Of a DNA stretch of 64,000 nt, positions 1 to 64,000 are shown one piece after another. Below the pieces are notes generated by a model, which saw nothing but the letters and a program-made list of their open reading frames with translations, was not told where the DNA came from and made no database searches. Numbering within the stretch: the stretch's first letter is position 1; the number at the start of each line of letters is the position of its first letter. The DNA is from an uncultured Verrucomicrobiae bacterium (lineage in GTDB: Bacteria > Verrucomicrobiota > Verrucomicrobiia > Chthoniobacterales > UBA10450). Position numbers and translations under genes: made by a program. The stretch covers positions 1,120,001 through 1,184,000 of the forward strand of contig CAVWPA010000003.1 of the NCBI GenBank assembly GCA_963756875.1, read 5' to 3'.

Positions 1-43
1 CGACGCCATCGCCGGGCATCCACGCAATTTTGTATTTAGCCAT
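1..43 (-). CDS. 5' end of an isocitrate/isopropylmalate dehydrogenase family protein (homoisocitrate dehydrogenase-like), runs off the window
   Basis: Reverse strand from ATG at 43 reads MAKYKIAWMPGDGV, the N-terminal PGDG motif of beta-decarboxylating dehydrogenases; lies downstream of homoaconitase. Confidence 0.8.
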   Translation of the reverse strand, partial: MAKYKIAWMPGDGV

Positions 44-52
44 AGAAAAGCG

Positions 53-80
53 ATTCTAGCGGTGCGCGTGACGACCGCAA
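53..80 (-). promoter_or_regulatory. Putative sigma70-type promoter of the dehydrogenase gene
   Basis: Minus strand TTGCGG-N16-TAGAAT, with the -10 box 9 nt upstream of the ATG. Confidence 0.45.
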
Positions 81-125
81 GCGAGAGCGAAAGATCCTGC
101 GGAACCGCGGATTACGCGGATCAAT

Positions 126-351
126 TCCGGGGAGCGCACGCGCCTCGCGTGCTGCGTTCGGCGCCTCGCCGAATGATCTGCATCAGAGATTGGGTCCGCT
201 AAATACGCCAAAGAACGCGAAAGATCGGAGGTCAGAGATCAACTTTCCCTTTTTAGCGTCGTTTCGCGTGTTTCGCGGATCGTCTTTTAGGTAAAAGTTC
301 GCGAAGGCGGGGCGCCTTCGCCAGCACGCGAGGGCGCGTGCGCTCCCCGGA
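126..351. repeat. MITE/REP-like element family A, copy 1 (contains a nested 9-nt-period inverted repeat)
   Basis: Ends TCCGGGGAGCGCACGCGCCTCGCGTGCTG (126-154) and CAGCACGCGAGGGCGCGTGCGCTCCCCGGA (322-351) are inverted repeats; related ends at 10181 and 35274. Confidence 0.8.
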
Positions 352-375
352 TGGCACGGCGACAGAGCGCCGTGG

Positions 376-2360
376 CTACAGCTTCGCCTTTGCGCGGAGG
401 CGGCTGCCCACGAGATTTTCGGCGCCGCCGGCAACGATCAATTCCTGGGCGGCGGGACTGAGCGGCGGGAAGGGGAACGATTTGCCGTCCACGGTCAGGA
501 TCGACTTGGCGTAGTCGATCGTGATTTCTGGTCCGACCGTGGTCGGCTTGCGGTCCTTGAGCGTTTCGCGCAGATACGCCACCAGCTCCGGGCATTCAAA
601 TACCACGAAGCCGTTGTTGAACGCGTTGCGTTTGTAGGTCTCGGAAAAGCTGGCGGCGATGACGCAGGGGATGCCTTTGAATTTCAATGCGGTCGCGGCC
701 TGCTCACGGCTCGAGCCGGTCCCAAAATTCAGGCCGCCCACCACGACGTCGCCTTTTTGATAAAGCGTGTTGAAGTTCGGATCGAAGTTTTCAAACGTGA
801 CCGCCGCCATCTGTTCGGGCGTCATGTCGTCGCGATACGTGTGTTTGCCGGCGTAAATGCCGTCGGTGTTCAAGTTATCCTGATCCACAAAAAGAACGCG
901 GCCGCGCACGCTCGGCGGGAAACCATCGATGATCTCCACCGATGACGAGGGCTTCGATTTGGCTTGTGCGCGTCGAACAGCGGTGCCGGCAGGGCGGTCG
1001 GCAAAATCTTTTGGAGCGCAAATGAATCCGGCCAGCGCACTGGCTGCGACGACTGCGGGCGAACCCAGATACACGAACGCATCTCGATCGCCCATGCGGC
1101 CCTTGAAATTGCGGTTGGTGGCGCTGATCGCGGTTTCACCCTTTTGCACCAGGCCGCGGCCCAGACCGATGCACGTCCCGCAACCGGGTGGCAACGGAAT
1201 CGCACCCGCGTCCACGAGTGCCTGCCAATCGCCCACCGATTGGGACTTGGATTGCACTTCGGCGCTCGCGGCCGCCAGATAAAACTCGACGCCATTGGCA
1301 ACGTGTCCGCCCTGCGCGCGCACAACGTCCGCGGCATCGTGCAAATCTTCGAAGCGCGCGTTCACGCACGACAACAAATAGGCTTTCTGAATGGACACAT
1401 GCTTGCGCTGCATTTCGGGAAGCGACACCATCGTTTTCACTTCGTTAGGTCCCGAGACATGCGGAACCACGGTCGCAAGATCGAGCTCCAGTTCGATGGC
1501 GTACTCCGCGTCCGCGTCGGCGGCGATCTCGTTCCGATCTTCCCACCACTCGTCGATGTCGGCGTTGGTATAACCGGACCGGCTCTTTCGGACCGCGCGT
1601 TCCCGGCCGATTGGGATTAGTGAACGTGGGGACGCGCGAACGCAGATAACGCACCGTGACCGCATCGAACGGGAACACGCCCGCGAGCGCGCCCCACTCG
1701 GTTGTCATGTTGGCGACGGTCATGCGCGCGTCCATGGAAAGGGTTGCCACGCCGTCGCCTGCAAATTCCACGGCATGATTGAGCACCTCATCCTTATTAA
1801 AGAGACCGCACAACGCGATGATGACGTCCTTGCCGGTAACGCCGGGCGAAAGTTTTCCTTTGAGCACCACCTTTGCCACTTTCGGGACCTGCCACCATGT
1901 GACGCCGGTGGCCCAAATACTCGCGGCATCGGTCCGCACTACCGGTGTCCCGAGCGCCGCGACGGCGCCGTATAAATTAGAGTGCGAATCGCTGGCCACC
2001 ACGAGCGCGCCGGGAACAACGTAGCCTTGTTCCACCATTACCTGGTGCGAGATACCCGTGCCGGCCGGGTAGAAATCGACTCCTTGTTCGGCCGCGAACT
2101 TCTGGATGTTCGCGTACTTCTCCAGATTCTTCGGAGACGTATTTTGAATGTCGTGATCGATGGCGAACACCGGTTGCCCCGGGTCCGCGATCGCGGTCGC
2201 GCCGATCTGCTTGAACTTCGGGATGACGGCGGCGGTGTTGTCGTGCGTCATCACATGCCGCGGGCGAATGGAAATAAAATCGCCCGAACGTACGATCGTC
2301 GCCGGGGGCGAGTCCATCAGCGTGCCGAGTCGCGATCTTTTCTACGAGCGTGAGTCCCAT
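376..2360 (-). pseudogene. lysF: Single-chain homoaconitate hydratase (fungal LYS4/LysF type), interrupted by two +1 frameshifts (about 2304-2308 and 1586-1588), possibly assembly errors
   Basis: MGLTLVEKI start at 2360; motifs MTHDN, DHDIQN, DSHSNLYG, ANMTTEWGAL, LSCVN, PGCGTCIG, NRNFKGRMG, NTDGIY and NFGTGSSREQA spread over three frames; deleting 2 nt gives a 660-aa ORF. Confidence 0.85.
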
Positions 2361-2427
2361 ATCAATTATTCTAAATAAAGATCGCAAGAACCATAGCCGT
2401 CAATTTGTTCTGATGCGAGGCACGCTG

Positions 2428-2490
2428 TTGTAGGGCAAGCGCGTCGCTTGCCAGATCAGAACAGAGGCAAGCGGAGCGCTCGCCCTACAA
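2428..2490. repeat. GTAG-type REP doublet
   Basis: TTGTAGGGC...GCCCTACAA inverted ends with internal GC hairpins. Confidence 0.75.
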
Positions 2491-2670
2491 TTTCATCGGC
2501 GGTGTGATTCGTGTGATTTGCGGGCAGGAATTATTTCTTGGCAGCACGTTTGCCGAAAAGCTTGGTGATATCGAAATCCGGGTGACCCGAGGGCCGGGAT
2601 GTTAGACATTATCCTACATCCTGTGTCTTTTGCTGGTTATTTGTTAGGGAATAGGTATATCATCATCACC

Positions 2671-2740
2671 AATCCGAATAGGCGAGCCGTTCCGGCGCAA
2701 GCGCAGCGGGGCAACCGCTGAATGACTTCTCTCATCGGTT
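2671..2740 (+). promoter_or_regulatory. Candidate structured 5' leader RNA upstream of the PEP-CTERM gene
   Basis: GAGCCGTTC/GAATGACTT stem enclosing GC-GCAA-GC and CAGCGG-GGCAA-CCGCTG hairpins, ending 15 nt before the ATG. Confidence 0.4.
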
Positions 2741-2755
2741 CGAAGGGAAACTACT

Positions 2756-3706
2756 ATGAATCTTACTATCAATATCCGACTAATTATTACTGGCTTGGCT
2801 GTCTGTATCGCGCTTTGGACAATCCCCGAACCCGCTCGTGGGCAAATCTATGTATCGAACGAGGGCAACACCACGATCGGCGAATACACAACATCGGGCG
2901 CAACGGTCAACAGCTCCTTTATTTCTTCGGGGCTGAATATCCCGAAATACATGGTGGTGTCCGGAGGGAATTTGTATGTGGTGAACAATGGCAACGGCAC
3001 GATTGGCGAATACGACGCCACCACCGGGGCAACGATCAACAGCTCCTTTATTTCGGGATTGAGTGGCCCGATAGGCATCGCGTTGTCCGGAGGGAATTTG
3101 TATGTGGTGAACAATGGCAACGGCGGCATCGGCGAATACAACGCCACCACCGGGGCGACAATCAACGCGTCGCTGGTCTCGGGATTGAATGACCCATACG
3201 ATGTCGCGGTATCGGGAGGAAATCTGTATGTCGACCTCAGTCAGCCCGGCACGATTGGCGAATACAACGCCACGACCGGGGCGACGATTAACGCCTCGCG
3301 GGTCTCGGGGTTGAGCAGCGGCCTGACAGGCATCGTGGTGTCCGGAGGGAATTTGTTTGTAGCGAATCAGCCCAACGGCACGATTGGCGAATACGACGCC
3401 GCGACCGGGGCGACGGTAAACGGCTCGCTGGTCTCGGGGTTGTCTGCCCCGGCTGGCCTCGCTTCGTTCGAAGGAAATCTGTATGTAGTCAACCAGAGCA
3501 TCAACACGATTGGCGAATACGACGGCACCACTGGGACGGCGATTAACGCCTCGTTGGTCTCGGGGTTGAATACTCCAACTGACGTCGAGGTAGTGCCTGA
3601 GCCCTCCACCTGGGCCGCCGGTCTCCTTACGGCAGGCACACTGTCGTGTACGATTATCTGGCGCAGGCGGGCCGGATGGCTCCGACGCAGAACACACGCT
3701 TGCTAA
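2756..3706 (+). CDS. PEP-CTERM surface protein with six ~42-aa NHL-like beta-propeller repeats
   Basis: Signal peptide; six NLYVxxxxxxTIGEYxATTGATINxSxxSGL repeats; C-terminal VPEPSTW + hydrophobic stretch + RRR. Confidence 0.9.
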   Translation: MNLTINIRLIITGLAVCIALWTIPEPARGQIYVSNEGNTTIGEYTTSGATVNSSFISSGLNIPKYMVVSGGNLYVVNNGNGTIGEYDATTGATINSSFISGLSGPIGIALSGGNLYVVNNGNGGIGEYNATTGATINASLVSGLNDPYDVAVSGGNLYVDLSQPGTIGEYNATTGATINASRVSGLSSGLTGIVVSGGNLFVANQPNGTIGEYDAATGATVNGSLVSGLSAPAGLASFEGNLYVVNQSINTIGEYDGTTGTAINASLVSGLNTPTDVEVVPEPSTWAAGLLTAGTLSCTIIWRRRAGWLRRRTHAC

Positions 3707-3793
3707 ACAAGCTGGCCAACAAGGCTACGAGGCGCTCGACTTGAAGAAGCGCAGCGCGCCGCGTCTCCCCAACCAGCGTGAGGCCCATATCGC

Positions 3794-4000
3794 TTATCCT
3801 ATGTTGATTTCCTTTCCGTAAAGACGTTTGAACAGTTGCTTTCGCTGCTCCGATTCCGATAACCCCCGTGGCAGCGACGCTTTTACCATTTCCCTCGCGC
3901 TATCGAACATTTGCGCGCCCATCACAAAGCGTTCTTCGCCGGAAAGAGCCATTAATTTTTCGCGCATCACTCGTTCGATGTTGGGCGCAGTATCGGTCAT
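3794..4000 (-). CDS. Small (68 aa) protein translationally coupled to the nucleotidyltransferase
   Basis: MTDTAPNIER...; ATG overlaps the upstream TGA (ATGA). Confidence 0.75.
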   Translation of the reverse strand: MTDTAPNIERVMREKLMALSGEERFVMGAQMFDSAREMVKASLPRGLSESEQRKQLFKRLYGKEINIG

Positions 4001-4533
4001 GCCAGGCACTCCTTCAGTAAGGTATCCAGGCCCAGTTCACGCGTCCAGCGTCGCAGATAGGGCGCGTCATATCCGGTGGCGAGCAGATTCCGGACATCGC
4101 CCAGTTGCAACTCGGAGTGCGAATCCTTCGCCCAGAAAAGCTTCGATATGATAAGGTCTTCCTTGCTCACGATAAATGTCGTGAAATCAAGAATTGAAAT
4201 CCTTTGTCTCCGTTCAAACTCCGCCTGGCGATACTCGTTTTTTTTGCGGAGGATGCAGTCCACTTTGATCACGCTTTGCTGGTGAATGACATTGAAAATC
4301 GACTCATTAGCGATCGATTCGCGAACATTGTCCTCGCTTACATAGTAGTCCGGCCGAAATAGGGCAGCTACGCGGGTAGCGTCTTCCGGTTCAATCGCGA
4401 TCACGACATCGATATCGCGGGTCATGCGCGGTTGCGCATAGTAGTTCATCGCCATGGAACCGGTGAGCATGTACGGGATGCCGGCCTCGTCGAATCTGTG
4501 AGAAATGTCGCGCACAATGTCGATCTCATTCAT
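3997..4533 (-). CDS. Pol-beta-superfamily nucleotidyltransferase-like protein
   Basis: GSMAM...PRMTRDIDVV (GS...DxD), VD, SKEDLIISK motifs; start taken at MNEIDIV. Confidence 0.8.
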   Translation of the reverse strand: MNEIDIVRDISHRFDEAGIPYMLTGSMAMNYYAQPRMTRDIDVVIAIEPEDATRVAALFRPDYYVSEDNVRESIANESIFNVIHQQSVIKVDCILRKKNEYRQAEFERRQRISILDFTTFIVSKEDLIISKLFWAKDSHSELQLGDVRNLLATGYDAPYLRRWTRELGLDTLLKECLA

Positions 4534-4561
4534 CGAACCGGCTGGGATCAGCGATCCCCGG

Positions 4562-5173
4562 CTACAGCTTCTTCGCCGCGCGTTTGCCGAGGAGTTTGGC
4601 GATATCGAAGTCCACGAAGTCGGCGTGATGAAAAATGATCGACTCGATGGAGCGTTCGACTTTGTCACCTTCATGGCTGTGCGTGGCGATGATGTGCATG
4701 ACTTCGCCGGGAATCCCGTGTTTGTACGCGAGCGCAACACCGCTGAACGGATGCCGCAGTTGTTGCCCGAGTTTTCCCTGGACTACTTTGCCGGATGCGT
4801 CCTTGTCGTACTCCAACGGCTTCCCCACGTCGGCCAGAAGCGCACCCGCGATGAGATAGTCTCGCTGGACCGGAATGCCGCAGCGGAACGATTTTTCGAG
4901 CACATCGGCGATGGCGATGCATTGCAACGCGCAGGAATTCAGATGCTCGACGAACGTCATGTCGATGTCGCCGGCGAGGAGCGTGAACTTGACCGCCCGC
5001 AGTTCGTCAAAGGTCCAACCTTTCCCACCGCAGCCGGTTGTAATGGCTTCGTTCCAGACCGCCGCCACTTTTTCGCGCAGCGACTTGTCGCTGATCTTTA
5101 GCAAGCTGGGGAAGAGGTCCGCGATTTCGTTAACGCCGTAATTGGTTCTTTGGGTCGTAGTCATAATGATCAC
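4562..5173 (-). CDS. HD/HDIG-superfamily protein with HD changed to AD
   Basis: FVEH...GALLADVGK...RHPFSG...HIIATHSHEG...HHAD. Confidence 0.85.
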   Translation of the reverse strand: MIIMTTTQRTNYGVNEIADLFPSLLKISDKSLREKVAAVWNEAITTGCGGKGWTFDELRAVKFTLLAGDIDMTFVEHLNSCALQCIAIADVLEKSFRCGIPVQRDYLIAGALLADVGKPLEYDKDASGKVVQGKLGQQLRHPFSGVALAYKHGIPGEVMHIIATHSHEGDKVERSIESIIFHHADFVDFDIAKLLGKRAAKKL

Positions 5174-5463
5174 GCGGCTTTCCGCCGATATTTTTGAGGC
5201 TTTGAAGAAGTTCGTTCTATTATTTTTCTAGCTTCCAGATCGAGTTTAACCGTTTCTGCATACCAACTGATACTTCCTGAAAATCTGTTCTTCAGGCTCT
5301 TGTTAACCTTTTCGGATAATTGGGTGTGGGTAAGCTGCTTATTTTGCAAGGCGGACAAGATGGCTTTCTTAAGCGTCTCGTATTTCCCCTTGTCGATATT
5401 TTTCCCGCTCTTACCCAATGGGTGTTTGGTGAGTATTTTTTCTTCTGTCATTTGCCTCTCCAT
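5170..5463 (-). CDS. Small basic winged-helix-like protein (DUF6958-like)
   Basis: HPLGKSG...KYE...GSISWYAETVKLDLEARKIIER; stop overlaps the HD gene start. Confidence 0.7.
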   Translation of the reverse strand: MERQMTEEKILTKHPLGKSGKNIDKGKYETLKKAILSALQNKQLTHTQLSEKVNKSLKNRFSGSISWYAETVKLDLEARKIIERTSSKPQKYRRKAA

Positions 5464-5479
5464 TCATGATTGACGACTA

Positions 5480-6448
5480 ATGAACACGAATCACACGAAT
5501 AGCGGAATGACTTTTTGCCGATGGATTGGGGTTTCGATGGTATGTGCAGGAACGATACTTGCGCGGCCGCCGGGCGGCCCAGGCGGGCCTCCCAACAATA
5601 GCCGTGTGAAAATGGATCTTCCATCGCGGGTGTCGATCCGCACCGAAGGCGAACGCCGGATCATCGAGAGCAATGGGATTCCCGACCATGAAACGGGGAC
5701 GTTTCCCGGCCCGGGAAATCCCAATGCGATCATGGCGCAAAATTATCACTTTGAAACCACAACGCATCCCACGAAAGCGGCCCATCCCATGTCGATCCGG
5801 AGGTGGCTTTTTGGCGTCGCCATCGACGGCGTGGTGTTCGATCCCGGGACTGCGGATTACTGGCGCAACGACCGCAATTCCGTCTGGAACGTGGAAGGAA
5901 TCATCGACGGACGGCGCACGTTGGGGATCGATTGGAGCGACGCGCACGTGCAACCAAACGGCGCCTATCATTACCACGGCGTCCCCTGGGGCATCCTGCA
6001 AAAACATCATGCGGAAAAAAAGATGTTCCTGGTTGGGTGGGCGGCGGACGGGTTTCCGATCTACGGACCGTACGCCTACAAGGATCCGAATAATGCTTCG
6101 AGTCCGGTGGTTGAAATGAAATCGTCGTACCGGCTGAAGAGCGGAATGAGGCCCGCGGGGAACGAGGGACCGGGAGGACGTTACGACGGAACGTATACCG
6201 GCGATTACGAATATGTAGCAGGGGCGGGAGATTTGGATGAATGCAACGGACGCACGGGAGTGACGCCGGAGTTTCCAGGAGGGACGTATTATTATGTGGT
6301 GACCGAAACCTTCCCGATCGTGTCCCGTTATTTCCGTGGGACACCCGACCCGAGTTTTCGGCATCCGTTCGATCCCGCGCGCGGACGCGGCCCGGGCGGA
6401 CCAGGAGCACCGGGCGGTCGGCCGCCACCGCCATTCCGTAACCACTAA
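5480..6448 (+). CDS. YHYH-domain secreted protein (start may be 5507)
   Basis: SNGIPDH, GVAIDGV, AHVQPNGAYHYHG, GWAADGFPIYG, GDLDECNGR motifs; Pro/Gly-rich ends. Confidence 0.85.
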   Translation: MNTNHTNSGMTFCRWIGVSMVCAGTILARPPGGPGGPPNNSRVKMDLPSRVSIRTEGERRIIESNGIPDHETGTFPGPGNPNAIMAQNYHFETTTHPTKAAHPMSIRRWLFGVAIDGVVFDPGTADYWRNDRNSVWNVEGIIDGRRTLGIDWSDAHVQPNGAYHYHGVPWGILQKHHAEKKMFLVGWAADGFPIYGPYAYKDPNNASSPVVEMKSSYRLKSGMRPAGNEGPGGRYDGTYTGDYEYVAGAGDLDECNGRTGVTPEFPGGTYYYVVTETFPIVSRYFRGTPDPSFRHPFDPARGRGPGGPGAPGGRPPPPFRNH

Positions 6449-6871
6449 TAAACACGAATGGACACGAATGACGGAAAGCTGGTGGCCAAAGAAGAGGTGT
6501 TTCGCATTGTCGGCTGTGCGATCGAGGTTCTTAACGCGCTTGGGCACGGCTTGGTTGAAAAGCCATACGAAAATGCGTTAGCGGTAGAGTTTGGTCTGCA
6601 AAATATGCCTTTTCGGCAGCAGCCTTCGTTCGACGTTTTTTATAAGGAGCATAAGGTAGGTCTCTTCATTCCCGACTTAATCGCATTCGACACCGTTGTG
6701 GTGGACACAAAGGTGATTGATCGAATCACCGATCATGAGCGTGGATTGATGCTGAACTACCTTCGAATCACGAATCTGCGCGTTGGAGTTGTCCTGAATT
6801 TCAAACGTCCCAAACTAGAGTGGGAGAGAATTATTTTATGAATTTGTGTTCATTCGTGTCCATTCGTGGTT
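6440..6871. repeat. Imperfect 30-bp inverted repeats of 10-nt period bracketing GxxExxY
   Basis: AACCACTAATAAACACGAATGGACACGAAT (6440-6469) versus ATTTGTGTTCATTCGTGTCCATTCGTGGTT (6842-6871); a third, direct copy at 5476-5500. Confidence 0.8.
6458..6841 (+). CDS. GxxExxY protein (PD-(D/E)XK nuclease-like fold)
   Basis: LGHGLVEKPYENAL (GxxExxY), PDLI...DTK, NYLRIT...GVVLNF. Confidence 0.9.
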   Translation: MDTNDGKLVAKEEVFRIVGCAIEVLNALGHGLVEKPYENALAVEFGLQNMPFRQQPSFDVFYKEHKVGLFIPDLIAFDTVVVDTKVIDRITDHERGLMLNYLRITNLRVGVVLNFKRPKLEWERIIL

Positions 6872-8574
6872 AGAGATCTAGGCGGCGGGCCGTCGTAGCC
6901 ATGCTTGACCGGATCGATTCGCCGCATCGGTTTCTCGCGGGTTTGTTCTTCGATCACGTGTGCCACAAGTCCGGGAGTTCGCGCGATCATGAAGATTCCG
7001 TTGAACGCCGCCGGGTCCATTCCCAGATCGGCAAGGATGGCGCCGATCGCGCCGTCTACGTTGATCGGCAGCGCTTTTTTCGCATCGGCGAACGATTTCT
7101 CGACGGCTCGCGCCGCTTTCATGTGCGCTCCGTCGACGCCGGCCTTCCGCGCCAGCTCGAACAAACGTGCCGTGCGCGGGTCCCTGGTGTGATAGCGATG
7201 GCCAAAACCCGGCATGCGGTCGCCGCTCTCTCTCATCTCCGCCAGAGTGCGTGTAGCCGCTTCATCCATTGAAATGGATTCGCACGTGGCGCGGTCCGCG
7301 ATCTTTTTTAGTTGTCGGGCGCAATCTTCGATCGCGCCGCCATGATGACGATTGATCGACATGATTCCGGCGGCGACCGACGCGCTGAGCGACGCGCCGG
7401 TGGACGCAACCGTTCGCGCGGCCAACGCGCTCGGCGGCGTCGCGCCATGATCGATCGACGATACCAGGATCGCATCCATCAATTGTCCGATCGCGGGCGA
7501 CGGCAGTTCGCCGGTCAAAATTAAATACACCGCTGCGCCAAATGAAACGCGTCCCATCAGATCGGCGATGTCATATCCGCGCACGGCGACCCGGTTCGGT
7601 TCGATTTGCGTTACTGCGGTGTTCCAGACCGCATTCTTGTCAGTTTCGCTCATAAGACTCTGTCCTTTCATTTGCTTGAGAATTTCAACCACGGCATCCG
7701 GCAGGTCGCCGAACGCATCGACTACGGTGGCGCCTGCTTCGCGCAGCGCTTTCACTTTGCCAGCGTGCGTGCCCCGACCGCCTTCAATGATCGCTCCCGC
7801 GTGACTGAAACGCGTGCCTTCGCGTGCCGCTTTACCGCCGATATACGCAATCACCGGCTTCGTCATTTTTCGATCGCGAATCAGTTGCGCCAGTTCCTCT
7901 TCCTGTGACGAACCAATTTCGCCAAAGATGACGACGGCTTCGGTGAGCGGGTCGGCTTCAAACATCAGAGCCGCGTCGGGGATACGAATTCCAAGAACGG
8001 CGTCGCCGCCAATGTGCGCGATGGTTGAAATGCGCACGCCGGCTTGCCCGAGATAGTAGCCGGTGCTCGAAGCCATCCCGCCGGATCGACTGATCACGCC
8101 AACACCTTTCGGAATGCCCGGCTTGAACCATTGCTTCGCACTTTCGGCGCGACCGCCGATCATGCCGGCCACGGCCTTGCCCGGGCTCAACACTCCAAGC
8201 GTGTTCGGTCCCAGAAAAATCGCGCCATTCGCTTTGGCCGCGGCGGCGATCTCCATGGCGTCCCATACTGGAACGCGATCGGGCACGAGCACGGTCAGCT
8301 TGATTCCCGCGTCGATGGCGGAAATTGCCGCTTCCTTCACACCCGCGGCGGGCACAAAGATTACGGAGATGTCGATTTGGCCGAGAGCCTTTACCGCGTC
8401 CTGCGGCGTATTGAACACGGGCACGCCGAAGACGGCCTGTCCGCCTTTACCCGGTGTGACGCCGGCGACCACGTTGGTTCCGTACTCGCGCATGAGGCGC
8501 GTGCGCGCCCGGCCTTCGCGGCCAGTGATTCCCTGCACCAGGACGCGCTTGGTTTCGTCGATTAAAATTGCCAT
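6850..8574 (-). CDS. Succinyl/citryl-CoA ligase alpha subunit fused to a citryl-CoA lyase domain (AclA-like architecture)
   Basis: N-half QGITG, GVTPGKGG, GPNTLG, SRSG, FGEIG and phospho-His SHAGAII; C-half DHGATPPS, HGGA, PGFGHRYH-DPR, NVDGAIG. Confidence 0.9.
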   Translation of the reverse strand: MAILIDETKRVLVQGITGREGRARTRLMREYGTNVVAGVTPGKGGQAVFGVPVFNTPQDAVKALGQIDISVIFVPAAGVKEAAISAIDAGIKLTVLVPDRVPVWDAMEIAAAAKANGAIFLGPNTLGVLSPGKAVAGMIGGRAESAKQWFKPGIPKGVGVISRSGGMASSTGYYLGQAGVRISTIAHIGGDAVLGIRIPDAALMFEADPLTEAVVIFGEIGSSQEEELAQLIRDRKMTKPVIAYIGGKAAREGTRFSHAGAIIEGGRGTHAGKVKALREAGATVVDAFGDLPDAVVEILKQMKGQSLMSETDKNAVWNTAVTQIEPNRVAVRGYDIADLMGRVSFGAAVYLILTGELPSPAIGQLMDAILVSSIDHGATPPSALAARTVASTGASLSASVAAGIMSINRHHGGAIEDCARQLKKIADRATCESISMDEAATRTLAEMRESGDRMPGFGHRYHTRDPRTARLFELARKAGVDGAHMKAARAVEKSFADAKKALPINVDGAIGAILADLGMDPAAFNGIFMIARTPGLVAHVIEEQTREKPMRRIDPVKHGYDGPPPRSLTTNGHE

Positions 8575-10143
8575 TTAGCGCGTGCCTTCCGCTGTTTGAC
8601 GACCCCGAAAGCTTTCGGGGCCAATCAACTTGTCGAGACTTGGAATCTCAAGTTCGAGATAAAATCCGTCGACTCCAGCAAGCCGACACTCAACATCGCA
8701 TGCGAGCAACTCGGAATCTTTTGTAGCGAACTCTTCGCTCGGCAATGCAGCCGCAGGCACGCCTTTCCGATCCACGATCAACCCACCCGAGTGGGTCTCG
8801 ACGGCCGCGCGAATTTCGTTCCACTTCGAGGCATCGATCCATACCTGGCCGCCTTTTACTGAAAATTTGGTAGCCGATGAATTTTTGACGAACTTCGGCA
8901 TACGCGGAGCGCGTGGTTTCCATTTCGTGCCGTCTGCGCTGGCGACGAGATCCGCAAAACGCTCGGCGATGAAGGCTGGAGTGTCGGTTTTGCGATAGCC
9001 CTCAAGCGGCGCGCGAAGTAGTTTCGACATTCGCTGCAAAATATCCACGGCGCGATCTTCGGCGTTGCCGCCTAACCGAATTACCGCGGGAATATTCAGG
9101 TCAAGTTCCCAAAACGCCTTGGCCAGTCCGTAAGCGGACCAATATTGTTCCTGGCTCGCGACGCCCGAGCCCGACCCGAAATATCCGACGAGATCAGGTT
9201 GAGCCAGAATGATTCGGCTGGCGCGATACACTTTGGACGCGGATGGATTGCCGCTGGTGTCGGTGAAATTGGCAATGGTGAATCCCGCGTTCACGATGGC
9301 GTCCATCGACATCATCGACCCGCCACCGCCGGCGCCGTGAAACCCGGCAAGCCCTTTGGAACCCTTTGGGCATTCCGTCGCCAACTGCGCAAAATAAAAT
9401 GTGCCGCGATGATCGCTTTGTTCCACGGCGTAAGCCACGCGCTCAAGAGCCGTGGGCGGATGATCGAATTCTCTGGCAATTTCAATTCCAAGATCAGGAT
9501 GTCGCGCCACCGCGTAATCGTCGATCGTGATCCGACAATCGGCGGCGACGAACTCGTCATTTTTCGTCAGCACCAGCGGGTTGATCTCCAGCGACCTGGC
9601 TTCAACGCTACGGGCGGCGGCAAATAATTTTCGGATTGAATCGGCCAGTTTGGCCGCTTGCGCCGTGGAAAGTTTGCACGAAGCGACAGTTTCGCTGACG
9701 GCCGAATCGAGTGGGCCGCTATTCACGTCGCAGGGAATACGCCGCGTCGAAGCTGCGCGTTCTTCGATTCCAGTGCCTCCTCCGCCGGCAAAAATAATTA
9801 CCGGAGCGCGGGCGGCATCATCGATCGCTAACGAAAGAAAGAATTCCCGGTCGATGTCGAGCTTCTCTTCCACAAGAACGGCATCGACCGGAAACTGTCC
9901 AACCTTCATCGCCAGCATCCGCGCGGCGTGATCGCGAATGTCGTTTGGCTTTTTGGCGAACGCGACCCCGCCGATGCCGGCGCGTCCGGTGGTCCAGGCC
10001 TGAATCTTGACGACTACTTCGCCGCCGAGTTCCTTCGCCGCCGTCACGGCGTCATCAGCGGCAAAAGCCGCCCGGCCGCGCGGAATCTTGAATCCGCTCC
10101 GCGCAAGAATGGCTTTGCCTTGATATTCGTGAAGTCGGGCCAT
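8575..10143 (-). CDS. Divergent ATP-grasp acyl-CoA ligase beta subunit (SucC/CcsA-like) with a C-terminal extension
   Basis: MARLHEYQGK, VKIQ...GRAGIGGV, LVEE, EINPLV, AADC, GAGGG, ANFTD, IRLGG; ATG at 10143. Confidence 0.85.
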   Translation of the reverse strand: MARLHEYQGKAILARSGFKIPRGRAAFAADDAVTAAKELGGEVVVKIQAWTTGRAGIGGVAFAKKPNDIRDHAARMLAMKVGQFPVDAVLVEEKLDIDREFFLSLAIDDAARAPVIIFAGGGGTGIEERAASTRRIPCDVNSGPLDSAVSETVASCKLSTAQAAKLADSIRKLFAAARSVEARSLEINPLVLTKNDEFVAADCRITIDDYAVARHPDLGIEIAREFDHPPTALERVAYAVEQSDHRGTFYFAQLATECPKGSKGLAGFHGAGGGGSMMSMDAIVNAGFTIANFTDTSGNPSASKVYRASRIILAQPDLVGYFGSGSGVASQEQYWSAYGLAKAFWELDLNIPAVIRLGGNAEDRAVDILQRMSKLLRAPLEGYRKTDTPAFIAERFADLVASADGTKWKPRAPRMPKFVKNSSATKFSVKGGQVWIDASKWNEIRAAVETHSGGLIVDRKGVPAAALPSEEFATKDSELLACDVECRLAGVDGFYLELEIPSLDKLIGPESFRGRQTAEGTR

Positions 10144-10180
10144 GATTGGAAGGTATTTGGATGATCCTAGCGGAATTTTC

Positions 10181-10329
10181 GGGTAGCGCACGCGTCTCGC
10201 GTGCTGGCGAGCGCGTCCTCGCGATCGCGAACTTTTTCCAGTAATCATTATTGGTCACTTCAGTCCAATCAAAGAAAAGACTGTTTCGGCGAGACGCCAA
10301 AACCAGCACGCGAGACGCGTGCGCTACCC
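10181..10329. repeat. MITE/REP-like element family A, copy 2
   Basis: Perfect 27-bp inverted repeat GGGTAGCGCACGCGTCTCGCGTGCTGG. Confidence 0.85.
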
Positions 10330-10409
10330 AGACACCTGACCTTGCGGCTTGATCTTATTGATCGCGGATGGCGGGCGTAATAGTGTCGATCCAACCGAAG
10401 GCGCGCTGC

Positions 10410-11585
10410 ATGACCTCAACCTCGCTCGATTATTACGGCATTGAAGAGCTTTTGAGCGACGAAGAACGCGCGGCGCGCGATCGGGCGCGGCGTTTTGTGC
10501 AGGATGAAGTAATGGATCAAGTCGTGCCGTATCATCGGGCGGGCAAGTTTCCCGAACATCTTACGCCGCGCATGGGCGCGTTACGTTTCTATGCGCCGTA
10601 CTTAAAAGAACACGGCTGCGCGGGGCTGAGCTACACGGCCTACGGCTTGATCATGCAGGAGCTGGAACGAGCTGACTCTGGCCTTCGTTCACTGGCATCG
10701 GTGCAGGGCGCGCTTGTCATCCACGCAATTCATTCCTTCGGCACGCCGGAACAGCACGCGCAGTGGCTGCCGGGACTGGTGTCGGGCGAACGCGTTGGTT
10801 GTTTCGCGCTGACCGAACACGGACACGGCTCGGACCCTGGCGGGATGGAAACCCAGGCCAAACGCGATGGCGATCATTATGTTTTGAACGGCAGTAAGTG
10901 CTGGATCGGTAACGCATCCATCGCGGACGTGAAAGTCGTGTGGGCGAAGGACGACGACGGACGCGTGGGCGGATTCATTGTGGAGAAGGATGCTCCCGGA
11001 TTCCGCGGGCAGGACATCGAGGGAAAGTTCAGCTTGCGCATGTCGCGCACGTCGGAGTGCTGGTTCGAAAACTGTCGCATACCAGCGGAAAGCCGGCTGC
11101 CGAAGGCGAAGGGACTGCGCGCACCGCTGTCGTGTCTTTCACAGGCGCGGGTGGGCGTGGCGTGGGGAGTGATTGGCGCGGCCATCGATTGTTACGAAAC
11201 GGCGCTGGCGTATGCGAAATCGAGAGAACAGTTCGGCCGTCCAATTGCCGGGTTTCAACTGGTACAGGAAAAACTTGTCTGGATGGTGCAGGAGATTACC
11301 AAGGCGCAATTGTTAGCGCTCCGTCTTACTCGCATGATGGAAAAAGGCACGGCACGTCCCGCCCAGATTTCGCTGGCGAAGCGGAACAACGTGTGGATGG
11401 CGCTGGAATGCGCGCGAAAGGCGCGCGACATCCTAGGCGCCGCGGGTATCACGGATCGCTATTCGGTGATTCGCCACCTCATGAACCTTGAGAGTGTCTA
11501 CACGTATGAAGGGACGCACGACGTCCACGCGTTGGTGATCGGCCACGACATCACAGGGCTCGACGCCTTTGGCGGCTCTTCATGA
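10410..11585 (+). CDS. Acyl-CoA dehydrogenase, glutaryl-CoA dehydrogenase-like
   Basis: ELERADSGLRS, GCFALTE...GSDP, LNGSKCWI, QFGRPIAGFQLVQ, C-terminal NLESVYTYEGTHD. Confidence 0.85.
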   Translation: MTSTSLDYYGIEELLSDEERAARDRARRFVQDEVMDQVVPYHRAGKFPEHLTPRMGALRFYAPYLKEHGCAGLSYTAYGLIMQELERADSGLRSLASVQGALVIHAIHSFGTPEQHAQWLPGLVSGERVGCFALTEHGHGSDPGGMETQAKRDGDHYVLNGSKCWIGNASIADVKVVWAKDDDGRVGGFIVEKDAPGFRGQDIEGKFSLRMSRTSECWFENCRIPAESRLPKAKGLRAPLSCLSQARVGVAWGVIGAAIDCYETALAYAKSREQFGRPIAGFQLVQEKLVWMVQEITKAQLLALRLTRMMEKGTARPAQISLAKRNNVWMALECARKARDILGAAGITDRYSVIRHLMNLESVYTYEGTHDVHALVIGHDITGLDAFGGSS

Positions 11586-11598
11586 TAGACTGCGCGAT

Positions 11599-12111
11599 AT
11601 GAGTCACATGGATTGGGACGCGATCAGCGCAATCTCGCAAATGATTGGCTCGGTTGCGGTAGTTCTCTCCGTCCTTTATCTCGCCTTTCAAGTGCATCAA
11701 AGCACGCGCGTAGCAAAGTTGGCCGCGCAGGATGCTGCGGCAACGTCACTCCGTGAGGTGACGAGACCGTTTGCTGAGAATGCCGATCTGGCTCGGGTTT
11801 GGCGAATAGGGCTTGAGGATTTGCAATCGTTGTCGGCGGAGGAACAGGCGCGTTTCTTCCATTCCACTTATCAATTTCTCAAGGCATTCGAAACGATTCA
11901 CTTTCACCATATCCATGGAGTGATGGACGAGCAGATCTGGCAAGGATGGTCCGGCCTTCTTCAGCACTACATTGCGTCTCCCGGGATGGATCATTACTGG
12001 CAGCTGCGTCACGATCTTTTCTCAGTTCGGTTTCAGCAGTTTATCCATTCGCTCGAGCGTCCGACTGAGCGCCGCACGGTTGGTAATCTGTTGGGGCAAG
12101 AGAATCGGTGA
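11599..12111 (+). CDS. Hypothetical protein with N-terminal membrane anchor
   Basis: MDWDAISAISQMIGSVAVVLSVLYLAFQ hydrophobic N-terminus. Confidence 0.7.
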   Translation: MSHMDWDAISAISQMIGSVAVVLSVLYLAFQVHQSTRVAKLAAQDAAATSLREVTRPFAENADLARVWRIGLEDLQSLSAEEQARFFHSTYQFLKAFETIHFHHIHGVMDEQIWQGWSGLLQHYIASPGMDHYWQLRHDLFSVRFQQFIHSLERPTERRTVGNLLGQENR

Positions 12112-12182
12112 GTCAGGAAAAGGTTTGTCGAACTCCTTCCCATATCACAGCGCTGGATGCCTTCGGCGGCTGACGATTGAAT

Positions 12183-12255
12183 TGTAGCCGCGGCGCTCTG
12201 TCGCCGCGTTGAGAATAAGCTGAGGATTACGCCTCGACACAGCGAGGCGGCTACA
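12183..12255. repeat. GTAG-type REP doublet
   Basis: TGTAGCCGC...GGCGGCTACA. Confidence 0.7.
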
Positions 12256-12301
12256 GGAGTTGGATGACAGCGCGGGAAGATTCGTTAAGTTATTTGGAGC
12301 T

Positions 12302-13537
12302 ATGAACCCAGTTTATATTCTCGGCGGCGGGCGCACGGATTTTAAGCGCAACCTGAAGAAGGAAGGCAAAGCCATCCGGCACGTGATTGTCGAGGCCGGA
12401 AAAAAGGCGATCGACGATGCGAAGATCGATCCCGGGGAAATTCAGGCGGGCGCGGTTGGAAACTTCAACTCCGGGCAGTTCACCAAACAGCTGCACCTTG
12501 GCGCGTTTATTCCGGAGATCGACCCGAAGCTGCGCGGGATTCCCACCATGCACACCGAAGCGGCCTGCGCTTCCGGCGCGCTTTCCGTTTTGCTTGGCGC
12601 GGAATGGATCATGGGCGGTATTTACGACGTAGTGCTGGTGGTCGGCGCGGAACAGCAAAAAACGATGTCGGCGCTCGATGGCTCCGATGTCCTCGGCGCG
12701 GCGGCCGATTATCACAACGAAAGACCGGAATACGGCGATTTCATGTTTCCGAAATTGTTCGGGAAGATCGCGCAGATTTATATCGAAAAGTACGGCGCAT
12801 CCGCAGCGGACCTCGCGACGGTGGCGTGGAAGAACTACGCGCACGCCAAATTGAACCCGCTCGCCCAAATGCGCGACGCCGATGTGACTCTCGATTATGC
12901 ATCGCAGGTCTCCGATAAGAACCCGTGCGTGGCGGCGCCGCTGAAGGTTTCCGATTGTTCGCAGATCACCGACGGCTCCGCGTCGGTCGTCCTCGTTTCC
13001 GGGAAATACATGGAGAAGATCGGGCGCGACAAAAAGAAAACCGCGCGTCTGCTCGGCTTCGGTCACACCACCGATTATCTGGCGCTTGATAAAAAGGATG
13101 CGCCGACTTTTTCGATTGCGCGGAAGGCGGCTGAGAAAGCGCTCTTAATGGCGAACTTGAAACCACGCGACATGAATGGTGTGGAAGTGCACGATTGTTT
13201 CTCGATTACCGAAATTGTTGCTTATGAACTCCTCGGTCTGGCCGAGCCGGGGAAAGGGGCAGAGCTGGCCCGGAGCGGCGCGACGGCGTTGCCGCAAGTG
13301 CGCAATGAAAAGATGCGCGGCAAGTTTGCGTTTGAAATTCCGGTGAACGCGGGCGGCGGATTAATCGGTGATGGTCATCCGGTCGGAGCGACCGGGGTTC
13401 GACAGGTTGTGGAAGCCTATCAGCATCTCACCGGGCAGGCCGGTGCCCGGCAGATCCCGAACGCGAAGCGTTTCCTGACCTTCAACATGGGCGGCAGTCT
13501 TACGACTTCGGTGGCCATGGTCTGGGGACGTGAGTAA
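12302..13537 (+). CDS. Thiolase (acetyl-CoA C-acyltransferase, SCP-x/Ltp-like)
   Basis: EAACASG, DCSQITDG, EVHDCF, GHPVGATG. Confidence 0.9.
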   Translation: MNPVYILGGGRTDFKRNLKKEGKAIRHVIVEAGKKAIDDAKIDPGEIQAGAVGNFNSGQFTKQLHLGAFIPEIDPKLRGIPTMHTEAACASGALSVLLGAEWIMGGIYDVVLVVGAEQQKTMSALDGSDVLGAAADYHNERPEYGDFMFPKLFGKIAQIYIEKYGASAADLATVAWKNYAHAKLNPLAQMRDADVTLDYASQVSDKNPCVAAPLKVSDCSQITDGSASVVLVSGKYMEKIGRDKKKTARLLGFGHTTDYLALDKKDAPTFSIARKAAEKALLMANLKPRDMNGVEVHDCFSITEIVAYELLGLAEPGKGAELARSGATALPQVRNEKMRGKFAFEIPVNAGGGLIGDGHPVGATGVRQVVEAYQHLTGQAGARQIPNAKRFLTFNMGGSLTTSVAMVWGRE

Positions 13538-13567
13538 AGCAAAGAGGGCGCTGCCGGCGGCAGGAGG

Positions 13568-13900
13568 CTATAGGGAAGCTTGGGCGCGGAGTTTGGTGAC
13601 GCGATGCTTGACGACTTCGCAGCGTTTCCGCTCGCGGGCCGCCTCTGATTCGGGGAGGCACTGAGCCTGATACGGCGACCGTGCGGGCTTCAAGCAGCTC
13701 TGCACGAACTCATTTGCCACCGTCACGCTGTCCAGCTTGGCCTTTGCTTTGGATTTCTCGGCTTCGGCCAACAAATTGTCCCGGATGGCTATGAACGCCC
13801 GGATTTCGGTGATCGCCCGGCTGGGCTCCTTGCGTTCAACAGTTTTTGGTACGCGAGTTTTGGATCGGAAGACTGGTGCGGTTGAGGTGGCGAGAGGCAT
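13568..13900 (-). CDS. Hypothetical protein
   Basis: ORF filling the intergenic gap; helical, basic composition. Confidence 0.55.
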   Translation of the reverse strand: MPLATSTAPVFRSKTRVPKTVERKEPSRAITEIRAFIAIRDNLLAEAEKSKAKAKLDSVTVANEFVQSCLKPARSPYQAQCLPESEAARERKRCEVVKHRVTKLRAQASL

Positions 13901-13994
13901 GCCTGCCAAAAAGCAGTTTCCGTGCTGACTTTAGGTCGTGCCCCGCGCCCTTGAGTCGCCGTCTCAGAGCTGCGAAGTCAGATTGCCTCTGACG

Positions 13995-15017
13995 TCATTT
14001 CATCCCGTAAACGAGGAGATGAAATGTGCCGGAAACATACGTCGGCCAACGATGTTCGGCCGGCGATGCGTCGGGTCGTTTCGGTTCAATCGTCGCCGTC
14101 GCGGTATAAATACAATGCGTCGATGGGTCGAGCGCCATCGTCCGCGCGCCGCGTTCGGTCGGGAGCGTTTGAACAACCGAGAGTTTGCCGGGCGTTTCCT
14201 CTTTCGCGATCGTTATCGTGCCATCGCCGCAGGATGCAAACGCGAGCTGCGTTGCGTCGTCAAACGCGCATGCGTCCACGCCGGCGCCAATCGGAACGGT
14301 TGCCACAATTTTCCCCGTGTCGCTATCCAGCATCGCCATCAGTTTGTTGTGGCAGCCGACAAACAAGCGATGATGCGTCCGGTCGATTGCCATGCCAGTA
14401 GGTTCCTCGCCTGGCGCCAGCGGCCAGGTTGCAGTCACGGTGTGGCTCCGTGTATCGATGACGGCGACCTCGCTCTTGTCTTCGATATTGCAAAAAACCC
14501 GGCCGCTTGTCGGTTCCGCCACCGCGAATTCCGGTTTCCCAGCCAGTGGGATCGTTGCCACGACCTTCGCAGTTTCGGCGTTAATGACGGTCGCCGACTG
14601 GCCGCGCCCGTTGAATGTATAAACTTCCGCGTGGCCGGGTTCATATAAGATTGCGTCCGGATTCTTACCGGTTTCGACTTGCGTGATCGTCTTGAGCGTT
14701 TTCAGGTCGACCACGGATACCCGCGCCTCAGCGCCATTGCTCGAAAACCCCCGGGCAAACTGCGGGGCAATTGCAAACCCGTGCACGCCCGGCGTATCAC
14801 GAATTTCACCGGCCACTGCATCGTGCACGAGGTCCATGACTACGATCCTGTCGGAATGCGCCACATAGAGTTTCTTCGCCGCGGCATCGATCGACAAGTA
14901 ATCCCAGCCACCTTCGCCTCCTAACGGGATACTTTTGAGAAACTTATATTCACTTTGCGGCTGGGCGGCTTCGACTACGGCAAGGAACAACAGCCCGATC
15001 ATCCAATGCGGTTTCAT
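13995..15017 (-). CDS. YncE/YVTN-family beta-propeller, secreted
   Basis: Signal peptide; GGWDYLSID, GVHGFA, GKNPDAI, PGEEPTG, GARTMA. Confidence 0.9.
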   Translation of the reverse strand: MKPHWMIGLLFLAVVEAAQPQSEYKFLKSIPLGGEGGWDYLSIDAAAKKLYVAHSDRIVVMDLVHDAVAGEIRDTPGVHGFAIAPQFARGFSSNGAEARVSVVDLKTLKTITQVETGKNPDAILYEPGHAEVYTFNGRGQSATVINAETAKVVATIPLAGKPEFAVAEPTSGRVFCNIEDKSEVAVIDTRSHTVTATWPLAPGEEPTGMAIDRTHHRLFVGCHNKLMAMLDSDTGKIVATVPIGAGVDACAFDDATQLAFASCGDGTITIAKEETPGKLSVVQTLPTERGARTMALDPSTHCIYTATATIEPKRPDASPAEHRWPTYVSGTFHLLVYGMK

Positions 15018-15208
15018 GTGTGTCTGCTAACCTCGGTCTGGCCAAATGCGCAATCAAATTCAGACGGCCTGCCAGTTTTTGGTTTCTCAAAGCAGCTTCG
15101 AGGAGCCTTAGCTCGCAGCGCGTCGCCCTGTTCACTTTTCAAACGGTGTAGCCATGCAACCATGTAACCATGTAAGTATGTGGCGGTGTAACGATTCAAT
15201 CTCTTGCA

Positions 15209-15598
15209 ATGAAGGTTCCATTTAAGCTCGGCGTGGTCGGTCACTTCGGTTTGGCCGTGCGCGATCCGAAAGCGAGCGCGAAATGGTTCGAACGCGTTCT
15301 GGGATTGCGCAAGGAATTCGAGTTTGGCGACGGCGTGGCGATCGGAAATGAAAACGTCACGATCGCCTTGTTCAAGGGCAAGCCGTCGCCGGATACGATT
15401 GATCACATGTCGTTTCATCTTCCGAACATGTCGACTCTTCGAAAAGCACTCGCGCATTTAAAAAAACTCAACGTCGATATTGAAGATCCCGGCGATGAGA
15501 TCGGACCGGAAGGACCCGGTTCAAAAAACATGGGCCTGTGGTTTTACGACCCTGACGGCTACCGCTGGGAGCTGAGCGTGCTGGGTGGCCGGCGCTGA
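15209..15598 (+). CDS. VOC/glyoxalase family protein
   Basis: HFGLAVRD, IDHMSF, FYDPDGYRWEL. Confidence 0.9.
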   Translation: MKVPFKLGVVGHFGLAVRDPKASAKWFERVLGLRKEFEFGDGVAIGNENVTIALFKGKPSPDTIDHMSFHLPNMSTLRKALAHLKKLNVDIEDPGDEIGPEGPGSKNMGLWFYDPDGYRWELSVLGGRR

Positions 15599-15626
15599 GA
15601 CAGGCGCGGCCGTCCCCGGAGGAATT

Positions 15627-16127
15627 TTAACCGGGGTGCGGGGGAAGAAGAATAAATCGCGCAAATTGCACCATAGCGACCATGAGCTGGAATACGATGG
15701 CGGCGTAGAACGGCCAAAAGACATTCAAGATCGCAACGTTATAAAGTTGGAACAGCATCATCGCGGCCCCTAAAACGGCGACCGGGTAAAATATCCGCCG
15801 ACTCGCGTCCTTGGCTTTCAGTTGTTCAGGGAGAAAGCGAAACCCTCCTTGCGTCGCGCCCGCGAACGCAAAGAGAAAAAGCAGAGTAAACCCGCTGCAC
15901 CAGCGCCAGATCGCGACCGGCGGCGGATTAATCGCAAGAAGCACCGATCCAAACATGCAGAAAACGAGCGGAAAAATCGAGTTGGCCAGCAAAAACCGCA
16001 GGCGGAGTTTATCGATGGCCGACCAATCGTGCACGGATCCACGGCGAAAAACGACTACCACCCCGGCGAAACCCGCCAACGTCACGGCGACCTGCGCCGC
16101 GGTGCCGAGTGCTTCGCCCGGGTCCAT
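15627..16127 (-). CDS. Hypothetical integral membrane protein
   Basis: About five hydrophobic segments; AQVAVTLAGFAGVV. Confidence 0.75.
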   Translation of the reverse strand: MDPGEALGTAAQVAVTLAGFAGVVVVFRRGSVHDWSAIDKLRLRFLLANSIFPLVFCMFGSVLLAINPPPVAIWRWCSGFTLLFLFAFAGATQGGFRFLPEQLKAKDASRRIFYPVAVLGAAMMLFQLYNVAILNVFWPFYAAIVFQLMVAMVQFARFILLPPHPG

Positions 16128-16138
16128 GGACGATGCCG

Positions 16139-19100
16139 CTAGCTATTCTTGGCCGGATTCCGATTCGGGAACGGGGGAACCGGGGGCAACTCGTAACCTT
16201 TGGTCTTCATTTCCTTCTGAATCTCCTGAATCGCCCGGTCGAGCTGCTGATCTTCTCCGCGAAATTCTTTCGCCGGATCGTTGTCCACCATGATATCGGG
16301 GTCAACTCCATGACCTTCGATGATCCATTCCTTCCCTTTTTTCGAATACGGCGCGAATTCCGGCTTGAAGAATTGCCCGCCATCGGTCAACGGCAACGGA
16401 TTGCGAATGCCGATGACGCCGCCCCAGGTCCGTTTACCGATCAGTTTGCCCAGGCCGAGCGACTTGAAGCGGTAAGGAAAGATGTCGCCATCGGACGCTG
16501 AAAATTCGTCGATCAAGGCAACCATCGGGCCAATGAATGTCTGTGGCGGGTTCGTTTGAGGCACGCCGTTTCGCGCGATTTCCACCATTATAAGCGCGCG
16601 GCGCAACCGCTCGATGACTAGCGGCGAAACAAAGCCGCCGCCGTTGCCGCGTACGTCGACGATGAGCCCTTTCTTGTGGATTTGCGGAAAATAAAGCTTG
16701 GTGAATTCGTCCAGGCCCGGCTGTCCCATATCGGGGATGTGAACATAGCCGACCTCGCCGCCGGTCTTTTTATTTACTTCGTCGATATTTTTGCGCACCC
16801 AGGCCAGGTAGTAGAGGGGCGATTCATCATCGATCGGCACAACTGTAACGTCGCGTGCGCCCGCCTCGGTCGGCTTGGAATTCACACGCAGGATTACCTG
16901 CTTGCCGGCTGTATCGATGAGCGCGTCGTATATATTAGGCAACGTGGAAACCGGGATCCCATTGATCGCCAGGATGTAGTCGCCCACCTTCACGTTTACG
17001 CCGATTGCCGTAAGAGGAGAACGCGTATGTTCGTCCCAGTTTTCTCCCGGTAAAATCCGATCGATCCGGTAAGCGCGAGTGGATTGGTCGCGGGAGAATT
17101 CCGCCCCGAGCAATCCGAGTTTGACCCGCGGCGCTTTGGGTCGTTCGCCGCCGACGACATAAGTGTGGCTGTTGTTCAGTTCGCCGATCAATTCGCCCAG
17201 TAAATAGGTGAGATCGTTGCGATGATTCACGAAGGGAAGCAGCGCGGCGTATTTGTCCCGCATTGCCTTCCAATCGACGCCATTCATGGTCGGCGAATAG
17301 AAGAAATCGCGCATTTGCCGCCAGGCCTCGAAATAGATCTGCTTCCATTCGGCGTGCCGATCGAGCTGCATATCGAGGCCGGAGAGCTTGAGCTCGTGAT
17401 CTTTTGTCTCGAGTTTGTCCTTGGGCAAATCGATTATGGAATAATCCTTTTTGATCTTTAGCAGCATCTTCTTGCCGTCAGCTGTGATCTCGTAGCCGTT
17501 CACGTCGCCGAGGACGGCTTCTTTCCTGTCCTCCAGGTTGTACACGCAAAGATGCTGTTTCTCTTCCTGGCCGAATAGGTCTTCCTGGTTTTCACCAGTC
17601 TCGTCTCCCACGGTGTGGCGCAGATAGAAGATCCGGTCGTCGACCATCCTGATGTCCTTGTAATTTCCCGGTGTGATTTCCAGGCCCACGATCCGGTCTT
17701 GAACGCCGTCGGTGTCCACCTTAACGACTACGGGCTTCTTTTGTTCGGTCTCTTTCTTTTCCGTTTTTTTCTTATCAGCCGTCGCCTTTTTCTCTCCCGT
17801 CTTCTTCTCCGTTTTCTGTTCCTCGGCTTTTTTCTCTTGTTCCTTCTTCTTTTCCGCCTTGCCGACTTCATCGCTGCGCGGCCCCAGCGGCGACTCGGTC
17901 TCTTTAGCGAGCGTGACGAGATAGACACGTTCCATGTCGCGATAAACGTTCTCAAATTCCTCTTCGCCGAACGTCGGTTTGAAATCGCGCGCCGAACTCA
18001 ATAGCAAATATTTCCCATCATCACTAAAGACGGGATTGCTTGCGTCGTACCAGGTGTCGGTCACCGGGACCTGTTGTTTGGTGCCAGTCGAGTAGAGATA
18101 AACCCTGTTCAGATTGTTTTCCTCAGGGCGCGCCCATGTGATCCACTGACTGTCCGGCGACCATGCGTAGGCCTGGATCTCGCCGTATTTGTCGTGATCG
18201 ACATCGGTCACGGCTTTGGATGCAATGTCCACATAACGCAGCCGTTGCAACCGATCGCTCCAAAGCAGCTTTTTGCTGTCCGGCGACCAGACCGCATAAT
18301 AATAGTAGGTGTTCGCTCCGCTGGTCACCTGCTGCGGCTCGCCCTTGCCGTCCTGCGACCGGATGTATAATTCATTCTCGCCGGTCGCGTCCGAATTGTA
18401 GGCAATCCATTTTCCGTCCGGCGACCAGATTGCGTCCCGTTCGTGGGCATTTGATGTCCTGGTCAGGTCGCGGGGAGTGCCATGTTTTGCGGGAACGGAA
18501 AAAAGATCTCCCCGGGCTACCACAATCACACGCTCGCCGTCCGGTGCCGGATGAACCGATTCGATATGCTTTGACGCATCGACCAATTCCGAGCGTCCGG
18601 AGGCAAAATCCTCTTCGATCTTGATCGGCAGTACGGTTGTTTGTCCATTGGCCAGGTCATAACGCCAGATGTAGCCGGCTTGTTCGAACACGATGGAGTC
18701 TTTACCGATCGAGGGAAACTTGATGTCGAAGTCCTTGAAGGTGGTGAGCTGCTTCGTGGCTTTGTTCTTGAGATCGATCGAGAACAGGTTCATTCGCCCA
18801 TCGCGGTCGGAGAGAAAGTAGACGTGGTTATCGGGGCCCCACATCGGGCAGATGTCCTGGGCGGGATCATTTGTGAGATTTTCAGTGGCAGCCGTTTTGA
18901 AATCGTAGATCCATACGTCGTCGGTCATGCCGCCGCGATAATGCTTCCAGGTACGGAACTCGCGGAAAACGCGGTTGAACGCCATCTTGGAATCATCGGG
19001 CGAGAACGAAACAAAGCCTCCGCGCGGCACGGGAAGCTGCTGCGGCAGGTCGCTGTCCATGCCGACCGTATAAAGCTGGCCGTTGAAATCGTTGAACGAT

Positions 19101-19579
19101 ATCATACGCGAGCGGAAAACAACCCTTGGCCTCGTATTTTCCCACGTCATCACGAGGTTGTTCGGTCCCATGCGATCCGAGATGTCGTCGCGATGAAGAG
19201 TAGCCGAGGTGGTCAGGCGTTTTGGCGGGCCGCCTTCCGCCGGCATGACGTAAACTTCTGTGTTGCCGTCATAATGCGACGTGAACGCGAGCTGCGTTCC
19301 GTCGGGTGAGAAACGTGGGAATGAAGCGTAGCCGGGGCCGCTGGTTAACCTGCGCGCGGTGCCGCCATCCTTGCCAACTGTATAAAGCTGGCCCGCATAA
19401 CAAAAAACGATTTGGCGCCCATTGGTCGTGGGAAACCGGAGCAGACGCGTGGTGTCGGGCAGTTTTTGCGCGGACACAGTTGCAAAGGGCAAAAGGCTTG
19501 ATGCAAGCAGCGAAAAGACGAGCGCGACGCATGGTCGAGAAGGCAAGGTAATCATGGAGAAAAGCAAGCTGATGTTCAT
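16139..19579 (-). CDS. Tricorn-type S41 family protease
   Basis: PD40/WSPD propeller repeats, PDZ domain, GELNNSH, DVRGNGGG, catalytic FSASDGD, GKRTWGG; exact start uncertain. Confidence 0.92.
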   Translation of the reverse strand: MNISLLFSMITLPSRPCVALVFSLLASSLLPFATVSAQKLPDTTRLLRFPTTNGRQIVFCYAGQLYTVGKDGGTARRLTSGPGYASFPRFSPDGTQLAFTSHYDGNTEVYVMPAEGGPPKRLTTSATLHRDDISDRMGPNNLVMTWENTRPRVVFRSRMISFNDFNGQLYTVGMDSDLPQQLPVPRGGFVSFSPDDSKMAFNRVFREFRTWKHYRGGMTDDVWIYDFKTAATENLTNDPAQDICPMWGPDNHVYFLSDRDGRMNLFSIDLKNKATKQLTTFKDFDIKFPSIGKDSIVFEQAGYIWRYDLANGQTTVLPIKIEEDFASGRSELVDASKHIESVHPAPDGERVIVVARGDLFSVPAKHGTPRDLTRTSNAHERDAIWSPDGKWIAYNSDATGENELYIRSQDGKGEPQQVTSGANTYYYYAVWSPDSKKLLWSDRLQRLRYVDIASKAVTDVDHDKYGEIQAYAWSPDSQWITWARPEENNLNRVYLYSTGTKQQVPVTDTWYDASNPVFSDDGKYLLLSSARDFKPTFGEEEFENVYRDMERVYLVTLAKETESPLGPRSDEVGKAEKKKEQEKKAEEQKTEKKTGEKKATADKKKTEKKETEQKKPVVVKVDTDGVQDRIVGLEITPGNYKDIRMVDDRIFYLRHTVGDETGENQEDLFGQEEKQHLCVYNLEDRKEAVLGDVNGYEITADGKKMLLKIKKDYSIIDLPKDKLETKDHELKLSGLDMQLDRHAEWKQIYFEAWRQMRDFFYSPTMNGVDWKAMRDKYAALLPFVNHRNDLTYLLGELIGELNNSHTYVVGGERPKAPRVKLGLLGAEFSRDQSTRAYRIDRILPGENWDEHTRSPLTAIGVNVKVGDYILAINGIPVSTLPNIYDALIDTAGKQVILRVNSKPTEAGARDVTVVPIDDESPLYYLAWVRKNIDEVNKKTGGEVGYVHIPDMGQPGLDEFTKLYFPQIHKKGLIVDVRGNGGGFVSPLVIERLRRALIMVEIARNGVPQTNPPQTFIGPMVALIDEFSASDGDIFPYRFKSLGLGKLIGKRTWGGVIGIRNPLPLTDGGQFFKPEFAPYSKKGKEWIIEGHGVDPDIMVDNDPAKEFRGEDQQLDRAIQEIQKEMKTKGYELPPVPPFPNRNPAKNS

Positions 19580-19729
19580 TGTGCCGGATGCAAGATCGAA
19601 ATTATCGTGTGCCACACGTTAGATGTCAGACATCCATCGTTCGATTGTCGTTTAATCCCTTTATGGTCTCAAGCCTCCAGCGAATCAGGAGCGTGAAATC
19701 CGGAAAGCGATTATAGTGTTTTTCCCTGG

Positions 19730-20602
19730 ATGAAAAGGACGCACAAACCGATTTCCCTTCGTTCTGGTCAGATCGAGTTTCTCAAGGTCAACACCGAGTG
19801 GGAATGGCGCGACATGTACCAATGGCTGCTGGGGTTGAGTTGGCCGCAATTCGCTGCGTTCGTTGCCGGTATTTACATTGCGCTGAACCTGGTTTTCGCC
19901 GCCCTCTACACTCTGGGCGGAGATTGCGTGGCGGGGATGACCCGCGGCTCTTTTTCGGACGCCTTCTTCTTCAGCGTGCAAACTCTGGCCACTGTCGGCT
20001 ACGGCCACATGTACCCGAGTAATCTTTACGGTCACATTGTTACTACCGTCGAAATCATGAGCGGCCTGTTTTTGCTCGCCGTCATGACCGGACTCATTTT
20101 CGTTCGCTTTTCGCGGCCGACCGCAAGGATTTTGTTCAGCCGATCGGCTGTGATCGCGCCATTGAACGGACGGCCTACCCTGATGGTGCGCATTGGCAAC
20201 CTGCGCCAGCAGAGCATGGTCGAGTCCGAATTCCGAATCATGTTCATGCGCGATGAGCCGTTGCTGGAAGGCGGCGATTTCAGGCACTTTTACAACCTAA
20301 AACTTCAGTTCGATCGGTTGATCACGTTTCCGGCCGCGCTCACGCTCCGGCACGTTATTGACGAGCAAAGCCCGTTTTATGGCGCGACGCCAGAATTGCT
20401 GGAGAGCAGTCGTGCCGTACTCGTCGCTTCAGTCGTCGGCACCGATCCGGTGATCCCTGCATCAGTGCAGACGCAACAGGATTATACGTGGCGCGATATT
20501 CGCTGGGGCGAGCGCTTCGTCGAAATTTACACGGAGCATGGCGACGGGAGGCTTACCGTCGATTACGGTCGCCTTCACGATACGGAACCCGCGGAGTTGT
20601 AA
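19730..20602 (+). CDS. Inward-rectifier potassium channel (KirBac)
   Basis: FFFSVQTLATVGYG selectivity filter; RFSRP, PTLMVRIGN. Confidence 0.92.
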   Translation: MKRTHKPISLRSGQIEFLKVNTEWEWRDMYQWLLGLSWPQFAAFVAGIYIALNLVFAALYTLGGDCVAGMTRGSFSDAFFFSVQTLATVGYGHMYPSNLYGHIVTTVEIMSGLFLLAVMTGLIFVRFSRPTARILFSRSAVIAPLNGRPTLMVRIGNLRQQSMVESEFRIMFMRDEPLLEGGDFRHFYNLKLQFDRLITFPAALTLRHVIDEQSPFYGATPELLESSRAVLVASVVGTDPVIPASVQTQQDYTWRDIRWGERFVEIYTEHGDGRLTVDYGRLHDTEPAEL

Positions 20603-20704
20603 AAGATCCATATTCGTCGCGGCTCCGATTCGGATTTCCCGTCCGGGATTCGACGACGAGAACGATGTTGAATCCGTACGCCGCGTTAGCGCATCCTACT
20701 GGAT

Positions 20705-21367
20705 ATGAGCGATCAACCCGCAGTTCGCCCCAAAATTTCACCGATCACGTGGCTCGGTCTTTTCATTGCACTGTTTGGAATGCTGGTTGCCCGGCAGGCG
20801 GTTTCCTATTTTCTGCCGGCGCTGACGTTTACTTCCTCGCTTTGGAAAGAGTTGCCTATGTGGCTGCTCGCTATCGCCTTGTTGTTCATTATCCGGCGCG
20901 GCGAACGTCTGCCGTTGAGTTCGGTTGGCATCGGCACATCGAAGTGGTGGAAATCGATTTTGTGGGGATTGGTTATCACTGCTGTTTGCTTTCTCCTGGG
21001 CGGCGTGATCATCCATTTCACGCATTTCAATGGCGGTCCCCTGGGAAAAGCATTCGCAAAGCTGCCACTTTGGCTAATCACGCTGATTGTGGTCCGCGCC
21101 GGCGTGGTCGAGGAATTATTTTATCGCGGATATTCCATCGAGCGGCTTCAGGCCCTCGGACTCAATCGCTATCTGGCCGCCGGCATTCCGTTACTTATCT
21201 TCGGCTTCGGACATTGGACCGGCGGCTGGACAAACGTTCTCATTGCGCTCGTGCTCGGGGCCGTGTTTTGCGTGTTCTACCTTTGGCGCCGCGATCTGGT
21301 TTCCAACATAATCGCCCATTTCCTCGTCGATTTTATCAGCAACGTGGTACCGCGACTGTTCTCATAG
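20705..21367 (+). CDS. CPBP/CAAX intramembrane metalloprotease
   Basis: EELFYRG, FGFGH, IIAHFLVD. Confidence 0.88.
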   Translation: MSDQPAVRPKISPITWLGLFIALFGMLVARQAVSYFLPALTFTSSLWKELPMWLLAIALLFIIRRGERLPLSSVGIGTSKWWKSILWGLVITAVCFLLGGVIIHFTHFNGGPLGKAFAKLPLWLITLIVVRAGVVEELFYRGYSIERLQALGLNRYLAAGIPLLIFGFGHWTGGWTNVLIALVLGAVFCVFYLWRRDLVSNIIAHFLVDFISNVVPRLFS

Positions 21368-21440
21368 CACTCGTTGTCGGAATCGGGACGCCCGCCTTCG
21401 CCCGGCCACGGCGCCGCAGGCTGAGGCCCCCACATTTCGT

Positions 21441-22820
21441 TCACGACGCAGCCGCGCTGCCCGGGACCAGTGTTTCCATTTCTTCGAACGCGAGCTTTAA
21501 ACGCAACTCGCGCCGGAGCAGCCAAAGATTGATACAGGCCTGAAGAACCTGTGACGCGACCGACAGATACCAGACATATTTGATCTCGAATCCGGGCGTG
21601 CGCGCAAGCAGCAAGGCTGGCAAGGCAAAGAGGAACAAGCGGGTCATCGAGCTGAGAAGCGGCGGCAAAGTATTGCCAATTCCCTGGAACACGCTCGAAC
21701 TGGTAAACACAACTCCAGCGGCCACGAAATTGAATGCCACGATCCTGAGATAATCGCTGCCGAAGGCAATGACTCGCGGGTCGCGTGAAAAACCGCGAAT
21801 CATCAGCGGCGCCGCGAACCAGGTGATCACCGTGAGCACGAACATCGTCAGCGATGCAATCCCGATCGCCGAATACACGGAACGACGAACGCGATCGCCA
21901 TGGCGTCCGCCGAAGTTTTGGCCAACTACCGGAGAAACGGCAAAGCTGAGTGCCACAATCGGTAGAAACGCTGCCTGCATCACGCGCGCTCCGATGCCGA
22001 ATCCCGCCTGGGCCGCTGGGCCAAACCCGCGAATAATCCCGTAAACGATCATGATGTAAACGAAGAGGAGCACAAACTCCGCACCCGCCGGCACTCCGAT
22101 GCGCAGCATCGCCCACCAGATTTTTGGTCGCGGAGAAAAAAGCAGAAAGCGAAACCGCAGATAATGATATTTTCTCTCGAAGTAGATCACCATCAGCACG
22201 TCCGCGACCAGGATGGAAATGAAAGTGGCGAGCGCCGCTCCGGTCACTCCCATTCTGGGCCACGGCCCAATCCCGAAGATTAAGAACGGAGCCAGCACCA
22301 TGTTGAGCACCACGCTGAGCACCTGAAAACCGACGGCCGGCTTGATGATTCCCGTCGCACGCAACGCCGATCCCAGTGCGATCAATGGAAACTGCAGGAC
22401 CATAGCCGGAATGAACCAAAGCAGATAACTCTTCGCTAGCGCCGCTGTGAGCGCGTCTGCGCTCAACGATTCGCAATACGGATTCCGCGCGAGAAATCCC
22501 AAAAATCCCAGAGCCAATCCCACCAGGATGGACATGACGAAGGATTGGTTGAAGACCAACTCGGCGCGAGGTTGGTCCTTTTTCCCGGTAGCATGCGAGA
22601 TCAGCGTCGTCGTTCCTACGCCCAGCATTTGCGTTAGCGCCAGGACGATCATGGTCAGGCTGCCGGCCACGCCGACCGCCGCGATCGCCTCCTTCCCAAG
22701 ATGCCCAACCCAGAAAAGGTCGGCCAGGAGGTAGAGCGTTTGCACCAGCATGCTCGCAGCCAGGAACGCCGACATGTGCAGAAGGTGTTTCGTTACCGAT
22801 CCCTGCGTCAGGTCTTTCAT
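21441..22820 (-). CDS. MATE family efflux transporter
   Basis: DLTQGSV, ADLFWVGHLG, MGVTGAALAT, VGQNFG; about 12 TM segments. Confidence 0.92.
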   Translation of the reverse strand: MKDLTQGSVTKHLLHMSAFLAASMLVQTLYLLADLFWVGHLGKEAIAAVGVAGSLTMIVLALTQMLGVGTTTLISHATGKKDQPRAELVFNQSFVMSILVGLALGFLGFLARNPYCESLSADALTAALAKSYLLWFIPAMVLQFPLIALGSALRATGIIKPAVGFQVLSVVLNMVLAPFLIFGIGPWPRMGVTGAALATFISILVADVLMVIYFERKYHYLRFRFLLFSPRPKIWWAMLRIGVPAGAEFVLLFVYIMIVYGIIRGFGPAAQAGFGIGARVMQAAFLPIVALSFAVSPVVGQNFGGRHGDRVRRSVYSAIGIASLTMFVLTVITWFAAPLMIRGFSRDPRVIAFGSDYLRIVAFNFVAAGVVFTSSSVFQGIGNTLPPLLSSMTRLFLFALPALLLARTPGFEIKYVWYLSVASQVLQACINLWLLRRELRLKLAFEEMETLVPGSAAAS

Positions 22821-22877
22821 GTGCGCTCCGCGTTTGGCGTCGGATGTTCGCCGGTTGGCCGGTGTCCCGTCAACCCC

Positions 22878-23828
22878 TCAAGTTGCTTCCTGTGCAACGG
22901 CCTGCGCCCTTTGCACCATTGCCACCGCCGCCATCAAAACGATTCCCGCGGCGACCTGATGCGGTTGAAGTGTGGCGTGGAAAAAACCCCAGGTGATGCA
23001 CACGGCCGCAAGCGTTTGCATCATTTCGAAGTAACCCGCCGTCGAGGCGCGTGTGAGCCGTAGTCCCTCAAAATAAATCAAAAGTGGAACACCGCCCGAA
23101 ATCGAAGCAAGCAGGAGCAAGGCGATAATAGCAGTGCCGGGGTGTGCCTGCGCGGTTGCCGGCCAAAGCGCGCTCGACCGAAAATTCCCGTAGACCAGGA
23201 GAATAACCGTCATGCAAACGAGCCCCACCACAATACGCAGACTCGAGGCCAGCCGCAGCGACATGCCGGTCATCACACCGCGGCCGGCGACAGTCGAAAG
23301 TCCCCAAAAGAGCGCGCAGATCAGCGCGTAGCCGGTTCCGAGGTTCAATCCCGCCTTCTGAAACGAAACGCCGATCAATGTCGGGTGTTCCACGGACAGA
23401 AAAATACCGGCGACGATCGCAATGCTTGCGTAGAGAAAAAAGCGGGGGGTTAAACGGTCGCCGAAAAGCAGGAACGCGCCCAGGGTGGAGATCACCGGTT
23501 GAATGTTCAGGATGACGTTTACGACTGTCGGGTTGCCGTTTTTCAGGGCCAGGGTAAAGAAAACCGTCCCAACGGCAGAGCCCGCGAAGCCCGAGAACAA
23601 CAGGTAACCCCATGTGGACGGTGCAATCCTGCGCACTTCTCCGAGTCGCGGAATCAGGAGCGGAAGAAACATCAGCAGAATCAGCACGTGCTCCCAGAAC
23701 ACGATCACTTGCGCATCGAAAAGTTTGTTGAGCGGAATACGCCATGCGCTTTCCGTTCCCCAGAGGGCGGCGCCGAGTCCGACCAGCCATGGCCCGTAGC
23801 TTGCGCGGGCCTCGTCGCCTTTTGTCAT
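22878..23828 (-). CDS. EamA/DMT family transporter
   Basis: Ten TM segments in two EamA-like halves; start at MTKGD (alternative ATG 23849 lies inside the MITE end). Confidence 0.88.
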   Translation of the reverse strand: MTKGDEARASYGPWLVGLGAALWGTESAWRIPLNKLFDAQVIVFWEHVLILLMFLPLLIPRLGEVRRIAPSTWGYLLFSGFAGSAVGTVFFTLALKNGNPTVVNVILNIQPVISTLGAFLLFGDRLTPRFFLYASIAIVAGIFLSVEHPTLIGVSFQKAGLNLGTGYALICALFWGLSTVAGRGVMTGMSLRLASSLRIVVGLVCMTVILLVYGNFRSSALWPATAQAHPGTAIIALLLLASISGGVPLLIYFEGLRLTRASTAGYFEMMQTLAAVCITWGFFHATLQPHQVAAGIVLMAAVAMVQRAQAVAQEAT

Positions 23829-23840
23829 GCGAACGGTCTT

Positions 23841-24018
23841 AGAAGCCATCCCATAAATAGGAGTTGGTCGCGCTCTTTGGGTGGCGTCACTTTTGGGCTT
23901 GAATTGCGTCGCTCCTCGGTCACAGATCCATTCGGATATGCTTTGTCGTCGCGCCTTGTTCAAACCAAAAATCGAACAGCCGCGTGGCCCAACCCCATCT
24001 ATTTATGAGATGGCTTCT
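23841..24018. mobile_element. Non-autonomous miniature inverted-repeat element (178 bp)
   Basis: AGAAGCCATCCCATAAATAG (23841-23860) and CTATTTATGAGATGGCTTCT (23999-24018) are 19/20 inverted repeats; no ORF inside. Confidence 0.75.
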
Positions 24019-24078
24019 GGCGTTCGCATGGCGCTACGCCAACAACGTAATCGCGCTGGGTGGCCGGCGACCCGCGAT

Positions 24079-24561
24079 TTACTTCGTGGCCACGTCGGCT
24101 GCGCAGATCTCCCGGGCGAGCCCGCGGGCTTCCTCTTCGAGGCCGCCGAATGTGAACTTGGCGCAGGTGCGACGGTCTCGGAGATATTGCTGCACCCACT
24201 GCTCGAGGCCGCCGCTTCGTTCGCATTGGGCCACATGCACAAACTGATGCAGGAGCAGCTCACGGTCTCCCCAGCAATCGGCACGGATGATGATTGCATG
24301 ACCGACAGCGACGCCGCGGGAAGCGTCTGTGATGATTTGCGCGCGGCGCGCGGCGTTCGCAAGGTCCTTGTTCTCAGGCAGCGAAATTCGATCGACAACC
24401 AGCACCCTGATCCGGGCGCAATCCCGAACCCCGGCCAGGCAGGCGTCGGTAAAGTGTTGAGGCCCTAATGACGCGCCGGTGGCCAGGACGAATTCCTCCT
24501 GCGCCCTGGCCCATTGGTAAGCAAGCGGCAAAAGGTGTTCGAATGTCTCCGGATCGATCAT
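24079..24561 (-). CDS. Hypothetical zincin-like (DUF4157-like) protein
   Basis: LLLHQFVHVAQ...LEEEA. Confidence 0.7.
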   Translation of the reverse strand: MIDPETFEHLLPLAYQWARAQEEFVLATGASLGPQHFTDACLAGVRDCARIRVLVVDRISLPENKDLANAARRAQIITDASRGVAVGHAIIIRADCWGDRELLLHQFVHVAQCERSGGLEQWVQQYLRDRRTCAKFTFGGLEEEARGLAREICAADVATK

Positions 24562-24668
24562 CGCGGCGGGAAGGGAAAACTGATAACGACCAAAAATAGC
24601 AAAAGCCGTGCAAAACCGGATAACAGATACCTGGTAAAATTAAATCCCCGGCGGGTGCCCGATACCTG

Positions 24669-24890
24669 TCATGGCCGCCCGGGAAAACGCTTCATCAGTT
24701 CCTGACGAATCTCCATGGCGAGCTTGGGAGTCAGGCGGCTGAGGGTCAATTCCCGGCGCTCGGGGTTCATGGCCGCCAACTCGCGCACAATCTTGTCGCG
24801 GGTTTTCATTTTTGCGTGCTGACTCCACCCGATGCCGATCGCGATCAGCGCGGAGATGGTCCATACGGCGATATCGACGCCCGTGATCAT
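24669..24890 (-). CDS. Small hypothetical membrane protein
   Basis: N-terminal TM segment followed by a helical tail. Confidence 0.65.
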   Translation of the reverse strand: MITGVDIAVWTISALIAIGIGWSQHAKMKTRDKIVRELAAMNPERRELTLSRLTPKLAMEIRQELMKRFPGRP

Positions 24891-24945
24891 GTTGATTCGT
24901 TAAGCCATTAGACTGTTAAATCATTAAAGCGAAGGGTGGAAGACA

Positions 24946-25845
24946 TTAGAGCGCTTCGGGATGGTATTTTTTCCAGTAACGCAGCGAAGCGGTGACAGCC
25001 ATGTGGCTCGGGTCGGCTGCCTCGTAGCCTTGCACTTCGTCGTTGGTCGCTCCGCCTGCGCGAAGTTCGGCATGTTCGTATTCGGCAAATTCAGGAATTA
25101 ATCCGGCTTCGTCTCGGCCGGCCTGTATTTTTTGTCGGAACCATTCCGACCAGCGCCTTACGCATTCGTCCAAGGCATCGAGATGATCGGCAACTGAGTC
25201 TTTGATTGTTCCGAAGTGCGGAAGGTAAAGGGTCGCCGCATTTAGCGCGCGCATTTTTGCAATCGACTCGAGCCACGATTCGATGTGCAGCTCGGGCGGG
25301 ACAAATGGCGGAATGGGCGGACCATTGCCGATGCGGACACCGGCGATGTCGCCACCGAACAGGTTTTCCTCCCAGTGATAGACGTGATGATGACTGGCGT
25401 GGCCAGGGGTGGCGATGGCGCGGATTTCAAACGGCGGAACGCGGATGACATCGTTGTCCTGCAGAATTTTGACGTGCTCTTCGGAGACCGGCGCAATCGT
25501 GCCCCAAAGGCGTTGCATGTCGTTGCCAAAAATTCGGGTGGCGGATTCAATCAGTTTTGAGGGATCGATGAGGTGCGGGGCGCCGCGGGGATGCACGTAG
25601 ATTGTCGCGTTCAATTTCGCAAAACGCCATGCGGCGCCGGCGTGATCGAAATGAATGTGACTGAGAAACACGTGGCGCACGTCTTCGGGTGCGCGTCCAA
25701 TTTCGCGGAGTGCGTTGGCAACGTTGTCGAAGGTCGATTCCGGGCCGGTATCGAAAAGGGCGATACCGTCATTCGTTTCCAGCGCGGTGGCGGCAACGAT
25801 GCCGGCCCGGTCGAGCTGAAGCGTATCCAGAATGTGAATCTTCAA
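24946..25845 (-). CDS. MBL-fold metallo-hydrolase
   Basis: SHIHFDHAG, TPGHASHH, GGD, LPHFG; TTG start inferred. Confidence 0.9.
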   Translation of the reverse strand: MKIHILDTLQLDRAGIVAATALETNDGIALFDTGPESTFDNVANALREIGRAPEDVRHVFLSHIHFDHAGAAWRFAKLNATIYVHPRGAPHLIDPSKLIESATRIFGNDMQRLWGTIAPVSEEHVKILQDNDVIRVPPFEIRAIATPGHASHHHVYHWEENLFGGDIAGVRIGNGPPIPPFVPPELHIESWLESIAKMRALNAATLYLPHFGTIKDSVADHLDALDECVRRWSEWFRQKIQAGRDEAGLIPEFAEYEHAELRAGGATNDEVQGYEAADPSHMAVTASLRYWKKYHPEAL

Positions 25846-25957
25846 GTTGAACGGCCTTTCGAGATTGCCACCATGTGAGTTCCTTTGGGAATGACGAAGC
25901 CGTCGCCTTTGGGGTAACGACGCAAAGGCGTCGTCCATCGGCAAAAACGCTTGCCCG

Positions 25958-26554
25958 TCACCTGCGCGCCGGCAGCAGCGTTTTTCGTAACACCAGCGCG
26001 GTGACGAGCCCGACGCACAAGAATCCGATGAGCTGGATGGAAATGTAACTCGCGGTGTAAATGCCCGGGAAACCGTACCAGTTCCAGTAGGGAATGTTTG
26101 TCGCAATAGAGGCGAGGATTCCCGTCACAAAAATAAAACCGACCCGGCCGCCGAAACCGCCGATCGTGGTTTGAGCAAGCAGCCAGACTGCAAGGATTGC
26201 CTCGATCAGCTCGGTAACAAATTCGATCCCTAAAAAGCGGCCCATGGCGAATTGTCGTCCCGGTGGGTGATACATAAGCAACCCGGACGGGTTCGCTCCG
26301 ATTTTTTCGCCCATTTGCTTCATTGCTTCGCTCTTTTGCTGCCGGGTTGGGTTCGGTCCGACGCCGAGACCCGGGAAATAGTAAAGCCCAGGGGCGTTGC
26401 CGATGCTGGATTGCATCGCTGAAAGGACGGCAGATTCGTTTGGAATCTCTTTGATACCGGCATCGCCCAATGGAAGCACCATGTGCGCGATCGAGGTCCA
26501 GATAAACATAACGATTCCGCCGAGAACGCCTGCGAAGAAAATGCGTGTGGTCAT
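25958..26554 (-). CDS. Hypothetical integral membrane protein
   Basis: Four hydrophobic segments; PGLYYFPG, YWNWYGFP. Confidence 0.8.
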   Translation of the reverse strand: MTTRIFFAGVLGGIVMFIWTSIAHMVLPLGDAGIKEIPNESAVLSAMQSSIGNAPGLYYFPGLGVGPNPTRQQKSEAMKQMGEKIGANPSGLLMYHPPGRQFAMGRFLGIEFVTELIEAILAVWLLAQTTIGGFGGRVGFIFVTGILASIATNIPYWNWYGFPGIYTASYISIQLIGFLCVGLVTALVLRKTLLPARR

Positions 26555-26649
26555 ACGCCGAATTACAAACGAAACCGGCTGAGCACGGAAGCTAAAACGG
26601 AACCGCTGCGCTGAAGCTCCAAATCAACACTGCTATGAGCGCCCGCGCA

Positions 26650-27405
26650 TCAGCCCATGAAGAAGCCGCCGTTCACGTTCAAGACGTGGCCGGTGATGTA
26701 GCTTGCCATGGGCGAGGTGAGAAAAAGCGCGGCATCGACGATCTCGTTTACGTCGCCGAGCCGGCCGAGCGGGATCTGCTTGATGAAATTCTGCGTTACT
26801 TCGTCCGGCATACCCTTGCTCATACCGACGTCGATGAATCCGGGCGCGATCGCGTTCACGGTGATGTTTTGGCGCGCAAACTCGCGCGCCGACACTTTGG
26901 TCAGGGCGATGATCGCCGCTTTGCTCGATGAATAATTTGCCTGGCCGAACAGGCCCATTTGTCCGCTGACCGAGGAGAGGTTCACGATCCGTCCTCCACC
27001 GCGCAGTATCGCGCCCGCTTTTTGGGTCACGTTGAATGTGCCGATGAGATTTACGCGCACCACGCTTTCGAATTCCTCCAGTGACATCTTTTTGATCGTG
27101 CGATCGCGGATGACGCCCGAGTTGTTGACGAGAATATCGAGGCCGCCGTGCCGCTCCTGGATTTGTTTCATCATCGATTCGACTTGCGCGGGCTGCGTCA
27201 CATCGCACTCGATGACCAGCGGATCCTTCAACTCTTTCGCCACGCGCTCGGCGTCCGCTTTGTTTTGGTTTTGCGGGTCGGCGACGTAATTGACGACACA
27301 CTGGGCGCCGCGCTGGTTGAATGCCTTGATTATTTCCGCACCGATGCCGCGTGAGCTTCCGGTGACGAGGACGATCTTGCCGCTAAAATCGAGAGGGTTG
27401 GTCAT
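26650..27405 (-). CDS. SDR oxidoreductase (FabG/acetoacetyl-CoA reductase-like)
   Basis: TGSSRGIG, NNSG, GQANYSSSK (YxxxK), NAIAPGFI. Confidence 0.92.
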   Translation of the reverse strand: MTNPLDFSGKIVLVTGSSRGIGAEIIKAFNQRGAQCVVNYVADPQNQNKADAERVAKELKDPLVIECDVTQPAQVESMMKQIQERHGGLDILVNNSGVIRDRTIKKMSLEEFESVVRVNLIGTFNVTQKAGAILRGGGRIVNLSSVSGQMGLFGQANYSSSKAAIIALTKVSAREFARQNITVNAIAPGFIDVGMSKGMPDEVTQNFIKQIPLGRLGDVNEIVDAALFLTSPMASYITGHVLNVNGGFFMG

Positions 27406-27534
27406 TTTGCGATTTAACGATTTAACGATTCGCTGATTCAAATCATTTTAAAGCTAAATCACCAAATTGGTGGATTACCCAATAGCTTCGTGATTGCCGG
27501 CTAATAGAACGTGGTAGGATTTTTGGCGTTTTTC

Positions 27535-27604
27535 TGTAGCGGCGCTCTATGAGCGTCGCATAAGCTTTCTTATAAGTTTGCGACGGTCATAGACCGCCGC
27601 TACA
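27535..27604. repeat. GTAG-type REP doublet
   Basis: TGTAGCGGCGCTCTATGAGCGTCGCA...TGCGACGGTCATAGACCGCCGCTACA; same family as 39432 in reverse orientation. Confidence 0.8.
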
Positions 27605-27613
27605 AGATTCTGA

Positions 27614-28810
27614 ATGGCTTCACCGACGCGTATCCTGACCGCCGTTCCCATCTGTGATGGGCACGATAGCGCGATCAATACGATCAATCTCGAATTTATT
27701 CGACACGGCATCGAGGTTGTTTATCTCGGCTATCACCGTTCCGTCGGCGATATCGTCCGTGCCGCAATCCAGGAAGATGTGCGCGCCATCGGCATTTCCA
27801 GTTATAACGGCGGCCATATCGAGTTTTTCGCCGAGGTCGTGAAACAACTGCGCAAACAGGGCGCGTCCGATATCAGAGTTTTCGGCGGCGGCGGTGGCAC
27901 CATTACGCTGGAGGACTCCAAGGCCATGAAACAGAGAGGCGTGGACAAGATTTTCTTTGCCGGGACATCGCTTGCGGAGATGACGGATTATGTTCGCAAA
28001 CATTATGGAAAGCCGCGGAAGAAAAGACCGCGCCCGAAGACGCGCGACATCGCGCTGGCGCATAAACTGAGCGAGATCGAAGACCGATATAGCAGAAGCA
28101 AACGCCGAACGCCCAACCCGCCTTCACGAGGCTACGGCGCGGCAGGCGCCCAACGCCCAACGTCGAAGTCAGCGAGCCGCGTCATAGGGTTTACTGGGCC
28201 TGGCGGAGCGGGTAAGACGACGCTGATTGACGAGCTGGTTCTGCGGTTCCTAACAAAGAAGCCGAAGGCGCGCGTCGCGATCTTGTCGCACGACCCAAGC
28301 GTTGTGGGCGAAGGCGCGCTGTTGGGAGACCGCGCGACAATGATTAATTCCCAAAACGATCGCGTGTTCATGCGCAGCATGGCCACGCGCGGACAAACGG
28401 GCGGACTTTCGCCGGCGACGCAGGATTGTCTCACGCTGCTTGCGCAATCGGGTTTCGATTACCTGATCATCGAAACGGTCGGCACCGGCCAGGAAGCGAT
28501 GCCGTTCAAGAAGAGTGGAATTGTCGATCAAATGGTGCTGGTAATGAATCCGGATTACGGCAGCAGATTGCAATTGCAGAAGATTGTGATGCTCGATCTC
28601 GCCGATATCGTGGTCGTGAACAAGAGCGATCTGCAACGCGCCAAGACGGCGCACACCGAAATCGAGCAGCGCCTCGATCAGAATCGCCGTCAGCAACGCC
28701 TGGTGGACACGGTCGCGAAACGCCACCGCGACGCTGGCGTTGATCGGTTGTTCGATTTAATTTCCGGGAGCGCCAGACCCGAACGCACGAAAGAACGGAG
28801 GAAGAAATGA
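27614..28810 (+). CDS. B12-binding domain + MeaB-like GTPase (N-terminal part of a split IcmF)
   Basis: DGHD, SSYNGGH, FGGGGG; TGPGGAGKT, DPS...ALLGDR, FMRS, IETVG, NKSD. Confidence 0.9.
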   Translation: MASPTRILTAVPICDGHDSAINTINLEFIRHGIEVVYLGYHRSVGDIVRAAIQEDVRAIGISSYNGGHIEFFAEVVKQLRKQGASDIRVFGGGGGTITLEDSKAMKQRGVDKIFFAGTSLAEMTDYVRKHYGKPRKKRPRPKTRDIALAHKLSEIEDRYSRSKRRTPNPPSRGYGAAGAQRPTSKSASRVIGFTGPGGAGKTTLIDELVLRFLTKKPKARVAILSHDPSVVGEGALLGDRATMINSQNDRVFMRSMATRGQTGGLSPATQDCLTLLAQSGFDYLIIETVGTGQEAMPFKKSGIVDQMVLVMNPDYGSRLQLQKIVMLDLADIVVVNKSDLQRAKTAHTEIEQRLDQNRRQQRLVDTVAKRHRDAGVDRLFDLISGSARPERTKERRKK

Positions 28811-30615
28811 GCAAACTCGGACAGGTGGTTGAGTCGGTGGAGAAGTACAACAAGTTCGTGCTCGATCAGGTAAAACGCGCGCGCTCCGACCAGGAATTCG
28901 GGCGCGATCTGCTCGGGCGTTGGAACGGCATCAAAGCGAAAATCCCGACCACCCGGACGCCGACCGGAATTCCGTTGCCGCGTCTCGCGTTGCCGGAGAT
29001 CGATGACCCGGGAGAGATCGCGCGCTATTTGTTTAGCGAAGGACTTCCGGGCGAGTTTCCTTATTTGAACGGCGCGTATCGCGAAATGTATCTCGAGCCG
29101 ATTCGCGAAGTTGAAAGTCTGGAGAAGAACGGCCAGGCGAAAAATGGAAAGACCGCCAAGAAAGTGACGCCGACCGAGGAACCGACGCGATTGTTTTCCG
29201 GTTTGATGCTGGCAGAGGACACGAACGAACGGTTCCATTTTCTTACCGCGCATCAACGGACACACCGGCTGAGCACGGCGTTCGATGGGCCGACTCTTTA
29301 CGGTATCGACAGCGACGCGGACGGTGTTTTTGGAAAAATCGGCGAGGGGGGTGTGGCCATCGACACGGTCGAAGACATGGTCCGGCTCTATGACGGATTC
29401 GATCTCGGCTCGCCGAATTTCTCCGCGTCGATGACCATCAGCGGCCCGGCGCCGATCATCATGGCAATGTATATCGCGGCGGCCAAACGGCGGTTTGGTC
29501 CAAAAGTGGTTGCGAAACTGCGCGGCACGATTCAGGCCGACATTTTCAAGGAAGTGCAGGCGCAGAACGAAACGATTTTCCCAATCGAAGCATCACTGCG
29601 CTTTTTGACGGACATGGTCGAGTTCACCACGCGCGAAATGCAGCGCTGGTATCCGATTTCGATCAGCGGTTATCATATTGGCGAAGCCGGCTCGACACCG
29701 GTGCAGCAGGCTGCTTACACGCTCTCCAATGGTTTTGCCTATGCGGAGATGTTCGTCGCGCGAGGCATCCCGGTGGATCGATTCGGCCCTCGGCTTTCGT
29801 TCTTCCTCGATTGCGGACTGGATGTGGAATACATCGCGTTGGCTCGCGTTTCGCGCCGGATCTGGGCAATTGGAATGCGGGAGATATTCGGGGCGGGCCC
29901 GCGCGCTCAGCTTTACAAGTTGCACACGCAAACGAGCGGACGCTCGTTGATCGCCGCTGAGTTCAAGAACAATCTCACGCGCACCGCCGCGGAATTGATG
30001 CTCGCGTATATGAACGCAACGAATTCATGCCACTCCAACAGCGCGGACGAGCCGTTTACTACGCCAAGCGAAGAATGGATCCGGCTGGCCGCAAATGGCC
30101 AGGCAATCCTGCTGGAGGAATCCGGGATCTTCAAACACACAATGAACATGTTGAGCGGTTCGCCCGGAATGAAAGCCGTCGAGCGCGCCGTGGAAGCTGC
30201 GATTCTCGATGAATTCCGCGAGATCGAGCGGCTGGGCGGTGTTCTCGCGGCAGTGGAAGACCGTTATCAGCGCAGCCAGATTCAGAACGCCGCGCATCGT
30301 TACGAGCAACAGATCTACAACGGCATACGGCCGATTATCGGACTTAATCGGTATCGCAACGGCACCGACGACGTTCCGGAGGTGAAGCTGGCGCGCACGC
30401 CGCGAAAGAAGCAGCAGCTTCAAGTCGATCGGCTCGCCAAATTCAAAAGGAAAAACGCGGAGAAGGCGAAACGGGCGCTCGATAAGCTTGCGGAAGTGGT
30501 GGAACGCCGCGTCAATTGTTTTCCGGCGCTGCTCGACGCCGTTGAGGTTTGTTCGTTAGGCCAGATTACCAGCCGCTTGCAAGAAGTGGTGGGGCGGTTT
30601 CGGCCCATGGTGTAA
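28807..30615 (+). CDS. Acyl-CoA mutase catalytic domain (IcmF-like C-terminal part)
   Basis: PGEFPY, PTRLFSG, RLSTAFD, RGTIQADIFKE, SISGYHIGEAG, HTQTSGRSL, HSNSADE, SLGQIT. Confidence 0.9.
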   Translation: MSKLGQVVESVEKYNKFVLDQVKRARSDQEFGRDLLGRWNGIKAKIPTTRTPTGIPLPRLALPEIDDPGEIARYLFSEGLPGEFPYLNGAYREMYLEPIREVESLEKNGQAKNGKTAKKVTPTEEPTRLFSGLMLAEDTNERFHFLTAHQRTHRLSTAFDGPTLYGIDSDADGVFGKIGEGGVAIDTVEDMVRLYDGFDLGSPNFSASMTISGPAPIIMAMYIAAAKRRFGPKVVAKLRGTIQADIFKEVQAQNETIFPIEASLRFLTDMVEFTTREMQRWYPISISGYHIGEAGSTPVQQAAYTLSNGFAYAEMFVARGIPVDRFGPRLSFFLDCGLDVEYIALARVSRRIWAIGMREIFGAGPRAQLYKLHTQTSGRSLIAAEFKNNLTRTAAELMLAYMNATNSCHSNSADEPFTTPSEEWIRLAANGQAILLEESGIFKHTMNMLSGSPGMKAVERAVEAAILDEFREIERLGGVLAAVEDRYQRSQIQNAAHRYEQQIYNGIRPIIGLNRYRNGTDDVPEVKLARTPRKKQQLQVDRLAKFKRKNAEKAKRALDKLAEVVERRVNCFPALLDAVEVCSLGQITSRLQEVVGRFRPMV

Positions 30616-30636
30616 CGAGCGATCGCCCCACCGGCT

Positions 30637-31053
30637 TTATTTCTTCACTCGCTTCAAGCGGATGTTTTCCCCGTAAAAGGCGACGCATCGAGAATCGACC
30701 ACGCGGGTCATCTTAAGTGACACGATAACGTCCTGGCTGGACCGCACGATGGTCCCGGTGCCGGTGTTGCTGAAGCTGTCCTCGAACTTGAACTCGACCG
30801 TGCCTTTGCTGGTTACTTTCCCAGGTCCCTCGGCTTCTGGCCCTGCGCCATGGCCATCGTTGTAACCGGCGCTGAACCAGACCGACAGGGTGTTTCCGTT
30901 TTGTTCCAGGCTCATTTGAAACACAGCCTGGCCGTTCAGGAAATTCTTGTTTGCGTACTCGCCGGCAAAATTCGGCGCGTCGGCGCCAGACGCGCTCGAC
31001 GTAACCGCAATTAAAGCAGTCGCGACAATGAGAACAGATAAGATCGGTTTGAT
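30637..31053 (-). CDS. Hypothetical secreted protein; its signal peptide begins at an ATC codon
   Basis: Open frame extends 43 codons above the GTG at 30924 as IKPILSVLIVATALIAVTSSASG-ADAP. Confidence 0.6.
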   Translation of the reverse strand: MKPILSVLIVATALIAVTSSASGADAPNFAGEYANKNFLNGQAVFQMSLEQNGNTLSVWFSAGYNDGHGAGPEAEGPGKVTSKGTVEFKFEDSFSNTGTGTIVRSSQDVIVSLKMTRVVDSRCVAFYGENIRLKRVKK

Positions 31054-31226
31054 GCGGCCAGACTAAGGATTTGCGCGATGCGCGACAAGCGAACAAGAGC
31101 GCCCTGAGATGTCGTGGGGTGAAGTCTTCGCCCAAAATGCGCGGGTCGAGGGATTCGAATTGTGAGCGTTATGGAGGGCGGTATGATGGGCGGAACCATC
31201 AGGGTGCTGAGGCTTTGCCATTTATT

Positions 31227-32513
31227 ATGAATTCTTTGCAACCAGACGTCGGCGAAAGTGCCCGCGCGAGGATTGCATGGCGACTTCTTCCGTTTCTCTT
31301 CCTGCTTTACGTCGCGAATTATCTCGATCGCACCAACATCGCGTACGCGACGCTCGGGATGAAAGGGGACCTGGGTCTGAGCGATTCGGTCTTTGGAACG
31401 GCCAGCGGAATTTTCTTTATCGGCTATCTTGGGCTGCAGATTCCCGGCGCGCTTCTGGTGGAGCGCTGGAGCGCCAAGCGCTTACTGGCGCTAACGCTGA
31501 TTACCTGGGGCGGACTCACAACGCTGACAGGTTTCGTCCGTACTCCGATGCAGCTTTACGGCGCGCGTTTTTTGCTGGGTGCGGCCGAGGCGGGGTTCTT
31601 TCCCGGCGTCATTGTTTATCTTTCTCACTGGTTCGTCGTCCAGGATCGGGCAAAGGCCGTGGCGCGGTTTATGTCGGCCATACCGATTGCCTATATTGTT
31701 GGCGGACCTCTTGCCGGTGCGATTCTAGGCGTCCACTGGCTTGGCACTCCCGGGTGGCGCTGGCTGTTTCTGCTGGAAGGGGTGCCCGCCGTTGTTTTGG
31801 GAACGGCGACGCTGTTCGTGCTGCCCGATCGGCCTAACGAGGTGCGATGGTTGCGCACACCCGAACGCGATTGGCTGACTGCCCGCCTTGCCGGGGAGCG
31901 GCAGACCAAAGCGCACGTCGAACACGTCACGGTTTGGCAGGCGCTTCGCCATCCCGCAGTTCTGTTGCTTACCGCCGGGCTGTTCTTTTGTTACACGGGC
32001 GGCTACGCCTTTTGGTTTTGGTTCCCGACGATGCTTCAGCGGCTCACCGGATGGACGGATGTTCAGTTCATCGGCTGGATGGGCGCGATTCCATTTGTCG
32101 CGGGGCTGATGGGAATGCTGCTCCTGGGCTGGAGCTCCGATCGAATGGGCGAGCGCCGCTGGCATTTTGCCATTCCGCAATTGACCGCGGCGCTGGGGCT
32201 GATTGCATGGTTTATTTTCCCGCATTCGAACGTGTTGCTCATCGTGGTGTTCTCGCTCATCGGATTTGGCACCACCGCCTATCTGCCCTCGTTCTGGGCG
32301 TTGCCCAGCTCACTTCTTTCAGCGTCGGCCGCGGCCGCGGCAATCGGCTTTATCAATTGCACAGCCAGCATCGGAGGATTCGTCGGTCCAAAGATCATCG
32401 GCGACCTGAGCCAGCGCAGCGGCTCCTTTCACGGCGGATTTATTTTTATGGCTGCGTGCTGGGTAATCGCGTCATTGCTGGTGCTGCTCTGCCCACGGGA
32501 GCGAGCGGCATAG
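31227..32513 (+). CDS. MFS transporter, anion:cation symporter (TtuB-like organic acid) type
   Basis: WRLLP...NYLDRTNI, RFLLGAAEAGFFPG, GWRWLFLLEG. Confidence 0.92.
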   Translation: MNSLQPDVGESARARIAWRLLPFLFLLYVANYLDRTNIAYATLGMKGDLGLSDSVFGTASGIFFIGYLGLQIPGALLVERWSAKRLLALTLITWGGLTTLTGFVRTPMQLYGARFLLGAAEAGFFPGVIVYLSHWFVVQDRAKAVARFMSAIPIAYIVGGPLAGAILGVHWLGTPGWRWLFLLEGVPAVVLGTATLFVLPDRPNEVRWLRTPERDWLTARLAGERQTKAHVEHVTVWQALRHPAVLLLTAGLFFCYTGGYAFWFWFPTMLQRLTGWTDVQFIGWMGAIPFVAGLMGMLLLGWSSDRMGERRWHFAIPQLTAALGLIAWFIFPHSNVLLIVVFSLIGFGTTAYLPSFWALPSSLLSASAAAAAIGFINCTASIGGFVGPKIIGDLSQRSGSFHGGFIFMAACWVIASLLVLLCPRERAA

Positions 32514-32638
32514 GGCTAGGTCCTGCGACGAACAATCTCCCGGCGCGATGGACGTATCCACTTATACAATCAGTATGATCTGATTCCGTGCGCGTGATTC
32601 GACATCGCGAACAAACGCTCCGATTCGCTCAGACGGTC

Positions 32639-33490
32639 TCATATCTCCTGTTCGTCATGTGAACTGGGTATGTGCCCCGGTTTTTCCTTGCCCAATTCCA
32701 ATGAGCGTTGATACGCGGCCCATACCGCGCGGGAAATGGCGGTGCGGAAACCGGCTTTCTCAAGATAATACAACGCCTCGGCCGATGTGCCGCCCGGTGA
32801 AGTCACTTGATTACGCAGCGTGGCGGCATGTCGGTTGGCTTGCTCGTAAAACGCGGCCGAACCTTTTATGGTTTTCAACACCAACTGTTCGGCGATGCGA
32901 CGCGGGAAACCCATGTGCACGCCAGCGTCGATCAGCGCCTCAGTGAACAGAAAAACGTACGTAGGCCCGGTGCCGGAAAGTGCGGTCGCCATATCGAGAT
33001 AGCTTTCGTCTTCCACAAGAACTTCATCGCCGAGCGCGCCGAGGACGGCGCGCGCCATTTCACGATGCTTTTCGGTGGCTTCCTTCGACGCAGTCCAGAC
33101 CGTGATTCCTTCGCCGATCTGTCCCGGCGTATTCGGCATCGAACGCACGATGGCCTTGTGTTTCAAACCCTCGCCGATCTTTTTCAGGGACGCGCCCGCC
33201 ACAATCGAAAGCACCAGCGCGTCTGCACGCACGCCTTTGAAGCCTTTCATCACTTGGCTTAGTCTCTGCGGCTTGACCGAGAGCACGACCACATCCGCGT
33301 CTGAAGCAGCGGAAGCGTTGTCAGTCGTCACATGAATCTTATACTTTTTGTGCAGTTCTTCGCCGCGTTCGACGCGCGGCCCGGAGGCTGTCAGATTCTC
33401 CGGCCTGGCCAGGTTCCTACGAAGCAATCCCGTGATCATGGCTTCGGCCATCACGCCGGGCCCGATGAAAGCAATTTTTTTGTTCAGCAT
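32639..33490 (-). CDS. proC: Pyrroline-5-carboxylate reductase
   Basis: FIGPGVMAEA, SVKPQ, RSMPNTP, ALSGTGP, VTSPGGT; GGAGGA RBS. Confidence 0.95.
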   Translation of the reverse strand: MLNKKIAFIGPGVMAEAMITGLLRRNLARPENLTASGPRVERGEELHKKYKIHVTTDNASAASDADVVVLSVKPQRLSQVMKGFKGVRADALVLSIVAGASLKKIGEGLKHKAIVRSMPNTPGQIGEGITVWTASKEATEKHREMARAVLGALGDEVLVEDESYLDMATALSGTGPTYVFLFTEALIDAGVHMGFPRRIAEQLVLKTIKGSAAFYEQANRHAATLRNQVTSPGGTSAEALYYLEKAGFRTAISRAVWAAYQRSLELGKEKPGHIPSSHDEQEI

Positions 33491-33636
33491 GTTCTCCTCC
33501 AAAACTCTTTGGGATAATGTCCGAAAATTTCACCACAAAGCCGTCAAGACACAAAGCCCCAAGGTTTTTTCTTTTTGAGCCACGGAGACTTCGTATGTTT
33601 GCGTCACTTAAGTTGGACTGTGAGCCAGGAACTCCC

Positions 33637-33783
33637 GCACAGCCAACATTGGCGGTTTCATCGGTTCTGAGATCATTGGCGACCTGAGCCAGCGCAGCGG
33701 CTCCTTCCGCAGCGGTTTTGTCTTCATGATGGCCTGCTTCGTGATCACGTCGGTACCTGGTGCTGCTCTGCCCGCGGGAGCGG
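33637..33783 (+). pseudogene. Degenerate second copy of the 3' end of the MFS gene
   Basis: Aligns by eye with 32359-32503 (shared GGCGACCTGAGCCAGCGCAGCGGCTCCTT and CTGGTGCTGCTCTGCCC). Confidence 0.85.
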
Positions 33784-33799
33784 GGCCCGACTTAATTAT

Positions 33800-35161
33800 T
33801 CAGCGCTTAAGCGCAACCTCGAACGGTGCGCCCGTCTTGGCGCGGATGTCGTCCACCGTGAGCTTGGTGCCGGGGTGCAGCTCGGTTAAGACAAGACCGC
33901 CACCCGTTTTCACCTCGAACACGCAGAGGTCGGTAATGATGAGGTTCACGACCCCCAGGCCGGTGATGGGCAGCGTGCATTTTTTTAGAATCTTCGGGCT
34001 GCCATCCTTCGCGCAGTGCTCAAGCACTGCAACCACACGCTTCACCCCAGCGACAAGATCCATCGCGCCGCCAGGTCCTTTGACCATCTTGCCGGGAATC
34101 ATCCAGTTCGCGATATCGCCCTTATCCGTCACCTCGAACGCGCCAAGAATTGCAAGATCGATGTGTCCTCCGCGAATCATTGTGAACGAATCGGCGCTCG
34201 AGAAAAAGGCCGAGCCCGGCATTGTGGTGATGGTTTGCTTGCCGGCGTTGATCAAGTCGGCGTCCACCTGGTCCTCGGTGGGAAAGGGGCCGATACCGAG
34301 CAGCCCGTTCTCGGATTGGAGGGTAACGTTCATTCCTTCGGGAATGTAATTGGCGACCAACGTCGGGATGCCGATTCCGAGGTTGACGTAGTATCCATCG
34401 CGCAGCTCCTTCGCCGCGCGTTTCGCCATCAACTCACGGACCGGATTTTCTTTCTTGGCCGCGCTGCCGCCTTGCACGGTGCGAAACTCGATCCGCTTCT
34501 CGTATTTTTCTCCCTGGATGATGCGGTCGACGAAGATACCCGGCGTGTGGATCGAATCGGGATCGAGTTCGCCGTTCTCGACAAGTTGTTCGACCTCGGC
34601 GACACAGACTTTGCCGCAAGAGGCGATCATCGGGTTGAAGTTCCGTGAGGTTTTTCGAAAAATGAGATTGCCGGATTTGTCGCCCCTCCACGCTTTCACG
34701 AGCGAAACCTCGGCCTTGATGCCGGGTTCGAGGACGTATTCCGTGCCGTCGAAAACTTTCGTCTCCTTACCCTCGGTCAGTTTGGTGCCGAACCCGGTGC
34801 GAGTGTAGAACCCGGGAATTCCCGCGCCGCCTGCGCGCAACCGCTCGGCGAGTGTGCCCTGCGGGATGAGCTCAAGTTCAAGTTCGCCACCTAGCACCTG
34901 GCGCTCGAACTCCTTGTTCTCGCCTACGTAGGAAGCCATGACCTTCTTCACCTGGCGTGTGGTGAGCAAAAGCCCCATCCCAAAGTTGTCCACGCCGGCG
35001 TTGTTGCCGACGATGGTGAGGCCCTTCACGCCGCTGTCGCGCAGTGCCGCGATGAGATTCTCCGGGATGCCGCACAGGCCGAACCCGCCCGCAGCGATGG
35101 TCATATTGTCGTGAAGCAGGCCGTCAAGCGCAGCCTTGGCGTTAGGAAAGACTTTACTCAT
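33800..35161 (-). CDS. Succinyl-CoA:3-oxoacid CoA-transferase, A and B subunits fused
   Basis: [45 protein letters not shown]. Confidence 0.93.
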
Positions 35162-35273
35162 GTGCAGAAAATTTAACCACGATTGCGCAGTAAACAGGAA
35201 CAAATTCGCTGGCGAATTGAAATTCAGTCACGGAGGAAGTTTGCGGCGCTCGTCGGCTTTGAGCAAGCGGATT

Positions 35274-35425
35274 GGGGAGCGCACGCGCCTCGCGTGCTGT
35301 TTCCGGCGCCCTCGCCGGAAACTTCTGGCCTAAACGACTCGTGCCAAGCGCTCGTTTGGCATTTCGGCGAGGGCGCCAAAAGTCCGAGCCGGACTGGCGT
35401 TGCACGCGAGGCGCGTGCGTTCCCC
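35274..35425. repeat. MITE/REP-like element family A, copy 3
   Basis: GGGGAGCGCACGCGCCTCGCGTGC...GCACGCGAGGCGCGTGCGTTCCCC. Confidence 0.8.
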
Positions 35426-35475
35426 GGAGTTGCTCGCGCGGAAATCATCGGCACATTGCTGCGACGCTTTTCCAA

Positions 35476-36873
35476 ATGCCTACGACCCTTGCACATCAAC
35501 TTGCCGATTACGCTTGTTCGCTTCAGTTCGCCGATTTGTCGCGGCAAGTTGTTCACGAAGTAAAACGGCGCGTAATCGACTCGTTAGGCTGCGCTCTCGG
35601 TGCATGGCGCGAAGAGCCTTGCGCGATTGCGCGCAAGGTCGCTTCGGAATTTTCCGCGAAAGCAGGCTCGACGATCATCGGGACGACGCACAAAGCGCCG
35701 CCGGACTGGGCGGCATTCGCGACCGGGTGCTGCATCCGCTATTTCGATTACAACGACACCTACTTGTCGAAGGAGCCGGCGCACCCGAGCGACAATATCG
35801 CCGCGGCGCTCGCTGTCGCGGAGAGCGTCGGCGCGAACGGCCGCGAGCTGATCACTGCGATTGCTCTTGCGTACGAAGTGCAATGCCGGTTTTGCGATGC
35901 GGCCAGCATCCGCGCCCGTGGCTGGGATCATCCGACTTACGGCGCGTTCTCGACGGCGCTCGCGGCGACAAGGTTGATGAAGCTCGATCCGGACAAAACG
36001 CGGCACGCGGTGAACATCGCGGGCGTGAACTGCGCTGCCTTCCGGCAGGCGCGGGTCGGTGAGTTGTCGCACTGGAAAGGCGTCGCCTTCGCCAACGCAG
36101 CGCGTCACGGTGTCTATTCCGCCCTGCTGGCGCGCGCTGGCATGACCGGGCCGGCGCCAATTTTCGAAGGTCAAATGGGCTTTGAGAAGGAGCTCGGCGT
36201 GTCGTTAGGCAATGTCGGTGAGATTTTTGTGAAACGACCTGACGAGAAAAATGTAAAAGAAGGCACTGCGGCCATGATTCTCAATACCAGCGTTAAATAT
36301 TGGCCGGCGGAATATCACAGCCAAAGTGCCATCGAAGCGGCCTTGTTTCTGCGGAAGGAGATTGGTGACGTTTCGAAGATCAAGTCGGTAGTGATCGAGA
36401 GTCACGACGCGTCGGTTGATATTATTGGAAGCGAACCGGAGAAATGGAAACCGGAGACCCGCGAAACCGCCGACCACAGCCTGCCTTACATCACCGCTAT
36501 TGCGTTGATTGACGGCGAAGTGACGGACCGGCAGTTCCAGCCGGAACGCTTCAGGGATCCGAAAATTTGGAAATTTTTGGAGAACGTGAAAGTCGAGCGG
36601 AACGCCGAGTTGAGCTCGCTCTATGCCAAGGCGGTGGCGAACATTGTGCACGTCACTTTGGAAAACGGCCGCACGCTGACCAAGCGCGTCGACTATCCGC
36701 TGGGCAATGCTTTCAATCCGGTGAGTGACAAGCAGCTCGAAGGAAAGTTCAATGCCTTGGTCGAACCCGCCCTGGGCAGCGACCGCGCGAAACAGATTGT
36801 CGATCTCAGCTGGAGACTGGACGAGGCAGCGAAGGTGGATGATTTGATGCGCGCGTGTGTGGTGAGCGAGTAG
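35476..36873 (+). CDS. prpD: 2-methylcitrate dehydratase (MmgE/PrpD)
   Basis: RYFDYNDTYL...HPSDN, GWDH, LSHWKG, KYWPAEYHSQ, TADHSLPY. Confidence 0.92.
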   Translation: MPTTLAHQLADYACSLQFADLSRQVVHEVKRRVIDSLGCALGAWREEPCAIARKVASEFSAKAGSTIIGTTHKAPPDWAAFATGCCIRYFDYNDTYLSKEPAHPSDNIAAALAVAESVGANGRELITAIALAYEVQCRFCDAASIRARGWDHPTYGAFSTALAATRLMKLDPDKTRHAVNIAGVNCAAFRQARVGELSHWKGVAFANAARHGVYSALLARAGMTGPAPIFEGQMGFEKELGVSLGNVGEIFVKRPDEKNVKEGTAAMILNTSVKYWPAEYHSQSAIEAALFLRKEIGDVSKIKSVVIESHDASVDIIGSEPEKWKPETRETADHSLPYITAIALIDGEVTDRQFQPERFRDPKIWKFLENVKVERNAELSSLYAKAVANIVHVTLENGRTLTKRVDYPLGNAFNPVSDKQLEGKFNALVEPALGSDRAKQIVDLSWRLDEAAKVDDLMRACVVSE

Positions 36874-36886
36874 ATTGATCACGAGC

Positions 36887-37753
36887 ATGATCACGAGCAA
36901 GAGCAAGAGGATGCGCGAATTGATCGCGCAAGGTGCGGTGGCCATGCCGGGCGTGCCGAATGCGGCGATGGGGCGACAAGTGGAGCGCGCGGGATTTGAG
37001 GCGGTCTATATAAGTGGCGCGGGTCTGGCGAACGCAACAGCCGGCGTGCCAGATATCGGTTTGCTAACGCTCACCGAAGTGGCGCGCCTGGCAGGTTATA
37101 TTGCCAACGCGGTTAAAATACCGGCGATTGTCGATGCGGACACCGGCTTTGGCGGCGCGGAAAATGTGGCGCGGACGATCCACGAGCTGGAAAGCGCGGG
37201 CCTGGCCGGTTGCCACATCGAGGATCAGGAATTTCCAAAACGGTGCGGACACCTGGCCGGCAAATCGATTGTCGACCAGGACCAGATGGTGGAGAAGATC
37301 AAAGCGGCAGCGGCGGCGCGCCGGGACGCTGGTTTTCTCATTGTGGCGCGAACGGACGCGCGGGCGGTCGAAGATTTTAAACGGGCGGTGAAGCGGGCGC
37401 AGGCGTATCTGGAGGCCGGCGCAGACGCCATTTTTCCAGAGGCGTTGCAAACCGCCGAGGAATTTCGGGATTTTGCCGGTGAAGTGAAAGCGCCGTTGCT
37501 TGCGAACATGACCGAGTTTGGCAAAAGTCCGTTGCTCTCCTTTCAGGACCTCTCCGATTTCGGTTATCGAATGATAATTTTTCCGCAGAGCGCGTTTCGC
37601 GTTGCGATGAAGGCGAGTGATCAATTTTTTCACGCGCTCAAGAAGGCCGGGACGCAAGCGGACTGGATCGACAAAATGCAAACGCGCCAGGAACTTTACG
37701 AGCTGCTCGACTACGATCCTGCGGCAAACAGTTGGGGTACAAAAAAGCGTTGA
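36887..37753 (+). CDS. prpB: 2-methylisocitrate lyase
   Basis: DADTGFG, IEDQ...KRCGH, ARTDA, LANMTEFGKS. Confidence 0.92.
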   Translation: MITSKSKRMRELIAQGAVAMPGVPNAAMGRQVERAGFEAVYISGAGLANATAGVPDIGLLTLTEVARLAGYIANAVKIPAIVDADTGFGGAENVARTIHELESAGLAGCHIEDQEFPKRCGHLAGKSIVDQDQMVEKIKAAAAARRDAGFLIVARTDARAVEDFKRAVKRAQAYLEAGADAIFPEALQTAEEFRDFAGEVKAPLLANMTEFGKSPLLSFQDLSDFGYRMIIFPQSAFRVAMKASDQFFHALKKAGTQADWIDKMQTRQELYELLDYDPAANSWGTKKR

Positions 37754-37804
37754 AGCGCGTCGCGCAGTTGAACGTTTGGCAATCGCAGGTAAAGAAACAT
37801 ATCG

Positions 37805-38956
37805 ATGAGCACTGAAACCGCACCAGCCTACAGTCCGGGTCTGGCCGGCGTCATTGCCGGCGAAACGGCGATCTGCTGGGTCGATCCGAATGCCGGCCTG
37901 ATGTATCGCGGCTACGACATTCACGAAATGGCGCAACGGGCCAGCTACGAGGAAGTCGCTTATTTGCTGCTTCATGACGATTTGCCGAACGTCAAGCAAC
38001 TGACCGAATTCACCCGGAAAATCGCGTCCGAGCGTGAGTTACCGGCACAGGTGATCGAGGCGTTGCGGCTGATGCCGCGCGATGCGCACCCCATGGATAT
38101 GCTACGCACCGGCGTTTCAATGCTGAGCATGTACGACAAGGAGGTAAGCGATAACTCACACGACGCCAATGTTCGCAAATCGATTCGTTTGATTGCGCGG
38201 GTCTCGACATTGATTACGGATGGCTGGCGAATTTCGCACGGTGAAGAGCCCGTGCCGGAAAGGCCCGATCTGACGCATGCCGGCAATTTTTTCTTTAAGT
38301 TAAACGGAGAAGTTCCGCAGGACTGGAAAATCCGGATGTTGGACACGATTTTCATTTTGTATGCGGACCATGAATTCAATGCCTCGACGTTTGCAGCGCG
38401 TGTGACTGCTTCCACGCTGGCGGGTATCTACGCTGCGGTTACTTCCGCCTGCGGAACGCTAAAGGGTCCGTTGCACGGTGGCGCGAACGAAGAATCGATG
38501 AAGATGCTCGAGGAAATCGGGACTCCCGATCGCGCGGAAGCGTGGCTGACAAAAAAACTCGCCGCCAAGGAAAAGGTCATGGGTTTCGGTCATCGCGTTT
38601 ACAAAAAAGGCGATTCCCGCGTGCCGATGATGCGCGAGATCGGGCGCGACCTTGCCAAGCGAGTCGGTAAGGAGGACTGGATAGAGATTTGCGAAAAACT
38701 GGAGGCGGCGATGGAACGGGAGAAACATCTCTGCGCAAATGTCGATCTTTATGCGGCGCCGGTCTTTTTGATGCTCGGCTTCGCGCCTGAGCTGAATACA
38801 CCCCTCTTTGGCGCGTCGCGGGTGGCGGGTTGGTGCGCGCACGTGGTCGAACAGCACGATCACAATCGCTTGATCCGGCCGCGCTCCCTCTACACCGGTC
38901 ACGCCGCGCGTCCGTATCACGACGTCTCTTCCGATGGAGCAGCACGCGAAAAGTAA
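37805..38956 (+). CDS. prpC: 2-methylcitrate/citrate synthase
   Basis: YRGYDI, YADHEFNAST, GPLHGGANE, MGFGHRVYK, NVD; lies in the prpDB context. Confidence 0.88.
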   Translation: MSTETAPAYSPGLAGVIAGETAICWVDPNAGLMYRGYDIHEMAQRASYEEVAYLLLHDDLPNVKQLTEFTRKIASERELPAQVIEALRLMPRDAHPMDMLRTGVSMLSMYDKEVSDNSHDANVRKSIRLIARVSTLITDGWRISHGEEPVPERPDLTHAGNFFFKLNGEVPQDWKIRMLDTIFILYADHEFNASTFAARVTASTLAGIYAAVTSACGTLKGPLHGGANEESMKMLEEIGTPDRAEAWLTKKLAAKEKVMGFGHRVYKKGDSRVPMMREIGRDLAKRVGKEDWIEICEKLEAAMEREKHLCANVDLYAAPVFLMLGFAPELNTPLFGASRVAGWCAHVVEQHDHNRLIRPRSLYTGHAARPYHDVSSDGAAREK

Positions 38957-39430
38957 GTGACGGACGATCAGTCGAAATCGTTACAAGAGCGATACGCACC
39001 GGCAAATGCCTGCTGGGGCTGCGGGCCCGCAAATACAGAAGGATTGCGTATTCGCAGTTTTCCGCATGGCGACGAAGTCGTAGCGGAATGGAAGCCGCAG
39101 CCAAAATACGAAGCATTTCCCGGGGTCCTCAACGGCGGCATCATTGGCACTTTGCTCGATTGCCATTGTAACTGGGCGGCTGCCTATCACTTGATGAAAC
39201 ATGCGGGCGCAGATCATCCGCCATGCACGGTCACAGCCGAATACTCGATCAAATTGCTGCGGCCGACGCCGACGGACGGTCCGGTCTCGCTTTCCGCGAG
39301 GATTGTCGATCTCAATGGCGATCGCGCGACGGTTGAAGGAACCCTGAGCGCCGGAGGAAAAGTTTGCGCGACCTGTCGAGGCGTCTTTGTTGCTGTACGG
39401 GAAGGCCATCCCGCATATCATCGCTGGTAA
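38957..39430 (+). CDS. PaaI/hotdog-fold thioesterase
   Basis: CWGCG, PGVLNGGIIGTLLD. Confidence 0.85.
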   Translation: MTDDQSKSLQERYAPANACWGCGPANTEGLRIRSFPHGDEVVAEWKPQPKYEAFPGVLNGGIIGTLLDCHCNWAAAYHLMKHAGADHPPCTVTAEYSIKLLRPTPTDGPVSLSARIVDLNGDRATVEGTLSAGGKVCATCRGVFVAVREGHPAYHRW

Positions 39431-39431
39431 A

Positions 39432-39504
39432 CTGTAGCGGCGGTCTACGACCGTCACATTTTGTCCCAGAAACAGTATGCGACGCTCACAGAGCGCCGCT
39501 ACAG
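39432..39504. repeat. GTAG-type REP doublet
   Basis: CTGTAGCGGCGGTCTACGACCGTC...GACGCTCACAGAGCGCCGCTACAG. Confidence 0.8.
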
Positions 39505-39574
39505 AAGACCAAGGGAATTCCCTGCCTGAATTTCGTCGATGCGCGAGTCGACGGGGCGCGTTTAGGGTTCAATC

Positions 39575-40042
39575 ATGAAAACTTTAAGCTTTCGGATTGT
39601 TCCTCTGCTCAGCGAGGTCGCAGAAGCGGCGCGACGGTTGGCCGCGAACGGTGCGCCGGACCACGCCATTGTCGTTGCGGATTCGCCGCGCAGTTATCCC
39701 TGCCGCCATTGTTTGCGTTTCGCTCAGCCCGGCGAACGGATGATCCTTTTTCCGTACCCGTCGATTCCGGCAGGCCATCCTTATTCGGAAAGCGGACCGG
39801 TCTTCGTGCACGCGGAACCGTGCGAGCGTTATACGACGACGCGAGAATATCCGGCCGACTTTCGAAACGGCCGTGTGATGCGAGCCTACAACTCGAGCTT
39901 CGACATGGTCGATGCGGAAGTCGCGAACGGGAGCGAGCCGGAAGCCGTTGTTGAAAAGCTCTTCCAAAACCCGGAGACTGCCTTCGTGGATGCGCGCAGC
40001 GTGACTCGCGGCTGCTACACATTTCGAATCGAGCGTTTATGA
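39575..40042 (+). CDS. DUF1203-like protein
   Basis: PCRHCL, PYSESGPVFVH, MRAY, GCY. Confidence 0.8.
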   Translation: MKTLSFRIVPLLSEVAEAARRLAANGAPDHAIVVADSPRSYPCRHCLRFAQPGERMILFPYPSIPAGHPYSESGPVFVHAEPCERYTTTREYPADFRNGRVMRAYNSSFDMVDAEVANGSEPEAVVEKLFQNPETAFVDARSVTRGCYTFRIERL

Positions 40043-41103
40043 AAACCCCGGAACTTCTTCCTCCGTTCGAAACGATGTATCGCGCGCTGGTCAACCGCGA
40101 CCCAGGTTTTGAAGGTATCTTTTTTGTCGGCGTCCGCACGACCGGGATTTTTTGCAGGCCAACTTGCCCGGCAAAAAAACCGGCCCGCGAGAATGTCGAT
40201 TTCTTCGCGACACCCGGCGAAGCGCTGCATGGCGGCTACCGACCCTGTTTGCGCTGCCATCCGATGGACCCGGCGCAACGTCCTCCCAAATTGGTTGAGC
40301 GATTGCAGGCTGAAGTAGAGCGAGCCCCCGGCGGGCGACTTACGGACAAGGAATTGGCCGCGCTGGCCATCGACCCTTCGACGGCGCGCCGCCAGTTCAA
40401 GCGTCATTTCGGAATGACGTTTCAGGCTTATCATCGGGCGCGTCGGATGGGCCTGGCCTTGCGCCAGGTGCAACGCGGCGGCCGCGTGGAAGAGGCCCGG
40501 AATGGAAGCGGCTTCGAATCGGAAAGCGGTTTCCGCGAGGCTTTCACGCGCGTTTTCGGTGATTCACCTTCCGCGGCGAAGGATCGATCCTGTTTATTCG
40601 CGCAACGCATTGAAACCCCGCTCGGCACGATGCTTGCGGTGGCCGATGACGAAGGATTGCGCTTGCTCGAGTTCGGCGACCGTCGCGCGCTGGAGCGCGA
40701 GGTGCCGATCTTGCGGCGGCGTGTGCGCACGAATGTTGTGCCGGGCGAGCACCCGCATTTAACGAAGATTCGAAAACAGTTAGGCGAATATTTCGCCGGG
40801 AAGCGAATGGAATTTGATGTTCCACTCGCCCCGGTTGGCTCCGATTTTCAACTTCGTACCTGGAAACTGCTGCAAAGAATTCCGCCCGCTGAAACGCGCT
40901 CGTATGGCTGGATGGCGGAACGGTTAGGCGCAGCGGGCGCCCAGCGCGCGGTCGGCCGGGCCAACGGCACGAACATGATTGCCATTGTCATTCCATGTCA
41001 CCGCGTGATTCGCGCGGATGGCACCTTGTGCGGTTACGGCGGCGGCCTCTGGCGCAAGAAATGGCTGCTCGATCACGAACGAAAAGTGATGAGTGACAGG
41101 TGA
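40039..41103 (+). CDS. ada: Ada: bifunctional transcriptional activator / O6-methylguanine-DNA methyltransferase
   Basis: TTGIFCRPTC, RPCLRC, AraC-type HTH, IPCHRV. Confidence 0.95.
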   Translation: MKTPELLPPFETMYRALVNRDPGFEGIFFVGVRTTGIFCRPTCPAKKPARENVDFFATPGEALHGGYRPCLRCHPMDPAQRPPKLVERLQAEVERAPGGRLTDKELAALAIDPSTARRQFKRHFGMTFQAYHRARRMGLALRQVQRGGRVEEARNGSGFESESGFREAFTRVFGDSPSAAKDRSCLFAQRIETPLGTMLAVADDEGLRLLEFGDRRALEREVPILRRRVRTNVVPGEHPHLTKIRKQLGEYFAGKRMEFDVPLAPVGSDFQLRTWKLLQRIPPAETRSYGWMAERLGAAGAQRAVGRANGTNMIAIVIPCHRVIRADGTLCGYGGGLWRKKWLLDHERKVMSDR

Positions 41104-41171
41104 TAAGTGACGAGCGAATCAGGGCGGATACGATCTCGTCACATGTCACGCATCACTCGTCACTATCTTTG

Positions 41172-41245
41172 CGCGCCCGGGGTGACTCGAACACCCGACC
41201 TACGGATTAGAAATCCGTTGCTCTATCCGGCTGAGCTACGGGCGC
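41172..41245 (-). tRNA. tRNA-Arg(UCU), CCA not encoded
   Basis: Cloverleaf: acceptor GCGCCCG/CGGGCGC, D arm GCTC..GAGC, anticodon arm ACGGA-TTTCTAA-TCCGT, T arm GGGTG-TTCGAGT-CACCC. Confidence 0.95.
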
Positions 41246-41399
41246 AAAATGAATCTGGAATATGTCGCCGGGGGGACGGAAAAATCCAGGACGAATACGG
41301 GGCAAACAAGTTAAAAGGTTTAAAAAACGTTACAAAGCTAAAATGGGTCGCTGACTTACCATTGTAACTCTTTTAACGATGTAACTACAGTGTTACTCC

Positions 41400-41747
41400 G
41401 TGAACGCGCTCTTCGTCATCAACCCATACAAGCACGAAGGGATGTGGGTTTTCGACGATCCGGCTGTCGGTCTCGAGCGCGAGCCATTCATCGCCGGGAT
41501 CGACACGATGATCGACAGAGTCGTTGCCGATATCCCGGATGCGGACCGCGGATTTCGGGCAATTTTCAGCGCGACGCCGTTTCCGGGTGCGAACTTCGAG
41601 CTGGAATGGCGCCGGGAAGAAGCGGGCGGAAACTGGTACTACAGCGGCCAATTCAAAATGGAGGGTTGGCTTTGCCCGGCCCTGTTCAGGTATTTTGAAA
41701 GCGCGCCTCGCGAGATCTACGTCAAAGCGGAACAGTTAAAACGCTGA
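41400..41747 (+). CDS. DUF6717-like protein
   Basis: PYK...WVFDD...EPF, GGNWY, GWLCPAL. Confidence 0.8.
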   Translation: MNALFVINPYKHEGMWVFDDPAVGLEREPFIAGIDTMIDRVVADIPDADRGFRAIFSATPFPGANFELEWRREEAGGNWYYSGQFKMEGWLCPALFRYFESAPREIYVKAEQLKR

Positions 41748-41781
41748 CGATAGCGATTCTGAGAGAGAGTCGCGTGGAGCT

Positions 41782-42006
41782 TTACTCGTTGATCCGGTGC
41801 TTTAGCTCCCAAACTCGAAGGGCAGCGAGGAGAAGTGCTTTGGTGCGGGTGAGGGTGCCGGCTGCGGCGTATTCGCGTCCTCCATTGGCGGCGGTAGTTG
41901 AGGCGGAATGTTTGTGTGGGCGACCGCGTTTTTGGGTTTTAGCTCTGCGGCCGCGTCTGGGAGCGGTATGAGTGGCGGATAAGTTCGGACTGCTCATAAT
42001 TTCCAT
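41782..42006 (-). CDS. Possible small basic protein
   Basis: Only ORF in the gap; contains a KRGRP AT-hook-like stretch. Confidence 0.3.
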   Translation of the reverse strand: MEIMSSPNLSATHTAPRRGRRAKTQKRGRPHKHSASTTAANGGREYAAAGTLTRTKALLLAALRVWELKHRINE

Positions 42007-42237
42007 TAGATTCTATAAATATAACATTTAGCAGCTTCCGCGCCAGCGGCTTTTTCTCTATGGAAAACCCCCTTCATCCCCCCTTTTAACTACGTTCAAA
42101 TGCCATGGTTTCGGCAGTTGTGGCAATTTCTACAGATATTGCAGAAATTGTAATGCTGCCCCCGGCATTCGCCGCCCTTTTGTTACCTCGTGAAAACCGC
42201 TTGTGTGCCCGCTGGTTCTCCTCCACTTTTCAGCTTC

Positions 42238-43245
42238 ATGGCGGACCGCAAGCTCGGGTGTCTCACTATCTTTTTGTTCATCGCGCTTTGTGCCAGCGTC
42301 TTCATCAATTTCGTCCTGGCCATAGTCGCCTTTCGCGGTTTGGGCGGGATTGGCGGAGAGGAAGAAAAACCTCCGCGCTTCCGGGAAGTGATCGTGCAGC
42401 GTGGTGCGCGCGGGAATTCCGATCGTATCGCTGTGATCGCCCTTCGGGGTCTGATTAGCTCGAATATCCCCGGAGTTGCCAGCGACTCGATGGTTGATGA
42501 CATGCGCACCGCTCTGGCGCAGGCCCGCAATGATCGCCACGTCAAAGCCGTCGTGTTGGAGATCGATTCGCCGGGAGGCGAGGTTACGGCCTCCGATGAA
42601 ATCTACAATGCTGTGGTTAAAACGCGGGCCAAAAAACCGGTGGTCGTTTACATGGATTCGCTGGCCGCCTCCGGGGCTTACTACATTTCATGCGGCGGAA
42701 AATACCTGATCGCAAACGAGACGAGCATTACCGGCAGCATTGGAGTCATTATCCAAACGCTCAATTACCAGCGCTTGTTCGATAAAATCGGGCTGGCGTC
42801 GGTGGTCTTCAAAAGTGGCAAATTCAAGGACATCCTGAATGGGGCGCGCCCGATGACCCCGGAGGAACGCGACCTGATTCAGAGTTTCGTCATGCAGACG
42901 TACGACAAATTTCTAGGCATCGTAGCCAAGGAGCGCGGTCTGTCGGCGGACACTCTGCGCAATACCATCGCGGACGGTCGCATTCTTTCGGGCAAAGACG
43001 CGCTCAGCAACAAGCTGATTGATGGATTGGGCGAGATCGACGACGCGTATGATAAGGCGAAGGAGCTTGGCCATGCTCCCGGAGCGACCGTCATCCGGTA
43101 CGGTTCGCCCTTTAGCCTGAGCCATTTCTTTCGCCTTTTCGGGCAGACGCAGGACTCAAGGATTCGACTCGAACTTCCGGAGCAGCTGGTCCCGCATCTC
43201 GAGAGCGGTCGCGCCTATTATTTGCCGAGCTCATACGCTCCATAG
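42238..43245 (+). CDS. sppA: Signal peptide peptidase SppA (S49, 36K type)
   Basis: IDSPGG, AASGAYYI, TGSIGV, KSGKFKD. Confidence 0.93.
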   Translation: MADRKLGCLTIFLFIALCASVFINFVLAIVAFRGLGGIGGEEEKPPRFREVIVQRGARGNSDRIAVIALRGLISSNIPGVASDSMVDDMRTALAQARNDRHVKAVVLEIDSPGGEVTASDEIYNAVVKTRAKKPVVVYMDSLAASGAYYISCGGKYLIANETSITGSIGVIIQTLNYQRLFDKIGLASVVFKSGKFKDILNGARPMTPEERDLIQSFVMQTYDKFLGIVAKERGLSADTLRNTIADGRILSGKDALSNKLIDGLGEIDDAYDKAKELGHAPGATVIRYGSPFSLSHFFRLFGQTQDSRIRLELPEQLVPHLESGRAYYLPSSYAP

Positions 43246-44082
43246 ATGGGCGAACGCGGAATGTTTGCTTTAACAAGCGCATTCGGAAACATCCTCGGTA
43301 CGCTGATTCTTCTCGTCAGCGTCTACATTTATATCCTGTTAGCCCGCCAGATTAGCGCGCGGCGATCGGCTGCGGCTACGGTGGAAGCCGCTGGCGGAAC
43401 AAGGACCTTTGGTCTACCCGAAGCATTTCTCGCCTTCGTGCTGACCTGTTTTCTTCTGATTAACGTCGCCGCTTCCCTGTCACGAACAAGTCCGGTCCAG
43501 CTGAGCGACCGCGATCTTATCGCAAATTTGCTCTTTACCGTTCTGATTGTGCTTTTTGTCGCGAGTTTTTTGAAATGGCGCGGACTCGATCTCAACTCGT
43601 TAGGTGGTTTTTCCAGAATGAGCTTGCTCCGGGCGATATTGACCGGCGCCATCCTTCTGGTTGCAGCCTGGCCGTTGCTTGTCGTAGGCGAGGCAATTGG
43701 AAATCAAATTTTCGGCGGCGGCTCGGGTAAGCAGGGGATTGTCGATCTTTTCACTCAATCGCAGACCCTCAGGCAACGCGTCATGATCATTGTTCTGGCG
43801 GTGGCGGTTGCGCCCGTTTGCGAGGAATTCATTTTTCGTTTTTTCCTGTATGGGACCTTCAAACGCTACCTTGGTCCTGCCATTGGGCTTTTCCTGAACG
43901 CGCTGCTTTTTGCCGCCGCCCACGCTCATTGGCCCTCGTTCATTCCGCTTTTGATTCTGGGCATCTGTTTCACCCTTGCCTATGAATGGAGCGGATCGAT
44001 CCTCGTCTCCATGACGATGCACTCCCTTTTTAATTCGCTCACACTGACGTTCCTCGCGTTCCCGGGACTTTCTCAACAATGA
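43246..44082 (+). CDS. CPBP/CAAX intramembrane metalloprotease
   Basis: APVCEEFIFR, FAAAH, MHSLFN. Confidence 0.88.
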   Translation: MGERGMFALTSAFGNILGTLILLVSVYIYILLARQISARRSAAATVEAAGGTRTFGLPEAFLAFVLTCFLLINVAASLSRTSPVQLSDRDLIANLLFTVLIVLFVASFLKWRGLDLNSLGGFSRMSLLRAILTGAILLVAAWPLLVVGEAIGNQIFGGGSGKQGIVDLFTQSQTLRQRVMIIVLAVAVAPVCEEFIFRFFLYGTFKRYLGPAIGLFLNALLFAAAHAHWPSFIPLLILGICFTLAYEWSGSILVSMTMHSLFNSLTLTFLAFPGLSQQ

Positions 44083-44969
44083 AACTGCGCGAGCTCGGGG
44101 AGGACCGTCTCCTCGCGCAATTACTTCCGTCGTTCTCCACCGGCCGTGGCGTGATCTGCGCAGCCGGCGACGACTGTGCCGTCGTCAAACCGCCAGGCAA
44201 TCGGGAGCTTCTTCTGCTGAAAACCGACTGCGTGGTGGAGAAGATTCATTTCCCGCCAGGGACCGACCCGGTTTTGATCGGGTGGAAGGCGATGATGCGG
44301 CCGTTGAGCGATTTCGCGGCCATGTCCGGGCGGCCCCGGTATGCATTGGTGACGCTCATTGTTCCGGCGGGACGCAGCAACGATTGGGTAGCGACGCTGT
44401 ATCGCGGCCTGCGGCGGGCAGCAGCGAGCTTTGATGTCAGCATCGTCGGTGGCGAAACAAGCAATACGCGTGGACCTGCGGCGATTTCGGTGAGCGTTGC
44501 CGGCTTTGCCGAAAAAAGGCGCTGGGTTTCTCGAAGCGGCGGCAAGGCTGGCGACCACCTTTTCGTTACCGGCCGACTCGGCGGCGCGTTACGCGGCAAA
44601 CATTTGCGGTTCGTTCCGCGGATCGAAGAATCGCGCTGGCTGACAAAGAACTTTCGAATTCACGCCATGATCGATTTGAGTGACGGGCTTGGGGCCGATC
44701 TGCCGCGGCTTGCCCGCTCGAGCAAGCTTGGATTTAAGATCGATGTCGAGCGCCTGCCTCTTGCTCGCGACGTCAAGATCGATAACGCCATTTCCGATGG
44801 CGAGGATTACGAACTTCTCTTCGCAATTTCAGCGCGCAAGAGCAAAGGGCTGGAACGAAGGTGGAAAAGAAAATTTCCCAAAGTTGCGCTCACCAGGATC
44901 GGCAAGTTTTATCAACCATCAACTATCAACTCTCAACTTCTGCAGGGTGGCTACGTTCACTTCAAATAG
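44079..44969 (+). CDS. thiL: Thiamine-phosphate kinase
   Basis: GDDCA, LSDFAAM, GGET, IDLSDGL, GEDYELL. Confidence 0.93.
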   Translation: MKLRELGEDRLLAQLLPSFSTGRGVICAAGDDCAVVKPPGNRELLLLKTDCVVEKIHFPPGTDPVLIGWKAMMRPLSDFAAMSGRPRYALVTLIVPAGRSNDWVATLYRGLRRAAASFDVSIVGGETSNTRGPAAISVSVAGFAEKRRWVSRSGGKAGDHLFVTGRLGGALRGKHLRFVPRIEESRWLTKNFRIHAMIDLSDGLGADLPRLARSSKLGFKIDVERLPLARDVKIDNAISDGEDYELLFAISARKSKGLERRWKRKFPKVALTRIGKFYQPSTINSQLLQGGYVHFK

Positions 44970-45375
44970 CCCGGCAGAAACGGAAGAGTTTGGCCGGCGA
45001 TTCGCGCAAGAAATCAAGGCGGGCGCCGTTCTGGCTCTCCAGGGCGAACTCGGCAGCGGCAAAACAGAGTTTGTCAAAGGCGTTGCGGCAGGGCTCGGTA
45101 GCAGACAGGTCCCAACAAGCCCAACATTCACGCTTATCCATGAATATCCGGGAGGGCGCCTGCCGCTTTATCATTTCGATTTTTTCAGGATTGAAAACCG
45201 GGAATCGGCGGTGCGTCTTGGGCTGGACGACTATCTGTTCGGCAACGGCGTCTCCATAATTGAATGGGCCGATCGATTCCCCGAGTTGATTCCGGAGAAT
45301 GCCCGCTGGATTTCGTTCGAAACGAAATCTGAAAACGAACGCGCGATTACATTGATCGACACCCAATGCGAATGA
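44947..45375 (+). CDS. tsaE: tRNA t6A ATPase TsaE
   Basis: GELGSGKT, SPTFTLIHEY, HFDFFR, IEWA; GTG start. Confidence 0.93.
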   Translation: MATFTSNSPAETEEFGRRFAQEIKAGAVLALQGELGSGKTEFVKGVAAGLGSRQVPTSPTFTLIHEYPGGRLPLYHFDFFRIENRESAVRLGLDDYLFGNGVSIIEWADRFPELIPENARWISFETKSENERAITLIDTQCE

Positions 45376-45983
45376 AGGTTTTGGCACTCGAACTCTCCTC
45401 AGCCCGCGGAAGCGTGGCCTGGTTGGACGGTAATACCGAATTGTTTCGGGAATGGCCGAATGATCGCAAAAACTCCGGGCCATTTTTTGAGAATCTTGCG
45501 GATATCCAAAAGCAGCTGGGCGGCCCGGATACGATTGTCGTGGGGCTTGGTCCCGGATCGTATGCCGGAGTTCGAATTGCGATTTCGGCGGCAGTCGGGT
45601 TGCAAGCCGCTACGAATGCCCGCCTGGCCGGACTCCCATCGATCTGCGCGATCGAATCCGATTCGCACGAATACCATGTGATCGGCGACGCGCGCCGAAA
45701 TTCGTTTTTCCTTGCTGGTGTTCGTGCGAACGAAGTGGTTGAAGGGCCGGATTTGTTTGCCGAAAACGAATTGCGCACCAAACTGAACGAGCTAAACTTG
45801 CCGATCTTTGCTTCGGAAATTCTTCCGCAATTCGAACGAGTAATTGTTCGTTATCCTTCGGCAAGAGTGCTGGCGCGACTGGCGCAGGATTCAAACTGCA
45901 AATTTGCACTTCCACCGCTTGAGCCGATTTATTTGCGCGAACCGCACATTACATTGCCGAAAGATCAGAGGACCGCTTCATGA
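45372..45983 (+). CDS. tsaB: tRNA t6A protein TsaB
   Basis: LALELS, GPGSYAGVRI, DARR, PIYLR. Confidence 0.9.
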   Translation: MKVLALELSSARGSVAWLDGNTELFREWPNDRKNSGPFFENLADIQKQLGGPDTIVVGLGPGSYAGVRIAISAAVGLQAATNARLAGLPSICAIESDSHEYHVIGDARRNSFFLAGVRANEVVEGPDLFAENELRTKLNELNLPIFASEILPQFERVIVRYPSARVLARLAQDSNCKFALPPLEPIYLREPHITLPKDQRTAS

Positions 45984-47080
45984 CCGGGAAGACGTATCGA
46001 TGCTGGGTTGAGATCGATCGCAGCGCGTTGTGTCACAACGCGAAAATGGTGCGCGAACAGATCGGGACGGCGGAACTTCTGGCCGTGGTCAAAGCGAACG
46101 CTTACGGACATGGCATGGTCGGCGTTTCGGAAGCGCTCGCAAATGAAGCGCAGTTGTTCGGTGTGGCGAATTTGGAGGAAGCGCAGGAGCTGCGGAAAGC
46201 GGTGCCGCATCCCATCATTATTCTTGGCCCGGCCATTCCGGGGGAGAGATCGGCAATCGCCGGGCATCATTTTATTCCCACGATCTCTACTTTCGAGGAA
46301 GCGCAGGAATTCAGTCGTGTCTCAGCGGGCTCGACGCTCTCGATCAATTTCAAGATCGACACGGGAATGGGACGCATGGGAGTGCCGGAAGATGGCGCTC
46401 TGGCTGCGTTCAAAAAGGTCTTGGCGTTGCCGCGGATTAAAATTCACAGCGTTTCAACGCATTTGCCGGTCTCGAACGAGGACGCGGAATTCACGCGCGA
46501 CGAGCTTCAGCGATTCGGGAAAATTGTCAGACAATTGCGCATCGAATCTCCGGGCGATTACAAGGCACATGTTTTGCAAAGCGCAGGCACGCTGGCTTTC
46601 AATGATCCGACATTCGACATCGTGCGCGCCGGAATCATGCTGTATGGGATTTCGCCGCTGCCGGAGTTTCAGAAGGTTCTAAAGCCGGTTGCGACGTGGA
46701 AAACCCGGATCGGACTTGTCCGCGACCTGCCCAAGGGGAGTTCGATCAGTTATGGCAGGACATTTATCGCGCCGAAAGCGATGCGGATCGCAACGGTTAC
46801 CGCGGGTTATGCCGACGGTTATCCGCGACATCTTTCCAATCGCGGCGCGGCGATGCTGGTTCGTGGCCGGCGCTGTCCATTGCTCGGTCGTGTCACAATG
46901 GATTTGATGATGATCGATGTTTCGCAAATCGGAGACGTCAATGTGGGCGAAGAGGTAATTTTGATGGGAAGCCAGGGTGAGGAGGAGATTTCGTGCGCGG
47001 AGTTGGCGGAGAAAGCCGACACGATTACCTGGGAAATTACGACACGCATCGGCGCGCGGGTGAAGCGGGTTTATTTTTGA
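45980..47080 (+). CDS. alr: Alanine racemase
   Basis: AVVKANAYGHG, KIDTGMGR, ISYG, GYADG, GRVTMD. Confidence 0.96.
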   Translation: MTGKTYRCWVEIDRSALCHNAKMVREQIGTAELLAVVKANAYGHGMVGVSEALANEAQLFGVANLEEAQELRKAVPHPIIILGPAIPGERSAIAGHHFIPTISTFEEAQEFSRVSAGSTLSINFKIDTGMGRMGVPEDGALAAFKKVLALPRIKIHSVSTHLPVSNEDAEFTRDELQRFGKIVRQLRIESPGDYKAHVLQSAGTLAFNDPTFDIVRAGIMLYGISPLPEFQKVLKPVATWKTRIGLVRDLPKGSSISYGRTFIAPKAMRIATVTAGYADGYPRHLSNRGAAMLVRGRRCPLLGRVTMDLMMIDVSQIGDVNVGEEVILMGSQGEEEISCAELAEKADTITWEITTRIGARVKRVYF

Positions 47081-47176
47081 GAACGTTGACTTGTCAAAAA
47101 TGTTAAAACGAGGAGAGCTCCGGCGCGCGAAGAACGATTTAGCGATGCAACCGTTTTAACGATTTACGCTTCTTCT

Positions 47177-47539
47177 ATGTTCCAGATCATTTTCAATGAA
47201 TTGAGCGCGGCGGAGATGTCGGCGCTGCCGAAAAAGCTGCAGCTCGATTTGCTGGCCGAATTTCAAATTCTGCCTGAAGACCTCGATCACCTTGACGCCA
47301 GACACTTTGGCGTAATCGAGCGCGAGGGAAAAAAGCTTTATCGATATCGGGCAAAAGAGTATCGCATTTATTTTGAAAAGACGCCCGAAGGGATCACAAT
47401 TCACCGGGTTCTTCACAAGAACACGTTTCGCGATTTTCTGTTCCGCAGTCGACTGCCGGTGGCGGAAGACCAGCAACTCGGCAAAACGCGTGAGTTTTGG
47501 AAATTGATCGAGCAAGGCGAGAAAACAAGGAAGGCGTAG
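47177..47539 (+). CDS. RelE/ParE-like fold protein
   Basis: LYRYRAKEYRIYF...HRVLHK. Confidence 0.65.
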   Translation: MFQIIFNELSAAEMSALPKKLQLDLLAEFQILPEDLDHLDARHFGVIEREGKKLYRYRAKEYRIYFEKTPEGITIHRVLHKNTFRDFLFRSRLPVAEDQQLGKTREFWKLIEQGEKTRKA

Positions 47540-47562
47540 AAGAAAGAAGAAAACCGCGAACG

Positions 47563-47742
47563 GTCCGAGCCGGACTGGCATCGAACGCCGAACGCCGAAT
47601 TCGTAAAGCAGGCAATTGTAGGGCGTTTTTGTGAACCCCGAAAGCCTTCGGGGCTGACACAGACGCCCTACAAAATAAACGGGATGGAATCGGTGGCATG
47701 CGCTTGTGGCGCACGGATCATCGGCAGGATGCCGATGCCACG
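47563..47742. repeat. Patchwork of repeats between convergent genes
   Basis: 17-mer GTCCGAGCCGGACTGGC, GAACGCC tandem, GTAG REP (47616-47673) with nested CCCCGAAAGCCTTCGGGG, and a GTGGCAT...ATGCCAC element. Confidence 0.7.
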
Positions 47743-47743
47743 A

Positions 47744-47983
47744 CTACTTCATCAACAGCACCGACCGGCTGCGCTTGATTTCGCGGGTGATTTTGCGATG
47801 CAGATGCGCAGGCATGCCGGTGACGCGGCGCGGAAGAATCTTGCCACTCTCGGTAACAAACTTCTTTAGAAGATCGGGATTTTTATAGTCGATCGCCTCG
47901 ATGGCGATATCGATCCGGCGCCGTGGCATGGTGCGGTTGGCTCGGCGAAATGCGGAGCGACGTTTGGCGGTTTTAGGTTGCAT
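47744..47983 (-). CDS. rpsR: 30S ribosomal protein S18
   Basis: [20 protein letters not shown]. Confidence 0.96.
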
Positions 47984-47989
47984 CGAGAG

Positions 47990-48163
47990 TTACTTGGTTT
48001 CGCGGTGGAGAGTATGCCGGCGAAGAAACGGATTGTATTTTTTCTTTTCCAGCCGGTTGGGTGTGCGTGGGCTCTTTTTGTTGCGCGTAGTCATGTAACG
48101 CGACGTTGGTTTGCCAAGCGCCTTCGCTTCAGTGCATTCCAGTGTGACAATTTCCTGCGCCAT
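47990..48163 (-). CDS. rpmG: 50S ribosomal protein L33 (57 aa, not in the ORF track)
   Basis: Translated by hand: [57 protein letters not shown]. Confidence 0.95.
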
Positions 48164-48168
48164 CTTTG

Positions 48169-48852
48169 CTATTCCTTCGTGTTTTCAGTGGTGGAGGGTT
48201 GTTCCTCTTCGCCTTCCGATTCTCCACCTTCCTCATCGGTCAAACCAAAGAGCGACGTGACCGACTGACGGACGCGGGAAGCTTTGTTTTGTTTTTCGAG
48301 CTGCGATTGGCATTCGACGGTGAATCGCGCGAACGGAATCGCTTCAAGACGCGCGCGAGGAATGTGTTTGCCTGACATCTCGCAGATTCCGTAGGTGCCG
48401 AGATCGATGCGTTTCAGGGCCTGATCGATCTCGTAAAGCGCATCCTGCTCCTGAGAAAGCAGGCTGAGCGCGAAATCGCGATCGTATGCGTCCGAGCCGG
48501 CATCGGCCTGGTGCATACCGAATGCGGAAGCTTCGCTCCCCTCGGCGCGCGAGCGCAATGTGTCCTGCGCCACGCCGGCCATGGAGTCGACCATGGCATC
48601 GCGCAACTGCAATAATTTGTCCCGTTGCTTGCGAACGAATGGATCAAGCCGGCGTACACGGTGGTTATTTCTGCCAGCCAATTTGGTCGCTTTGCCCGCT
48701 TCCTTTTTGGAGTGTTTGACGCCTTTCTTCGAAACGTGGCCGCCCGATTTTTTCGCCGCAGGTTTCCGCGCCGGTTTCGACGCCTTACGGGCGGAGACCT
48801 TCTTCTTGGCAGCCTTTTTCTTGGGAGTCTTCTTTTTCTTTGGGTGGGCCAT
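48169..48852 (-). CDS. dksA: DksA/TraR family regulator with Lys/Ala-rich N-terminus
   Basis: HQADAGSD coiled-coil tip, [21 protein letters not shown]. Confidence 0.88.
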
Positions 48853-48984
48853 AGTTTTTAAAGTACCTGGTTAGTCAGGGGCCGGGAAAAACGGAGGCTT
48901 AATTAAGAACATTTCGCCCCGTGCGCAAGCGGAGATTTAGCCTTTCACATCGCACGATTCCAGCCGTTGTTTGAGGGGCCGGTT

Positions 48985-49779
48985 CTAGGAGCTGGCGCTG
49001 GAGTAATGTCGCAGAGCAAAGCGCCAGAAAACCCGGGATAAGCAGAAAATAATCGTGGAGGCGACAACCAGCTGAACCATCAGCGGAAAGGGCCGTCCCA
49101 GCGATCTGATTAACAGCCGCGCGGGAATGTTCGCCACGATCACAACGGGAATGATCCAGCTAAAAATAAAGCGAAAAAGCGGTGGGAAGATGGAGTCCGG
49201 ATAACGGGCGATGTTGAGGAAATTGAAGTAGCCGTAAACCAGCCCCTGGGCGCGGACGATCCAGAAACTCACCGCGGCGAGACTGAGCATGATGGAGTAA
49301 TGCACTGCGATTCCAAAACCGAGTGCGGCGACGTAGAGCAGGATTGCCGTTGGGTTTGGGACGATGCCCAGCTTGGACAACGAGACACAAACCACGGCGC
49401 CGCCCAGGGCAGCGTTGACTACGCTGTCGAGTCCGAATTGTTTGGTCGAAACGGCAAATTGGCTGTCGACCGGCAGAACGAGCAGGGAATCCAGTTTTCC
49501 GGTGCGGACCAGTTCCGGAATGTTGGCGACATTGACAAAAAAGAAGGCTTGAAAGAGTTGCGCGATCATCTGATGCGTGCCGATTAGCAACACAACCTGC
49601 CACTTTGACCAGTCACCGATACGATTGACATTGCCGAAGATGATGCTGAAAAACAGGATCTGGCCGCAGAACCACAGAACCTCAACGAGCATCCAAAGGA
49701 TAAAGTTCGCCTTAAAGCTCATCTCGCGAATGAGCGAATTGCGCAGCATGATGGAATAAATTTCGATGTAACGCCGCAC
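48985..49779 (-). CDS. ABC-2 type permease (DUF990-like)
   Basis: GDWS, LVRTGKLDSLLVLPV, RYP, C-terminal YSSASS. Confidence 0.88.
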   Translation of the reverse strand: MRRYIEIYSIMLRNSLIREMSFKANFILWMLVEVLWFCGQILFFSIIFGNVNRIGDWSKWQVVLLIGTHQMIAQLFQAFFFVNVANIPELVRTGKLDSLLVLPVDSQFAVSTKQFGLDSVVNAALGGAVVCVSLSKLGIVPNPTAILLYVAALGFGIAVHYSIMLSLAAVSFWIVRAQGLVYGYFNFLNIARYPDSIFPPLFRFIFSWIIPVVIVANIPARLLIRSLGRPFPLMVQLVVASTIIFCLSRVFWRFALRHYSSASS

Positions 49780-49826
49780 GGCCCTCTCTTGTCTTCTAAG
49801 TGTATGCTACGTGAACCACGATCCGC

Positions 49827-51008
49827 ATGAAGCGTTTTCTCCTGCCGGGGTCCGTCATTATCGGCCTGTTAATCCTCTTGTTCGTTGTGCGTCAGTGCCG
49901 GCGAGAGGCTACGACCGATTATCAAACTGCGCCGATCACCCGTGGGCCGTTGACCCAGGCGGTCACCGCCACGGGCACGTTGAATCCGGTGATCAACGTG
50001 CAGGTTGGAAGTCAGATCTCTGGTAACATTGCGAAGCTGTATGTGGACTTTAATTCGCAAGTCAAAGCCGGCCAGGTGGTGGCGCAAATCGATCCGGTCT
50101 TGTTTCAGGCAGCAGTGACACAAGCCCAGGGCGATCTGGCCAACGCTGAGGCCGCGCTCGAACTGGCCAAAGTCAACGCGACGCGCACCCAGTCGTTATT
50201 TGCCCAGAAGAATTCGTCGCAGGCGGATCTCGACCAGGCAATGGCTGGCCTGCACCAGGCGGAGGCCAGCGTGAAAATCAAACAAGGCGCGCTCGACAGA
50301 GCGAAAGCCGATCTCGATCACTGCACCATTACGTCGCCCATCGATGGCGTGGTTATTTCGCGAAATGTCGATGTCGGCCAGACAGTGGCGGCCAGTTTGC
50401 AGGCCCCCGTCATCTTCACCATTGCAAACGACCTGGCGAAAATGCAGATCGACGCCAACGTGGCCGAGGCCGATGTCGGCGTCGTGGAAGTGGGGCAGAC
50501 CGTCGATTTTACCGTGGACGCGTTTCCGATGCGCACGTTTCACGGCAAAGTGGTGCAGGTGCGTAATGCTCCGATCACTGTGCAGAACGTTGTCACGTAC
50601 GACACCGTTATCGGTGTCAGCAATCCGGATTTGAAATTAAAGCCGGGGATGACGGCGAATGTCTCGATCATCGTCGCCCACAAGGATAACGTTCTGCAAA
50701 TCAAGAATGCAGCGCTGCGATATCGGCCCGTCGAGGCGTCTTCTACCGGGACAAAATCGGCGCCAAGCCCTGGCAAACGGCGTCCGAGCACGGGACATGA
50801 ACATCGGATTGAGCGAACCGTTTACATTTTGGGAAACGGCGCCAGCCGCCCCCAACCTGTGCAAATCAAAACCGGCATCAGCGATGGAATCGTTACCGAA
50901 GTTGTCGACGGCTTGAAAGAAGGCGACCGCGTCGTGACCGCCGAACTGACGCAGGCCGCCGAGTCGGCTCCGGCCAATCCTTTTAGCGGTTCGCGCCACT
51001 TTCATTGA
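49827..51008 (+). CDS. Efflux periplasmic adaptor subunit (MacA/HlyD-like)
   Basis: VGSQISG, ITSPIDG, GQTVAASLQAP, LKPGMTA. Confidence 0.92.
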   Translation: MKRFLLPGSVIIGLLILLFVVRQCRREATTDYQTAPITRGPLTQAVTATGTLNPVINVQVGSQISGNIAKLYVDFNSQVKAGQVVAQIDPVLFQAAVTQAQGDLANAEAALELAKVNATRTQSLFAQKNSSQADLDQAMAGLHQAEASVKIKQGALDRAKADLDHCTITSPIDGVVISRNVDVGQTVAASLQAPVIFTIANDLAKMQIDANVAEADVGVVEVGQTVDFTVDAFPMRTFHGKVVQVRNAPITVQNVVTYDTVIGVSNPDLKLKPGMTANVSIIVAHKDNVLQIKNAALRYRPVEASSTGTKSAPSPGKRRPSTGHEHRIERTVYILGNGASRPQPVQIKTGISDGIVTEVVDGLKEGDRVVTAELTQAAESAPANPFSGSRHFH

Positions 51009-51057
51009 TTTTTATCGTCGATTGTCGAGCACAAGAATGAGCGAGGGTGGAACGGAC

Positions 51058-51810
51058 ATGAACAATGGCGAGATCGTCAGGCTGATCGACGTGCACAAGA
51101 TCTATCGCAGCGGCGAAATGGAAGTGCCCGCGGTGCGCGGCGTGTCGCTGGAAATCAAGCGGGGAGAGTTCGTCGCGCTGATGGGGTCGAGCGGTTCGGG
51201 CAAATCGACGTTGATGAACATACTTGGCTGCCTCGACCGGGCGACGTCCGGTCGTTATATTTTGGGAGATGCCGATGTTTCCAACCTGAATCGCGACCAG
51301 TTGGCGGACATTCGCAATCGCAAAATCGGGTTCATTTTTCAAAGTTTCAATCTTTTGCCGCGCACGTCTGCGCGCGAAAACGTGGAGCTGCCGCTGCTTT
51401 ACGGTGCGCATCGTCTGACGAACGCGCAGTTACGCGAAAGGGCCGATCGCGTTTTGGGTTCGGTTGGATTGGCCGGTCGCGAAGACCATTATCCGGGCCA
51501 GCTTTCCGGGGGCCAACAGCAGCGCGTGGCGACCGCGCGGGCGCTGGTTAACAATCCTGAAATCGTGCTCGCCGACGAACCGACCGGTAATCTGGACAGC
51601 AGGACCAGTATCGAGATCATGGGAATCTTCCAAGAGCTCAACGATCGCGGCATTACCATCATCATGGTAACGCACGAGCAGGACATCGCGGCGTACGCGC
51701 GGCGCAACGTCATCATGCGCGACGGGATGATTGTTGAGGATCGCGTGGTAACGCAGCGACTCACTGCGAGCACGGAGCTACAGAGGCGGAGTAATGGAGT
51801 AACGGAGTAA
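51058..51810 (+). CDS. ABC transporter ATP-binding protein (MacB/LolD-like)
   Basis: [27 protein letters not shown]. Confidence 0.95.
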
Positions 51811-51854
51811 TGAGTACGAAACAACACACTGCTCCAGCGCTCCATTTTTGACCG

Positions 51855-53072
51855 GTGAGAGTCGCGTCGACTTTTAACATCGCGTTCCGAGCGTTGCGTC
51901 GGAATAAAATGCGGTCTGTGCTGACGGCACTCGGCATCATTATCGGCGTAGCGGCGGTGATTGCCATGGTCGGGATTGGCAACGGGGCAAAGGCGCAGGT
52001 CGAGGCACAGATCGCAAGCCTTGGAGAAAATGTGATTCTGATTTTTTCGGGAAGCACAACTTCCAGTGGCATTCGCACGGGGTGGGGCAGTGCCGGCACG
52101 TTGAAAATCGAGGATGCCGAAGCAATTCGCAGAGAAATCCCGGACATCGTGGCCGTAAGCGAAGAAGTTGTTTCCACCACGCAGGTTGCGGCAGGAAATC
52201 AAAATTGGTTTACCCGCGTTTTCGGCGAGTCATCCGACTACTTCGATATTCGCGAATGGCCGCTGGCCGAAGGCTCGTCATTCACTCCGCAAGATGTGCG
52301 CAGCGCAAACAAGGTTTGCGTCGTTGGTCGGACGACGGCCGTCCAAATTTACGGAAATGAGGATGCGGTCGGACAGATTTTGCGCATTAAAAACGTGCCG
52401 TTCACAATCACTGGCGTTTTGACTGCGAAAGGGTTGAGCCCGCAGGGCGTCGATCAGGACGATATTGTGGTGATGCCGTACACTAGCGCGATGAAACGCG
52501 TGACCGGCGGCACAGTCCTGCGCAACATTGAAGTCCAGGTAGGCGACGGTCGTCAGGTCGCGGGCGCCCAGCAGCAGATCGTCGCCTTGCTGCGGCAACG
52601 CCATAACATTCGCCCAGGTCACGATGACGATTTTACGGTGCGCACGCAGCAGGAGATCGCCGACATGGCCACGGCGACGACAGCGGTTATGACCGTTCTG
52701 CTCGGTTCAATCGCCGGCGTTTCTCTTGTCGTCGGCGGAATTGGCATCATGAACATCATGCTAGTGAGCGTGACCGAGCGGACGCGGGAGATCGGCACGC
52801 GCATGGCAGTCGGTGCGCACGGCAGCGATATTCTCATGCAATTCTTGATCGAAGCGGTCTCGCTCAGTTCGGTCGGAGGCTTGATTGGCATTATTCTTGG
52901 GGTCGCAGCCTCAAGAGTTTTGTCGAACTACGCCCATTGGCCTACGCTCATTTCCATCAGCTCGATTGTGACTGCGTTTTCGGTCAGTGCCGCTGTCGGA
53001 ATCTTCTTTGGATTTTATCCGGCCCGCAAAGCCGCCGCGCTCGATCCAATCGAAGCGTTGCGCTACGAATAG
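51855..53072 (+). CDS. ABC transporter permease (MacB/FtsX-like)
   Basis: [48 protein letters not shown]. Confidence 0.95.
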
Positions 53073-53156
53073 GCAGGGACGCATCTCCGAGGCGTCCCTC
53101 GAATTATTCTTTGAACGGGTTCAATAAAAGCGGACGGCTCGGAGAGCCATCCCTAC
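53072..53156. repeat. REP-like doublet between convergent genes
   Basis: GGCAGGGACGCATCTCCGAGGCGTCC...GGACGGCTCGGAGAGCCATCCCTAC. Confidence 0.7.
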
Positions 53157-53255
53157 GTGAGAATTTCAATACGGCTCAGTTTGTAAGAATACTTTGCCGC
53201 GGGGACCGCTCGCTTTGCGAGATACAAATGGATCCAGAACGTGTCCGGGTTTTGG

Positions 53256-54080
53256 TTATCCGCCGACCGCCTGGTAATGTCCGAGCCCGCGTTTCCACAT
53301 CGCGCGCGCGGCCGACCATGTGAGAAACAGCCAGCCGGACTGGATGGCGAGCGCCTGGGCGAGATCCGTTCCGCGCAGTCGCTCGAGGAAAATCGCGACC
53401 GGGCAAAAAAGCTCGTAGTAAAACGGCATCCATTTCATCACCGCCTGCACGGCATTAGGCATAATGTCGATGGGAAACATTTGGCCGCCGAGGAAGTATT
53501 CGAACGAATAAACGATGAACACGATGGTGGAGATTTCCAAAATCCAAAACGCCATCAATGCCAGAGTGTAGGTGATAAAAAATTGAATGAAGGCCGACAT
53601 CAACATCGAGAGCAACGCGTAAAAGTACGTGGCTGCGTGCGCGGGCAGCGCGATGTAATGGTGAAAATAGATAAAAATCAAAGCGATTGGCGGCAGGGTG
53701 ACAAAGGTGTAAACGAGGCGGCTGCTCAGGAAGATGCTGCACCGGTAAGCGAGATAACTCACCGGTTTGGTCAAAAAGGAATTGATCTGGCCTTCGCGGA
53801 TGTCAGACGCGATCTGCCACTCATCTTCGGTCGGCGTGACCAGATTACTAACCAGAATGGTGAGCAAATAGTAATAAATCATCGAGCCATAGTTGTAGCC
53901 GTGCAGACCACCGCCGCGGGCCTTGAAAACCGCGCCCCAGAGGAAAACAGTCCCGGCCAGAGGAATTAATGCGAAAAGCGCGCGCAAAAAATAGTTCCAG
54001 CGATAAACGAACGTGTTCTGAAGCCCGATGTTAAAAACCGAGATGTATTTCGCGATCTTCAACCTGCGATTCACATTCAT
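53256..54080 (-). CDS. ABC-2 type permease (DUF990-like), partner of 48985-49779
   Basis: YRWN, DIREG...LTKPVSY, LGGQMFP, C-terminal YQAVGG. Confidence 0.88.
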   Translation of the reverse strand: MNVNRRLKIAKYISVFNIGLQNTFVYRWNYFLRALFALIPLAGTVFLWGAVFKARGGGLHGYNYGSMIYYYLLTILVSNLVTPTEDEWQIASDIREGQINSFLTKPVSYLAYRCSIFLSSRLVYTFVTLPPIALIFIYFHHYIALPAHAATYFYALLSMLMSAFIQFFITYTLALMAFWILEISTIVFIVYSFEYFLGGQMFPIDIMPNAVQAVMKWMPFYYELFCPVAIFLERLRGTDLAQALAIQSGWLFLTWSAARAMWKRGLGHYQAVGG

Positions 54081-54162
54081 GCTCGTCCTTTAATCGTAGA
54101 TCTATGAAGACTTTCCGCTAAATAGGCCAAATGACGCTAAACTAATATCGAAGTCTCTCTTC

Positions 54163-55122
54163 TTAACGTTTTTTCGCGTGTTTGGCGGATTGGTTTCCGT
54201 TTGGCGTCAATTCAACCGCAAGTTTGATCGCCGCGATCATGCTATCGGGCCGCGCGGTGCCTTTGCCCGCGATACCGAAAGCGGTGCCGTGATCGGGGCT
54301 GGTGCGTGGAAACGGCAGCCCGAGCGTCACGTTCACTCCTTCATGAAACGCGTGCAGTTTGAGCGGAATCAAACCCTGGTCGTGATACATGCAAAGAACA
54401 GCGTCGAATTCGCCCTCAACGGCGCGATAAAAAACAGTGTCGGGTGAGTGAGGGCCGGTAAAAATTGCGGATTCCGGCCTCTGACTCGTAGGAGCCGACG
54501 GCTCGGAGAGATCGCGGATTGCGGTTTGTAGTTCGGAAATCGCCGGCGCGATGATCTCGATCTCTTCGCGACCAAGTTTTCCCGATTCGCCGGCGTGCGG
54601 ATTCAGGCCGGCGACGGCGATACGCGGATTCTTGTGCGAGCGGCGCCGGAGAAAATCGGCGAGCAGGAAGCCGACGCGCACGATATCTCCCGGTCTTAAT
54701 GCGTTTGCAACGCTGCCGAGAGGAATATGCGCGGTAACCAGGGCCACCGTGATTTTTCCACCGGTCAAGAGCATTGCGAAATTCGTCACTCCGCAGCGAT
54801 TGGCAAAGAACTCGGTTTGTCCCGGAAACTTGAACCCGGCCTCCGACATGCGTGCCTTGTGGACGGGGCCGGTCACAATCGCATCGAGTTCTCCCCGCCG
54901 TGCAAGTGTGACCGCTTCTTCCAGTGCCGCCCCCGCGGCGCGCGCCGTCTCGGTCGTTGGTTTTCCTGGTGAGCACGCCGGATATTTCCCGATGACGTTG
55001 TATTCGGCTGAGTCGGGCAACCGGCCGGATTTAAGCGCTGCTTCGACAATCTCCGGGCCGACGCCGGCGCAATCGCCGAGCGTGATGCCGATACGAGATT
55101 TCCTGTTCGTGCTCGTGTTCAT
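54163..55122 (-). CDS. pdxA: 4-hydroxythreonine-4-phosphate dehydrogenase
   Basis: GDCAGVGPE, GLNPHAGE, MYHDQGL, RTSPDHGTA. Confidence 0.95.
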   Translation of the reverse strand: MNTSTNRKSRIGITLGDCAGVGPEIVEAALKSGRLPDSAEYNVIGKYPACSPGKPTTETARAAGAALEEAVTLARRGELDAIVTGPVHKARMSEAGFKFPGQTEFFANRCGVTNFAMLLTGGKITVALVTAHIPLGSVANALRPGDIVRVGFLLADFLRRRSHKNPRIAVAGLNPHAGESGKLGREEIEIIAPAISELQTAIRDLSEPSAPTSQRPESAIFTGPHSPDTVFYRAVEGEFDAVLCMYHDQGLIPLKLHAFHEGVNVTLGLPFPRTSPDHGTAFGIAGKGTARPDSMIAAIKLAVELTPNGNQSAKHAKKR

Positions 55123-55194
55123 AATTGCGCTCGCAAGTAAGCTTACTTGATCGAGCACAAGTCGAGCAAACGTCGACTGCAGCAGGACCGCCGG

Positions 55195-56206
55195 TCAGAA
55201 CGTTTTGATGTAAGCCTTGGACCGAAGGCTTGTGAGCCAGCGTTCCTGTAGGTTCTGTGCTTCCTGTTGAAGCAGGATTTTCTCAATTTCCGGCCGGGCT
55301 TGATCCAGCGTTTTGGTGGCGCCACCCCGCTTGGCGTCCACCTTAAGAATGTAGTAGTTGCCGCCGAACTCGACGATCCGGCTGACCTTTCCCACCGGAA
55401 GATTAAACGCCACCTTTTCCAGGGGCGCGGCCAATGTTTTGCGCTCAATCCATCCCCAATCGCCGCCGCGGTCGCGAGTGCTGTCTTCGGAATAAATCTG
55501 GGCCAGGCGATCGAACTCGGCGCCATTTGCCAGCTTGCTAAGGATTTCCTCGGCCATGGCTTTTTGCGCGGCCGCCTGTCCATCGGCGGCATGGCTCGGA
55601 ATCATAATGAGTCGCAGCTTGATTTCCTCATGGCTCGTGAACTGATCGCGATGCGCTTTGTAGTACCTGTTCCACCTTGAGCGGTGAGGCTATGGTGTCT
55701 TTCTTGACATTTTTGCTTCGCATCGCCTGGACGATCATTTTTTCGGTCTCCATTTTCTTGAATTCGCCCAGCGTGAAATTTTGCGCCTGCAGCGTTTTGA
55801 TAAACGTGTTGCGGTCGCCTCCAAAATTTTGCCGAATGATGTCGTGCATCTGTTCTTCGACGAAGTGGTCGGGAACCTCGAAATGTTCCTTTTCGAACGC
55901 TTGAAGAATCAGCTGCCGGTCGATCAGGTCCTGAAGCGCAAGGTTGCGCACCTCTTTTAATTTGGCTTCAAGTTCCGCGCCGCTGTATTGCGAACGAAGC
56001 AATCTTTCGCGCGGCTCGACCAGCGCGCGCACCTCGGAGTAAGTGATGACTTCGGCTTTTCCCGGAGACTTATCGTTGCCGTTCAGCGCCACTACCGCCG
56101 CCACGCCATCGACAATTTCCGGCTCAGCCGCGTAAGCAGCGCAGCAAACCAGCGGGACGTTCAGCGCCACCGCGGCCAGCAGAACCAATAACAATGGACG
56201 CGTCAT
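55195..56206 (-). pseudogene. surA: SurA-like parvulin peptidyl-prolyl isomerase with one +1 frameshift (about 55666), probably an assembly error
   Basis: SurA-N (DGVAAVV, LIDRQLILQ) and rotamase (LAQIYSED, GGDWGW) halves in different frames; deleting one base joins VEQ-YYKAHRDQF into 336 aa; pdxA/mfd context. Confidence 0.8.
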
Positions 56207-56211
56207 TCGAT

Positions 56212-59200
56212 TCAGAACTTTCTCGTTACCTCCAAAACTTCCCTGAGAAGGTGGGGGATTGCACCCGCAACTAAACGGGGGAACTTGCCATCGACAAGTA
56301 TAAAATCACCGCGCCTGGTTAGCATCAGCTTACGATTCCGCACCTCCACACGGGTGATCCCGGCTTTGGCGGCGGAGAGCTTGATTTCGGTGAGAAGGAA
56401 CAAATTGTCAACCGCGGCCGGAAAGATCCCGAAACGATCGCGCCATTCCCGCCGGAGCTGTTCCAACTGATCGGGGGTGGTGATCCCCGAGAGCTCGCGA
56501 TACGCCTTAATGCGCAATGCGGTGTCGCCGATATAGTTGGGAGGAACAAAGGCGGGGATCCGCTCAGTAGGAGGCGCTTTTGCAAGTATCCCCGAAGCCG
56601 TTCTGGGGCCATTCTCCGGTTGCTGGACAAATTCCGCTTGGTTGGTGGCGATGAAATCGAGCCGCACTTCAACATCCAGCCGCGGCTGGAACTTCTGGCC
56701 TTTCAATTGCGCGACCGCCTGTTTGAGCAGCTGGCAATACAAATCGAAACCGATTGCCAGAATATGTCCGCTCTGGGCCGTGCCAAGAATGCTGCCCGCG
56801 CCGCGTATTTCGAGATCACGCATGGCGATGCGAAAACCGGCGCCCAGCGAACTGTACTGTTTGATGGCATTAATCCGTTTGCGTGCGGCGCCGACTGTCA
56901 TCATCTCACGCGGCAAAAGCAGATATGCGTACGCTTTGTGCTCGGCCCGGCCTACGCGGCCGCGTAGCTGATAAAGGTCGGCCAGGCCAAAGCGGTCCGC
57001 CCGGTCGATGATGATGGTGTTTGCATTCGGAATATCGAGGCCGCTCTCGATGATGGTGGTGCAAACCAGGACATCGACTTTCCCGGCAACGAAACGCGCC
57101 ATCACCTCTTCGAGTTCGTCGGATTCCATTTGTCCATGGCCGATGTCGATCTTCGCCTCCGGACAAAGATCGGCGACACGATCGCGCACGCGCTGGATCG
57201 ACTGCACCCGGTTATGCAGAAGGAACACCTGTCCCTGGCGTTCCAGTTCGCGTTTGATGGCGTCGCGAATAATTCGCTCATCGTAACCGCAGACAACCGT
57301 TTCCACCGGCAGCCGATTCAAGGGCGGAGTTTCAATCGTGGACATGTCTTTCGCGCCCACGAGCGAAAGATAAAGCGTGCGGGGGATGGGCGTGGCCGAA
57401 AGCGTCAAAACATCGACCAGCTTGAAGAGCTCCTTGAATTTCTCTTTGTGCAACACACCGAAACGCTGCTCTTCATCGATGACGACCAGGCCGAGGTCCT
57501 TGAAAATGACGTCGCCCGAAATCAACCGATGGGTCCCGATTACAATGTCGACGCCGCCCTGCCGCAGCAGTTCCAGAATTTTGCGTTGCTCGCCGTGGGA
57601 TCGGAACCGGCTAAGCATCTCGATGCGCACGGGATAGTCGAGCATGCGCTGGCGAAAGACTTCGTAGTGTTGCTGGGCCAGGACCGTGGTCGGCGCGAGC
57701 ACGGCCACTTGTTTGCCCTCCATCACCGCTTTGAACGCGGCGCGAATCGCTACTTCGGTCTTTCCGAAACCAACGTCGCCGCAGATCAACCGGTCCATCG
57801 GCCGCCGCCGCTCCATGTCGATCTTAGTCTCGATGATCGCTTTCATCTGGTCGGGTGTCTCCCGGAATGGAAATGAATGCTCGAATTCCACCTGCCATTT
57901 TGTGTCGGCGCCGAAGGCGTAGCCCGGGTTGGTTTCTCGCTCCGCCTGCAACGCCAGCATCTTGCCGGCGTAATCGAAGATCGAAAGGGTCGCGTTTTTC
58001 TTTGCGCGCGCCCACTTCGCATCGGCGAGCGAACTAAGCGCCGGTGATTGTTTGCCGACGCCGACGTAGCGCGAGACGAGATAAGCCTGCTCGAGCGGCA
58101 CATAGAGTTTTGCTTCGTTTGCAAACTCGAGGACCAGGACTTCTTCTTCCGCTTCGCCGTCTGGCGTGGTGGGCGGCGCGCCCGGCGGGCGTGCCCTGCC
58201 AGTTTTGATCAGCCCCAGAAATCGACCGACACCGTGCTCGAGATGTACGATGAAATCGTTTTCATTCAGTTCACTAAAATCGATTTGGGCGCGATGGCGT
58301 TCCGCGCGGTACAAGCGCCGTCGTGCATGCGGCGCAAAGCGGCCAAACAATTCCGCCGCGGAAAGCACGACGAGATTCGCTGCCGGAAAACAAAATCCAC
58401 GCGCGAGCGTGCCGAGAACAAGATCCACATCCTCCAGCGCAGCCGGGCCGATGATCTCGCGAAAGCGTTCGATCTCGCCTTCGGTTTGAAAGTAAGTCAC
58501 AATTTGCGCCTTGCTCGCGCGCCATTCGTTCAGGCGATTGATAAATTGGTTTCTTTTTGCCTCTACGAGCATGAAATCGCCCACGGCAAATTCGCCCACG
58601 CCGCAATCCTGAAACGCTCCGGTGAAATCTTCGGGACCGGTTTCAATCCAGCCTTCACTGATTTGAATTTGCGCCTCGGAATTTTCCTCCGGCTCGATCT
58701 CAATCTGCAGATGCTGCTCGTCGATATAATCGCGCACCGAACCGTCCTGATCTGCGAGCCACGAAGTGCGGCCCCGCGACTGGGAAGAAGCCACGTCCGC
58801 CTGGCCAAGCAAAACGTCAACGCGCCGCAAATCCCGGACAGAGGTTTGCGTATCGATGTCGAACTCGCGCAGCGACTCAATCGTGTCGCCAAAGAACTCC
58901 AGCCGTACCGGCAACGGCGCCTGCCAGGAATAAAAATCGATAATCCCTCCGCGCACCGCAAACTGGCCGCGGGTCGTGACTTGTGCCACCCGCTCATAGC
59001 CGGCTCCGCTCAACTCCCTGACAAGCGTCTCCATGCCGGCTTCGGTTCCCCGCTTGAGCTCAACTGAAGCGGATTGCAGTGTGCCCCGCTTCGGTGCCGG
59101 CTGATCGAGACCGGCGCGCGTCACGACAATAACGCGCGGACCCTGTTTCTGGTCGATTCCGGCGAGGAGCGCAAGGCGTTCGGCCGCGATTTCGGGGTCT

Positions 59201-59529
59201 GGCAGAACGTTCTCGACGGCGGCAAATTCGGCTTCCGGCAAATAGTGCGCGTCCGGAAGCCAGTTATGCAAAGTCTCGTAAAGAGAGTCCTGGGTCCGCG
59301 TGTTTGAGCAAACGACCCAAATCGTTTTGTGGTGCGGTTTGCCTGAATCGGCGACTGAGAGCGCATGCCAGGCGCGTGCGAGGATGGCGACGACAAATGC
59401 CTGTGCCGGCTCTATGACGTGGGAAAACTTTACCGGCCAATGGCTTGCGTCGATCTCCGCGAGCCTGGTTGCGATCGGTTCGGAGCCAGCGGCGAGCGTG
59501 AGGAGCTTCTCATGCGTCGGTTTTTCCAC
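56212..59529 (-). CDS. mfd: Transcription-repair coupling factor
   Basis: VRGGIID, VHLEHGVG, GDVGFGKT, DEEQRFG, SATPIPR, QLRGRVGR, DLEIRGAG. Confidence 0.97.
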   Translation of the reverse strand: MEKPTHEKLLTLAAGSEPIATRLAEIDASHWPVKFSHVIEPAQAFVVAILARAWHALSVADSGKPHHKTIWVVCSNTRTQDSLYETLHNWLPDAHYLPEAEFAAVENVLPDPEIAAERLALLAGIDQKQGPRVIVVTRAGLDQPAPKRGTLQSASVELKRGTEAGMETLVRELSGAGYERVAQVTTRGQFAVRGGIIDFYSWQAPLPVRLEFFGDTIESLREFDIDTQTSVRDLRRVDVLLGQADVASSQSRGRTSWLADQDGSVRDYIDEQHLQIEIEPEENSEAQIQISEGWIETGPEDFTGAFQDCGVGEFAVGDFMLVEAKRNQFINRLNEWRASKAQIVTYFQTEGEIERFREIIGPAALEDVDLVLGTLARGFCFPAANLVVLSAAELFGRFAPHARRRLYRAERHRAQIDFSELNENDFIVHLEHGVGRFLGLIKTGRARPPGAPPTTPDGEAEEEVLVLEFANEAKLYVPLEQAYLVSRYVGVGKQSPALSSLADAKWARAKKNATLSIFDYAGKMLALQAERETNPGYAFGADTKWQVEFEHSFPFRETPDQMKAIIETKIDMERRRPMDRLICGDVGFGKTEVAIRAAFKAVMEGKQVAVLAPTTVLAQQHYEVFRQRMLDYPVRIEMLSRFRSHGEQRKILELLRQGGVDIVIGTHRLISGDVIFKDLGLVVIDEEQRFGVLHKEKFKELFKLVDVLTLSATPIPRTLYLSLVGAKDMSTIETPPLNRLPVETVVCGYDERIIRDAIKRELERQGQVFLLHNRVQSIQRVRDRVADLCPEAKIDIGHGQMESDELEEVMARFVAGKVDVLVCTTIIESGLDIPNANTIIIDRADRFGLADLYQLRGRVGRAEHKAYAYLLLPREMMTVGAARKRINAIKQYSSLGAGFRIAMRDLEIRGAGSILGTAQSGHILAIGFDLYCQLLKQAVAQLKGQKFQPRLDVEVRLDFIATNQAEFVQQPENGPRTASGILAKAPPTERIPAFVPPNYIGDTALRIKAYRELSGITTPDQLEQLRREWRDRFGIFPAAVDNLFLLTEIKLSAAKAGITRVEVRNRKLMLTRRGDFILVDGKFPRLVAGAIPHLLREVLEVTRKF

Positions 59530-59680
59530 AAAGAACCTTCGCTGAAAGTCGAGGAAGCTTCAAAGATCTGATGCAGTGACTTGAATGCATTGCAAGGCAG
59601 GCGCATCGCTTGCCGGTCTGAGGATTGGGCAGGCGATGCGCCTGTCCCACAATGCAGAAGCGGAAAACCGCGCGCGGCGC

Positions 59681-60289
59681 TTAATTTGTGATCGTGACCG
59701 GCGTGCCAACCGAGACGGACTTGAAGAAATTTTCCGCCATGAACTCCGGCATGCGAATGCAACCGTGCGACGCGGCGTAGCCAGGCAGATAGCCGGCGTG
59801 CATGCCAGTTCCATCTGTAATTCGCATGTAAAACGGCATGGGCGCGCCCTTGAAGTGACTGCCGGGCGGTTTCGGATCCGTTTTAATATCGACATTTGGT
59901 TTCACAACGTTGCCCTTGGCGTCGACGTAATCGCCATACAGGCTCGAAGCGTGATTGAGGTCCTTTTGCAGGATGTGAAAATTCCCGCTGGGCGTATTCC
60001 GGCCTTCACGTCCCGTGGAAAGCTGCGAAACGCCCACTAGCATCCCGCCCTTGTAAAAATAAGCGCGCTGCTGGGTCAGACTGATTTTGACCGAAGGCTT
60101 GCCGCCAATATGATCGCCGTCCCAGTACGAAACCGTGTCCACTGGCGCCCCCGTTGTGGGAGCGTTCCCGTAAATACCGCCGAGATATTGCGTTTCTCCG
60201 GAAAAACGCGCGTCCTCCTCGCAACTGGTGAGAAAACAAACGAAGCCGGCCAGCAAGAATGGGAGCACCCTGTAAAACGAGTAACGCAT
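59681..60289 (-). CDS. L,D-transpeptidase (YkuD) family lipoprotein
   Basis: Lipobox LTSC; STG, MHAG..PGYAASHGCIRM. Confidence 0.9.
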   Translation of the reverse strand: MRYSFYRVLPFLLAGFVCFLTSCEEDARFSGETQYLGGIYGNAPTTGAPVDTVSYWDGDHIGGKPSVKISLTQQRAYFYKGGMLVGVSQLSTGREGRNTPSGNFHILQKDLNHASSLYGDYVDAKGNVVKPNVDIKTDPKPPGSHFKGAPMPFYMRITDGTGMHAGYLPGYAASHGCIRMPEFMAENFFKSVSVGTPVTITN

Positions 60290-60439
60290 AAAAATTTTCG
60301 GACGAACCTTCTACTGGCAGCTTATGCAAAGTCAAGCGACGCTGCCAATCTGAAACGCAAAAACTCCAATGCGCACCCATGTACCTGAGACGGCTTGAAT
60401 TGTGCTTTCTTTCAGGCAGACTTTCGCGGCCTTTCCGCT

Positions 60440-60772
60440 ATGCCGACCTACGAGTATCACTGCAGCAAGTGTAACCAAGATTTTGAGGCGTTTCAATCGA
60501 TGCGCGACAAACCATTCCGCGAATGCCCCAAAGACCTTTGCCGCCTGCCGAAGTGGGGCCACGGAAAAGTGAAACGGCTTCTCGGTACCGGCGCGGGCAT
60601 CATTTTTAAGGGATCCGGCTTTTATATCACCGATTATCGCAGCAAAGCCTACAAGGATGCCGCCAAGAAAGAAGCCCCAGCGGCATCGAATTCCGAAAAA
60701 ACTACCCCGGCCAAAGAAGGAAAAGGCGCGGCGGCTGCTTCGCAGTCCAAATCGAAGAAGGAATCTTTGTGA
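60440..60772 (+). CDS. FmdB-family zinc-ribbon protein
   Basis: MPTYEYHCSKC...CP...FKGSGFYITDY. Confidence 0.9.
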   Translation: MPTYEYHCSKCNQDFEAFQSMRDKPFRECPKDLCRLPKWGHGKVKRLLGTGAGIIFKGSGFYITDYRSKAYKDAAKKEAPAASNSEKTTPAKEGKGAAAASQSKSKKESL

Positions 60773-61521
60773 CGACCACCATGCTGATATGCCCGGAGTG
60801 CCGGCGCGAAAACGAACCGGAACGCATTTACTGCCGCATTTGCGGAGCGCGCCTGGATCGCTCCGTCCTGGTCTCTGAAAAGCCGGCGGGTGAGCAGCCC
60901 GAGCAGGTTCACCGACGCCTTCGCCGGATGTTCGATCCGCAACAGGGAAGGTTCCGGCGAATCTTCTTTGCGTTCTGCAAGGTAGTTCTGGCCGCGTGCG
61001 CCGCTGCCATGATCCTGGAGATGATTTTGCCGCTCGATATTGGGCCGGCGCCGAAGACGGTGGAGCTTGCCCGGCAAATCAACTTCGACCTGGAGAACGC
61101 AACGCTTTATCATCGGCCGCCGCAGCTTCGTTACACACAGGAAGAGGTAAACGCGTATCTGGGCTATACGCTAAAAGGCAGGCAGCAGGCGCTCGACAAA
61201 TCATTCCTCAAGTTCAATCGTGCCGTTGTTCAGTTCGGCGAAGGCACGTGCACCATCACGGTGGAGCGTTCGCTGTTCGGGTACTCGATCTACCACCGCG
61301 CTTCGTACGGTGTAAACGCCGCCGGGGGAAAGATTACCGTGTCGCACAAGGGAGGATGGATCGGCCGGCTTCCCATCGCCCCTGGCATCACGCCCTTCAC
61401 AGGTATCCTTTTCGCCGATCTGTGGTCCGCGCTCAATCGGGAGCAGCAGCTGGTTGCAAGAATGGGCGGAACTGAGTTTCACGACGGCTACGTCGTTCTA
61501 ATCACGCCCGCAAAGCCATAG
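60769..61521 (+). CDS. Hypothetical zinc-ribbon membrane protein
   Basis: CPEC..N....YCRICG, one TM segment. Confidence 0.8.
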   Translation: MTTTMLICPECRRENEPERIYCRICGARLDRSVLVSEKPAGEQPEQVHRRLRRMFDPQQGRFRRIFFAFCKVVLAACAAAMILEMILPLDIGPAPKTVELARQINFDLENATLYHRPPQLRYTQEEVNAYLGYTLKGRQQALDKSFLKFNRAVVQFGEGTCTITVERSLFGYSIYHRASYGVNAAGGKITVSHKGGWIGRLPIAPGITPFTGILFADLWSALNREQQLVARMGGTEFHDGYVVLITPAKP

Positions 61522-61683
61522 GGCGGGACAGCCCGTCTTGCTGCGTCCATGCCGGGCAATCGCCTGGAAAGAGATCTCCCGCTGTAGGACGCCCGAAATT
61601 CCGAAAAAGTGAACGACCGGCGGCCCGCCCTGTTTGCCCTCGGACCCGCCGGTCGTCCAACCGAAAGGTCTGATTTATGAGAC

Positions 61684-62256
61684 CTAACGGAGATCCATTT
61701 GTTCAAGAAGTTGTCGGGTAAGCCGGCCATCCACGGGCATGCCATGATCCCGTTCGTAGGCGCGAATGGCCCGGCGGGTGAGAGGTCCCACGATACCGTC
61801 CACGTTGCCGTGGTAATAACCGGCTTGCGCGAGGCGCTCTTGCAATTGGGCGACGATCGACGCGCCGGCGTAACCGTTGTCATTGCCGCCAAAGGCCGGT
61901 TCGCTGTAGTAATAATTATAGTAACCGTAGGGATAGTAGCCGTAAGGGTGGTAATAACCGTACGGATAGTCCCATCCCCAATACGGGTAAAATGGGTAGC
62001 CGTAGTAAGCGTAATAGTTCCCGTGGTAGTGGTGCCGATAGCGCCAATTGTTTCCGCCGCCGTTCCAATGCTGATTAAACCGCGGCTGAAACCCACGTGA
62101 GTGTGATATCGCCGGTCCGCCACGTGCAACCGAGGAGCCTCCGCGGATCGCGCCTTCCCGGGCCACGCCGCCATGGCCGCCATGCGGTGCCGCAAAAGCC
62201 ATCGATGCGCTCACCGCTAACGCCCCGAACCAGCTCAGAAGGATTCTTCGTTTCAT
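61684..62256 (-). CDS. Secreted Tyr/Gly-rich protein with peptidoglycan-binding domain
   Basis: Signal peptide; LQERLAQAGYY.G.VDGIVGPLTRRAIRAY. Confidence 0.88.
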   Translation of the reverse strand: MKRRILLSWFGALAVSASMAFAAPHGGHGGVAREGAIRGGSSVARGGPAISHSRGFQPRFNQHWNGGGNNWRYRHHYHGNYYAYYGYPFYPYWGWDYPYGYYHPYGYYPYGYYNYYYSEPAFGGNDNGYAGASIVAQLQERLAQAGYYHGNVDGIVGPLTRRAIRAYERDHGMPVDGRLTRQLLEQMDLR

Positions 62257-62390
62257 ATTCATAACATTAGGTGGAGTGTCTCTGTAAATTACACACTTCA
62301 AACCGCAGAGAGTTGCGTGATTTTAGGACGCTGACTCGACTTCAGGATGGCAATCGATCCTCTTTCTTTTGTATGATCTGCCAACCGTTG

Positions 62391-63680
62391 ATGAAGATTA
62401 GCAAGTACGCGTTTTTCCTGTTGCCGATCTTCTTCGGCCCCGCATCGCTTTCGGCAAGTCCGCCCGAACGCAGCATCAGCCCTTCGCAGCAATTCATCGT
62501 TTACGGAGCGGACGCTCTGTCGCGAGGTGCGATCTCCGATCTTGCCGAACATACGAAGACCAACTTGCTCAGGTTGTTGCGGCTGCCTGACGAATGGAAG
62601 ACGCCCATCGTTATCGATTTACAACGCCCGCGGGCGAACCTGCCGGACACTCCCGCCGCGGCGCTCTATTTCAGCCAGACCGGCTTTGGGCTGAAACTTC
62701 AGCTCGATCTCAAAGTCGGCTCCAATCTCGATCGCGCAGGCGTCGAGCGTAAGTTGTTACGAGCAATTCTGCTGGAAATGATTTACCGGAAAGAACCCGC
62801 GCTTGCGCCCGGAACGGCTTATGTCGAACCGCCAGTCTGGTTGCTTTATGGAGTGCTCGCGAATGCTCCGGGAGAGAACCGTTCGTCCCTGATCGAAGCG
62901 CTGAGCGTCGAGGAGAACATTACGCCGCTAAGAAATTTTCTGGGGCAATCGCGCCCCCTTTCGGACCTGGATTCGCCGGCACGCGAGGTTTATCGTGCTT
63001 ACTCTTTTGCTCTCGTACAGCTGCTGGTCAATCGAGCAAACGGGCATGCCCGGCTTGCGCGCTACATCGATAAACTCTCTCTGGCATCGAACGATCCGCT
63101 CGGAGATTTAAAATCCCTGTTTCCGGAATTGTCCGGTGAGGCGGGACAAATACTTTGGAAGTCGGAGGTGGCCCGGCTGAGCGGGCAGAAAAGCAATGAA
63201 TTGCTCACCTTTGCGGAAACCGAGCGCCGGCTGAACAAGCTAATCGGGACGAAGATTTCCGACGATGGGAAGTCGAACAAGCCGTTGAGGCTCCAGGATT
63301 TCGGACGGCGAAAGATTTCCCAATCGGAGAAGGCGGCCCTCGGTCGCCTTGGCCGGAGATTACTTTTACTGGCTACGCGGTCGAACCCGATCTTGCAGCC
63401 CGTGATTCAGGAATACCGGGAAATTGTCTTTCTGCTCGTGAAGGGGAAAAACAGGAAAATTCCGGCGCGCCTGGCGCGCGTTCAGGAAATTCGGGCAAAG
63501 ATTTCGACGCGCATGGGCCAAATCGACGATTATATGAATTGGTTCGAAGCGACAAAATTGAACACGAGCAGCGGTTTGTTCTCCGCTTACCTTCGAGCGG
63601 CAGAAGAAGACTCTGAAGAACATCCTCGCCGGCAGGATCCGCTTTCGGTTTATCTCGATGCGCTCGAGGAACAATTTTAG
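62391..63680 (+). CDS. Hypothetical secreted protein
   Basis: Long ORF with signal-like N-terminus; DDYMNWFEAT. Confidence 0.75.
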   Translation: MKISKYAFFLLPIFFGPASLSASPPERSISPSQQFIVYGADALSRGAISDLAEHTKTNLLRLLRLPDEWKTPIVIDLQRPRANLPDTPAAALYFSQTGFGLKLQLDLKVGSNLDRAGVERKLLRAILLEMIYRKEPALAPGTAYVEPPVWLLYGVLANAPGENRSSLIEALSVEENITPLRNFLGQSRPLSDLDSPAREVYRAYSFALVQLLVNRANGHARLARYIDKLSLASNDPLGDLKSLFPELSGEAGQILWKSEVARLSGQKSNELLTFAETERRLNKLIGTKISDDGKSNKPLRLQDFGRRKISQSEKAALGRLGRRLLLLATRSNPILQPVIQEYREIVFLLVKGKNRKIPARLARVQEIRAKISTRMGQIDDYMNWFEATKLNTSSGLFSAYLRAAEEDSEEHPRRQDPLSVYLDALEEQF

Positions 63681-63767
63681 CTGGTGCCTGTTACAGAGGG
63701 AACAGTTGCTCCCACGGTGGTTGGTTGGTATCATGCTTAACGCGTCCCGGACACGAGTTTTTTATTA

Positions 63768-64000
63768 ATGCAAAAAATCGGATTTGCCGAAGCCCTCGAT
63801 TCGATTGTAGCGAGCGACTCGCGTTATCATCGCGATGCCTACGTGTTCTTGCGTGATGCGCTCGATTTCACGACCAAGCAGCAAAAGAAAATTAAAGGCA
63901 CTACCGTGCGGCATGTGGCGGGACCGGAGTTGCTCGACGGCGTCCGGCAGTACGCGCTGAGAGAATTCGGCCCCATGGTAATCACGGTGTTTGACTGCTG
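63768..64000 (+). CDS. Conserved Planctomycetes/Verrucomicrobia protein (Minf_1886-like), partial
   Basis: MQKIGFAEAL...DSRYHRDAYVFLRDALD...RHVAGPELLDGVRQYALREFGPM; open to the window edge. Confidence 0.8.
   Translation, partial: MQKIGFAEALDSIVASDSRYHRDAYVFLRDALDFTTKQQKKIKGTTVRHVAGPELLDGVRQYALREFGPMVITVFDC

Follow-up and report, generated by a model that had tools for sequence, protein, structure and literature searches.

Gene content of the locus

The window analysed here is a 64,000-nucleotide stretch of DNA from a soil Verrucomicrobium of the Ca. Udaeobacter family. At its start, the minus strand carries genes for a ligase β-subunit, an α-subunit fused to a lyase domain, a variant HD-domain protein and a homoaconitase, with a dehydrogenase gene running out of the window (Table 1); a sixth partner, an MmgE/PrpD-like gene, lies outside it. 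An earlier note on this DNA had described a single co-oriented row, but three plus-strand genes intervene. The YHYH and PDDEXK_3 genes are inserts that part α from the remaining module (present in 0/80 and 6/80 relatives' loci, respectively), and the NHL/PEP-CTERM gene is a lineage-specific insert outside the module, absent from the relatives' loci examined. The DUF6958 gene is found in 21/80 relatives' loci, in some of them between α and HD. A minus-strand ORF at 5477–6547, opposite the YHYH and PDDEXK_3 genes, was discarded as an antisense artefact.

Table 1. Features of the locus and of the wider window (window coordinates)
Feature	Position	Strand	Evidence or remark
Homoisocitrate/isocitrate-dehydrogenase-like gene, apparent pseudogene	1..43, on to window −1113	−	First 14 codons in window
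Fungal Lys4-type homoaconitase, apparent pseudogene	376..~2369	−	TIGR00139 pieces, 356 + 374 bits
NHL-repeat/PEP-CTERM protein	2756..3706	+	Pfam
Variant HD-domain protein	4562..5173	−	Pfam HD, 30.5 bits
DUF6958 protein, 97 aa	5170..5463	−	Pfam PF22278, 90.6 bits
YHYH protein	5480..6448	+	Pfam YHYH, 227 bits
PDDEXK_3 nuclease-like protein	6458..6841	+	Pfam PDDEXK_3, 108 bits
SucD-like α fused to citrate-synthase-fold citryl-CoA-lyase domain	6850..8574	−	Pfam CoA_binding, Ligase_CoA, Citrate_synt
SucC-like ligase β-subunit, 522 aa	8575..10143	−	Pfam ATP-grasp_2, 127.5 bits
Family-I CoA transferase	33800..35203		Within window
Separate strong-scoring MmgE/PrpD gene and citrate-synthase-family gene	35272..38956		Within window

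The β ORF is intact in a single frame and, by sequence comparison, begins at MARLHEYQ as in relatives; a longer 557-aa ORF, whose beginning falls within a repeat, was dropped. Residues 1 to ~371 form a SucC-like ATP-grasp and ligase body, followed by a C-terminal tail of ~150 aa. A distant homologue has a Cys-rich ferredoxin-like tail to which this one can be aligned, with only two of those cysteines retained. The subunit is, as had been claimed, clearly unlike canonical SucC: it scores 197.6 bits against the NCBIfam SucC model (cut-off 370) and is 29–30% identical to E. coli SucC. Its top PDB match is the Thermus succinyl-CoA synthetase (SCS) β-subunit (3ufx_B, 160 bits), with CcsA at 94 and AclB at 87 bits, and a domain search placed the ATP-citrate lyase (ACL) citrate-binding domain below threshold in β (23.9 bits; cut-off 26.8).

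The TAA of β is followed directly by the ATG of α, so that the abutment described earlier can be read in the sequence, and the fused citryl-CoA lyase is likewise recovered (NCBIfam PRK06224.1-6, 268.6 bits; cut-off 212). Residues 1–301 comprise the SucD-like CoA-binding and phosphohistidine domains, below the SucD model cut-off (262.9 bits; cut-off 336), and residues 311–570 the lyase part with its citrate-synthase fold. PDB matches were SCS α (2yv2, 253 bits), the citryl-CoA lyase (Ccl) of Hydrogenobacter thermophilus (6hxp, 202 bits) and CcsB (162 bits). The phosphohistidine motif is retained, and all citrate-synthase catalytic and oxaloacetate-binding residues of the lyase domain are unchanged, with H376, H411, H459, R467, D507, F528, R532 and R552 kept as catalytic residues. 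Judged by sequence, the pair appears to be an ADP-forming CoA ligase descended from SCS whose α-subunit independently gained a citrate-synthase-fold lyase domain; with that domain it should work like ATP-citrate lyase, and the predicted reaction is 2-substituted malate + ATP + CoA → acyl-CoA → acetyl-CoA + 2-oxoacid.

Conserved as part of the module, the HD protein carries AD at the dyad position ('LLADVGK'), as the earlier reading had it, and no sequence match to it was found in the PDB. The Lys4-type homoaconitase and the dehydrogenase reported before are both present, but each carries two frameshifts and only 14 codons of the latter lie in the window. Comparison with four relatives mapped 1-base insertions near 2299 and 1586 in the homoaconitase, which fuses large and small aconitase-family domains, and near window positions −135 and −806 in the dehydrogenase; the PrpD-like gene is frameshifted too. 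An intact homoaconitase orthologue from a relative reaches 733.9 bits against TIGR00139, above the homoaconitase equivalog cut-off of 529.9. The best models for an intact dehydrogenase orthologue are homoisocitrate dehydrogenases (AksF2 best, 329.5 bits; cut-off 540); it stays below every curated cut-off and is nearer homoisocitrate/isocitrate dehydrogenases than LeuB. The PrpD-like protein scores 101.7 bits against PrpD equivalogs (cut-off 950).

Conservation of the module among relatives

In relatives, the β, α, HD, homoaconitase, dehydrogenase and PrpD-like genes form a compact, co-oriented six-gene operon. Loci were counted where 6 kb or more of sequence lay downstream of α: the 52 from genomes contained HD in 39, homoaconitase in 36, dehydrogenase in 34 and the PrpD-like gene in 17, and the 25 from metagenomes contained HD in 21, homoaconitase in 21 and dehydrogenase in 13. 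A divergent lineage of 68–69% GC keeps the compact six-gene row (α 73–75%, β 61–63% identical) within unrelated flanks, as read at locus L131. Across 121 family genomes, which are kin rather than independent samples, fused α and homoaconitase occur together in 45 and are both missing from 66, with exceptions in 8 (α only) and 2 (homoaconitase only); for α and the PrpD-like gene the corresponding numbers are 46, 60, 7 and 8. α and homoaconitase co-occur even where they are distant or on separate contigs (e.g., G417, G438, G440 and G458), and among 401 genomes sampled from the phylum full-length fused α was confined to two, the same two that alone had Lys4-type homoaconitase. The gene set, compact and co-oriented in relatives and co-occurring genome-wide, is thus more than chance. 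The gene-neighbourhood survey that the earlier note had proposed therefore supports its view that the ligase/lyase is linked in function to the homoaconitase and dehydrogenase.

A conserved 466-aa gene holds the PrpD-like position in relatives without the module, after the dehydrogenase gene Pcd described below. It occurs in 35 of the 121 genomes, against 54 for the PrpD-like gene, with no overlap; some metagenome loci place it beside β–α, so the exclusion is not absolute. The closest split ligase homologue (G365; α 54%, β 38% identical) adjoins glutamate mutase, methylaspartase and a CitE-type lyase. This methylaspartate/citramalyl-CoA-type neighbourhood suggests that substrate varies across the ligase subfamily, and the 'substrate region' of β differs between the two contexts.

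Lysine genes and homocitrate synthase

The operon of relatives usually adjoins genes for lysine 6-transaminase (LAT) and piperideine-6-carboxylate dehydrogenase. Both LAT (568.7 bits; cut-off 520.8) and the L-piperidine-6-carboxylate dehydrogenase Pcd (780.3 bits; cut-off 730) are convergent to the module. LAT itself occurs in almost the whole family (106/121 genomes), and shared ancestry may by itself explain why it is adjacent. lysA exceeds its cut-off in 92/121 family genomes, whether they carry the module or not; LysW was found in 0/5 complete module-bearing genomes, and saccharopine-dehydrogenase-family matches were marginal only.

No homocitrate/isopropylmalate-synthase-type gene was evident in the five complete module-bearing genomes, each of which has one weak HMGL-like match (81–107 bits); that of one genome, read at its start, resembles HMG-CoA lyase. 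In agreement with the earlier note, which saw no homocitrate synthase, none of that type lies in the window, and the whole source assembly has only one HMGL-like match, which falls in a citramalate-synthase-like gene on contig C1 that is fragmented. The suggestion that the module replaces homocitrate synthase for lysine synthesis is nevertheless a poor fit in this family, given the lysA and LysW distributions and the lysine-catabolic neighbours LAT and Pcd; the other option offered, catabolism of C7 tricarboxylates, fits better.

Relation to known systems

Like the module, CcsAB and Ccl of H. thermophilus (PDB 6hxq, 6hxp) pair an SCS-like ligase with a truncated lyase of the citrate-synthase fold for an ATP/CoA-dependent cleavage in two steps; the module's lyase domain matches Ccl. 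In contrast to that system, the module lyase is fused to α, both subunits are nearer true SCS than CcsB and CcsA, β has an extra tail, and the partners are homoaconitase-type rather than reductive-TCA genes. AclAB/ACLY likewise combine an ATP-grasp β with an α carrying CoA-binding and phosphohistidine regions and then a C-terminal lyase module, but the fusion here looks independent, and β fails the citrate-binding domain and matches AclB poorly. Two ACL-like proteins labelled by architecture only (P0199 and P0211) have Phe in place of the catalytic His, corresponding to H264 of E. coli GltA, that the module keeps.

With the upper α-aminoadipate pathway of fungi and Thermus (homocitrate synthase, aconitase/homoaconitase, homoisocitrate dehydrogenase) the module shares the Lys4-type homoaconitase and a homoisocitrate-dehydrogenase-like enzyme; it differs in having neither a DRE-TIM homocitrate synthase nor the lower pathway, and in its proposed direction, which would be reversed and ATP-driven. 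Work in fungi indicates that the homocitrate/cis-homoaconitate half-reaction needs a second enzyme, which the PrpD-like protein could supply. The methylcitrate cycle (PrpC, PrpD, aconitase) also combines a citrate-synthase-fold enzyme, an MmgE/PrpD dehydratase and an aconitase-family hydratase; unlike it, the module has a PrpD-like protein far under the PrpD equivalogs and a dehydrogenase in place of methylisocitrate lyase, and stands apart from the window's own MmgE/PrpD and citrate-synthase-family genes. Systems of malate thiokinase with malyl-CoA lyase, and those of citramalyl-CoA lyase, rely on an ADP-forming SCS-like ligase to activate a hydroxy-dicarboxylate, from which a lyase releases acetyl-CoA and a 2-oxoacid; the G365 homologue is paired with a CitE-type lyase, whereas the module lyase, of the citrate-synthase fold, forms one chain with the ligase α-subunit.

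Proposed function and alternatives

We tentatively propose an ATP/CoA-dependent homocitrate-cleaving module that may convert lysine-derived 2-oxoadipate to 2-oxoglutarate and acetyl-CoA. LAT and Pcd, both assigned by family membership, would convert lysine to 2-aminoadipate, and a putative aminotransferase would yield 2-oxoadipate. The dehydrogenase, in reverse, would add CO2 to give homoisocitrate, the homoaconitase would form cis-homoaconitate, and the PrpD-like (de)hydratase would form homocitrate. The β/α ligase would then produce homocitryl-CoA, to be split into acetyl-CoA and 2-oxoglutarate by the lyase domain. What was observed is the domain architecture, the intactness of the catalytic residues, the synteny and co-occurrence of the genes, and the lack of a detectable conventional synthase; from these we infer the substrate, the direction and what each hydratase does. 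The proposal is further favoured by the separate aconitase, isocitrate dehydrogenase, citrate synthase and MmgE/PrpD genes of the source genome and by the exclusion pattern of the 466-aa gene. Counting against it are the dehydrogenase scores, the G365 context, the imperfect co-occurrence, the near-universality of LAT, the metagenome loci with the 466-aa gene beside β–α and, in the source genome, an intact ligase/lyase next to broken partners. The oxaloacetate-binding residues are all unchanged, so nothing in the lyase sequence points to 2-oxoglutarate, and we know of no citrate-synthase-fold enzyme that uses it. The reverse dehydrogenase step would also consume reducing power and CO2, and the energy yield is below that of the glutaryl-CoA route.

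The lyase evidence would also suit a new kind of ATP-citrate lyase in a second citrate/isocitrate/2-oxoglutarate branch, either reductive (2-oxoglutarate to acetyl-CoA and oxaloacetate) or acting as an ATP-conserving citrate synthase: the domain passes the citryl-CoA lyase cut-off, is closest to Ccl and keeps every oxaloacetate-binding residue, and the gene architecture mirrors AclA/AclB. We consider this unlikely, since the source genome also has an AcnA-type aconitase, an Icd-type isocitrate dehydrogenase and two citrate synthases, which would make such a module redundant; moreover, the hydratase passes the homoaconitase model and no aconitase model, β is under the citrate-binding cut-off and nearer SCS β than AclB or CcsA, and the neighbours are lysine-catabolic. 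Another 2-substituted malate (citramalate, 2-methylcitrate or a longer homologue), in a different 2-oxoacid shortening or elongation, would accommodate the G365 cluster, the difference in the β 'substrate region' and the pairing of PrpD-family with aconitase-family enzymes, as in the methylcitrate cycle. It is rather improbable given that the strong-scoring MmgE/PrpD and citrate-synthase-family genes stand apart in the window, that the hydratase exceeds the homoaconitase cut-off and that the sequence affinities of the dehydrogenase argue for a carboxylated side chain.

The same C7 chemistry run synthetically, from acetyl-CoA and 2-oxoglutarate through homocitryl-CoA to homocitrate with ATP gain and on to 2-oxoadipate/2-aminoadipate, is favoured by the missing conventional synthase and by the reversibility of ACL-type enzymes (Desulfobacter postgatei). 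It seems improbable in view of the lysA, LysW and saccharopine-dehydrogenase results; LAT and Pcd already make 2-aminoadipate from lysine, which leaves no visible consumer for more. Finally, the pair might be no more than the organism's own succinyl-CoA synthetase, its additional domain decorative and its neighbours unrelated. The α domain is nearest true SCS α with its phosphohistidine motif, and the source assembly (87.6% complete) contains sucA, sucB and sdhA, with the intact ligase/lyase pair as the only SucCD-type enzyme found and no second SucC/SucD homologue. This is very improbable for several reasons: both SucCD cut-offs are failed, the pair co-occurs with homoaconitase, over half of the family lacks the pair, as do the remaining 399/401 phylum genomes sampled, and the incomplete assembly encodes a family-I CoA transferase that could handle succinyl-CoA. 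Further, of the 46 family genomes with full-length fused α, 44 have a second match, those listed being canonical SucD (42–46% identity). Relatives carry this separate SucD, so that the pair does not serve as the housekeeping SucCD; the check for separate sucCD suggested earlier finds a SucD in relatives and none in the source assembly.

Across these readings, the C7 'homo' series in the cleavage direction appears the most coherent substrate series. In the source genome itself, frameshifts affect the homoaconitase, dehydrogenase and PrpD-like genes, and the homoaconitase-module pathway is therefore probably inactive there; the intact ligase/lyase amid broken partners suggests that it has a use of its own, kept or gained.

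The ligase/lyase pair

The 522-aa SucC-like beta subunit directly abuts the 574-aa alpha chain, the alpha ATG following immediately on the beta TAA, as the earlier note had described. The beta start adopted here, MARLHEYQ, is that found in relatives; the start of a 557-aa version of the ORF falls within a repeat. Pfam and NCBIfam models assign residues 1–301 of alpha to a SucD-like part and residues 311–570 to citryl-CoA lyase, giving CoA-binding, phosphohistidine and C-terminal citrate-synthase-fold domains in the layout of AclAB/ACLY alpha. The His-containing loop of alpha can be aligned with that of succinyl-CoA synthetase (SCS) alpha. Alpha exceeds the NCBIfam cut-off for the citryl-CoA lyase group (PRK06224.1-6; 268.6 bits, cut-off 212), and both subunits miss the SucCD equivalog cut-offs (alpha, 262.9 bits against 336; beta, 197.6 against 370), upholding the claim that beta is unlike canonical SucC. 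PF16114, the citrate-binding domain of ATP-citrate lyase (ACL), scores 23.9 bits in beta, below its gathering score of 26.8.

Grouping against SucCD, CcsAB and AclAB was approximated by PDB bit scores, E. coli SucCD being the sole named reference sequences. The ligase part of alpha matched SCS alpha (2yv2) with 253 bits, two-domain AclA with 179 and CcsB with 162; beta matched Thermus SCS beta with 160 bits, CcsA with 94 and AclB (6hxj_A) with 87; the lyase part matched citryl-CoA lyase from H. thermophilus (6hxp) with 202 bits. ACL thus has the same alpha domain combination, but the beta subunit here is nearer SCS beta than AclB and lacks a qualifying score for the ACL citrate-binding domain. 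In CcsAB, by contrast, the lyase is a separate protein, and the subunits described here are nearer SCS than CcsA/CcsB. Because of these scores and the missed citrate-binding domain, the lyase fusion looks to have arisen independently of ACL.

When the lyase domain was aligned with E. coli GltA, with residue numbers confirmed on the GltA sequence, GltA H229, H264, H305, R314, D362, F383, R387 and R407 fell at H376, H411, H459, R467, D507, F528, R532 and R552 of alpha. Since all of these residues are conserved, the lyase domain is predicted to be catalytically competent; the same alignment disclosed no residue change in the domain pointing away from oxaloacetate. The closest split homologue (G365; alpha 54% and beta 38% identical) belongs to another verrucomicrobial family. 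Its locus (L127, G365:C39:1-11095) compactly encodes glutamate mutase S and E, methylaspartate ammonia-lyase, a long SucC-like beta, a SucD-like alpha and a CitE-type lyase: a glutamate route of the methylaspartate type that employs an ATP-dependent ligase. Given such neighbours, the ligase subfamily seems to activate various 2-substituted malates. The C-terminal tail of beta (~150 aa; window 8575-9030, residues ~372-522) aligns with the tail of this homologue (L127:6318-7862), which carries two ferredoxin-like Cys clusters. The Udaeobacter tail retains just two of those Cys and is therefore probably a cluster-less remnant.

The pair is, by these comparisons and by its distribution, not the family's housekeeping SCS. 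A second match accompanies the full-length fused alpha in 44 of 46 genomes, where listed as a SucD-type frame of ~290–320 aa with 42–46% identity, and nearly all relatives have canonical SucD. No separate SucD is seen in the source assembly (G000), which like G409 has the fused copy alone: the only other SucC/SucD homologue found in its 2.69 Mb (3 contigs, 87.6% complete, so that absence of canonical sucC/sucD is unproven) is a 926-aa NDP-forming acyl-CoA synthetase. Whether a canonical sucCD had been deleted was probed by synteny with the sucCD region of G048, whose flanks showed no conservation in G000. The source assembly does have sucA, sucB, sdhA, two citrate synthases, an AcnA-type aconitase and an Icd-type isocitrate dehydrogenase, and the family-I CoA transferase encoded in the window could handle succinyl-CoA.

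Features at and around the module (window coordinates unless a locus or contig is given; negative values lie on the same contig beyond window base 1)
Feature	Coordinates	Strand	Remark
SucC-like beta subunit	8575-10143	minus	
SucD::citryl-CoA-lyase alpha chain	6850-8574	minus	
PDDEXK_3 gene	6458-6841	plus	interrupts row
YHYH gene	5480-6448	plus	interrupts row
DUF6958	5170-5463	minus	downstream of alpha
HD-domain protein, HD dyad reading AD	4562-5173	minus	downstream of alpha
Weak nucleotidyltransferase-like ORF	3997-4536	minus	downstream of alpha
NHL/PEP-CTERM gene	2756-3706	plus	interrupts row
Lys4-type homoaconitase	376-~2369	minus	downstream of alpha
Beta-decarboxylating dehydrogenase	from 43	minus	continues past window edge
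MmgE/PrpD-like gene	-7979..-6496		split across two frames
L-piperidine-6-carboxylate dehydrogenase (Pcd)	-9766..-8219		intact
L-lysine 6-transaminase (LAT)	-11225..-9837		intact
lysA	G000:C3:309052-310339		outside window; two frames
HMGL-like gene	G000:C1:~10600-12300		at least 3 pieces
465-466-aa protein after Pcd-LAT	L221:10760-12160		
465-466-aa protein after Pcd-LAT	L220:924-2321		
465-466-aa protein after Pcd-LAT	L222:12144-13544		
REP-like repeat	120-180, 290-360, 10150-10330		~50-60 nt
Tricorn-protease-like protein, 1158 aa	16139-19615		PD40 + PDZ_Tricorn + S41
SDR, B12-binding::MeaB fusion, acyl-CoA mutase large subunit	26650-30615		IcmF-like enzyme split in two
Family-I CoA transferase	33800-35203	minus	
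Second MmgE/PrpD protein, strong-scoring	35272-36873	plus	
Citrate-synthase-family gene	37805-38956	plus	

Conservation of the module

The best 80 genome loci derive from Chthoniobacterales/Ca. Udaeobacter MAGs, except two labelled Nitrospirota and Deltaproteobacteria, with alpha identities of 85–93%. In relatives' loci such as L067, L083, L049 and L040 the module is compact and co-oriented, in the order beta (511 aa), alpha (569–574), HD (~200), homoaconitase (658–668, intact in each) and dehydrogenase (384–391), followed in three of these by an MmgE/PrpD-like protein of 477–480 aa. The co-oriented row that the earlier note had read in the window accordingly holds in relatives, but is interrupted in the window itself by three plus-strand genes; a minus-strand ORF at 5477-6547 was rejected as an antisense artefact. 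Convergent to the operon lie Pcd (780.3 bits, cut-off 730) and LAT (568.7 bits, cut-off 520.8). Where 6 kb or more of sequence follows alpha, HD was present downstream in 39/52 genome loci, homoaconitase in 36/52, dehydrogenase in 34/52 and the PrpD-like gene in 17/52, with 21/25, 21/25, 13/25 and 8/25, respectively, for metagenome loci. The proposed linkage of the ligase/lyase to homoaconitase and dehydrogenase is thereby sustained in relatives. Three metagenome loci of 68–69% GC (alpha 73–75%, beta 61–63% identical) also keep the module; in one (L131) the six genes form a compact row between unrelated flanks. Most ORFs picked in the flanks of L131 and of a further high-GC locus, L133, were antisense artefacts, the recognisable genes being a MobA-like gene and a P-type ATPase only.

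The intact homoaconitase of L067 scores 733.9 bits against TIGR00139 (cut-off 529.9); that of the window matches in two pieces, 356 and 374 bits, split by two frameshifts. The best model for the dehydrogenase is AksF2 (329.5 bits, below the cut-off of 540), and no homoisocitrate dehydrogenase equivalog cut-off was reached; it is nearer homoisocitrate and isocitrate dehydrogenase models than LeuB (193 bits). The homoaconitase and dehydrogenase genes named in the earlier note are each frameshifted twice in this genome; with these breaks and the interrupted row, the note's observation is confirmed in part. The PrpD-like protein contains both MmgE/PrpD Pfam domains (PF03972, 212.7 bits; PF19305, 141.8 bits) and lies far from true PrpD (101.7 bits against an equivalog cut-off of 950). 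The HD protein matched no PDB sequence, and in the Atlas it retrieved 'HD domain' clusters only.

Elsewhere in the window, the CoA transferase, the second MmgE/PrpD protein and the citrate-synthase-family gene look like a methylcitrate-type cluster that is distinct from the module. In relatives, the SDR, MeaB-fusion and mutase genes lie immediately upstream of a thiolase and an acyl-CoA dehydrogenase that diverge from beta. The window also encodes a tricorn-protease-like protein.

Across 401 genomes sampled from the phylum, both the full-length fused alpha and Lys4-type homoaconitase (E <= 1e-90) were confined to G000 and G048. Within the Ca. Udaeobacter family (121 genomes, including three unpublished ones, G402, G407 and G414, which enter the tallies only; as the genomes are kin, counts are descriptive, with no statistical test), fused alpha occurred in 53 (46 full-length, 7 partial) and homoaconitase in 47. 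Both were present in 45 genomes, alpha alone in 8 (mostly incomplete, or with the gene at a contig end), homoaconitase alone in 2 and neither in 66. Co-occurrence persists even where 48 kb to 2 Mb separates the two genes or they lie on separate contigs (G440, G438, G417, G458, G474, G463, G513, G510), and module presence is patchy inside genera. The PrpD-like gene, found in 54/121, accompanies alpha in 46 and occurs without it in 8 (alpha alone 7, neither 60); it adjoins Pcd-LAT even when other module genes lie elsewhere. A functional link of the ligase/lyase to homoaconitase and dehydrogenase is well supported.

Module-lacking relatives (G300, G406, G427) carry a conserved ORF of 465–466 aa after Pcd. 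The gene occurs in 35/121 family genomes and in none of these 35 with the PrpD-like gene or homoaconitase; alpha accompanies it only in G404 and G422, both of which lack those two genes, and in some metagenome loci it lies beside beta-alpha. The protein matched no Pfam family and no PDB sequence, and its Atlas clusters were 'hypothetical' only. Its AlphaFold model is poor (pLDDT 50.8), and a Foldseek search with it produced nothing at E <= 0.001; the weaker hits were mostly of glyoxalase/dioxygenase fold, including DUF1338-type. The protein is possibly an alternative to the module at the same locus, which we offer as a lead only.

Apparent gene decay in the source assembly

Comparison with four relatives located two 1-base insertions in homoaconitase (near 2299 and 1586) and two in the dehydrogenase (near window -135 and -806), none of the four within a long homopolymer. 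As a control, 626 ORFs from 51 relatives' loci were compared with the genome, yielding 59 target groups, which correspond to some 50 distinct genes. More than one frame was seen in only 4/59 groups, all covering homoaconitase, dehydrogenase or the PrpD-like gene; alpha, beta, HD, acyl-CoA dehydrogenase, thiolase, LAT and Pcd each mapped to a single frame. In public data, the contigs matching the four frameshift sites came from relatives (90–99% alike), and none bridged a site with the window's own sequence. The three partner genes are thus apparent pseudogenes, although the frameshifts may instead be assembly errors, and the route is probably defunct in this genome, whose module would represent gene decay in progress, with the ligase/lyase retained and three partners broken. 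Two broken genes elsewhere count against decay specific to the module: lysA, intact in most relatives, is split, so that this genome may be a lysine auxotroph, and the sole HMGL-like gene of the assembly, which is citramalate-synthase-like, is in pieces.

A REP-like palindromic repeat with roughly 70–100 genome matches forms inverted pairs in the homoaconitase–dehydrogenase spacer and upstream of beta, and is covered very deeply by soil metagenome contigs.

Direction and proposed role

Citryl-CoA synthetase/lyase and ACL are reportedly treated in Aoshima 2004 and Verstraete 2019, homoaconitase half-reactions in Fazius 2012 and Jia 2006, Desulfobacter in Möller 1987 and HglS in Thompson 2019/2020. 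Our literature searches turned up no relevant work on homocitryl-CoA or homocitrate lyase, on citryl-CoA together with homoaconitase, or on homoisocitrate in connection with lysine catabolism and 2-oxoadipate; they found no paper tying citryl-CoA lyase to Udaeobacter and none describing the module. In passages from two Ca. Udaeobacter genome papers the module is unmentioned; there, Brewer et al. (preprint, 10.1101/053942) report branched-chain, aromatic, Arg and His synthesis as missing and no ATP-citrate lyase, and Willms et al. (PMC7343977) describe the lysine pathway as absent and 'leucine 1/3 missing'.

Several observations bear on whether the module would make or cleave homocitrate. lysA is above cut-off in 92/121 family genomes, module present or not. 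LysW was found in 0/5 complete module-bearing genomes, with controls firing, and the same five genomes had one weak HMGL-like match each; the one whose start was examined resembles HMG-CoA lyase. The saccharopine-dehydrogenase family gave marginal matches only, and its control fired in 13/14 genomes, rendering that search uninformative. LAT occurs in 106/121 family genomes, and conversion of lysine to 2-aminoadipate is therefore a family-wide trait to which the module is accessory. Known analogues that use an ATP-dependent ligase plus lyase rather than a synthase do so for cleavage. Together these points favour a catabolic module in which homocitrate would be cleaved, the best-fitting inference. 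The module is non-redundant with the canonical TCA enzymes and with the separate MmgE/PrpD and citrate-synthase-family genes.

In the catabolic scheme, 2-oxoadipate would be carboxylated to homoisocitrate, which the Lys4-type hydratase and the PrpD-family enzyme would convert via cis-homoaconitate to homocitrate; the ligase/lyase would then form homocitryl-CoA and release acetyl-CoA and 2-oxoglutarate. We put forward tentatively, as a conjecture whose odds we place clearly below even, that soil Verrucomicrobia degrade lysine via a reversed upper alpha-aminoadipate pathway with an independently evolved 'ATP-homocitrate lyase', the 466-aa protein replacing it in sister genomes. For annotation, the ligase/lyase genes, named succinyl-CoA synthetase in public records, call for correction, and homoaconitase and dehydrogenase are open to confusion with leucine-synthesis genes. 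If the substrate is homocitrate, the pair would be the first ATP-dependent homocitrate lyase and the first citrate-synthase-fold enzyme acting with 2-oxoglutarate. The full scheme, if true, would be a carbon-conserving counterpart to the citrate-cleaving arm of the reductive TCA cycle and, with homocitrate as substrate, an undescribed lysine/2-oxoadipate route in a globally abundant group of soil bacteria.
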